Below, piece by piece: positions 1 through 64,000 of a stretch of DNA of 64,000 nt. The number at the start of each line of letters is the position of its first letter. Within the stretch, counting starts at the first letter, position 1. The translations under genes and the position numbers were made by a program. The notes below the pieces were generated by a model, which saw nothing but the letters and a program-made list of their open reading frames with translations, was not told the DNA's origin and searched no databases. Source of the stretch: Macrostomum lignano (Eukaryota). The stretch spans positions 1 through 64,000 of the forward strand of contig NIVC01001727.1 of the NCBI GenBank assembly GCA_002269645.1. Direction: 5' to 3'.

Positions 1-8251
<8,251 letters not shown>

Positions 8252-8494
8252 GTTGCTCGAGTCGAAATCGTACGCGTGATTATTTTGATGCAGGTAGGGG
8301 GCCCGACGGACGGTGTTGGCGGCGGAGCCGTTGCTTTTGCTGGCGCTGGCGCCGCTGCTGCCGCCAACACAGCCGACGGCGCTGTTGCATCGAAGACTTG
8401 GTACAGACAGAAAACCGAGATCTGCCGTGTTAAGTGCTTGCGAGGCATCTTGAACCGGGCATTTTTTATTTGAAAGCGTTCCGGCCTAGGCTTC

Positions 8495-8910
8495 TATGTA
8501 CATTGTGAAGTGAGGAAGGAACTCTAGGGGTGTTGGGCAGGGATGAATGTACATTGTGGACTAGGGGTGCTGGGCGGGGCTGAGTGTACATTGTGGACTA
8601 GGGGTGCTGGGCGGGGCTGAATGTACATTGTGGATTAGGGGTGCTGGGCGGGGCTGAATGTACATTGTGGACTAGGGGTGCTGGGCGGGGCTGGATGTAC
8701 ATTCTGGACTGAAGGTGCTGGGCGGGGCTGAATGTACATTGTGGACTAGGGTGCTGTGCGGGGCTGAATGTACATTGTGGACTAGGGGTGCTGGGCGGGG
8801 CTGAATGTACATTGTGGACTAGGGGTGCTGGGCGGGGCTGAATGTACATTCTGGACTGGGGGTGCTGGGCGGGGCTGAATGTACATTCTGGACAAGGGGT
8901 GCTGGACGGG
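8495..8910. repeat. 37 bp G-rich minisatellite GAATGTACATTGTGGACTAGGGGTGCTGGGCGGGGCT, about 11 copies
   Basis: Read directly. Confidence 0.95.
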
Positions 8911-9289
8911 ACTGCTCCGTGTGAAAATTATAGATAATATTGGTGTTAAACACCTAACTTACTTTAAAACAAGAAAGCAAGCCTGAATTATTAGCGTAAG
9001 CGCAAAAGGATTAAGTATATTGTTTTATTAATTATTCGACTGCAATACTAAGATCCCAAGCTTTTAGCTGGATAAGAGATTAACGCATGGCTTACAGTAT
9101 AAAGAGTTCGCTTGAAAATAGTACTGACTCTGTACACAACATCAACGAAAAAATTACCGATTTTACGTACTTGCGTATAACAGCTTTACGCAACAAAAAA
9201 ACAGATTGTAACAAAGCTAGAAAAATTACTTTTTATAGCCGGAAAATTTGCTTTCTGCTTTCTTCGTCTACGCCGAGCTGAAATAGGTT

Positions 9290-9908
9290 TCACAGGGAGC
9301 TAGTGTACATGGAGGGGTGGGGTAGGGGTTGACAGGGAGCTATTGTACATGGAGGGGTGGGGTAGGGTTGACAGGGAGCTAGTGTACATGGAGGGGTGGG
9401 GTAGGGGTTGACAGGGAGCTATTGTACATGGAGGGGTGGGGTAGGGGTTGACAGGGAGCTAGTGTACATGGAGGGTGGGGTAGGGGTTGACAGGGAGCTA
9501 GTGTACATGGAGGGGTGGGGTAGGGGTTGACAGGGAGCTATTGTACATGGAGGGGTGGGGTAGGGGTTGACAGGGAGCTAGTGTACATGGAGGGGTGGGG
9601 TAGGGGTTGACAGGGAGCTAGTGTACATGGAGGGGTGGGGTAGGGGTTGACAGGGAGCTAGTGTACATGGAGGGGTGGGGTAGGGGTTGACAGGGAGCTA
9701 GTGTACATGGAGGGGTGGGGTAGGGGTTGACAGGGAGCTAGTGTACATGGAGGGTGGGGTAGGGGTTGAAAGAGAGCTAGTGTACATGGAGGGTGGGGTA
9801 GGGGTTGAAAGAGAGCTAGTGTACATGGAGGGTGGGGTAGGGGTTGAAAGGGAGCTAGTGTACATGGAGGGGTGGGGTAGGGGTTGACAGGGAGCTAGTG
9901 TACATGGA
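9290..9908. repeat. 40 bp G-rich minisatellite ACAGGGAGCTAGTGTACATGGAGGGGTGGGGTAGGGGTTG, about 15 copies
   Basis: Read directly; four G-runs of 3 or more per unit. Confidence 0.95.
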
Positions 9909-10742
9909 AGTGTGAAGTAGTGTTGGCATACCCACCCTAAATCCATATACTAAAATCTAAACTAAAGTTTATCACACGATAGAGTAAACACTTTACAGAG
10001 CGCAGTTAAGCAGAAAATACAAAAACTAAAATAATCGCAAATAAAATCAACCACTAAGCGAGAAGTAGTAACTAGTAACTCAGGAATAGTGCGCATCATT
10101 CAACCAGTTCAAAGGTCATGGTTACAATTGCCAAAATTTGAAGAAAAAAAAACATAAGATTGTGACGAATTCTAAAAAAAACTAAATAATTCTAGATCAA
10201 AATTAATTGAGGACAAACTGCAAAAATCCGATGTGGAAATGTTACACATTACAAAAGAGAAGTATCTCAATAGTGAAACGAATTGCATATAGGATTTATA
10301 TTCCACCATATTTAATAGTATAGTTTAACGGTTTAGGCAAATTATGTAAACAAACAAACAAAAGTTCAAAAGGAAATATAATGGGAATATGTATCACCGT
10401 ATCTATCAATTCAGACTTTTATTTACATTTACAATAGGAAATAAATGTTTGTAAAATTAAACAAAAAACTAAAGTTTCGATTCAATGTGCGAACAGCCTG
10501 CTATAAGTAGTCAGTTTAAAATCTGGATGTTTTCTTTTATAAAATTGATCAATTGTGATTTATTCTACTCGCGCATTCAAATAAAAACTTTAACAAACTA
10601 ACGGTGCGGTAAGGTGTGTTGCGTTAACCAGAGAATATTTATTTGTGAAGAGGTGCAAGGAAAAAAAACTGAATCAATTCAAGCAGTCTGAAGCTTTATA
10701 TTTCATTTCGTTCCAAGAACCAAGACAGTTTTGTGCCTACAA

Positions 10743-12269
10743 TTAATGCGCACAAACTCGTTTTCCAGGAAATCCATTGCCATTTTTCAGCAGGCCCTTC
10801 TTAGCATCATTATCCGAGCCTTTAGCGCTCAGACTGACAACCCGGTCCAGCTGGGAGTCCAGCACAGAAAAGGCGATTCCCAGTTGAGCGCCATAGTAAG
10901 TAGACATAATGACGGCATTGGCATGCGGCAGCGGCGTTACAAACTTATTCACGGCGATGCAGAAGTCGCTGACGACGAACAGGGCAGCTCCGACCGCGCC
11001 AGCGAGGCTGGTGCAGCCGCCAAGAGACTTCTCGAATCGGACTCGAGCAACGGCCCGCCAGAACATGACGAATATTAAAGCGGTGTAAACCAGACCCACG
11101 TAGCGCATCAGGACCGAGTTGGCCCGAGGAAACACAGACAGGTAGGCGGCCACGGCAACCAGGCTGGCTGACAGGCCGACTCGGGGGCGCAGCGGCGACA
11201 TGCCGAAGGCCCAGGCGTACGCCACCTAAGCATGACATGGAAGAGTGCTGGCGATGCTAATGATGTCATGGAAGAATGTGCTGGCGATGCTAATAGTGTC
11301 ATGGAAGAGTGTGCTGGCGATGCTAATGGTGTCATGGAAGAATGTGCTGGCGAAGCTAATGATGTCATGGAAGAATGTGCTGGCGATGCTAATGGTGTCA
11401 TGGAAGAATGTGCTGGCGAAGCTAATGATGTTATGGAAGAATGTGCTGGCGATGCTAATGGTGTCATGGAAGAGTGTGCTGACGATGCTAATGGTGTCAT
11501 GGAAGAATGTGCTGGCGAAGCTAATGATGTCATGGAAGAATGTGCTGGCGATGCTAATGGTGTCATGGAAGAATGTGCTGGCGATGCTAATGGTGTCATG
11601 GAAGAATGTGCTGGGCATGCTAATGGTGTCATGGAAGAATGTGCTGGCGATGCTAATGATGTCATGGAAGAATGTGCTGGCGATGCTAATGATGCCATGG
11701 AAGAATGTGCTGGCGATGCTAATGGTGTCATGGAAGGATGTGCTGGCGATGCTAATGGTGTCATGGAAGAATGTGCTGGAGATGCTAATGGTGTCATGGA
11801 AGAATGTGCTGGCGATGCTAATGGTGTCATGGAAGAATGTGCTGGCGATGCTAATGGTGTCATGGAAGAGTGTGCTGGCGATGCTAATGGTGTCATGGAA
11901 GAATGTGGTAAGCTTTGTTATGCTAATGATGTGGCATAGGGAAATTTGGTATGCTAAGAAGCAGCATAAAGACAGCAAACTTACCTGAGCAACAGCAAAC
12001 AGGCACATGCCAAACAGAAAGAATCCGTCAAACACGAGAGCGATATCGCCAAGCAGCGAGAAGCACAAGCCAATTAGAATTCGCCTGTTATAAGCATAGG
12101 CATCGCTCAGGCTCAGGCCGTGGCTGATCACAAAGCCAATCAGACAGCAGATTGGAATGCATTTGAACAGCAGGTAGAGCAGATGGCCCGGCGACTTTTC
12201 GGGGAACAGGATGAAGAAAATGGCCGCCGATTTCAGGAATGGCACTAGACGGGGTCCGGCACTTTTTAA
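10743..12269 (-). CDS. TMEM86A: Lysoplasmalogenase TMEM86 (YhhN family); exons 11985-12269 and 10743-11225; short first coding exon not located
   Basis: LKSAGPRLVPFLKSAAIFFIL...KCIPI...GLCFSLLGD...GAALFVVSDFCIAVNKF...IMSTYYGAQ resembles human TMEM86A (KSEGPKLVPFFK, KCLPI, GALFFIISDLTIALNKF, IMSTYYVAQ); junction CAG|GTAAGT ... cttag|GTG in phase 0. Confidence 0.9.
11229..11910. repeat. 33 bp minisatellite GAATGTGCTGGCGATGCTAATGGTGTCATGGAA, about 20 copies
   Basis: Fills most of TMEM86 intron 11226-11984 and explains the long spurious ORFs there. Confidence 0.95.
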
Positions 12270-12694
12270 CTACAATAATAATAAATTAACGATAAGTAAG
12301 TAATTTAAATTATAAATTGTTTGTTACATTTAGCACCAAAGCACTTGACTACTAGGACAAGCACTTGACAGAAAGCAAAAATTGAAAATTAATATTACCT
12401 ACAATAATAAAAACCAAATTAAAAGCCTATAGGTGCCTCAACAAAAGTTCTTTAAACTTGCAATTTATTTACCTACCTCTTATACACTATTATCATTTTA
12501 TTCATAATCAGTGCTATAAGGCAAAGTAACTTGTATAAAATTATTAGAAATATTTATAAATATAGAATTGAAGTGAGAGGAAAGAGAATAAAGAAGAGAA
12601 AAGAAGGAAAAAAATAAAAGATAAGAAGGGAGGGAATGGGTAGGCAGAACAAAGTCAAAAACATACATGCACAACTTTAGGAATCACCCAGTGG

Positions 12695-12799
12695 TTTTTA
12701 TTGGCAACACACACACATGTAAGTCGCTATTGGCTAAGAGCAGTCATGTGACTACTATTTTATCCAATAGTGACATCATGTGTGTGTTGCCAATAGAAA
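12695..12799. repeat. About 105 bp near-complete palindrome (mini-MITE or hairpin)
   Basis: TATTGGCAACACACACACATG / CATGTGTGTGTTGCCAATA; GTCGCTATTGG / CCAATAGTGAC; AGTCA-TG-TGACT at the centre. Confidence 0.8.
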
Positions 12800-14499
12800 T
12801 GACCCTGGTGAATCCCAAGGTTGCACCCAAGCACAAGCATGGTCAAAAAGGCAATCAAATTGATAGGCATTAAGTGCCATAGATACATTCTATACTAGGC
12901 CTTATCTATAGAATACTGTTCATATTTGCATTTTTACTCTATCTATGACATTCTTAGTAAATGTTGTTAGTTAATGGTATATGGCAACCATAAAAAAAGT
13001 TATCGTGATTTTTGAAAAATTGATATAGGATCTACAGATAATATGAGAAATTTTTTTTATGATAGAACTCTAATTAAAATGTCTTTTAGACATTTTTTAA
13101 AAAATTATATTCTACTTTAAATACTAATAATATATTTGTTTTTTTGAATTATAAAAATTGCTAAAACATGTTATATATAGAAAAATTATAAATTATTGAT
13201 CATAGGTCAATAAGTTATAATTATTATTGATTTTGATATTTGCAATTGTATAGGCCTCTTATACTTACAATTACAAAGATAGGCTTATTTATCATAAATC
13301 AAGATAACAATATAAAAGTAATTTAAAACTAGGCCTATATTTTATTAAATTTAAAAGCTATATTTTACCCCACACTTAAATACACAACTGCCATGTCTAT
13401 AATGTTAGAGCTTATAAATAAACATGGCAAGTGATAGCCATGTCTATAATAGGATATATCTTAAACTAAAGATAAAGCAGCCTATATAGTATTAATATCC
13501 ATGTTGTTATTATTGACTTAACACTTAGAGACAAAGAAAAAACTTAGACAAAAAGGTGGCAATGTTCCCAATATAGAATCTATTTAATACTAGAGATTAT
13601 GGCTATTTCTTTGTTACCAAAATATAAAGCCATGGTACATTGTATGCTTAATATTATAAACATGTAGATATATCTATAAGCTCCAAAACCCTACTTCCAA
13701 ATCTTACATATATGCCAAAAAATTCTAGCCATATACTAGCACAGTGGAGCATAAATTTATTATGATATAGTTGTTATAATATGCTAGGTATTATATGACA
13801 AGCATATTTTCAAGTCATTTATACAAAGGAATTTTCTAGCATATATATATAAGATTTAGGAGTGGGGCTCCAACATGATAGACATAACAGTATAATATAT
13901 TTAGTTTTTATAGTTGGGTCAAATAATTTTAATCTATACTCATTTCAACCATAATGCAATGCAATGCAATGGCTAGGTATCTACCTGCACTGACAACAAT
14001 ATTTCTAAATCAGTGATCTTTAAAAGCTAACCAAATTATGTCATTTATATTTTTATGTTAAAGGCTAGTTGGAATGAAATCAATTGATAGAGTTTTTGAA
14101 GCTCACCTTAGCAAATTCATATGTGGAGGTATTTTCTAAGGAACCAATTTGGAAACATCCTAAATGGCTATATTGGACACAATATTATTATTAATGCTAA
14201 AGACTGTTTTGTGAACTTTGTGACATTTGATAATAAAATGTCAAAATGTTTGATAATAAACCGATTTGGTGGCCAACCAAGGAAGTTGCAAAAATGCCCA
14301 CCCAAAAGAATACCCCAAGTAGTAGTACTAAGTAGCTGACGAGGCATTCTTGCTTAGTAAGACAGTTATAGTTACTCTTGCTGTTTACCCAAAGTTGCAA
14401 TTATTTTGCTTTAAGGTTTTTTTACATGTAAGTTGCATTTTTGGCCAAAAACTACGTTGCATTTTTGTTAAAACTAAGTTGTACAGCCAACTGAATTTT

Positions 14500-16640
14500 C
14501 AAGGTTGCGCATGTATGTGATTGGAAAATGATGCTATGTAGTCTTGCGGGATCTCTGCAGTCCAACCAAGCCAATAGATCTGCAATATAGCGCCCTCACC
14601 AAGCACCTTCAAAAGTATTTCAAACCAAAAAAGCCAGTAATTGCTAAATAGTTCAAGTTCTACAAGCAAACACAAAAGGACAAAGAGACAGCTGCTCAAT
14701 TTCTGGCTGCACTGTGGAATCTGGCTGATTTGTGCAAGTTTGGAGGGTTTCAAGAAGAAGCTCTCCGAGACTGTTTCATCTGCAGTCTTTGGGACTAGTG
14801 GACCTAGCAACAACTCTGATAGAGGAGAATCTCACATTGGATGCAGCCAAGAAAATTGCCCTTGCTATAGAGATTGCAAAGTTGGAAACTGAGCAATGGA
14901 AATTGAGCTCAAAGGTCAGCTCAGTCTAGCAGGTAGCACTAGACTCAAAGGCATACTATAGGTGTGGATTCAAAGGCCACCTGTTGATAGCCTACCACTT
15001 CAGGACTATAAAGTGCCACAACTGCGGGAAAGTTGGACACCTATAGAAAGTTTGTTGCTCAGCCAAGAAAGCCTCCAATATAATGAAAGCTGGATAGCCA
15101 AAGAACGGACCAGCACATGCAATGCAAATGGAAGAGAAAGCAGAAACAGGCTGGATTTTGCAAGTCACTGTATTGGCCAAGAAGATCAGTGTAAGCCTAC
15201 AGGTCAATGACCAGTCCCTCACCATGCAGCTAGACACTAGTGCCTGCATCAGCCTTGTACCAGAGTTGGTATGGAAGCAGCTCAGCCGACCTCCACTGAT
15301 ACCAACATGCCTGTGACTCTGGGCCTAGACAGGTGAGCCAATACAAGTCAAGAAAATAGCCAAGGTCATTCTAAACTATAACAGAAGACAGCATGATAAG
15401 CTGCTGCTAATGGTCACCAATCAGACCAGAGCCTACTTATTGCTAGGATGCAATTGGCTAGAAAAAGTGCAGCTCAACTGGACTTAGTTGTTTGCCAACC
15501 AGATCAGCTAGGCGTTGGTGCAGAATAGCAAGTCTCTTGACCAGATGCTAGAGAAGTTTGCTAATGTTTTCAATGAGAGCCTGGGGCAGTTGAAGGATCA
15601 GACAGTTGTACTGAGACTCAAAAGTGATGCATAGCCTTGATTCTACAAGGCCAGACCCGTACCATTCGCAGTGCGGGACAAGCTGGAGCTTGAGCTCTAG
15701 GACATGCTCAATAAAGGCATTATCTGCCCAGTGACCTATAGCGAATGGGCTACACTAGTGGTTCTGGTACTCAAGGCAGATGGCTTAGTTCGACTATGAG
15801 GCAACTATAAACTGACATTGAACCCTCAGCTCCACATTGACCAATACCCGCTGCCAATGCCTAAAGAGCTTTAGGAGCAGATGGGACAGGGTCAGCTGTT
15901 CTAAAAACTCAATCTATCACAATGTAATCTTCAGTTTCCACTTGACAAAGAGAGCTATAAGCTAATGACTATCAACATGTATAAAGGGCTTTTTGAATAT
16001 TTCCAGTTGCCATTTGGTGTCAGTTCAGTTCAGTTTGGATCATTAGTTGTTGATGACAATTTTTGGACCAAAGGTTAACATCTCCCTAACTGCAGCAGGG
16101 GGACTTCAGAGAAAGGCACTGTTACTATTAGGGTACAGCTACAGCATCTGGCTCCACAAGACTGCTCAGCATAGCAATGCAGATGGCCTGTCTTGCTTGC
16201 CCCTGCAGATGAAGGATGATAGCCTAGACAATGACAATCGGGTCTGTCAGCTAATGGGCAAGTTCCCTTTGATGGTAACAGATGTAGCGACAGCAACAAA
16301 GCGAGATGACAAGCTCCAATATGTTTTCCAGATAATAATGACTGGCTGGCCAGAGTCAGTTCCACCACAGCTCAAGCCCTACTTTTGTTGTTGACTAGAA
16401 CTAAGCATAGAAGATGGCTGTATGATCTGGGGAACTCGCATATTGGTTTTAGAAGCATTGCGACCTAGAGTTCTGCATGAGTTACATGTGGAACATTTCG
16501 GTAAGGCCTAGATGAAAAGTGTTGCCAGAACCTTTGTCTGGTGGCCAGGAATGAATGCTGTCATTAAGTTGGTTGCCAGTAGCTGCCAATACTACCAATC
16601 TGTTAAGCTAAATCCAATGCTAGCTCCACTGCACTCGCCA
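14500..16640 (+). mobile_element. Degenerate Ty3/Gypsy (K02A2.6-like) gag-pol remnant with internal deletion
   Basis: Gag (YFKPKKPVIAK*FKF, EALRDCFIC), zinc knuckles (YRCGFKGH, KCHNCGKVGH), protease LDTSA, RT N-half (FYKARPVPF, YSEWATLVV, DQYPLP, LPFGVSS), RNase H end (HSNADGLS), integrase Zn region (ELHVEHFG, ARTFVWWPG); many stops; no LTRs seen. Confidence 0.85.
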
Positions 16641-17419
16641 CCCGTGGGTAAAGCTGCAAAAACTATAAACCAATTCTAGGCGACGCCCTCCCTTCACTTT
16701 TGTCTCACAATCCCCCCAGTTAAATGGACATATGTTTTATATTGTAGGGTGATTGTAAGACAAAATTGAGCTCAGTTTCATCTTGCAATCACCTACATAA
16801 TTTCACCATTTAAATGATTATATGATGAAAGTGAATGTAAGCTATGCATTTCTATAAGATGCAAGATTTGATACTACAATAAAAATATGCTTATAAGTGG
16901 TCCTATTTTAAAGTTTGATTTTAAGAGCAGTTTTAACTATGGGGGTCTTCTATGGGGATTATATAACAAAAGTCCTGACTCCCATAGGCATAGGGATAGT
17001 GCTATGTGATTGTAAAATGAAAGAATGCCCTATAGCCTTTAAGCCTTATTTTAAAATATATCAAAATATTACTATGAGTATCATGTAGGTCTATTTCAAT
17101 AAAAATGATTTACCATAAAAAACTGAATTTATACTAATAATATGGCTATTGATAGCATTGTGCCAATCCGCAATCCCCAATGCATATATATAGTCAAAAC
17201 AACAAGAAAACTTACAGCGTTGCATATGTGAGTCATTTAATCTTTTTATTTTAGAACTTTCTGATGATATGAACAACGTAAACTGTTGAACTGCTAGGTG
17301 TACTAGGCTTAATTGTTAATTGTATTGTAACAACAATGTCAATGTTGGCCTTATTTTTTAATGTTAGTAATGAGAAATAAAAAGCCTCTATTCTCTTTGG
17401 ATGGGTTTACCTAAAACAA

Positions 17420-18230
17420 GGGCTGCGAAATAATATTTCGACTACGAAAAACTTATAATAGCCTAGCACCAAACAAACGTGCTGAACCTTATTTCCAGTC
17501 TATTATCTATGTGACAGTGTAAAGATAGTGACGCACGTACTTCTTTTAAGTCAGATGACTGACTTGACTTACGTTAGTTTCAAATATATTATGCTAAAAT
17601 TAAAAGCAACTTTACAAAAATATTTTTAAAAAAGTTAAAAACCTAATCGTTCGTATCACAAAACGCTTTTTACTAAATTTGTTTAATTTTGTTTAATTTT
17701 ATAAACTGCGTTTATTGTGGGTTAATTTTAATTTGTAGAAAAAAATGAACCGCTTTTCAGTTGTTTATTCATTTACTGTCTTTTAATTCCCTATTTAAAT
17801 CGTCGTTATTCGTAAAGTTCTTTCGAAGTTTTGTTTATGTTCGTTTTTCACGCTTTGATATATCACGCGCTTTCAAAAATACTACATCTTTTTTACAAAC
17901 TCGCTTACCAAAGTAATCTCGCAATTAAAGATATACCTCGTAATTTGTACTCATTTTTGTATTAATATTTATACTCGTTATTAGTTGTTAGTCGTCACTT
18001 TTCGTCCAAAAATACCGTAAAAATTCTGGCGCGCTTTCAAATACTTTATCTTCTACAATAACTCGGCAAATCGTCTTTATAAACTTCTATTTCGAAAATT
18101 TTTCCAAATACATAGCTCTATAATATATTGGCCAAACAGGCTAATTGCCTGAGCCAAATTCTCTTACTACTACTACCTGCGTGCGGCGCGCGCTATCCTT
18201 TCAAAAAGGTCTAATTCGTACAGTTCTGGT
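17420..18230. promoter_or_regulatory. CpG-retaining island, candidate shared promoter of TMEM86 (minus) and RSF1 (plus)
   Basis: Dozens of CG dinucleotides in AT-rich DNA flanked by almost CG-free DNA; lies between the divergent genes; minus-strand GTAAGT donor at 17567-17572. Confidence 0.45.
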
Positions 18231-18379
18231 TCCTTGCCTTGGACCCTTACTCTTGGCTTAACTTTTAGTTAGCGGCCTTGTTTGTATTAGGCCTGTAGCT
18301 GTAGATTTTGTTCTATACTGACTAGTTATATGCCTAACTGTATAACATGTTTAGAACTTAAATGTTTACTTCTTATTGG

Positions 18380-18878
18380 CACCTGGTAAAATGTGGAATC
18401 TGGAATGGTAAAATGCAGAATTACTGCAGATTCCACTAACTGTTATTAAAATGGAAATGCAGGGTAGTTGAAGTCAATTAGTCAACTATGAACTATATTA
18501 ATCTTTTAATAATAAAGCCTTCAAAATTTGACCAACTAGGCCTACAGAGAAAATTATGCCTATGGTAGGCCTAGGGCCTAATATTTTCAACATCTATCAG
18601 CCATATTAGGCCTATTTACGAGAGAACCTATATTTACTACTCTGAGTAGGCCTAATAGATGCTGCTATTTCTAGTTTAGTTTGCCCCAATATAGAATCAT
18701 ACTAATATTTCTTTATATAGGGCCTATCTTTTTTATATTACATGGTTACATTGCTATCCAAAAATTGTAGGACTAGCTTATATATTTTTTACTTCAAGTA
18801 AGGTCTAGTGGATTCTGCAGTTCATTCCACAATTTACCTTACCATCATTAGCATTGTAGATTTTGCATTTTACCAGTG
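18380..18878. mobile_element. Degenerate MITE-like inverted repeat
   Basis: CTGGTAAAATG...CTGCAGATTCCACTA at 18383-18438 mirrored at about 18805-18876. Confidence 0.35.
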
Positions 18879-19027
18879 TTGGGCACTTCCATTACCGAGT
18901 AACTTGCAAATGGTAACGCAAGTTACTTTTTCGTAAAGCATTCCTTACGCAAGTTACTTTTTTATTTTAGTAACGGAGTAACGGTAAGTTACTCAAATTT
19001 TGGAAGTCCGTTACAGTTACTTTGCAA

Positions 19028-19730
19028 GGTAAGGGGTAAAACACTACCCGAGGGGTGGGGTGGCGGGCTACCCGATGATTTTAGGTGTCTACCCGCTTCA
19101 AATTGTCCAGAAAATGCGCCTAACTTATGCAGCTTCTAGTGTGGATTTTTTTAGGTGAAAACTGAAAGATTATGATGAAATTCACGTTTATTTTTGTTGG
19201 TAGTGTTTTACTCCAAAAAGCTACCCAAAACTACCCGACCCCTACCCACGTCATTGAGAATTGAAAATCAATAGCTAAGCTTACTTTTATATCTTCTGCC
19301 ATAATGTATAATATCAAGTGGTTTTAACGTGTATGAGCAAAGTTAGGGTAATGGGTAATTTGTTTTACTGTATTTTACTTTCGAATTTTTTAATAGGCAT
19401 TTTCGTTTACGTTTGACTTAGTTATTGTGTAGCCCGTTAAGCTAGCGTAAGGTGCAAACTAATATTAAAGCATCGTTGTTTAGTTGATGCATAGTATAGA
19501 AAATGAATTACCTCTAATAGAGGCTCGGTATATTTTTGCCTCAATTCAAAGTGAATTTCACTGTAGAAGTTTTTTATGGTTAACATTAAATAAATTTAAT
19601 GTTTAAATTAATTAAATAATTATTTTCAATTACTCAATACTCAAATACTCAAATACTCAATTAAATACTTAAATTAAAATCATCGGGTAGCCTGTTACCC
19701 CATTTTTCGGGTAGTGTTTTACCCTTTACC
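19028..19730. mobile_element. Non-autonomous Mutator-like (MULE) element
   Basis: About 55 bp imperfect TIRs (GGTAAGGGGTAAAACACTACCCGA...GGCTACCCGATGATTTTA) and exact 9-bp TSD ACTTTGCAA at 19019-19027 and 19731-19739. Confidence 0.78.
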
Positions 19731-20133
19731 ACTTTGCAACAATTGCAATATCTCTAAATATAAAAATCAAAACTCTGTGTGTGTGTGTGTCTGTCTGTGT
19801 GTGGACAATTTTGATCGCTATGGACTCCCAAACCACTCAACCAAATGACACCAAATTTTACACCCACCCTAAACTCACTACGGAGAATGTCTTAGGCTAC
19901 CTTTAAATTTCCTAAATTTGAGTCTTCCTACCTCAAAGTGCAAAAAACTGCTCAAAATGCGCGATTTTTTTACTAAAGCCTCCTTAGCGCCGCTCCACTT
20001 CTACCGATCCTCTTCAAATTTGACACAATCAATTTTCAACTATTTTGACACAATCGTGTAAAATTTCGAGTCTCAAAGTTAATCCTGAACGGCGCTGTGC
20101 ACTTTTAAAGTTTGACTGTTTTTTTCAGCGAGA

Positions 20134-22139
20134 CAGCCACCCCAACCTCCGCCCGCCTGCCTCTTTCCCGATCTGGGCAAAGGGTGTAAATGGGTTTTAA
20201 AATGACTAACTTTCGGCTGCCATAGTTTGCTCCACGTGAAGCGATTGACTTCTAACTTAACACAATTCTTCTTTGATTCATTCTCTGTCTAAATGTAAAG
20301 TTTCAACTCTCTAACTCAATCAGAACAGAAACTGTAAGCATGTGAAGTTTGTCTGCTTTTTCTGTTGTTTGTGCCACTCACTCACTCATTCCCCAGAGCC
20401 AGACGAAGGGTCAGGCGATAGGGCTCAATGTACATAGCGAGTGTACAGTGTTTTGGAATAACTTTTTAATAGCCTTCTCTGTACCCGCGACTGCGATTAG
20501 AAAGGCGTGGAGAGGAGAGACAGTTTAGCGAGAGATTCAAACCACTGTCCTCTGTATAGACAAGTCTGCAGCAGTTTAACTGTGGATGGCAAATCAAGAG
20601 TCAAGACAATGGTGGGATGGTTTGTAAAAATAGCGAAAAATAAATGAATAACAACTGATTACAATGCAATTCTACTAAATCAGTTAGTTACAGCATGAAG
20701 CTTTCAACATTAAAATTCGCATAAGGTAACTTTAAAATTTAAATGGCTCCTAAGAAATGCGTATTTCCCTTGGTTGTTAGACTGCTGCAGAGTGCAGACT
20801 TTGGTGGTGGAGCTGGAGATACACAAATTTCTCTCAAGGGCTGCTAATTGGCCAGAAAGATGACGTGATTAAAGGATAAGAAATGATAACAGCCATGCGA
20901 GTACTACGTCCCACAATTCCACTAACTGGCTTTTGAAGCAGGGATTGGCAGATTTTTATCTCAAAGGCCAGATAAAGAATCCAGCCCATGGCTGTGCCTG
21001 CGGGCCAGATGAGAGTGAAAAGGAAAAGGAATAGACTATTAGATAGAAAGAGAGTAGGGGCGAGAGGGGGCGAAGAGAAACGATAGAAGATAACGCGAGA
21101 GACGAGGGGTTAAGGAGAGCCTGCAGAGAATATGAGCAGGAGAGGCAGCCACCCCAACCTCCGCCTCTCTCTCCCTTATCTGGCGAGATGTGGAAAAGGT
21201 TTTAAAATAGACTAACTTTCGGCTGTCATAAGTTTGCTCCACATGAAGCGATTGAATTCAAACTTGACACAATCCTTCATTGACTCATTCTCTATCTAAA
21301 TGTTAAGTTTCAACTCTGTATCCTAATTAGGACAGAAACTATAAGCATGTGAAGTTTGTCTGCTTTTTCTGTTGTTTGCCGCTCACCCAACTCATTCCCC
21401 CAGACGAAGGATCAGGCGATAGGGCTCAATGTACATAGCGAATGTACAGTGTTTTGGAATAACTTTTTAATAGCCTTCTCTGCACCCCCGCGAGTGGAGA
21501 GGCGTGGAGAGGAGAGAGTTTAGTGAGAGATTCAATTTCAAACCACTGTCCTCTGAATAGACAAGTCTGCAGCAGTTAAACAAGGATGGCAAATCAAGGC
21601 GATGTGGGATGGTTTGTAAAAATAGCGAAAAATTAATGAATAACTGATTACAATGCAATCCTACTAAATTAGTTACACCATCAAAATTTTAACATTAAGA
21701 TTCGCATAAGATAACTTTAAAATTTAAATGGCCTCCTAAGAAATGCGTATTTCCTTGGTTGTTAGACTGCTGCAGACTGTGGTGGTGGAGCTGGAGAATG
21801 GAGATACACAAATTCCTCTCAGGGCTGCTAATTGGCCAGAAAGATGACGTGATTAAAGCATGAGAAATTATAACAACCATGATAGTACTACGTCCCACGA
21901 GGGCCGGATTGCTATTGCGAAGTTTCAAAGGACCCGAGGGCCGGATTGCTATTGCGAAGTTTCAAAGGACCCGAGGGCCGGATTGCTATTGCGAAGTTTC
22001 AAAGGACCCGAGGGCCGGATTGCTATTGCGAAGTTTCAAAGGTCCCCATGATAGTACTTTCGAAGCAGGGATTGGCAGATTTTTATCTCAAAGGCCAGAT
22101 AAAGAATCCAGCTCATGGCTGCGGGCCAGATGAGAGTGA

Positions 22140-22150
<11 letters not shown>
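20134..22150. repeat. About 1 kb direct duplication (20134-21140 and 21144-22150)
   Basis: Both copies start CAGCCACCCCAACCTCCGCC and reach GCGGGCCAGATGAGAGTGAAAAGGAAAAG, with scattered substitutions and indels. Confidence 0.9.
21899..22044. repeat. 37 bp unit x4 GAGGGCCGGATTGCTATTGCGAAGTTTCAAAGGACCC
   Basis: Present only in the second 1-kb copy; bracketed by direct repeats CCATGATAGTACT. Confidence 0.9.
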
Positions 22151-23370
<1,220 letters not shown>

Positions 23371-26199
23371 TTTAAAGGATCCAAGGGACATAGGAGAGTC
23401 AGGGAGAGGCCAGAGTTTGCCAATACATGTTTTAGAGTCAGACAGACATTGCCTGGCATTCTGTGGAGTACCCCAGCAAACAATATCAATGTTTGCCTCA
23501 AACCCTAATTTTACACAAATGTGCTCCATTTTATGTCTACCTCTATCTTACTAACATTAATTTGTTTGTGTATGGCCTTAGATTTCAGAATACATGCAAA
23601 AGTAGTTCCGGGGATTGGAATTCCCCGGGTTCAAAATCCGCGGGTTTCAACAGCTTGTTTAAATTTAAAACTGAAATGCTTAGCTATTACGCCGGTTGTC
23701 ACATGTTTTTGCATTTTTCATTCCTAAATTCAAAATTAAGTGAATAGTATCATATGGTATTGTGCTTAATTAATGAAGAAATACTTGAAACATGTTTTAC
23801 TTTGTTAATTTCGGTAAAATATTTTCGCCTTTCATTTTCAAGTTACTAAAAATTTTCAAGTTTGATTCAAACAAACAACCAAAGAAAGAAATTTGTCTGT
23901 AGCCTCCACAAGTCCCTCCACTGGCCACTGCAGTACTTACACCATTTTATACAGTTCTATTTATTTTACTCTATTGAATTATTGATATTCGTTTATTTTA
24001 TCATTTATAATTTTATTTATTGATTGCCATTGCCCATTGGTCCTTCTACTTGCCTCACATCGTGTCGCCAATTCCTGTCTCTGTCTGTTAATCGGTTAAT
24101 CCAATGCCCAATGGCAAATTTCAGTAACAACAATGTGAAAAATGTGCAATGTGAAAAAAGCAGAAAATTTTGTTAATAACATGGGTAACGGAAGTGAGTA
24201 ACGGACAGTAACTTAAAAGTTACTGGGTTTTTGTCTAAAGTTACTAGGCTAACGTAAGTTACTTTTTAAAAATCAGTAACTTGTCGCCAAATTTGTGTGC
24301 ATCCTATACCATGATGGTCATAAGGAGTCCAAGGATTAGATGCTATGTGCTAAAAAAGATAGGCTTAGCCATATTTTTAATTTTTGAGTTAGTTTATTGT
24401 TGGTCACTTTGTCAACTAGCCAATCAGTACAGTATAAGAAAATCACAATATTGGGTCACTTTGTCAATTAGGCTAGCCATTAGCCTATTAGGCAATAGAA
24501 AAAAGTGCACATTTAATTATTTTTCAACTTAAATGAATGCTAAAGTGTAGGCCTATTTATTGTGATAAAAGACATTTAATAACAAAACTATTCAGTTTAG
24601 TTAAAATTATTAGGCCCTAGTTTTAGATCATTTGATCAAATCTCTAATCATTGCTTTTAGTGACTAGATGGCTAGACATCTACTTGTGCCAACTTTTATC
24701 ATGGCCCTAGGGCAGTTACATCAGGCCTAAGAGCTTTAATAAGTGTTAAGATTTTTCATTAACATTAATGGACTGCCATTAAGATTTTTTAAACTAATGG
24801 ATTAACAAATTTACATTAATAATTTTATAAGTTAATGACAAATTCATTGTTAACCTTATAATGGCAATGTCAATGACCAAAGTAGAGGTGTCGCAAGATC
24901 TTGACAAGACAATATTGGGTCAATGCAGCTTTGTTTGAAATCTTAGCCATCCCTGAGATAAAATAATTAAGATTTTACCTAAAAAGATCTCGATATTTTC
25001 CTTGTCATAAGAAATCTTGACTTTTATGGAAAATTTTGAGACAAGATTTAAGAAATTAAAAAAATTATGGATTGCTAAAAATGAAACTTTTGATTAAGAA
25101 AATATGTGAAAAGGCAAGTATTTTCTTCAAAACATCAAATACTATAAATACCTATGCTTTTTGTTTGAATATTTCAGCAAGACAATTTTTAAATGGATAA
25201 ATTCTGTGATAGGTATTTCTTGAGAAAGACTTTTTTTGTCTCAAATCTTGTCTCAGTCCAAATCTCAAAATATAATAGCTCTAGACCAAAGACAAAGAAA
25301 GACCAAAAATTTAAGTCTATAAAGAGGTTACAACATTACAAATATATTTGAATTTACCTTAATGCCTAATTAATCTCTTTGTAGAAATTATAGAAATGGC
25401 AGCTATGTCTGATAATGTAAGACCTTATATAGACCTATCTGCCTTATAAGCACACGCATACATGGTACTGTTGCTTTACATTTTAGCAATAAAAAGATTA
25501 CCATAATCTCCAATGAAATTGATCAAATTGACTCCATATTAAGGACACAGTCATCTTCCATATACTAAAAATGAAAATCTTGCTTGTATGCTTGTATGTA
25601 CGAAATCGATTATCTCCTGAATGGCTTGACCGATTTTCTTTGAACTTGCACTGTTCGATCAGAAATTTTTCTGTGACGGTATATGTGTCTTGGCTAAGAA
25701 ATTGCTAAATGCTAAAGGAATGAAATATTAGAAAAAACATGCTTTTTTGCAAAGGTCAAGCAAACTTTTTGACTTGAAATGCATTGTAAGAATGCTAGAG
25801 ACAAAACTGACTGGTTGAATTCTGATTCTGAAATAGATTGCATCATAACTAAATTGTAACTCCAACTTGAATTGCGTCACAGTATTGAAAATGCAGTGTG
25901 GAAGCGTAGCACCAGACTTGATTTAGATTGAGTAACCATATTGTTAACTGATACTGACTGACTGAGAAATTGATTATGTCATAACTGCTTCGTGTGATTT
26001 ACTCTATGCTTGGATTTTAAAGTGTTGAATTATATAAGTGCTAAATTTCATGTTATCAAAACGATGAGAGCTAGCCTACAGGTAAACAGACTGAACTGCC
26101 AAATGCAGCGACAATGGTTTGAATTTTCATAGAGTGGAATTTTTGAATTAAAGCTTTTTAATGTCAGGAAAACTAAAAGACTTTAAAAAAAAGCCTCAT

Positions 26200-29190
26200 G
26201 AAAAAATCATAGAAGCGTCATGTAAAAAATCATAGAAGCGTCATGTAAAAATCATAGAAGCGTCATGTAAAAATCATAGAAGCGTCATATAAAAAATCAT
26301 AGAAGCGTCATATAAAAAATCATAGAAGCGTAATGTAAAATATCATAAAAGCGTCATGTAAAAATTATAAAAACATCATGTAAAAATCATAGAAGTGTCA
26401 TGTAAACAATCATAGAAATGTCATACAAACAATCATAGAAGCCTCATAAAAAATCATAGAAGGGTCATGTAAACAATCAAAAGTGTCATATAAACAATCA
26501 AAGAAGTGTCATGTAACAAATCATAGAAGCGTAATGTAAAAATCATAGAAGCGTTATGTAAAGAATCATAGAAGCGTCATAAAAAGTCATAGAAGAGTCA
26601 TGTAAACAATCAAAGAAGCGTCACGAAAATATCATAGAGGCGTCATGTAAAAATGATAGAAGCATCGTATAAAATATCATATAAGTGTCATGTAAAAAAT
26701 CATAGAAGCGTCATATAAAATATCATAGAAGTGTCATGTAAAAAATCATAGAAGCGTCATATAAAATATCATAGAAGTGTCATGTAAAAATCATAGAAGT
26801 GTCATGTAAAAAATCATAGAAGCATCATGAAAAATATCATAGAAGCGTCATGTTAAAATCATAAAAGCGTAATGTAAAATATCATAGAAGCGTCATGTAA
26901 AAATTATAGAAACGTCATGTAAACAATCAAAGAAGTGTCATGTAACAAATCATAGAAGCGTCATGTAAAAATCATAGAAGTGTTATGTAAAGAATCATAG
27001 AAGCGTCATAAAAAGTCATAGAAGAGTCATGTAAACAATCAAAGAAGCGTCATGAAAATATCATAGAAGCGTCATTTAAAAATGATAGAAGCATCATATA
27101 AAATATCATATAAGCGTCATGTAAAAATCATAGAAGCGTCATGAAAAATATCATAGAAGCGTCATGTTAAAATCATAGAAGCATAATGTAAAATATCATA
27201 GAAGCGTCATGTAAAAATTATAGAAACGTCATGTAAAAATCATAGAAGTGTCATGTAAACAATCATAGAAGTGTCATATAAACAATCATAGAAGTGTCAT
27301 GTAAACAATCATAGAAACGTCATACAAACAATCATAGAAGCATCATAAAAATTCATAGAAGCGTCATGTAAACAATCATAGAAGTGTCATGTAAACAATC
27401 ATAGAAGTGTCATGTAAACAATCATAGAAGTGTCATGTAAACAATCATAGAAGTGTCATGTAAACAATCATAGAAATGTCATGTAAAGAATCATAGAAGC
27501 GTCATAAAAAGTCATAGAAGCGTCATAAAAAGGCATAGAAGAGTCATGTAAACAATTATAGAAGCGTCATGGAAAATATCATAAGAGCGTCATGTAAAAA
27601 TCATAGAAGCTTCATGTAAAAATCATAGAAGCGTCATGTAAACAATCATAGAAGCATCATGTAAAAATCATAGAAGCATCATTTAAAAATCATAGAAGTG
27701 TCATGTAAAAATCATAGAAGAGTCATGTAAACAATCATAGAAGCGTCATGTAAAAATCATAGAAACGTCATCAAAAAATTTTAGAAAAGTCATGTAAAAA
27801 TCATAGAAGTGTCATGTAAACAATCAAAGAAGTGTCATGTAAAAAATCATAGAAGCGTAATGTAAAAATCATAGAAGCATTATGTAGAGAATCATAGAAG
27901 CATCATAGAAAGTCATAGAAGAGTCATGTAAACAATCAAAGAAGCGTCAAGGAAAATATCATAGAAGCGTCATGTAAAAATCATAGAAGCGTCATATAAA
28001 GTATCATAGAAGCGTCATGTAAAAATCGTAGAAGTGTCATGTAAACAATCATAGAAGTGTCATGTAAACAATCATAGAAACGTCATGTAAAGAATCATAG
28101 AAGCGTCATAAAAAGTCATAGAAGCGTTATAAAAAGTCATAGAAGAGTCATGTAAACAATTATAGAGCGTCATTGAAAATATCATTGGAGCGTCATATAA
28201 AAATCATAGAAGCATCATGTAAAAATCATAGAAGCGTCATGTAAAAATCATAGAAGCGTCATGTAAAAATCATAGAAGCGTCATGTAAAAATCATAGAAG
28301 CATCATAAAAATTCATAGAAGTGTCATGTAAACAATCATAGAAGTGTCATGTAAAATATCATAGAAGTGTCATGTAAACAATCATAGAAACGTCATACAA
28401 ACAATCATAGAAGCATCATGTAAAAATCATAGAAGCGTCATGTTGAAAATCATAGAAGCGTAATGTAAAATATCATAGAAGCGTCATGTAAAAATTATAG
28501 AAAAGTCTTGTAAAAATCATAGAAATGTCATGTAAACAATCATAGAAATGTCATACAAACAATCATAGAAGCCTCATAAAATATCATAGAAGCGTCATGT
28601 AAACAATCATAGAAGCGTCATATAAGCAATCATAGAAGCGTCATATAAACAATCAAAGAAGTGTCATGTAACTAATTATAGAAGCGTAATGTAAAAATCA
28701 TAGAAGCGTTATGTAAAGAATCATAGAAGCGTCATAAAAAGTCATAGAAGAGTCATGTAAACAATCAAAGAAGTGTCATATAAAATATCATAAAAGCATC
28801 ATGTAAAAAATCATAGAAGCATCATGTAAAATATCATAGAAGCGTCATATAAAAATCATAGAAGTGTCATGTAACAAATCATAGAAGTGTTATGTAAAAA
28901 TCATAGAAGCGTAATGTAAAATATCTTAGAAGCGTCATGTAAAAATTATAGAAACATCATGTAAAAATCATAGAAATGTCATGTAAAAATCATAGAAGTG
29001 TCATGTAAACAATCATAGAAGAGTCATGTAAACAATCATAGAAGTGTCATGTAAACAATCAGAAGTCTCACATAAAAATCATAGATCTCTCATGTAAAGA
29101 ATCTTAGAAGTGTCATGAAAGAATTGTAGAGGCGTCATGGAATAATAAAAAAGTGTCAAGTCAAAAATAAAAGAAGCATCATGTAAAACT
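26200..29190. repeat. 22-23 bp AT-rich minisatellite ATCATAGAAGCGTCATGTAAAA, roughly 130 copies
   Basis: Read directly. Confidence 0.95.
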
Positions 29191-30240
29191 GTGCTGTGAC
29201 CCTTGAGGAGAATTTCTCTGATATCAAGGCTCATGGAGAAAAACTGAGATTTCTAAGATGTCAATCTAAAAGCCAGAAGCTACATGTAGTTTACTCAAAC
29301 TTTTTATTACATTCTTTGTTGGCTTGCCATGGGACCCGCTGATAGAAGAAGCATCATGTAAAAAAAGAGGGGAATAGCTGAGATGTCTAGACTTGCGACG
29401 GGAATAGCTGAGATGTCAATACTTGCGAGGGGAATAGCTGAGATGTCAAGACTTGCAAGGGGAATAGCTGAGATGTCAAGACTTGCAAGGGGAATAGCTG
29501 AGATGTCAAGACTTGCGAGGGGAATAGCTGAAATGTCAAGACTTGTGAGGGGAATAGCCGAGATGCCAAGACTCACAAGGGATTGCTGAGGTTATTGCAA
29601 AGAGAAACTGTAGTTTAAACATGTACAAGCATAGTTTATTCAAAATTAGAATAAAGCCTTGACAAAAAAGTGTCATGTCAGACATAAAAGAAGTGTCATT
29701 TAAAAAACGTCACATGAAACTGTGTGCTATGACTCTTGGGGAGAATTACTATTGATGTCAAAGCTTACAGGGGAATAGCTGCGATGTCAAGGCTCATGGG
29801 GGAATAACTGAGATGTTAAAGCTAAAGTCAGAAGCTAACATGTAGTTTATTCAAAACTTTTATTACATTTTTTGTTGGCTCCTCACAGGGGGGTGCGTCA
29901 CTAATAGAAAAAGCGTCATGTAAAAATAAAAGAAGCATCATGTCTAAGTTAAGAGATTCATTTGGATATCCCTACAATATCGAGGCTTGCAGGGAATCGC
30001 TATAATGCTGTAGTGCTATAATAACTCTTGGGGAGAATTACTGAACTGTCAATGCATTAGGGTTAGGGTTAAGGTAGAAGGTTAACAGATTTTTTAAGAT
30101 TTCAAGGCTTATGGGGGGAATTGCTGAGATGTCAAGGCTTACAAGGGACTGCTGAGGTATTGCAAAGAGATGCTATATGTAGTTTATTAAAAAACTTGTA
30201 TTGCATTTTTTGGCTCCCCAACGGGGGCGCTGATTGCTAG
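29190..30240. repeat. Composite repeat: 2-3 diverged copies of a block of a few hundred bp, plus 30 bp unit GGGGAATAGCTGAGATGTCAAGACTTGCAA x7-8 (29369-29590)
   Basis: Read directly; blocks carry remnants of the 22-bp unit. Confidence 0.8.
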
Positions 30241-31075
30241 TCTATATCTATGTCTTCAAGAGTGTAATTGGTTGCTTGGCATTGGCTCTACTGTGATATG
30301 AATTTTACTGTTAAGTATGGCAAAACTGAAATATTATATTATGGCTGTAGCCTTTAGGCCAAAACATTAGATATTTTGTCAAAGTAATAGGTACCAGTTT
30401 ACTTTTACTTTAGTTATTAAAATGGTAGGTCTTATTGTTATAGAGACTATAAATATTGGAATGGTTTTTTTATTTTTTGTAAACAATATCTAAAGCAAAT
30501 ATAAATTTATACTTGGCCCTATGCCTTATATAAATTAATTAGGCCTAACAAACTTGCAATACAAATAAAAAGGTATTAAATAATTAATTAATTAAATTTC
30601 AATTTATTGTTTCATATTATGAATCTTACTTTTCCATTTAAAAATGTCTTCATTTCTTAAATTTGGTTACAAAAAAGTAGGAATTTTTTAATTACTATAA
30701 AGTGCTATTTGTATGTTTTTTCTATGGTTTTTTACATTACAGTCTGTGATAATTTCTTGTCAAAAGGTTGGTCTTTTAAATACCTATAGTCTAGATCATG
30801 GGATGGCAGGTGTATGTCAGAATGAAGGTTGAAGTTTTTTATGCCAATGTAAAATAAAAGTTTTTATGCCCAACAAAGTTGCTTGTACATATGTAACTTT
30901 TTTAGAGAATATATTTTTTATACTTTTATATTTAATAATTTTGTTAAAAGTCAAAACATTTAACTTGTAAAAAACATAGAAGTTTTTGGGGTTCCTGCAT
31001 TTTTTCAAACAAGGAAAAGGCTAAATCCATACATACCCAACACCTGGTGGCAAGAAGTCTGGCCAATAAGGGTAA

Positions 31076-34216
<3,141 letters not shown>

Positions 34217-35621
34217 TAAGGGTAAACACTAAAATGAAATCTAATTTGAATCTGTTTGAATATAATGTGTTTATATTAATGTCTAGAAATCATGCTATAT
34301 TCAAAATATTGGTATCTAACCTAGAGCTCTTTAGTTTCTTTTTTATATCTCAGATGCTTGGAACTTTTTAAATTGAGATTTAATTGAAAAGCTTGATTAT
34401 GAGTAGTGCTCATGCATTTGTGTATGTTACATGGCCAAAGCAGGTTATTACCTCAAGAAAATCAAGGATGTATTATTCAAAGCCAAACTAGACAATTCAC
34501 TTTCATGAAGAGATAAATCCATGTACTAATCTAGCAAGTAAAAGATAGATTTGATGCAAAACACTAATGGCAGTTGAATTCAATTATATTAGTTTTCTAG
34601 TCAAGTGACAATAATTTCTAACTTAAGTTCAATATTGTCCTATATATAAATTTTAGTTAATCTACCAAAATGACCAAGTCAAGTGTAAATAGTGGTTGCA
34701 TAAGTCACTAAGCTAGAATGTTTGTCATGCAAAAAGTATATCTGGTAAGATAGCTCACTTGGCAAGTAGTAAGAAAAGGAAACAAAAAAATCAACATATG
34801 TTTAATGAATGATGCATTTTAATGAGTTGGTTCTAAATAAATATATATAATATCTGTGTAAATTGAATTGATAACTTATATATATATATGATTTTAGTCC
34901 AGAATTTAGCATATTAGATAGAAAGACAAGGTCTAAGGATAGGTAGTTTAGATTGCAACCAACTACCCAGAATGTGCAGCAATTGCCCCCCTCTTAGAAC
35001 ATGCAGAGAATTTGACCAGTGCCACCATGTTGAAGTTAAGTGTTAAGGCTAGGGGACAGATTTAATATATAGTGCTTCATGACTTGTATTGCTAGCTATG
35101 TTGGGCAGTAGTTAGTTGTGAAATTTTGTATTATGTAACCTATCGAACATTCTATCTTTATTGCTGACAAGTCAATGGCTATGCATGCTCTTTCTCTGTC
35201 ACTGACATGTCACTGCATTAGTGCGAGCTGCATTGGTGTATATATGTATATACAATTGAGCTTCAGTTTATGCTCCTAAAGTGGTATTTTCATTGCCAAA
35301 TAGTTGAGTCTGTAAAAGTAAATATTTGATTGTAAAATTTCTGACTTATGCTAGCTGTATTTGGACCCAGAGATATTGCTGCAGAGTTTAGATATTTTAA
35401 TTTAGCTACTAGTCATTATACTACTATGTACTTATCGATAACTCAGTAGTATGATACTGACACAACTCAATTTTTTAACTAAACCAATTTTACTAAATTG
35501 GTATTCCAGCTCAAGCGAGGCGCCACTCCGTCTCACTGCTTGTCAGGAGGCAGTCTGTTTGGCGCCTACTAATTATCTGCATACAATCCCACACACACAC
35601 TATCCAATCAAAACACGCACT

Positions 35622-38600
35622 ATGCAATCAGCTGTCAGTGCTGAGCAGTTGGCTATAGACGAACCGGCAACTCCTATAGAAGACGCAGACTTGCCCAGCA
35701 GTGAAGAGTCTGTGGATAATGCCGATCCAGCTGCTAAAGATGTAGATGAAGATGCCAATGAGGAGCATGAGGACACTGACAATGCTGCTGATGCTGATGA
35801 GTGCAAAGAGTCGCCCGAATGGCAGGTGAAAGCCTGTCCAGATTTTGCGGCAGCTTGCTCATTCCTTGGCCAGTTCGGATCGGACCTGGGCGTGACGCTG
35901 ACCTTCGCCCAGCTGGCGAAATGCGCGCTGTCGGGTCAGAATCCACAGTCCAAGCACCATCACTCGTCGCCCAGTAAAAGCTGGATTAATTTGCACGTTC
36001 GTTTATTAAATCGTTTGCGCTATTGCGTCAAAGAGGACAAATGGGAGAATGGCTTGCGCAAATTTTGCTCAGCAGTTGATGCGGATACAGCGTCAGCCAC
36101 CGCGGTTGCCTCAGCTCTTGGCGTTGTTGACGCAGCCGCCGCGGCGACAACGCCGCTGATGCTGTTGCTGGAGCCGGGCGGCTACGCCAGTCTGGGCTAT
36201 GCGGAACGGCTGCGCATCTTTCGCAGCCTGTTGGAGTGCCAGTTTGATAGAAATGTCAAGCTGAAAGCCAGAACTAACGCTATTAAAGCGGAGGAGCTCA
36301 GGCAGAAACCCATTGGCCAAGACATGGCCGGCTGTCAGTACTGGCTGCTCACCGACTCCGAGTACAGCGTGCTGCTCTATAAAGAGGATTCCGAAGCTGA
36401 CGACTCCGCTAGGCTGACTCTGGAAGCTGACAGTGTGGAAGCTATTCGACAGTTGTTGGTTCAGCTGCGATCTTGGACCGATCCGCGAGCTGTGCTGGAC
36501 ACTCTGAGAGCGTCGGCCTTGTCTGCCGCTCTCATCAGTGGCAGCGGCAGCAGCGGCAGCAGCAGCAAAGATGCCACGCCACCGCCGCAACCGCCACCAA
36601 AAGAGAATGGCGCAGCCGTGAGCAAACTTGAGACCGTGCCGGAGGATGTTAAAGAAGAGGAAGCTAAGCTGGAGCCTGAGCCAGAAACAGCTGAGCCCGT
36701 TGCTAACCAAGCCAAGCCTGAACCGGTTAAGTCTGAAGACAATAACGAAGAGAAGGTCGACGTGAAACTTGAAGAAGAAAATATCAAAGCGGAAGAAGAA
36801 TTGTCAACTCCAGTTAACAAGGGTCGCAAATGCAAAGCGGATTTATCTGTGGCTGATGAGGCCGAGCAGCCAGCTGCCGCCACTGACGATAGCGGGCTTC
36901 GTCGATCGTCGCGCGTGCGCAAGCAGGTGACGCCGTTTGTCATCCAGCAGGAGCCGGCCAGCGCTAAGAAGCGAGGCAAACTGGCAACCGCTGACAGCGG
37001 CGAAGATCAAGGCGACAGTGAGAAGACGGCTTCGCCAACTGCCAAAGCTTCTGCTAAACGGCAGAAACAGCAGCGAAAGTCCGACGGTACGAGCTACTGA
37101 ATGTGTCTGTTTTTGTAGATTTCTAATATTCTATTTTATTCAATCAGTGTAGCTTGAACTCAATTTGTAGCTTGAAACCCGTCATTCGTTTCACAAAGTC
37201 GCATTTGTCTGGGGTCTCTTATTTCATATTTTACCTGTGTTACCTGCAGCAGATTTTGGGCGCTACTTGGCCCAGGTACCGTTTTCAACGGGGAAGTTTT
37301 GAGGTCATGCAATTTGGAGCTTGTGCAATCATTATACTCTACTTCATAAGTAGTGCAGTACGCATATTTATACCATTTTCTCACCCTTCAACAGACAAGG
37401 CGCGCAAGCTCAAACTAGCCGCCAAGTCGCCGAGCAAAGCTAATAAAAAGCTCGCTAAAAAGCGGGCCAATAAGAAATTGGCCAAAGCCGCCGCCCACAA
37501 GAAGGCTAACGGTGTCGGCGTTGGCGCTAAAAAGCGACGCGGCGGCAATCCGTGGGAGCGCGGCGCCAGCAGCTCGGAGGAGGACGAAGAAGCCGAGGCG
37601 GATTTTATTCAGGCTTTGGACGCGGCCGATGAAGAGGAGGACGATGAAGGCGCGGATGCTGGAGCCATGTCTGACGACAGCTGGACTGACAGGCCAGAGT
37701 CCGACTTTGAGGTAGCTTTTTTGCTTGAAGTGTGAATCACTTGTATCCTGACTCTCAAGTCCTGAAGTTAGAAATCCAGATCTTCTTGCATATCCAAAGT
37801 GGGATTTCTACCGCAATCCCCAAGTAGGGAGTCCTCTAATCCTCAATTTGGGTTTTTCCCAGATACCCAAGTTATGGATTTCCACTCAAATCCTCAGATT
37901 GGGATTCCTGCTCAAATCCTCAGATAGGGGTTCCTGCTCAAATCCTCAGATTGGGATTCCTGCTCAAATCCTCAGATTGGGATTCCTGCTCAAATCCTCA
38001 GATTGGGATTCCTGCTCAAATCCTCAGATTGGGATTCCTGCTCAAATCCTCAGATTGGGATTCCTGCTCAAATCCTCAGATTGGGATTCCTGCTCAAATC
38101 CTCAGATTGGGATTCCTGCTCAAATCCTCAGATAGGGGTTCCTGCTCAAATCCTCAGATTGGAATTCCTGCTCAAATCCTCAGATTGGAATTCCTGCTCA
38201 AATCCTCAGATTGGGATTCCTGCTCAAATCCTCAGATTGGGATTCCTGCTCAAATCCTCAGATTGGGATTCCTGCTCAAATCCTCAGATTGGGATTCCTG
38301 CTCAAATCCTCAGATTGGGATTCCTGCTCAAATCCTCAGATTGGGATTCCTGCTCAAATCCTCAGATTGGGATTCCTGCTCAAATCCTCAGATTGGGATT
38401 CCTGCTCAAATCCTCAGATTGGGATTCCTGCTCAAATCCTCAGATTGGGATTCCTGCTCAAATCCTCAGATTGGGATTCCTGCTATATGGACGCCGGTGG
38501 CTGCAATTGTGGGATTTTTTGCTGATGTAGCTTGAAATCTCATTTATGTAGATAGAAATCCCAAGTATCCCATTGATGTAGCCTGACATCCCAAATATCC

Positions 38601-41600
38601 CACTGATGTAGCTTGAAATCCCAAATATCCCATTGATGTAGCTTGAAATCCCAAATCCCATAGATGTAGTCTGACATCTCAAAAATCCCATTGATGTAGC
38701 TTTAAATCCCAAATATCCCTAGAGTTTTATTAAACTCGTTCATCTTTGATTTAAAGCTGGTTAAAACTATGCGATCCCAACTGCTCTCCCTCGCCAAAGG
38801 ACGCGGCCCTGTCCGAGTCGGACTCAGAACACGAGTGCCGCGGTCGGAACTATCTCCGTCAGCGCAAACGCCAGCAACAGCTGCTGGCCGAGGCGGCCGC
38901 CGGCCCGCCTTGTCCCTGCGTCCGCTGCGGCAAAGAAGACCTGCCGGAGTGGCTGCTGTTGTGCGATAGTTGCGATGTAGCTTGGCACGCCATGTGCTTG
39001 AGGCCTCCGCTGTTTCTCATACCTACTGGCGATTGGTTCTGCCCCGTTTGTCAGCATAAGAGCCTCTGCGACGCTTTAGAAAGCAAAGTGACGGAGTTGG
39101 AGCAGCAGCAGAAGCAGCGCGTTGCTAAACAGAGGATGCAGGTAAATTTCTGCTTTCTGTAGTTTTCTTTCGATACATATCGGCAGAAAATTGGTTTAGT
39201 TGCTCCCATCTCATCTCGGTTTGATTTTATTTGTTTTTCGATGCATATCGGCAGTAAATTTGTTTAGTTGCTCCCATCTCGGTTTGATTTTATTTGTTTT
39301 TCGATGCATATCGGCAGTAAATTTGTTTAGTTGCTCCCATCTCGGTTTGATTTTATTTGTTTTTCGATGCATATCGGCAGTAAATTTGTTTAGTTGCTCC
39401 CATCTCGGTTTGATTCTATTTGGTTTTTTCGATACATATCGGCAGTAAATTGGTTTAGCCGCTCCCATCTCGGTTTGATTCTTTTTGCTTTTTGTTAGCA
39501 AGAAATCAGATTTAATTTGGCTCTGGTGCATCGGGTAGATTTTTTATTCGTATTTCGATACATATCGGCATTGTCAAAAATATCTGCTAACTCAACAGGA
39601 GCGTCTCAGCTACGTCAGCATCTCAGTTGGCAACATCATTGAGAGCTCGCGGGCCGGGCGCGCAGGCGGCGGCTTCGCTCACTACACCGAGGGCGGCTCC
39701 GATATTGAGGGCGCGTCCGACTCCCGGTCCGGTTCCGGTAGTTTCGGCTCTTCCGGTAGCGGAAGTGGCTCGGGTTCCGGTAGTAGCGAAGAGGAATCTT
39801 CGGACGAAGAGGCGTAAGTTACTCAGTGCTTTTTTTAGAGTTTGAGGATAATTGGGATTTTGAATCCAAATTATTATAATTTTGGGACTTGAACTTTCTC
39901 CATTGCATACCGGTATTGTGAGCGTTCAAAGCTTTCTCGATGGAATATTTACGATTTCGGACTTCGATACGACATATGGGATTTCCATCTACGTCAATGG
40001 GATATTTTGGATTTCTATCTACGTCAATGGGATGTTTGGGATTTCTATCAACGTCAATGGGATATTTGAGATGTCAGGCTACATAAATGGGATATTTGGG
40101 ATATCAGGCTGCATCAATGGGATTTGGGATTTCAAGCTACCTCAATGGGATTTGGGATTTCAAGCTACATCAATGGGATATTTGGGATTTCAAGCTACAT
40201 CAGTTGGATATTTGGGATGTCAGACTACATCAATGGGATATTTGGGATGTCAGACTACATCTATGGGATTTGGGATTTCAACCTACATCAATGTGATATT
40301 TGGGATGTCAGACTACATCTATGGGATTTGGGATTTCAAGCTACATCAATGGGATATTTGGGATGTCAGACTACATCAATGGGATTTGGGATTTCAAGCT
40401 ACATCAATGGGATATTTGGGATGTCGGACTACATCTATGGGATTTGGGATTTCAAGCTACATCAATGGGATATTTGGGATTTCAAGCTACATCAATGGGA
40501 TATTTGGGATGTCAGACTAAATCTATGGGATTTGGGATTTCAAGCTACATCAGTGGGATATTTGGGATGTCAGGCTACATCAGTGGGATATTTGGGATTT
40601 CTATCTACATAAATGGGATTTCAAGCTACATCAGCAAAAAATCCCACAATTGCAGCCACCGGCGTCCAACCCGCCAGTCGGCCCGCACAGCCAACGTGAA
40701 CTACCGTTTCGAAAACTACGACGCCATGATTAAAGAGGCCATCGAAGAGGACGACAAGTACCGCCTAGTCAAGGAGAACCCGGAGGCGGCAGCCGAAGCG
40801 GCAGCCGAGGCCCGGCGAGCCCGCAAGCGGCCTGGAGGCGGCAAAGACATGGAGAGCATCCTGGGCCCCGACTGGGACAAGAAGAAGCCGCCGTCGGCTG
40901 TTGAGGAGCCGCAGCCCAGCGCCAAGCCGGCAGCCGCGGATGCCCAGGAAGTCGCCACCGAAGACAGCCAAGAAGACGCAGCGGAAGCTGCTACAGCGGC
41001 GTCAAACGAAGAAGGCGACAATGACGGCGAGGAAAGCGACGTCGAAGGCGAGGGCGGCCGACCTGCACCGCCGGCTGCCACGGCGGCGGCCAAGCGGAAG
41101 CGGAAGCGCCTGGCCAAGCTGGGCGACACGGACAGCGAGGCCAACTCGGACGCTGACGAGCACCCGTCCGATGACGATTTCAAGCCGCCAAGCTCGGCCG
41201 ACACCGACGAAGATGACGACGATGAAGCTGGACGAGGCCGAGGCAACTCGTCCGATGACTCGTACAGCGGCGCCGAGTCCGAGGAGTTGAGCAGCGACGC
41301 GAGCTGGAGGCCGTCTGGCTTGGCCATCAGTTCGCGTCGGCAGTCGTCCAGGCTGAGAGCGGCGGCGGCGGCATCGTCAAGGTGAGAATTCCGCTATTTT
41401 AGATGATTTTTTTCATGGCCGATATGTTGCGAAAAAACTTTAAATTTGCATATAATAAGTGGCTTTATGGCGAACTTGAAACAGCCGATATGTAGCGTAT
41501 AACTATTTAAATTGGTATAATATGTGGCTTTATAGCGAACTTATAATGGCCGGTATGTAGCGTATAACTATTTAGATTATCATAATGTGCAATTTAAATT

Positions 41601-43473
41601 AAAATTTAAAGTTAAAAGGGCCTGTAATTTGACTGCCATTCATATTAGTTGGAATTGCACGGCTTTAAGGTTAAAGTTCAATTAACCGATATGTAGCGTA
41701 AAATACTTTCCAGGGCAGAATTCGTTATAGTTATATTATAACTACTATTTCCTATTCGCCAGGCACAAGCGGTCGTCGCACGGCAGCAAAAGCAGAAAAG
41801 ACAAGAAGCACAAAAGGAGCAGCCGGCATCGGAGTGGCAGCGCAGGAGGCGGCGGCCGTCACAGTCGTAAGCGTCGGCGTAGACGCGAAGACGACGATGC
41901 GGAGGACGATGAGGACGGAGACGACTGGCGACCCGGCGGAGGCGGCGAAGGTCGACGTCGCTCCCGGCACCCGCCGCCGGCTAAGCGAGGCCGACGGCGA
42001 GGACGCGGCCGCAACGAATACGACTCAGATGACGACATTGAGGAGTCTGAGGAGGATCAGTCCGAGGATGAGGCGCGGCGCCCGACTCGGCGAGCTGCAG
42101 CCCGGCGGGTCGTGTTCCAGGAGGACGAGGAAGACGAGGAAGAAGAAGAAGAAGAAAATGAAGCAGAGGCGGCACAGAAGCCGGGAAAAGCTAAAGAAGA
42201 AAATGAGGAAAAAGCTGAAGCAGAAGACGAGGCAGACGAAGACGCTCATGGCCGGCCAAAGTTGCAGATTGCTGGCAGGCAAAAGCAGCTGCACAAGCGT
42301 CGAGCCGCTTGTCTTGAAGACAGCGACGAAGAGTGGAAAGGGTCAGATGAAGAGGAAGAAGAAGAGGAAGAGGAAGAAGAAGAGGAGGAAGCAGAGGAAG
42401 AGGAGGAAGAAGAACCGGCTCCAGCAAAGGCAACGGTTGCTAAGCAGCAAAAGCTAGCCACGATTGATGATCGAAATAAAGAAAAAGAAGAAGAAAATGA
42501 GAAACAACAAACAGCAGCAGAAGAGAAGGCCGATGCCGAGACGGCAGCAGAGTCTAAACAGACTGAAATAGTTGATGAAGCTAAGAATAAAGCCATTGAA
42601 GAAGAAGTAGCTGAGACAGCGGTTGCTGCTGCTCCAGCGGAAACTGAAGACAATGCGGAAGACGAGGAGCTGCCGGATAAGGAGGCCGAGCTGCGCGAAG
42701 CCGAGCTGCGGATGGCGCAGGAGGCGGCCAGCTCGATGCCGCAGCAGCCGCCTGCTGTCCAGCGGCTGGAAGCGCCAGCAGCAGAAGCAGCCGAGCCTGT
42801 CCCCACTGCGGCAGCAAAGCCAGCAGCAGCAGCAACAACAAGCAGGACTCAGCAGCAAAGGAAGCAGAAACAGCAGAAACAGTTGCAGAAGCAGCAACAG
42901 CAGCAGCAGCAGCAATCTATTCAACAGCCTTCAATACCTTCGCAGCCAATTCAACCGCCAGTGTCTACAGTTGGTCACGTGATGCCGCCTCAGCCGCCGC
43001 CGCATCCGCAGTACATGCCGCAGCAGCAGCAGCCAGTCATGCCGCAACACCAGCCGCACATCGTGTCCACAACAGCTGCCTGCCCGCCGCCGCCGCAGCT
43101 GCCAATACCTGCCGATATTAGAGAGCTCTACCTGCCGTCCTGCACTTACGGCGGGCCCAGCTACCAGCCTCAGCATCCGCAGCCATATCCGGTGTACACG
43201 GCTTATCAGCCGCAGCCGCAGCTTCCTCCCATGCAGGCCGGTAGCATGCTTGCCGAGCTGAACGATTTGGCACCTCCGCCGCCGCCGCCGCCAGCGCCGC
43301 AGATGCTGCCTCCCATGCCTGCTGTAGTCAGCAGCAGCAGTGGTGCCAACAGTGCCGGAGGAGCAGCCGGCGGGACGCCGTTCTATATTGACTCTCTGTT
43401 GCATCAGCAGCAGCCGGCGCCAACTTATCCGCCTGCCACCGGGGCTTATGGACAGCAGCATCAGCCGTTTTAA
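35622..43473 (+). CDS. RSF1: Remodeling and spacing factor 1 (DDT/WHIM region + PHD finger), 1591 aa
   Basis: Exons 35622-37086, 37395-37711, 38800-39141, 39599-39813, 40656-41381, 41763-43473 join in frame (4776 nt). CPDFAAACSFL, LLECQFD, PIGQDMAGCQYW, PHD CDSCD...H...CLRPPL...GDWFCPVCQH, ERLSYVSIS and YRFENYDAMIKEAIE resemble recalled human RSF1. Confidence 0.92.
37890..38484. repeat. 26 bp minisatellite CTCAAATCCTCAGATTGGGATTCCTG, about 23 near-identical copies
   Basis: Read directly; RSF1 intron 37712-38799. Confidence 0.95.
38488..38718 (-). repeat. Inverted copy of about 40440-40668 (RSF1 downstream intron end, acceptor and 13 exonic nt)
   Basis: TGGACGCCGGTGGCTGCAATTGTGGGATTTTTTGCTGATGTAGC... 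is the reverse complement of ...GCTACATCAGCAAAAAATCCCACAATTGCAG|CCACCGGCGTCCA. Confidence 0.93.
38800..39141 (+). CDS. RSF1: RSF1 PHD-finger exon
   Basis: ccaaag|GAC ... ATG CAG|GTAAAT, 342 nt; C4HC3 PHD motif. Confidence 0.92.
39165..39480. repeat. 63 bp repeat x5
   Basis: TCGATGCATATCGGCAGTAAATTTG recurs at 63 bp spacing in RSF1 intron 39142-39598. Confidence 0.9.
39970..40635. repeat. 25/30 bp minisatellite TGGGATATTTGGGATTTCAAGCTACATCAA, about 23 copies
   Basis: Read directly; ends about 20 nt before the RSF1 acceptor at 40655. Confidence 0.95.
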
Positions 43474-43595
43474 AGTAACAAGACGGATGGCACACTGTTT
43501 TCTGTTTGACATTGTTGTTTAGTTTGTAAGTTTATTGATACTATATATATGCGTTTATGTTAATGTGTATAATTGTAATTAAGTCTCGGCTGTGT

Positions 43596-43915
43596 TAGTT
43601 AAGAACCAACTGTGTCAGTTGAGAATCAGCTGTGTCAGTAAGAACCAACTGTGTCAGTTGGGAATCAGCTTTGTCAGTTTAGAATCAGCTGTGTCAGTTG
43701 AGAATCAGCTGTGTCAGTTAAAAATCGAATGTGTCAGTTGAGAATCAGCTGTGTCAGTAAGAACCAACTGTGTCAGTTGGGAATCAGCTGTGTCAGTTTA
43801 GAATCAGCTGTGTCAGTTGAGAATCAGCTCTGTCAGTTAAGAATCAGCTGTGTCAGTTAAAAATCGAATGTGTCAGTTAAGAATCATTGTGTCAGTTGAG
43901 AATCAGCTGTGTCAG
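43596..43915. repeat. 20 bp minisatellite GAATCAGCTGTGTCAGTTGA, about 15 copies
   Basis: Read directly; just downstream of the RSF1 stop. Confidence 0.9.
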
Positions 43916-45272
43916 CGTAATCAATTTTAGTCAGAACTACCGGTCATGTGACTTAAGCCCCGCCTATTCTATACGAGTCCACAGCAATGCAATCTGACTG
44001 TCAATACTGTTTATATTTCGTATTTGTTTATCGAATTTTGCATTACCCTGTCTGTTACGCCCCTGTGCAATGTTTATAAATTGATCCTTAATTTAAATTT
44101 GCGCACACCGCTTTACATAATGCTATCATACTACTGATGCTGTCCATTCTGAGTAGTCTGTCATATTTTTGTGTATGTACGCTTTACTAATTAAACCGTT
44201 ATAATTATCAAGCCATTGCCCCATTGCGCATGCATGTCTCTCTAATGCAGGCATTTCCTATTCCATAAATGCGCGATTTCATTGTTGCTTTTTTTCAGAA
44301 TTTATCTATTCTGAAAACTTTTCTTTAAGAAAAACTTCGGGCACACCTGCAGTATACTACTAGTAGATAGTTATGCGCGTTTAAATTAATACATACAGAG
44401 CCATCCTGCTTTTAACGCGTTTTTTGTTTCTTTTTTTACTTTTGTACAAACAGATTGTGTAACCAACCTACTCATTAACAAGGCCTGCTGTTGTATTTTA
44501 GGTTACCTGTGTAGCATGTCTCTGTTGTAGTTCACTTTATTGTCTAAAAGTATATTTATTTCTTAGTTATATCATTTCCAACCCGAAGTTAATCGTCTGT
44601 TAAATCATCTGTTAAAATTGTCCCGAGTGTTCAGTTCTGCATTCTCTCTGTAAGTAGTATCTGTTGCTTATGCACGCTCCTCTTAACTGTTAATTCTATC
44701 ACATTTGCAATTAATGTAAAATCTATCTTAACTCTAATCTAAAAAATATATATGATAAAATTAAATCTGTGCAAATTTTGTTTTTAAAAGCCTCGCACAA
44801 ATGCGCTTACAATTATAACAAACTTATAAATTGAAGAACAATGTCAGTGTAAAGTGCTTTTTTACTTTAAGTAGCATGACTCGCGCATACTCTCTTTATT
44901 TGCAAAGTTTTTATAATATCGATTAAATATCCTTAAAAATTTGTGATTTTGTGATTGAGCATGGTTCAATCCATGCTCAATAGATCTATTTAAGGCATAT
45001 TTGCTTACTTACATGTTAGTTGGTCGGGACAAAGTCACATAAGTGACATACCATGCATTGTGCCGTGCCGTGCGGAGCCTGCCCACTGCCACTAGACTGA
45101 ACTCAGTGTTACATATATTTCTTCGATACATATCGCCATTGGCTACAAAAAAACATTTTATTACGAGTATTCTTCGGGGCAGTTGTTTAACGTTTGGTGC
45201 TAAAAAATAATTTCGACTAATAACTAATGAGTTCGTTCTTATTTTGCATTGATAAGAGCAAAAAGCATTATT

Positions 45273-45344
45273 TTCCCTGACCGGGAGTCGAACCCGGGCC
45301 ACCTGGGTGAAAACCAGGGATCCTAACCGCTAGACCATCAGGGA
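45273..45344 (-). tRNA. tRNA-Glu (anticodon TTC)
   Basis: TCCCTGATGGTCTAGCGGTTAGGATCCCTGGTTTTCACCCAGGTGGCCCGGGTTCGACTCCCGGTCAGGGAA, 72 nt cloverleaf, T5 terminator downstream. Confidence 0.96.
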
Positions 45345-45932
45345 CTTAGTGTGGGAGTTGGTTGAGTAGTATTTTAAACTTACACAAGCCTTATTTTACG
45401 TAAAAATGATTTTACTTACAAGTTACAACTCACAACACGTTGATTGATTCGAAATTGCTATAGCAGTACCATTACTTTTATTAGTGTACAGTCGCTTAAT
45501 CTGCAAAATTATCTATTTTATCGACTTTCTATCTATTAGTATCGATCGTAGTAGTATCGTTATAGTATCAAAGTCAAAGATAATTGTTTATAAAATTATT
45601 CCAGTGGCTGTCTGGCTTGATTGGTTATTTTGTCAATAGATTGTATTAGTATGTGTAGCTCGTATACTACTAAATCAGTTAAATTTTTAAACGAGGTTTA
45701 TGATTCTACTTATTCTTGCTTTCAATTTTCATTGTTTTGTAAGTAGCCAGTAACGCGTATGCCAGCCGTTCGCTTAATAAGTATAAAAAACTGATGGTCC
45801 ATTTTTGCTTAGATTAATAAGTGACATGCGCATAATGAAGCTTTTGTGTTTTAGGTTCAGTTGTGTGCTACTGGTTATGGGGATCAAGATTAAAATGAAT
45901 AACTGATTAATAAGGCTGCTGTAAAAACTATA

Positions 45933-46004
45933 TTCCCTGACCGGGAGTCGAACCCGGGCCGCCTGGGTGAGAGCCAGGAATCCTAACCGCTAGACCATCA
46001 GGGA
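45933..46004 (-). tRNA. tRNA-Glu (anticodon CTC)
   Basis: TCCCTGATGGTCTAGCGGTTAGGATTCCTGGCTCTCACCCAGGCGGCCCGGGTTCGACTCCCGGTCAGGGAA, T5 terminator downstream. Confidence 0.96.
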
Positions 46005-46963
46005 CTGATACTAAGGCGACGCGATTGTATCCATAAAATACTTGTAAGCATATAACACCTTTTAGTAATGCCCCAGGCGGCCAGGGCCCAGTCCTAGTCA
46101 GAACTGTACAAATACATGTAGCTAAGGAAAAAACTGCATCGAGTAGACCGAAAATACGAATGCTAGTGTTGTGGTTGCTAATTTCTATTGCTAGTGTTTA
46201 TATAATATCACACTATCGATCGACTTCGATCGATTGACGATCGGCTGTCCTCTCCATTTGACCTCCAGCGACCCCCAATCCCATTGATCGTCCTCGATTC
46301 ACGTCGATTGACTTCAATCGACCCTATTTATTCTGCAAATTGATTCGACCCCCATAAAACAACATTGACCCCTGTCCAAACAAAACTAGAAGTGCTCCGA
46401 AAGAGTGCAATTATGATTATTGATTGGCTGAGCAACGGCCTAACGACGGCCATCGGATTTTTCCTTAGCAAACGTACGCAAAGCATGCATGGGTAATAAA
46501 TGGTATTATTTACTTATTGTACCATAGACATTTTGCCTAAGCTACGCTTTAAGAGTGAGGGATAGGGGCTTGGGAGCCCCACTTTGGGGCTCGATCCCCA
46601 CCATAGACTATTTTAGCAGCAGTCGCAAAAATTTGTTTTCATGAGCTAACTGCTAAATAAAGCATGATGCAGCTTTCCCGGTGCCCGGCCACGATTTCAA
46701 ACATTTTGCCGTATCGATAAAAAGAGCATTGCTCACAAGAAAATTCTCAGTCTCTGAGCACGAGCGCAGTTGCTCTAACTTGATAATATTCTCCGAGTGC
46801 GAGCAAAATGCTCAAGAGGCAGAGGATATGAATAAAGAAAATCATCAAGCTCTGAGAATTTCCTCCGTGACCAGAGCAAATCCGCAGCCACTTTAAACCA
46901 TAGACAAGACGTCTTCCCACTTGATTCTATTGACCTTTGCGTGGATCTGAAGCATATATACCA

Positions 46964-47280
46964 CATGGAGGAAAGAATAGAATGGAGTGCTAATCTGAGC
47001 AAGTTATTTTTGTCTCGCTACGAGAGATCTTCACTTTTAACATCCCTCCCCCCTCGTTCTTTCCTATTGGCTCGTGACTGCCATAGACAAAGTATTTTTC
47101 GTCTCGTTTTCGTTTTCGTTCCCCTCTGAAAGGTCTGTCCCAGCATAGTACGAGCTCGCATCAGAATATGCTTTCAGCCAATAGGAAGGAACGGGGGGAA
47201 AGGGATTTTAAAAGCGAAAATCGAGCGAGATGAGAATAACTGGCTCAGATTAGCAACTCCATTCTATTCTTTCCTCCATG
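46964..47280. mobile_element. hAT-type MITE
   Basis: About 115 bp imperfect TIRs starting CATGGAGGAAAGAATAGAATGGAG; exact 8-bp TSD ATATACCA at 46956-46963 and 47281-47288. Confidence 0.82.
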
Positions 47281-48593
47281 ATATACCAATAGACTGTAGG
47301 CATTCATTTTGGCGCCTCAGCCACTCCACTTTGGCGCTGCAGGCGCTATTTTTTAGCGCCCTAAAGCACAATTATTGATTTCCATAACGGGTCACAAGGT
47401 GGGGTGGGAGGGAGACAAAGCATCGGCATGTCCCCCTCCCTATCCTCCCGGAGGCGACGCCCCTGAACCCTTGCCTTGCCTTTTGCCTTGGACACCTGGT
47501 TTTTGCCGGGCTACATTGGAGCTCGATCGACTTCGAATAACCTCCATTCGCCCTCTATATCGACCTCAATCCATGAAAAAGCCCATGCCTTAACTGCCTA
47601 GCATGTAGCTGTAATACTGTAATTCCGACCTGGCCTTGCTTGCCTCTACGGCGGAGGCTGAGGCAGCCTGGTAGCAGCTGCGGCATCGGTCGGGCTAGCA
47701 GTGAACATATCAAGAAGACAAAGGTGATGACCTGTTCCTGAGGAGCTGCCTATCAACATCACCTGCCGGGACGCTGACGGTCGTGCAGCAACTCTACCTC
47801 GCTGCACACGCTTCACGCTCGACGGTCTTGTGCCCAGCCTTCGGCCCAGCGGTCTTGTGCTAGGAAAGCTGATCTGGCACCGCCCTTTGTGAACGACGGT
47901 GTGCCTGAGTTGTAGCTTTTGTTGCTGTAATTCCGAATTGTGTTATTAATTGAGGACAGGCCCAATGTTTTTGTGCAATTGTTTATAAGATACTGGCGAA
48001 GATCCTGTTGTGAATGATATTTTAATTATTTGTTTTACTGCTTGTGACAGGCACAAACGCCAAGCTACAGTTAAATATTTTAATTATTTGTTTTACTGCT
48101 TTTAACAGGGCCAAGCTGAAAGCTACGCAAAGAGAAGTTTACGGTTAAAATTTATTATTAACTAACTACATGTATAGGTATTGAATAACTAACTTTTTCG
48201 AATGGCTAACTACATGTAAATGCAGCTAGGACGCCATTGTGCACTTTATTTCACAGTTAAATTACACCATAAGCATTGTCAAACGGAACGCTGATAAAAG
48301 AATATTGGAAGATTAATAAATTAATAAATCAAAGATATCCGATCCATCGTTTAATTGAAAATTAATTCAGATAACCATTCTACAAAGAATCGCTGGTTGA
48401 TATTGAATAGAGTAAAACAATTATTTTCGAATCGGGACTTGAATCTACTATTTTATCAAAGTTTTACCAGATCTAGGCGAAATCAAAGGTTACGAGAGCT
48501 GGTCAAGTATTGCAATAGTACGTGACTGTATCATTCTAATGAAAATCCGAACAATTGTTATACCGCTATCAGCTATAAACAAAATCCGGACAC

Positions 48594-48806
48594 TCAGGCG
48601 GGACTGTCCTGAGCTGGCATGATCACCGCCGCCTGCTTCTGCTCCAGCGCAGCACCGAACGGTACGCCTCGTTTCGGCACGTACTCGCCTACGCGGGGCA
48701 CCATGGTGATGCAGTCGATGATTGGGCAGACAGAGGCGCACAGGGTGCAGCCGGTGCAGTCGTCTGTCACTCGTGGCAGATGCGTCTCGGCGTCAAACTC
48801 GATGGC
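48594..48806 (-). CDS. DPYD: DPYD last exon (4Fe-4S motif)
   Basis: gccag|GCC ATC GAG ... TGA. Confidence 0.93.
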
Positions 48807-51800
48807 CTGGCGGTGGTGGCGGCGGGGGTGGCAGTGCAGGGAATGAGTCACCCTAGACAACTCTCTGTAAGAGTGCACCGTAGACAACTCTAACCTCTGT
48901 AAGACACCCTAGACAACTCTAACCTCTGTAAGACACCCTAGACAACTCTAACCTCTGTAAGACACCCTAGACAACTCTAACCTCTGTAAGACACCCTAGA
49001 CAACTCTAACCTCTGTAAGAGTGCACCCTAGACAACTCTAACCTCTGTAAGAGTGCACCCTAGACAACTCTAACCTCTGTAAGAGTGCACCCTAGACAAC
49101 TCTAACCTCTGTAAGAGTGCACCCTAGACAACTCTAACCTCTGTAAGACACCCTAGACAACTCTAATCTCTGTAAGACACCCTAGACAACTCTAACCTCT
49201 GTAAGACACCCTAGACAACTCTAACCTCTGTAAGACACCCTAGACAACTCTAATCTCTGTAAGACACCCTAGACAACTCTAACCTCTGTAAGACACCCTA
49301 GACAACTCTAACCTCTGTAAGACACCCTAGACAACTCTAACCTCTGTAAGACACCCTAGACAACTCTAACCTCTGTAAGAGTGCACCCTAGACAACTCTA
49401 ACCTCTGTAAGAGTGCACCCTAGACAACTCTAACCTCTGTAAGAGTGCACCCTAGACAACTTAACCTGATTACCTGATATCCCGAATCGTTGCAAGTCAT
49501 GTAGCACTTGCCGCAGTTGATGCACAAATCGTCGTTAACCAGAGCCACCACCTGCTGTTTATTATCGAGGTCGTAGTAGTTTCCAACCAGGCCGACACTG
49601 GCGCCAACAATGTCTGAAACTTTCGGAACTGGCTTCACGACCGGCCGCTGCCTCTGGGCCAAACCGGTTGAAGCCGGGTCAGGCTTGAGTAGGTCGCGAG
49701 TTCGAAGCAGCTCGTGCTCAAGCGCTTCCCTGCGCTGCTTGTAGGGCCCAAAGGCGGGCAGGGATTGGCCGGTAGCCAGCAGCGACTTGCCGCGCTGGTG
49801 CACCGGCGTTGGCGGGCTCTGGCCGGTCCAGTCCGCCAGGCCTGTTCCAGTTGAATGGGATAAATGGAGATTTAAGGTTTTCATTGGGCCTCGCTTCAGT
49901 CGTTAGAACAGCTGTGTTGTGTGTGCACTGGAGACACGTGGTCGAAAATGCCAAAACTGTTTGGCGTCAGGCAAGGCCAGCAGTCTAGTTCTTCCAGGTG
50001 GATTAATTAAAGTTGCTAGAGTCTCCGAATTGGTTGCTAGGGTCTTCGAATTGGTTGCTAGGGTCTTCGAATTGGTTGCTAGGGTCTTCGAATTGGTTGC
50101 TAGGGTCTTCGAATTGGTTGCTAGGGTCTTCGAATTGGTTGCTATGGTCTCGTATTTTGGTTGCTATGGTCTCGTATTTTGGTTGCTACGGTCTCGTACT
50201 TTGGTTGCTAGGGTCTCGTGTTTTTGTTGCCAGGGTCTCGTATTTTGGTTGCTCGGGTCTTTTTATCTTGGTCGCTAGGGTCATCGTATTTTGGTTGCAA
50301 CTCTTCGACTTGGTTGCTAGGGTCTCGAATTGGGTTGTTAGGTGTGCCTAATGGTTAGCTAAGAGCACCAAATATGTACAAAAGCGATTCTAGTAAAATC
50401 AACGAAAATGTGTACAATCTCACAAATAAAAAAATTAGACATCGGGCAAGAATTAGTTTGTAGTTTCTCAATAAACCTACTTGCAGTAGTCAAGCCAGAC
50501 AACTAGACCCCATCAGAAATTGACTCCCCCAATTTAATCATTCATCAATTTGACGGCAACATGCGCGAGCTGATAAGAGCGAGCAGCCGGTGCGAATCAT
50601 AAAATTCGCGTAATAAAGTTGATAAGAATTTTTTACAACTTTCGCCCATCGGTTCTAAATTGCAAGCTACAGAGCAGACAACCGGGAGGGGGTAGTAGCC
50701 GCCTGGATTAAAGATAAAAAATATGATTAAAGCTGGAAAAGTACGCGGTTTAAGACTTGAAAAGACACTGGATCAAGGACCATCTATTATTGGAAACTAT
50801 TGGAAATATACTCGTAGTATTATTGGAAATGGCCAATATCCACTTCTCTCTAATCTCCTCTCCTTTCGCCTCTCCTCTCCCGTTGTCTCCTTACGTATCC
50901 TTTATTCTCTTGCCTCTCCTTTCTCCTATCTCTCTTCTCTATCTCCTCTCTCCCCTCGGGCCCTCTCTCCCCATGCAACAGTTTCCCCACCTGGCCCTTG
51001 AGGTAAAATACTTTGCCGCCCCTCTGAAGTAATTAACTCTACTCGATAGCCCTATTAACCGATGAAGCAGCCAAAACGGCAAGATGCTGAATCAGACTGG
51101 GATTTCCAGCTCATCAGATGATGAATGGTCATTTAGCTTTACGGCGAAACCGACCTTTGTCTAGAAATACTCGTGATTTAATCTACTTTCCTTTGACCCG
51201 TTTTGCCGAGAAAAATCTGCACTACAAAAATCAGATTCTGGGGAACGTACTAAAATGAGGGCGTATAGGTTTCTCACTGGGACTGCAGCGATCATTTCTA
51301 AGAAAATGGAGTGTAGCCTGACATTAGACACCAGACATTAGACACCAGACATTAGACACCGGACATTAGACACCAGACATTAGACACCAGACATTAGACA
51401 TTAGACATTAGACACTAGACATTAGACACCAGACATTAGACACCGGAGATTAGACACCAGACATTAGACACCGGACATTAGACACCAGACATTAGACACT
51501 AGACATTAGACACCAGACATTAGACACCAGACATTAGACACCAGACATTAGACACCAGACATTAGACACCAGACATTAGACATTAGACATTAGACACTAG
51601 ACATTAGACACCAGACATTAGACACCGGAGATTAGACACCAGACATTAGACACCGGACATTAGACACCAGACATTAGACACTAGACATTAGACACCAGAC
51701 ATTAGACACCAGACATTAGACACCGGAGATTAGACACCAGACATTAGACACCAGACATTAGACACCAGACATTAGACACCAGACATTAGACACCGGACAT

Positions 51801-54800
51801 TAGACACCAGACATTAGACACTAGACATTAGACACCAGACATTAGACACCAGACATTAGACACCAGACATTAGACACCAGACATTAGACACCGGACATTA
51901 GACACCAGACATTAGACACCAGACATTAGACACTAGACATTAGACACCAGACATTAGACACCAGACATTAGACACCGGACATTAGACACCAGACATTAGA
52001 CACCAGACATTAGACACCGACATTAGACACCAGACATTAGACACCAGACATTAGACACCAGACATTAGACACCAGACATTAGACACCAGACATTAGACAC
52101 CAGACATTAGACACCGGAGATTAGACACCAGACATTAGACACCAGACATTAGACACCAGACATTAGACACCGGAGATTAGACACCAGACATTAGACACCG
52201 GACATTAGACACCAGACATTAGACACTAGACATTAGACACCAGACATTAGACACCAGACATTAGACACCAGACATTAGACACCAGACATTAGACACCAGA
52301 CATTAGACACCAGACATTAGACACCAGACATTAGACACCAGACATTAGACACCAGACATTAGACACCAGACATTAGACACCAGACATTAGACACCAGACA
52401 TTAGACACCGGACATTAGACACCAGACATTAGACACTAGACATTAGACACCAGACATTAGACACCAGACATTAGACACCAGACATTAGACACCAGACATT
52501 AGACACCGGACATTAGACACCAGACATTAGACACTAGACATTAGACACCAGACATTAGACACCAGACATTAGACACCAGACATTAGACACCAGACATTAG
52601 ACACCAGACATTAGACACCAGACATTAGACACCGGAGATTAGACACCGGACATTAGACACCAGACATTAGACACTAGACATTAGACACCAGACATTAGAC
52701 ACCAGACATTAGACACCAGACATTAGACACCAGACATTAGACACCAGACATTAGACACCGGAGATTAGACACCAGACATTAGACACCGGACATTAGACAC
52801 CAGACATTAGACACTAGACATTAGACACCAGACATTAGACACCAGACATTAGACACCAGACATTAGACACCAGACATTAGACACCAGACATTAGACACCA
52901 GACATTAGACACCAGACATTAGACACCGGACATTAGACACCAGACATTAGACACTAGACATTAGACACCAGACATTAGACACCAGACATTAGACACCAGA
53001 CATTAGACACCAGACATTAGACACCAGACATTAGACACCAGACATTAGACACCAGACATTAGACACCGGAGATTAGACACCAGACATTAGACACCAGACA
53101 TTAGACACCAGACATTAGACACCAGACATTAGACACCAGACATTAGACACCAGACATTAGACACCAGACATTAGACACCGGACATTAGACACCAGACATT
53201 AGACACTAGACATTAGACACCAGACATTAGACACCAGACATTAGACACCAGACATTAGACACCAGACATTAGACACCAGACATTAGACACCGGAGATTAG
53301 ACACCGGACATTAGACACCAGACATTAGACACCAGACATTAGACACCAGACATTAGACACCGGAGATTAGACACCAGACATTAGACACCGGACATTAGAC
53401 ACCAGACATTAGACACCGGAGATTAGACACCAGACATTAGACATCAGACATTAGACACCAGACATTAGACACCAGACATTAGACACCGGAGATTAGACAC
53501 CAGACATTAGCCATCAGACATTAGACACCAGACATTAGACACCAGACATTAGACACTGGAGATTAGACACCAGACATTAGACACCAGACATTAGACACCG
53601 GAGATTAGACACCAGACATTAGACATCAGACATTAGACACCAAACATTAGACACCAGACATTAGACACCGGAGATTAGACACCAGACATTAGACACCAGA
53701 CATTAGACACCAGACATTAGACACCAGACATTAGACACCAGACATTAGACACCAGACATTAGACACCAGACATTAGACACCAGACATTAGACACCGGACA
53801 TTAGACACCAGACATTAGACACCAGACATTAGACACCAGACATTAGACACCGGAGATTAGACACTAGACATTAGACACCGGACATTAGACACCAGACATT
53901 AGACAAATAGACGAGACAGAGCCACATAAACCTTAAAATACTGAAATCTCAAGCAACACACGATGATGCATCAGCTGATAGCAGATAGTAACTAAAACAA
54001 ACTGACTGAGCAGAGCTGCTCAAGCACTGCAGCTAAGCTAGAGAGGAGAAAGCTGCAGCAGAAGGCCCAGGCAACGCCAGCCTGTCAGAGCTGTCAGCCT
54101 CGCAGCCCTATCGATTTTCGGCCTCAGTTTCAGCTGCTGAGGGACACGCCGGGAGTAAAAAAAATCGCCAGCGCAATGAAAGCCCATGGAGACTGGAGCA
54201 CATCCTCCTCACCACTGCCACTGCCTAATCCTAGCAGGCAGAGTCCGCTAGACAGGCAGGAATGAAGTAGAAGAGAATTATTGTAGATAATGCTAATTCA
54301 CCGCCAATGCTGGCTCGCTTCTTTTTCGAGTTCGCTCCGAATTCCCCTGGCAACTGCATAACCCTAAGCGCAGGGATTGTACTAGGCGAAATCGCGCTGA
54401 TTTGGGCAATTTTTGAGATCTAGCGATATGGGAAATGCAATCTGTATGCTCCCAACTGTCTTCCTGAGGGGATTCTGCAATGAAAGAATCCAGTTTGAAA
54501 TTTGAACTCATTACTCAGGCCGCGATTCCTTGTTCCGTTTTGATTTTAAATCAGTTTTTAATGAGAATTAAATTTTTGTTAAGCCTTTTTTCGACGGGAA
54601 CACTGCCCTAACACCCACCCCAAAGCACCCTTCCCAAACCAAACACACAAGAAACACCCACCCCACAACACCCACCCCAAAACACTCACCCCAAAACACC
54701 CACCCCACAACACCCACCCCAAAACACCCACCCCAAAACACCCACCCCAAAACACCCACCCCAAAACACCCTTACCGTCCAGGGACTTCAAGTACAGCAA

Positions 54801-57800
54801 GGTTTTCAATCCGGTGACATAGTCGTCAATCAAAGTGAAGTCCTGATTCTGCACAGCGCTGCACACCTGTGAATTTGGAATGGATATTGTGCAGAATTTA
54901 GACTTCAACTCGACTGCGCAAATACAATACGAGCGGACTGAAACGATCGCCAGCTGCCCCGTAGAAAAAAGCCAAATAGGCTGCAAAATTTCCTAACCTT
55001 GTCGGGCCAAAATGCGGTATACTGCTGGAGAAGCCCTAGCTAATTAAAAAAGACGAGGCCTTATTGCTGGATTGCGTTTCGCGGAGGTAAGAAGGCCTCT
55101 TGTGCGTCAGGATCAGACAAATTCAAGGCGATGAGAGCTGCAGGGTGAAGGGCTGCCCAAGGTTTGGGTGCAGCTCGCTAGCTGACTATTTATCTAGCTG
55201 TCAAAGATACAGTCAAGTACAGTTGAGTTTCTATCGAAATTATGAATTATGAAATTATGAAACTGGGAAAGAAGTTGGGATAGAAGTTGGGAAAGATTCT
55301 AGTATGGATGCTTAGAGACCGTTTTCGCATGTGAATAAATGGCGATTTAAGTATTTGTATGCCGCTGGCGGAATTGTCTACTGCATAGATAAGATTCCGG
55401 GTCCCTGACTCTCCGGCTGTATGACTCTCCAACTGTCTGACTCTCCAACAGTCTGACTCTCCGACTATCTGACTCTCCAGCAGTCTGACTCTCCGACTAT
55501 CTGACTCTCCAGCAGTCTGACTCTCCGACTGTCTGACTCTACAACAGTCTGACTCTCCGACTATCTGACTCTCCAACAGTCTGACTCTCCGACTATCTGA
55601 CTCTCCAACAGTCTGACTCTCCGACTGTCTGACTCTCCGACTGTCTGACTCTCCGACTGTCTGACTCTCCGACTGTCTGACTCTCCGACTGTCTGACTCT
55701 CCGACTATCTGACTCTCCCAATGTCTGACTCTCCGACTATCTGACTCTCCGACTATCTGACTCTCCGAATGTATGACTCTCCGACTATCTGACTCTCCGA
55801 CTGTCTGACTCTCCGACTATCTGACTCTCCGACTGTCTGACTCTCCAACAGTCTGACCCTCCGAATGTATGACTCTCCGACTGTCTGACTCTCCGACTAT
55901 CTGACTCTCCGACTGTCTGACTCTCCGACTATCTGACTCTCCGACTATCTGACTCTCCGACTGTCTGACTCTACGACTATCTGACTCTCCGACTGTCTGA
56001 CTCTCCGACTATCTGACTCTCTGACTGTCTGACTCTCTGACTGTCTGACTCTTCGACTGTCTGACTCTCCTTTTGTGAAAATTCAGGGGAATTTTTGGAG
56101 AATCTTTGAAAATCTCTGGAAATCTTTGGAAATTTTGCAAATTTATATGGCAAGAGTTGGAAAAATTTCCTGATCCAGACGCCAGCGGTAGATGCTACTC
56201 AAGTCTGCGGAAACTCTGAACTCTGTCACAAGCACCTGGTGCAATGCAGGCATATTCGGCTTAGCAATTGTGAATGAAGGGTGGCGAGAAAGCGGGCAGG
56301 CGCTTCCTGTGTTGAAGCGCGGTGCCTCTCCTGAATCTGCAATTAAGTCGGCTGCGAAGAATTCGTAGGCGTTGGCGGCAGCTGGGATTGAAGAAAGCGC
56401 ATGTCCGCTCAGGGGATTAGCGGCAGTGGGGGGTTGGAGACCAAGGCGATCTTGAACAGGAATTTGGAGTAGGCCAACTCCCCATGCTGCTTAAAGACTT
56501 TTGCAGGGGTTTAGGTCAGAAACTCACACCGTAAGTCGGAATCATGGGCATTAGAAGGACACTACAAGCGTACACTCGCGAATCTTTAGATTATAGATTA
56601 GCTCTTTTGCGTAGCGCTAAATGAGGTTTCTCCATAGACAAGTTCAGTTGAGAAATATTCGCGCTAGAAAAAGACGCAAAAGAGATAAGAACAACAGAAG
56701 TCTCGCCGGAGCCAGGCTTGCTTGCCGGGCCAAAGTGGGAATAAAAACGTTTCTGTAGTCTATGGCCGGTCCCGAGTGATTTAGATAAAATTCTGTAGTC
56801 TATGGCCAGGCTCAAGTGAGGAATAAATACAACTCTGTAGTCTATGGCCAGGCTCAAGTGAGGAATAAATACAACTCTGTAGTCTATGGCCAGGCTCAAG
56901 TGAGGAATAATTACAACTCTGTAGTCTATGGCCAGGCTCAAGTGAGGAATAATTACAACTCTGTAGTCTATGGCCAGGCTCAAGTGAGGAATAATTACAA
57001 CTCTGTAGTCTATGGCCAGGCTCAAGTGAGGAATAAATGCAAGTCTGTAGTCTATGGCCAGGCTCAAGTGAGGAATAAATGCAAGTCTGTAGTCTATGGC
57101 CAGGCTCAAGTGAGGAATAAATGCAAGTCTGTAGTCTATGGCCAGGCTCAAGTGAGGAATAAATGCAAGTCTGTAGTCTATGGCCAGGCTCAAGTGAGGA
57201 ATAAATGCAAGTCTGTAGTCTATGGCCAGGCTCAAGTGAGGAATAAATGCAAGTCTGTAGTCTATGGCCAGGCTCAAGTGAGGAATAAATACAATTCCAT
57301 AGAGCAGAGCTTACAAAAGTTGGTTCAAGCTAATAGAGGTTTTTGTTATTATATGTATATTCATAAGTTATTTTTACTCAGCCAAGGAAGAGCTCGCCTC
57401 TCCGGATTTCGGGTCCTGTCCTCCTTGACTAGTCCTCTGGGACTTAGCAGCTCCCTATCCAATATTTTCTCTTCCTCTCGCTGACCTTCGCTTTTCGGTT
57501 TTTATTCGATTTTAAAGAAGAATTTTTTACTTCGCACAGGGGAAATCTGAACTGCGACACCGCGTGCCAAGTTAAAAAGGGTCCGGACTGGCTACAGAAA
57601 ATGGAATTTCAGTTTTCTCGAGTTAACCAACCAACTGCGTGGGCTGGCAGCTTGCAGGAAGTCCGCCATGGAATTTAATTTCATTCCTTTTTCGATGCCT
57701 CGCACAGGCTGGGACACCTGGAGAGCGCGTGTCTGCGGCGGGCCCGAGCGTCAGTAACTACGGGGAGCTGACCGACAGACAAGAAAGTACATTTAGCAGG

Positions 57801-60800
57801 CGCCAAACAGGATTATATGGGAATCCGTGGACGGCACTTAATCCATTTGTAGCGAATTCGAATCGATCTAGGCCGCCGATTCAATATAAGCCTTATTCAA
57901 GCCTGCAACTAATCAATTATTCAGTTAGCTTCTTCAATAACGGGCCTGGAAAAGATAGCAGCATTCGGCAAGACAAAATTCGATTTCCGTGCTGTTACTT
58001 GCTGAGACGAACTTGCACGAGTTGGTACAAGTTGGTACAGACAGAGAAGTCCTTATTCTTTTCAGGAGAAAACTATCTACATTAACTGCCCTGTCTGCTG
58101 CTGTGAAATCAATGCCTCAACGTGTTTCACTCAATAAATAAATTTATTACTCTGATAAAATTTTCTAATATAGGCTGTCCAAAAATAAGATTTATAGGTC
58201 AAAGTTATCGTTTAGGCTTCACAATCAATGGTTCCCACCGATTTTTATGTTTCAAGGTCAAGGCTACACTGATTGAGAAGTTTCAAGGTCAAGACTACTG
58301 ATTGAGAAGTCTAAAGGTCACGGCTACTGATTGAGAAGTCTAAAGGTCAAGGCTACTGATTGAGAAGTCTAAAGGTCAAGGCTACTGATTGAGAAGTTTC
58401 AAGGTCAAGGCTACTGATTGAGAAGTTTCAAGGTCAAGGCTACTGATTGAGAAGTCTAAAGGTCAAGGCTACTGATTGAGAAGTCTAAAGGTCAAGGCTA
58501 CTGATTGAGAAGTCTAAAGGTCAAGGCTACTGATTGAGAAGTCTAAAGGTCAAGGCTACTGATTGAGAAGTTTCAAGGTCAAGGCTACTGATTGAGAAGT
58601 CTAAAGGTCAAGGCTACTGATTGAGAAGTTTCAAGGTCAAGGCTACTGATTGAGAAGTCTAAAGGTCAAGGCTACTGATTGAGAAGTTTCAAGGTCAAGG
58701 CTACTGATTGAGAAGTCTAAAGGTCAAGGCTACTGATTGAGAAGTCTTAAGGTCACGGCTAGTGATTGAGAAGTCTAAAGGTCAAGGCTACTGATTGAGA
58801 AGTCTAAAGGTCAAGGCTACTGATTGAGAAGTTTCAAGGTCAAGGCTACTGATTGAGAAGTCTAAAGGTCAAGGCTACTGATTGAGAAGTCTAAAGGTCA
58901 AGGCTACTGATTGAGAAGTCTAAAGGTCAAGGCTACTGATTGAGAAGTCTAAAGGTCAAGGCTACTGATTGAGAAGTTTCAAGGTCAAGGCTACTGATTG
59001 AGAAGTCTAAAGGTCAAGGCTACTGATTGAGAAGTTTCAAGGTCAAGGCTACTGATTGAGAAGTCTAAAGGTCAAGGCTACTGATTGAGAAGTTTCAAGG
59101 TCAAGGCTACTGATTGAGAAGTCTAAAGGTCAAGGCTACTGATTGAGAAGTCTTAAGGTCACGGCTAGTGATTGAGAAGTCTAAAGGTCAAGGCTACTGA
59201 TTGAGAAGTCTAAAGGTCAAGGCTACTGATTGAGAAGTTTCAAGGTCAAGGCTACTGATTGAGAAGTCTAAAGGTCAAGGCTACTGATTGAGAAGTTTCA
59301 AGGTCACGGCTAGTGATTGAGAAGTCTAAAGGTCAAGGCTACACTGATTGAGAAGTCTAAAGGTCAATGCTACTGAATACTGATCGAGAAGTTTCAAGGT
59401 CACGGCTACTGATTGAGAAGTCTAAAGGTCAAGGCTACTGATTGAGAAGTCTAAAAGTCAAGGCTACTGATTGAGAAGTCTAAAGGTCACGGCTACTGAT
59501 TGAGAAGTCTAAAGGTCAAGGCTACTGATTGAGAAGTCTAAAGGTCACGGCTACTGATTGAGAAGTCTAAAGGTCAAGGCTACTGATTGAGAAGTCTAAA
59601 GGTCACGGCTACTGATTGAGAAGTCTAAAGGTCAAGGCTACTGATTAAAAGTTTACCGATGAAGGTTACCGGTTGAAAAGTTTAAAAACCAGAAATCTTC
59701 TACAAAACTTTGGAAGCATTATTGTAAAAATAAACCAACGAGTCAGCTCTCAAAGTCAAAGCTCACCTGCAGCACTGACGCGCCGGCGTACAGGAACTGG
59801 ATGCCCGCGTCCGCCGAATCGATGCCGCCCGTAGCCAGGATAGGAAAGCCGGGCATGTCACGCGCAATGTTCGACACGGCACGCAGGGCGATCGGGCGAA
59901 TGGCGTTGCCAGACACGCCGCCGTAGGTGGTTTTCTGCTGGCGGCCGATTCGCGGCCACGGTCGGCCATTTGCGTCCAGCCCCATCAGGCCGGACACCGT
60001 GTTGGTGGCCGTGACTCCGTCGGCGCCTCCCTCCTTGGCGGCGCGGGCAATGTCCAACACGCTAGTGACGTTCGGCGTCAGCTTGGCGAACACGGGAATC
60101 TTTACGGCCGCCTTCACCCAGCGGCAGATGTTGCGCACCAGCTCGGGAGACTGGCCGCAAGCCAGGCCCATGCCCTTCTCGCCCATGCCGTGCGGGCAGG
60201 ACATGTTTAGCTCGAGCGCGTCCGCCCCAGCCTGCTCGGACATGACGGCCAGCTGCGTCCAGTCCTCCTCTGAGTAGCCGCACATCACCGACGCGATGAG
60301 AACCTTCTCGGGGAAGTCGCGCTTCAATTCGGTGATGCTGCGGCACCAGTAGGCGGCCCGCTTCTCGCTGATCAGCTCAATGTTCAGGAAGGAGCCCTGG
60401 CCAGGCCCGTAGTTGTGCCCGGAAGTGGTGCCCCGGACAATCCTGGGCGACACGTTGGTGATGATGTCCTTGTCCAGCACGAATGTTTTGGTCAGGGCGA
60501 AGCCCCAGCCAGCTTCGAACGCCTTGCGAATCATCGCGCTAGTCGTGGTTGGCGGCGCGCTGGCCAGACCGAACGGGTTCTCGAAGCGCAGGCCGCACAT
60601 CTGCACGCTGATGTCAACTGAATCGATTGGCGAGTAGAACTTCGGCAGCCGCGGCTCCACAGGGATCTCCTCGGAGGCGGAGTCGCTGCCGACGGACTGC
60701 AAGTAGCGGTGCATGCTCCAGGCAGCCATCTTGCCGTCGTTGACGGATTCCACCGTCGTCTGGGCGACTCCGGCCACGTCGCCGCCAGCGAACACCCAGG

Positions 60801-62127
60801 GCTCGCTAGTTGCCATGGTGACCGAGTCCACCACTGGCAGACTCCAGCGGTTGAGCTTCACCGGAGCGATGGCTTCGATCAGATCCGGGTCCTGCAGTCC
60901 GGAGCCGAACGCCGAGATCAGGTAGTTGGCCTTCAGCCGCACGATTTGCTCCTCGTCCTCGCACCAGTCGCCGTTGTCGTCCTGCTCTGTGCGGCAGAAC
61001 TCCACGCCGGTGATGCGGCCATCCTCCCTAGTCAGCACCTTGCGCGGCGACAGGAACGGGTGGAACTCGCAGTTCTCTTCCCTGGCCAAATCCATCTCCT
61101 CCGGCACCGGACTGATGGTTGTGAAGCCTTTGCGGAACACCACAAACACTCGGCGGGCGCCGCAGCGCAGCGCCGAAGTGGCGCAATCGAAGGCGGTGTC
61201 GCCGGCGCCAAGCACGATGACGGAGCCGCTGAGCTGCGGCAGCGAAGGTCCACCGCCTCCGCCGCAGCCGCACATGCCTGGCTTTGAAGCGGCTGCCACC
61301 AGCGGCAGAAACTCCTTAGACGTGTAGAATCCCTGCTCAACCGTGAGCCCCTTGAACGCTGGAATCAGTTTCGGATTCGGCAGCCCGAAGCCCAGGAAAG
61401 CGCAGGCGTAGCCCTCGGACTTCAGCGAGGCCAGAGTTCGTCCGGCCTTGACTGAAAGCGGCGCCTCGAGCCGGATGTTGACGCCGAGGTCCTTCACTAG
61501 CTGCACTTCGTAGTCGACCACGTTGAATGGCAGACGGAACTGCGGTATCTCGGTGCTGCTCAGGCCGCCAACCGTGGCAGAGCGCTCGAAAATGTCCACC
61601 CGGCTGTAGCCGAGTCTGGCGAGAAACGTGGCGCAGCTGAGGCTGGCCGGGCCGCAGCCGATCAGCGCCACGGGCTGCTGGTAGGCCGGCAGGTCGCGAT
61701 TTCCGGCCAGTTCCGGTGGCACCACCTGCGGCAGACGCATCTGCATGAACGTCTCGGTGGCGAAGTGCTGAAGTCCCCCGATGTTGATGGGGCCCTCCTC
61801 ACTGGCGTACAGGTTGCAGCCTCCGACGCAGAGGTCGCTGGTCGGGCACACCATGCCGCAGGTGAGCCCGAGTGGATTGTCGGAAAAGATCGACCTAGCC
61901 GCTCCGTAGTAGTTCTTGTTGGCTATTGAAGTAATGAACGACTTGACGTCTATCTGGGTTGGGCAGCCTTTCTGGCAAGGAGCGTCGGCACACTTCAGAC
62001 AGCGGGCAGCTTCGCGCAGGGCGCCCCGCTCGGATAGCGTCGTGTGCTTGATGTCGCGAAAGTCGCGCTCTAAGGGATGACAGGTGCTGCAGTTTTTGTC
62101 CTTGTTGCGCTTCCAGTGAGCCTTGCC
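48594..62127 (-). CDS. DPYD: Dihydropyrimidine dehydrogenase [NADP+]; first about 35 codons not located
   Basis: Exons 59767-62127, 54776-54866, 49474-49841, 48594-48806 join in frame: [108 protein letters not shown]. Confidence 0.97.
48851..49465. repeat. 29/32 bp minisatellite CTAGACAACTCTAACCTCTGTAAGA(GTG)CACC, about 20 copies
   Basis: Fills DPYD intron 48807-49473. Confidence 0.95.
49474..49841 (-). CDS. DPYD: DPYD exon LADWTGQSP...NDSGYQ
   Basis: gaacag|GC ... CAG|GTAATC. Confidence 0.93.
50025..50340. repeat. 21 bp minisatellite GAATTGGTTGCTAGGGTCTTC, degenerating rightwards
   Basis: Read directly. Confidence 0.9.
51320..53906. repeat. 14 bp minisatellite GACATTAGACACCA, about 185 copies
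   Basis: Read directly; recurring variant units CCGGAC, CCGGAG, CTAGAC. Confidence 0.97.
54640..54770. repeat. 14 bp repeat CACCCCAAAACACC next to a DPYD donor
   Basis: Read directly. Confidence 0.85.
54776..54866 (-). CDS. DPYD: DPYD exon [30 protein letters not shown]
   Basis: cacag|GTG ... G|GTAAGG. Confidence 0.93.
55402..56068. repeat. 16 bp minisatellite CTGACTCTCCGACT(A/G)T, about 41 copies
   Basis: Read directly. Confidence 0.95.
56750..57295. repeat. 42 bp minisatellite TCTGTAGTCTATGGCCAGGCTCAAGTGAGGAATAAATACAAC, about 12 copies
   Basis: Read directly. Confidence 0.95.
58250..59646. repeat. 29 bp minisatellite TCAAGGCTACTGATTGAGAAGTCTAAAGG, about 48 copies
   Basis: Read directly. 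Confidence 0.96.
59767..62127 (-). CDS. DPYD: DPYD large exon, 2361 nt
   Basis: ttcag|GGC AAG GCT CAC TGG ... CTG CAG|GTGAGC. Confidence 0.96.
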
Positions 62128-62429
62128 CTGAATAAATAATGGGTAATGATTTGGTTCTGTATTTATTCTGTACTTTTACTAGTGGCTACATTATTCCGAA
62201 TTGGCCCTAAGTAGCGGCACTGTTAATGGCTCTTCTCTTTGTACATTGGGTATAACAGCTTTCTGACGTTTTTATTGAGCCAAAATTTATTGTGCCCTAG
62301 GTCGGGCGGGCGTGCATTGGGTGAACAATAAAAACTATCCTATCTTAGTCAGACTCGTTTCTCAGTCGTTCAGACGGCCACCGATAAATAAATAAACGGG
62401 AGAGATTATATACTTCTATTCCGCAGAAA

Positions 62430-63130
62430 GGAGAGCGAGGAATCCATTTTTCCTTCCCTAAAGATAGCTGGTGCGATGGAGTGGTGGGCGTTAGCTATGT
62501 ACATTGTTTCAGAATGGAGAGCAAGGAATCCAGTTTTCTTTCCCTAAAGATAGCTGGTTAGCTGGTGCGATGGGGTGGCGGGCGTTAGCCGTTAGCTACG
62601 TACATTGGCTCAGAATGGAGAGCGAGGAATCCAGTTTTCCTTCCCCAAAGATAGCTGGTGCGATGGGGCGGTGGTTGTTAGCTATGTACATTGGCTCAGA
62701 ATGGAGAGCGAGGAATCCAGTTTTCCTTCCCCAAAGATAGCTGGTGCGATGGGGTGGTGGGTGTTAGCTATGCACATTGGCTCAAAATGGAGAGCGAGAA
62801 ATCCAGTTTTCCTTCCCTAAAGATAGCTGGTGCGATGGGGTGGATGGTGCTAGCTATGTACATTGGCTCAGAATGGAAAGCGAGGAATCCAGTTTTCTTT
62901 CCCTAAAGATAGCTGGTTAGCTGGTGCGATGGGGTGGCGGGCGTTAGCCGTTAGCTATCTACATTGGCTCAGAATGGAGAGCGAGGAATCCAGTTTTCCT
63001 TCCCTAAAGATAGCTGGTGCGATGGGGTGGCGGGTGTTGGCTATGTACATTGGCTCAGAATGGAGAGCGAGGAATCCAGTTTTCCTTCCCAAGGATAGCT
63101 GGTGGGATGGGGTGGCGGGTGTTGGCTATT
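62430..63130. repeat. About 90-105 bp repeat x7 (GAATGGAGAGCGAGGAATCCAGTTTTCCTTCCCTAAAGATAGCTGGTGCGATGGGGTGG...)
   Basis: Read directly; upstream of the DPYD acceptor at 62128. Confidence 0.9.
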
Positions 63131-64000
63131 TACATCGTCCAAAGTTAGATCCTGGAGTCTGTCAATAGCGCTTTTCTATTCTCTATTCCCTTTCCTTTTC
63201 AAGTTAACGTGTGTTGTGGTCCTTGCGCACACTTTAGGAAATCACACAGGCACGCACCTTTTTACACATACTGGTGGATGAAGTTAGGAATGAAATATGC
63301 AAAAATACATGAAATCCTTGATAATAATAGAAACATCTTCTGGCCAGGGTAAAAATCCTTAATATGCAGGAACACACACTAGCTAGTGACTGGCCTTTTC
63401 ATTGCCGCAATGTCAAAAGGGATTTAAAGTTCTGTATGAGCTGACTATTCCCTTTTCCTCGCTCAATGCAAGGCTTTATCTTCAAAGTACTCAAAAAAGC
63501 TGTGCTTCACGTGTATGCCTCCGTCCCCATTCACGCCCGCACTGCCTCAATTGCCCACGTCAATCGCTAATGAAGCGCCGAGCCTCCTGTGTCAGTGCAA
63601 TGCAACCCAAGCGGCTAACGGTTTGTTGCCAGCCAGGCAACCCAGGCTTAAAGAGTGAGAAAGTACTAAGCTGCTGGGCGCAGAAAAAGAGTACAAGAGA
63701 AAATTAACCAAGTGGAAGAAGCAAAATCACTACATGTTACTTACACATTGTAAAACAGAAATCCATGTTTTCTGTTTCGTCCTAAATAGTTAACCACGGA
63801 TAACTCAATAACAAATCATTTGCTTATTTATAGCTTATGAATTTTACTTCTCAGTACCCGAGATTTGCTCACGCTGCTGCCATGCAAGAAAACCCCATAC
63901 GTTCTCAAATGTTCCTTGGCTTCGTATCGCTAGTTGGATAGGCTTCTGCGGAGTTGCACTCCAGCAAGGCCAGAGACAGATAAAAGAGTTTATCTGCAAA

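Follow-up and report, generated by a model that had tools for sequence, protein, structure and literature searches.

A probable local inverted copy of the intron-4 acceptor region in intron 2 of an RSF1-like gene of Macrostomum lignano and its predicted pairing across the PHD-finger exon

In this study we describe an inverted repeat in an RSF1-like gene of Macrostomum lignano, found within the first 64,000 nucleotides of contig NIVC01001727.1 (the whole stretch analysed, hereafter the window). The reading that we prefer, with a probability of roughly 0.6, is a young local inverted duplication in which the 3' end of intron 4 was copied into intron 2. The predicted duplex, with the 557-nt circular RNA of exons 3 and 4 that it would probably yield, would most likely be a by-product, neutral or slightly harmful, rather than an evolved switch.

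Results

The gene that carries the repeat has six exons (Table 1), and the exon coordinates given in the original prediction are correct in this gene model. As judged from its sequence, the gene is related to RSF1 (remodeling and spacing factor 1). Its product has a PHD finger (Pfam PF00628, E = 5.5e-9), followed by a conserved coiled segment and a YRFxEYD..AI block, and its best matches bear the RSF1 name. The best match among 5178 representative hits (E = 1.6e-35) aligns through the conserved RSF1 block, while the matches from Dreissena and Clonorchis carry the name remodeling and spacing factor 1. The best identity to the host protein is only 41%, and in word-indexed protein searches no orthologue exceeded 40-46% identity over the PHD finger. 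No match was returned by an exact look-up of eight open reading frames of the window, or by a scan of metagenome DNA with a unique 32-mer of the arm.

Table 1. Positions of the RSF1-like gene, the inverted arms and the neighbouring minisatellites in the window
Feature	Position	Strand	Description
RSF1-like host gene	35622..43473	+	6 exons, 4776-nt CDS, 1591-aa product
Exon 3, PHD finger	38800..39141	+	342 nt, phase 0 at both ends
Exon 4	39599..39813	+	215 nt; with exon 3, 557 nt predicted to be looped out
Exon 5	40656..41381	+	first 13 nt within right arm
Left arm	38488..38719	+	intron 2; inverted copy of the intron-4 3' end and 13 nt of exon 5
Right arm, presumed source	40467..40668	+	last intron-4 minisatellite units, unique intron tail, AG 40654-40655, exon-5 nt 40656-40668
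Intron-4 minisatellite	39961..40621	+	about 22 units of 28/30 nt
Unrelated 26-nt minisatellite	37748..38484	+	23 near-identical units at 37885-38484, degenerate units before
Degenerate relic of arm repeat, intron 1	37137..37180	+	two TGTAGCTTGAA motifs, left-arm orientation

The two arms are, as the original prediction had claimed, a real inverted repeat, and their match is far beyond chance. In an explicit alignment the left arm (232 nt, intron 2) is the reverse complement of the right arm (202 nt, intron 4) at 195 of 202 positions (96.5% identity), which places reverse-complementary sequences on both sides of exons 3-4. There are three mismatches between 38488-38626 and the reverse complement of 40530-40668 and four between 38657-38719 and the reverse complement of 40467-40529, and an extra 30-nt unit at 38627-38656 is present in the left arm only. 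A repeat search of the window reports the arms as 38488-38626 and 40530-40668 (139 nt, 98% complementarity), along with other registers, and in a whole-window self-BLAST they are the sole strong inverted pair within the 64 kb (E = 1e-72). The 44-mer TGGACGCCGGTGGCTGCAATTGTGGGATTTTTTGCTGATGTAGC, taken from the unique outer part, occurs exactly twice, at 38488-38531 on the forward strand and at 40625-40668 on the reverse strand, and two matches to it were seen in none of 100 shuffles. The local alignment score of the arms is 175, compared with 13.9 +/- 2.2 for shuffled sequence. Both arms have exactly the same outer 52 nt; constraint on this stretch was considered and rejected, since such identity has P ~0.16 at the overall divergence (0.965^52). 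Near the outer end of the arm, only a 3-bp GCC/GGC palindrome can be read.

In the left arm, a unique stretch of 38 nt precedes about 6.5 minisatellite units, each 21-30 nt long, and the inner end of the arm lies 80 nt from exon 3. The repeat units, the AG and the 13 coding nt that had been attributed to the arms were all located: the AG lies at 40654-40655, exon 5 begins at 40656, and 13 exonic nt (40656-40668) fall within the right arm. Read with the 2 nt that end exon 4, these 13 nt encode A-H-R-R-P, residues at the poorly conserved edge of the RSF1 block, and the conserved block (xLRxRR...YRFxxYDxxIxxAI) starts directly after them. Searching 9 kb for known RNA families gave no match at the arms. 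Two matches elsewhere in these 9 kb scored far below gathering scores.

Minisatellite arrays make up 30% of the window, and the arm repeat motif is confined, within the 64 kb, to the RSF1-like gene, which argues for a local origin. The intron-4 array starts 148-164 nt past exon 4 and is about four times as long as the left array. Because the repeat units of the left arm are complementary to this entire array, pairing is possible in several registers. The unrelated 26-nt array, whose 600 nt of repeats are 98% identical, adjoins the outer end of the left arm with 3 nt between. Kinship of this array with the 28/30-nt repeat was rejected (z < 2), as was its continuation beyond the left arm. A third, degenerate copy of the arm repeat is found in intron 1, indicating that the sequence has spread more than once, as a mobile or dispersed repeat might also do. 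Another complementary pair, weaker than the first, adjoins the exon-4 acceptor and the exon-5 donor, in introns 3 and 5, and is interleaved with the main pair.

We propose that intron 2 received, beside the 26-nt array and 80 nt upstream of exon 3, an inverted copy of a block of at least 202 nt, which comprised the last 5-6 intron-4 minisatellite units, the 36-nt tail of the intron including its AG, and 13 exon-5 nt. The mechanism would be copying during replication or repair rather than transposition, after which the copy would have gained, or the source lost, one 30-nt unit, and 7 substitutions would have accrued. The order of unit variants is the same in the aligned left and right arms, which argues that a block was copied rather than that two arrays grew separately. 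Intron 4 is the probable source because the right arm stands in a functional context, with an in-frame acceptor and the conserved RSF1 block next to it, and because the right array is much the longer. This direction of copying rests on parsimony, and the acceptor itself may have come with the repeat.

The left arm is a reverse-complement copy of a nearby template, which is what template switching would produce. Junction microhomology is expected for template switching or MMBIR; at the outer junction of the copy there is none (0 nt), and at the inner junction an ambiguous 4 nt (TAGA) can be read at most, provided that one indel is accepted. The original prediction preferred a template-switch duplication to a transposon. 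As far as a local copy is concerned, this preference stands, as neither a target-site duplication (TSD) nor transposon ends are found; these junctions do not point to template switching specifically.

Exon 5 has the weakest acceptor of the gene by pyrimidine tract (0.40, compared with 0.70-0.75 for introns 1, 2 and 5), in agreement with the pyrimidine-poor acceptor originally described, and the intron 3 acceptor is nearly as weak (0.45). The reading frame of the gene model is kept only if the acceptor is placed at 40655/40656. Alternative acceptors after the AGs at 40676-40677 and 40689-40690 were rejected because their offsets of 22 and 35 nt would break the frame, and the start of exon 5 was therefore placed at 40656. 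The predicted arithmetic is also correct: exons 3 and 4 add up to 557 nt, and an mRNA that skipped both would have phase 0 joined to phase 2, with a frameshift and a stop 25 codons on. Retention of intron 4 leads to a stop immediately past residue 780, and intron 4 contains neither AATAAA nor ATTAAA as a polyadenylation signal for a truncated isoform.

At the RNA level, the predicted duplex between the arms is about 230 bp long (-376 kcal/mol). When 37712-40720 is folded to minimum energy, intron 4 takes up 228 of the 232 nt of the left arm in pairing, and the AG and 13 exon-5 nt are also paired, in a model that ignores proteins, helicases and fast co-transcriptional splicing. The arm pairing appears in the folds once the 3' end reaches about 40000-40100. 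Such a duplex is predicted to loop out exons 3, with the PHD finger, and 4 and to cover the exon-5 acceptor, consistent with the earlier claim that the arms can pair and bury this acceptor. The arms lie near the splice sites that back-splicing would join, and in the predicted fold pairing between the introns prevails over intra-intron pairing.

If intron 2 is still unremoved, transcription of the first intron-4 units would already allow a duplex of 110-230 bp to form. Fly introns have a median half-life of about 2 min at an elongation rate of 1.5 kb/min (PMC5762160). The distance from exon 3 to the intron-4 array is 1.2 kb, which is less than 1 min of transcription if fly-like kinetics are assumed, so that intron 2 could still be present when pairing takes place. 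The duplex would bring the exon-3 acceptor and the exon-4 donor together and would therefore allow some back-splicing into a 557-nt exon 3-4 circle, which, by analogy with known systems, is the likeliest molecular outcome. An in-register duplex would also cover the weak exon-5 acceptor and could lower its use.

Discussion

Several other explanations of this arrangement have to be weighed. It is doubtful that the arms are copies of a dispersed repeat or non-autonomous transposon with an internal minisatellite, Helitron/DINE-1-like or foldback-like, which inserted separately in introns 1, 2 and 4 and from whose end the exon-5 acceptor and 13 nt were recruited. Such an element would account for three copies in one gene in both orientations, for an outer end that is sharp and identical in both arms, and for an arm that stops exactly where strong protein conservation starts. 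However, no TSD was found at the outer flanks of the pair, ...CCTGCTATA and ACCCGCCAG..., and the flanks of the left arm alone have only TA (2 nt) in common. There are no terminal inverted repeats within the arm and no Helitron-type ends (TC...CTRR with a subterminal 3' hairpin), the outer end being TGGACGCC..., or ...GGCGTCCA on the other strand. We rejected the transposon reading on these grounds, and a local copy explains the arms better because both a TSD and transposon ends are lacking. Moreover, no further copy occurs in the other ~60 kb of the window despite some 30 other arrays there, the left copy is truncated inside the array, and exonisation would need a lucky in-frame acceptor. An assembly artefact, in the form of a chimeric or misplaced inverted fragment beside a long tandem array, is very improbable. 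The arm does adjoin the 600-nt, 98%-identical 26-nt array, an error-prone context for assemblers, but 7 substitutions and a whole 30-nt unit distinguish the two copies, the arm sits between the array and unique sequence running into exon 3, and gene order and reading frame are intact. Inverted-read artefacts, furthermore, are usually spacer-less palindromes at contig ends.

The remaining explanations assign a role to the duplex. A regulated switch, in which arm pairing sets the balance between full-length RSF1 mRNA, exon 3-4 circRNA and unproductive mRNA (skipped or intron-4-retained) and thereby tunes the dose of a chromatin-remodeller subunit, is unlikely in our view. The geometry and the strong predicted duplex fit it, as do the position of the duplex over the weakest acceptor in the gene, the premature stops that follow from skipping (after 25 codons) or intron-4 retention (right after residue 780), the second, weaker pair beside the exon-4 acceptor and the exon-5 donor, and a circRNA reported from other exons of human RSF1 (PMC7986494). 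Against it, the copy is young (3.5% divergence), compensatory changes are not observable with two sequences only, and a chance origin is to be expected because this genome makes and moves minisatellites everywhere. We regard as less probable again an elaborate form of this idea, in which the inverted acceptor copy is an antisense gate on the exon-5 acceptor and the PHD exon that sets the ratio of mRNA, circRNA and unproductive RNA, might cause the second codon of exon 5 to be edited from His to Arg, and makes up, with the intron-3/intron-5 pair, a competing-helix system born of minisatellite turnover. It is highly unlikely that A-to-I editing by itself is the relevant outcome, with the left arm pairing to the first 13 nt of exon 5 and ADAR editing A40658 (CAC His to CIC, read as Arg) or hyper-editing the intronic arms. 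The predicted perfect 52-bp helix does take in exon-5 nt, and there are well-known A-to-I sites whose editing relies on complementary sequence in an intron (among others PMC1660579, PMC4299485). However, the complementary sequence lies two introns upstream here. Long perfect duplexes, in addition, make ADAR editing promiscuous rather than site-specific. Taken together, the young local inverted duplication remains our preferred reading, and we take the arrangement to be, most probably, not an evolved switch but a neutral or mildly harmful consequence of the very active turnover of minisatellites in this genome.

The feature is of an ordinary kind, but its origin is unusually clear. Provided that the arm really exists in the population, the locus would be a clean, datable natural case of a circRNA-competent gene architecture being born, since it involves a single local inverted copy with known source and boundaries, some 3.5% diverged, in a chromatin-remodeller gene that is conserved otherwise. 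It could then serve as a natural test of whether new intronic complementarity is enough for back-splicing or acceptor masking in vivo. Otherwise it would be an ordinary structural by-product of a minisatellite-rich genome.

Like template-switch or FoSTeS-MMBIR inverted duplications under the four-point model (PMC5453318, PMC7954356, PMC8794818), it contains a nearby segment copied as its reverse complement, a new inverted repeat, a potential RNA hairpin and no TSD. The published short-range template-switch events that we examined involve loci of a few tens of bp, whereas the block here is at least 202 nt and about 1.75 kb away, and junction microhomology is, unlike in that model, absent or ambiguous. 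Foldback (FB) elements have long terminal inverted repeats made of short tandem sub-repeats, and the inverted arms here likewise consist of tandem sub-repeats with a unique outer end. Unlike FB elements, however, these arms enclose two conserved host exons in correct orientation, are unequal (6.5 vs 22 units), and have one outer end inside a coding exon and no TSD. In the orthologous gene family, human circRSF1 (hsa_circ_0000345) is reported from human exons 10-11 and is 1982 nt long (PMC7986494), compared with a predicted 557-nt exon 3-4 circle here. In geometry the arms agree with the DNAREP1_DM pair of Drosophila laccase2 and with human Alu pairs (PMC4617980), which are known to drive back-splicing and in which complementary sequences also lie in the introns flanking the looped exons, near the joined splice sites. 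In laccase2, about 100 nt of each flanking repeat, with about 55 nt mutually complementary, are enough for circularisation, base pairing is necessary as established by disruptive and compensatory mutations, and about 40 nt suffice in human cells (PMC4617980). Arm length and complementarity in the RSF1-like gene are well above this sufficient range of 40-100 nt, and its predicted circle is near in size to the 490-nt Laccase2 circle (PMC4617980). Unlike these pairs, its arms are not two transposon copies but one local inverted copy of a gene-internal minisatellite. This copy also includes a functional splice acceptor and coding bases, and for that reason the predicted duplex would also cover the next acceptor.

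Results

The gene that carries the inverted repeat is RSF1-like and has six exons (table). The model contains a coding sequence of 4776 nt for a product of 1591 aa, with GT-AG at all introns and a frame that is open throughout. Exon 3 codes for a PHD finger, which matches Pfam PF00628 at E = 5.5e-9. With exons 3-5 as the query, exhaustive HMMER searching (5178 representatives) gave a best E value of 1.6e-35 at 41% identity; the best matches that carry a name are the Dreissena and Clonorchis proteins called "Remodeling and spacing factor 1". Alignment shows that a conserved block, xLRxRR..(V/S)YRFxEYDxxIxxAI, begins directly after the 13 exon-5 nucleotides included in the right arm of the repeat. 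The residues flanking the PHD finger most resemble those of flatworm and mollusc orthologues, a weak hint of affinity. The in-frame model, the PHD finger, the RSF1-named matches and the conserved block show that the exon coordinates, phases and RSF1 label of the original prediction are correct. The exon-5 acceptor AG lies at 40654-40655; read from the sequence, both of the next two AGs downstream would break the frame if used as acceptors. A sub-threshold Rfam match to mir-6132 on the minus strand of exon 1 (36524-36612; 40.5 bits at E = 8.5e-7, where the gathering score is 112) is probably compositional, from acidic-rich coding sequence.

Features annotated in the window
Feature	Position	Strand	Basis or content
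RSF1-like exon 1	35622-37086	+	in-frame gene model
RSF1-like exon 2	37395-37711	+	in-frame gene model
RSF1-like exon 3	38800-39141	+	in-frame gene model; PHD finger
RSF1-like exon 4	39599-39813	+	in-frame gene model
RSF1-like exon 5	40656-41381	+	in-frame gene model
RSF1-like exon 6	41763-43473	+	in-frame gene model
Non-LTR retrotransposon fragment	31076-34123	+	reverse transcriptase PF00078, RNase H PF00075 (Pfam); ~1.5 kb upstream of RSF1 start; frame split over at least two frames
Dihydropyrimidine dehydrogenase	48500-61900	-	703-aa exon 59743-61854; 4Fe-4S exon ~49420-49884
Proteasome activator subunit 4 (PSME4) fragment	2578-4966	-	HEAT repeats
YhhN-family (TMEM86-like) protein	10743-12245	-	
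Two direct copies, ~790 nt	20130-20914, 21142-21898		85% identity, 1 kb apart
(GA)n tract	22260-23360		1.1 kb, after the ~790-nt direct copies

In explicit alignment, the left arm (L, 38488-38719, 232 nt, in intron 2) is the reverse complement of the right arm (R, 40467-40668, 202 nt) at 96.5% identity, with 7 substitutions, an extra 30-nt unit in L (38627-38656) and identical outer 52 nt. The unit variants follow in the same order in both arms, from 38 unique nt through a 21-nt short unit to ATAGAA, CCTGAC, CTTGAA and TCTGAC. Aligned locally, the arms score 175; shuffled sequence gives 13.9 +/- 2.2. A repeat search of the window pairs 38488-38626 with 40530-40668 (139 nt, 98% complementary) and also finds numerous further registers, because a 28/30-nt minisatellite unit makes up most of each arm. 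The outer unique 44-mer has two exact occurrences in the window, one per strand (38488-38531 and 40625-40668), while two matches were found in 0 of 100 shuffles; by self-BLAST, L and R form the sole strong inverted pair in the whole 64 kb. The inverted repeat is real and lies where it had been predicted. Apart from (GA)n low-complexity matches, the sole other inverted self-BLAST match is a short pair at 19022-19083 and 19675-19739 (65 nt, 83%, spacer of ~600 nt).

R consists of the end of a 22-unit minisatellite that occupies most of intron 4 (39961-40621), followed by 36 nt of unique sequence at the end of the intron, by the AG and by the first 13 nt of exon 5. L begins 3 nt past an array of 23 26-nt units and lies 80 nt upstream of exon 3; alignment against shuffles found no relation between the 26-nt array and the 28/30-nt unit, and no continuation of that array past L was found. 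Within the 64 kb, neither the 28/30-nt repeat nor its core motif is found outside the RSF1-like gene. Intron 1 holds a degenerate third copy (37137-37180), oriented as L, with two TGTAGCTTGAA motifs 18 nt apart; it is most similar to the arms' terminal short unit, and its predicted pairing with the intron-4 array is -56 kcal/mol.

A duplex of L with R has a predicted energy of -376 kcal/mol. When 37712-40720 is folded to minimum energy, 228 of the 232 nt of L are predicted to pair with intron 4, and a predicted perfect 52-bp helix contains the AG and nt 40656-40668, so that the burial of the exon-5 acceptor is borne out as a prediction. Since complementarity to the repeated part of L extends over the whole intron-4 array, other registers are possible, with predicted duplexes of -165 to -270 kcal/mol. 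Folds of the growing transcript show pairing once the 3' end reaches ~40000-40100, that is, 190-290 nt beyond exon 4. If kinetics are like those in flies, where elongation proceeds at 1.5 kb/min and the median intron half-life is ~2 min (PMC5762160), intron 2 could still be unspliced when the array emerges ~1.2 kb after exon 3.

In a second, weaker complementary pair, the intron-3 array contributes its last unit (39553-39585), which lies 13 nt upstream of exon 4, and the intron-5 array its first (41401-41434), 19 nt downstream of exon 5; this pair is interleaved with L/R. It matches at 28 of 34 positions, with -32 kcal/mol vs -14.9 +/- 3.2 for shuffles, and is only suggestive after correction for 30 intron comparisons. 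The two arrays (63-nt period, 39168-39570; 65-nt period, 41418-41586) look related in inverted orientation.

Discussion

Given that a working acceptor and coding bases are part of the copy and that the unit variants are colinear, the simplest history of the repeat is that a block from the intron 4/exon 5 boundary was copied into intron 2, followed by slippage of one unit and 7 substitutions. The direction from intron 4 to intron 2 is thus an inferred one; the 13 exon-5 nucleotides encode A-H-R-R-P, residues at the edge of the conserved block, where conservation is weak, and the acceptor could therefore in principle have come together with the repeat. As originally predicted, no target-site duplication is seen, either around L or around the whole pair, and neither terminal inverted repeats within an arm nor Helitron-type ends were found, which argues against a foldback, TIR or Helitron element. 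The preference for a template-switch duplication over a transposon holds in that transposon features are absent, but microhomology is nil at the outer junction and at most an ambiguous TAGA at the inner one, and we infer template switching, MMBIR or gap repair as the mechanism. L/R is consistent in concept with a template-switch inverted duplication, on a larger scale than the published short-range events considered (PMC5453318).

In Drosophila laccase2, ~100 nt per flanking repeat, complementary over ~55 nt, suffices for circularisation, which disruptive and compensatory mutations show to need base pairing; ~40 nt are enough in human cells (PMC4617980). Given these experiments and the predicted duplex, some back-splicing of exons 3 and 4 into a 557-nt circle would be the likeliest molecular consequence. 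Skipping of both exons and retention of intron 4 are real, if unobserved, possibilities. Exon skipping can be linked to circle formation through an exon-containing lariat (PMC4479058). The skipped mRNA would indeed be frameshifted, with a computed stop after 25 codons, and retention would give a stop right after residue 780. The exon-5 acceptor, originally described as lacking a pyrimidine tract, has the gene's weakest (0.40); that of intron 3 is similar (0.45).

The original prediction, whose observation is confirmed and whose interpretation is partly supported, read the pairing as a possible structural switch on RSF1. A neutral or mildly deleterious by-product is much more likely than an evolved switch, because the copy is young and minisatellite arrays are clearly created and moved frequently in this genome, as they make up ~30% of the window and are present in four of the five RSF1 introns. 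The intron-1 copy and the second complementary pair leave the question slightly open. The intronic minisatellite density of the window is unusual: ~31 different arrays (periods of 11-86 nt, up to 3 kb) cover 19.4 kb, nearly all private to a single intron or spacer, with an own array in each of RSF1 introns 2-5 and in several dihydropyrimidine dehydrogenase introns.

A circRNA has been reported from exons 10-11 of human RSF1 (PMC7986494), for which correspondence with exons 3-4 here is not established. At the sequence level, the L/R pair has the features of the intronic complementary repeats known to drive circularisation of exons, and would work like them. It is chiefly of value as a clean natural example of intronic complementarity that has newly arisen and takes in the splice acceptor of the gene itself.
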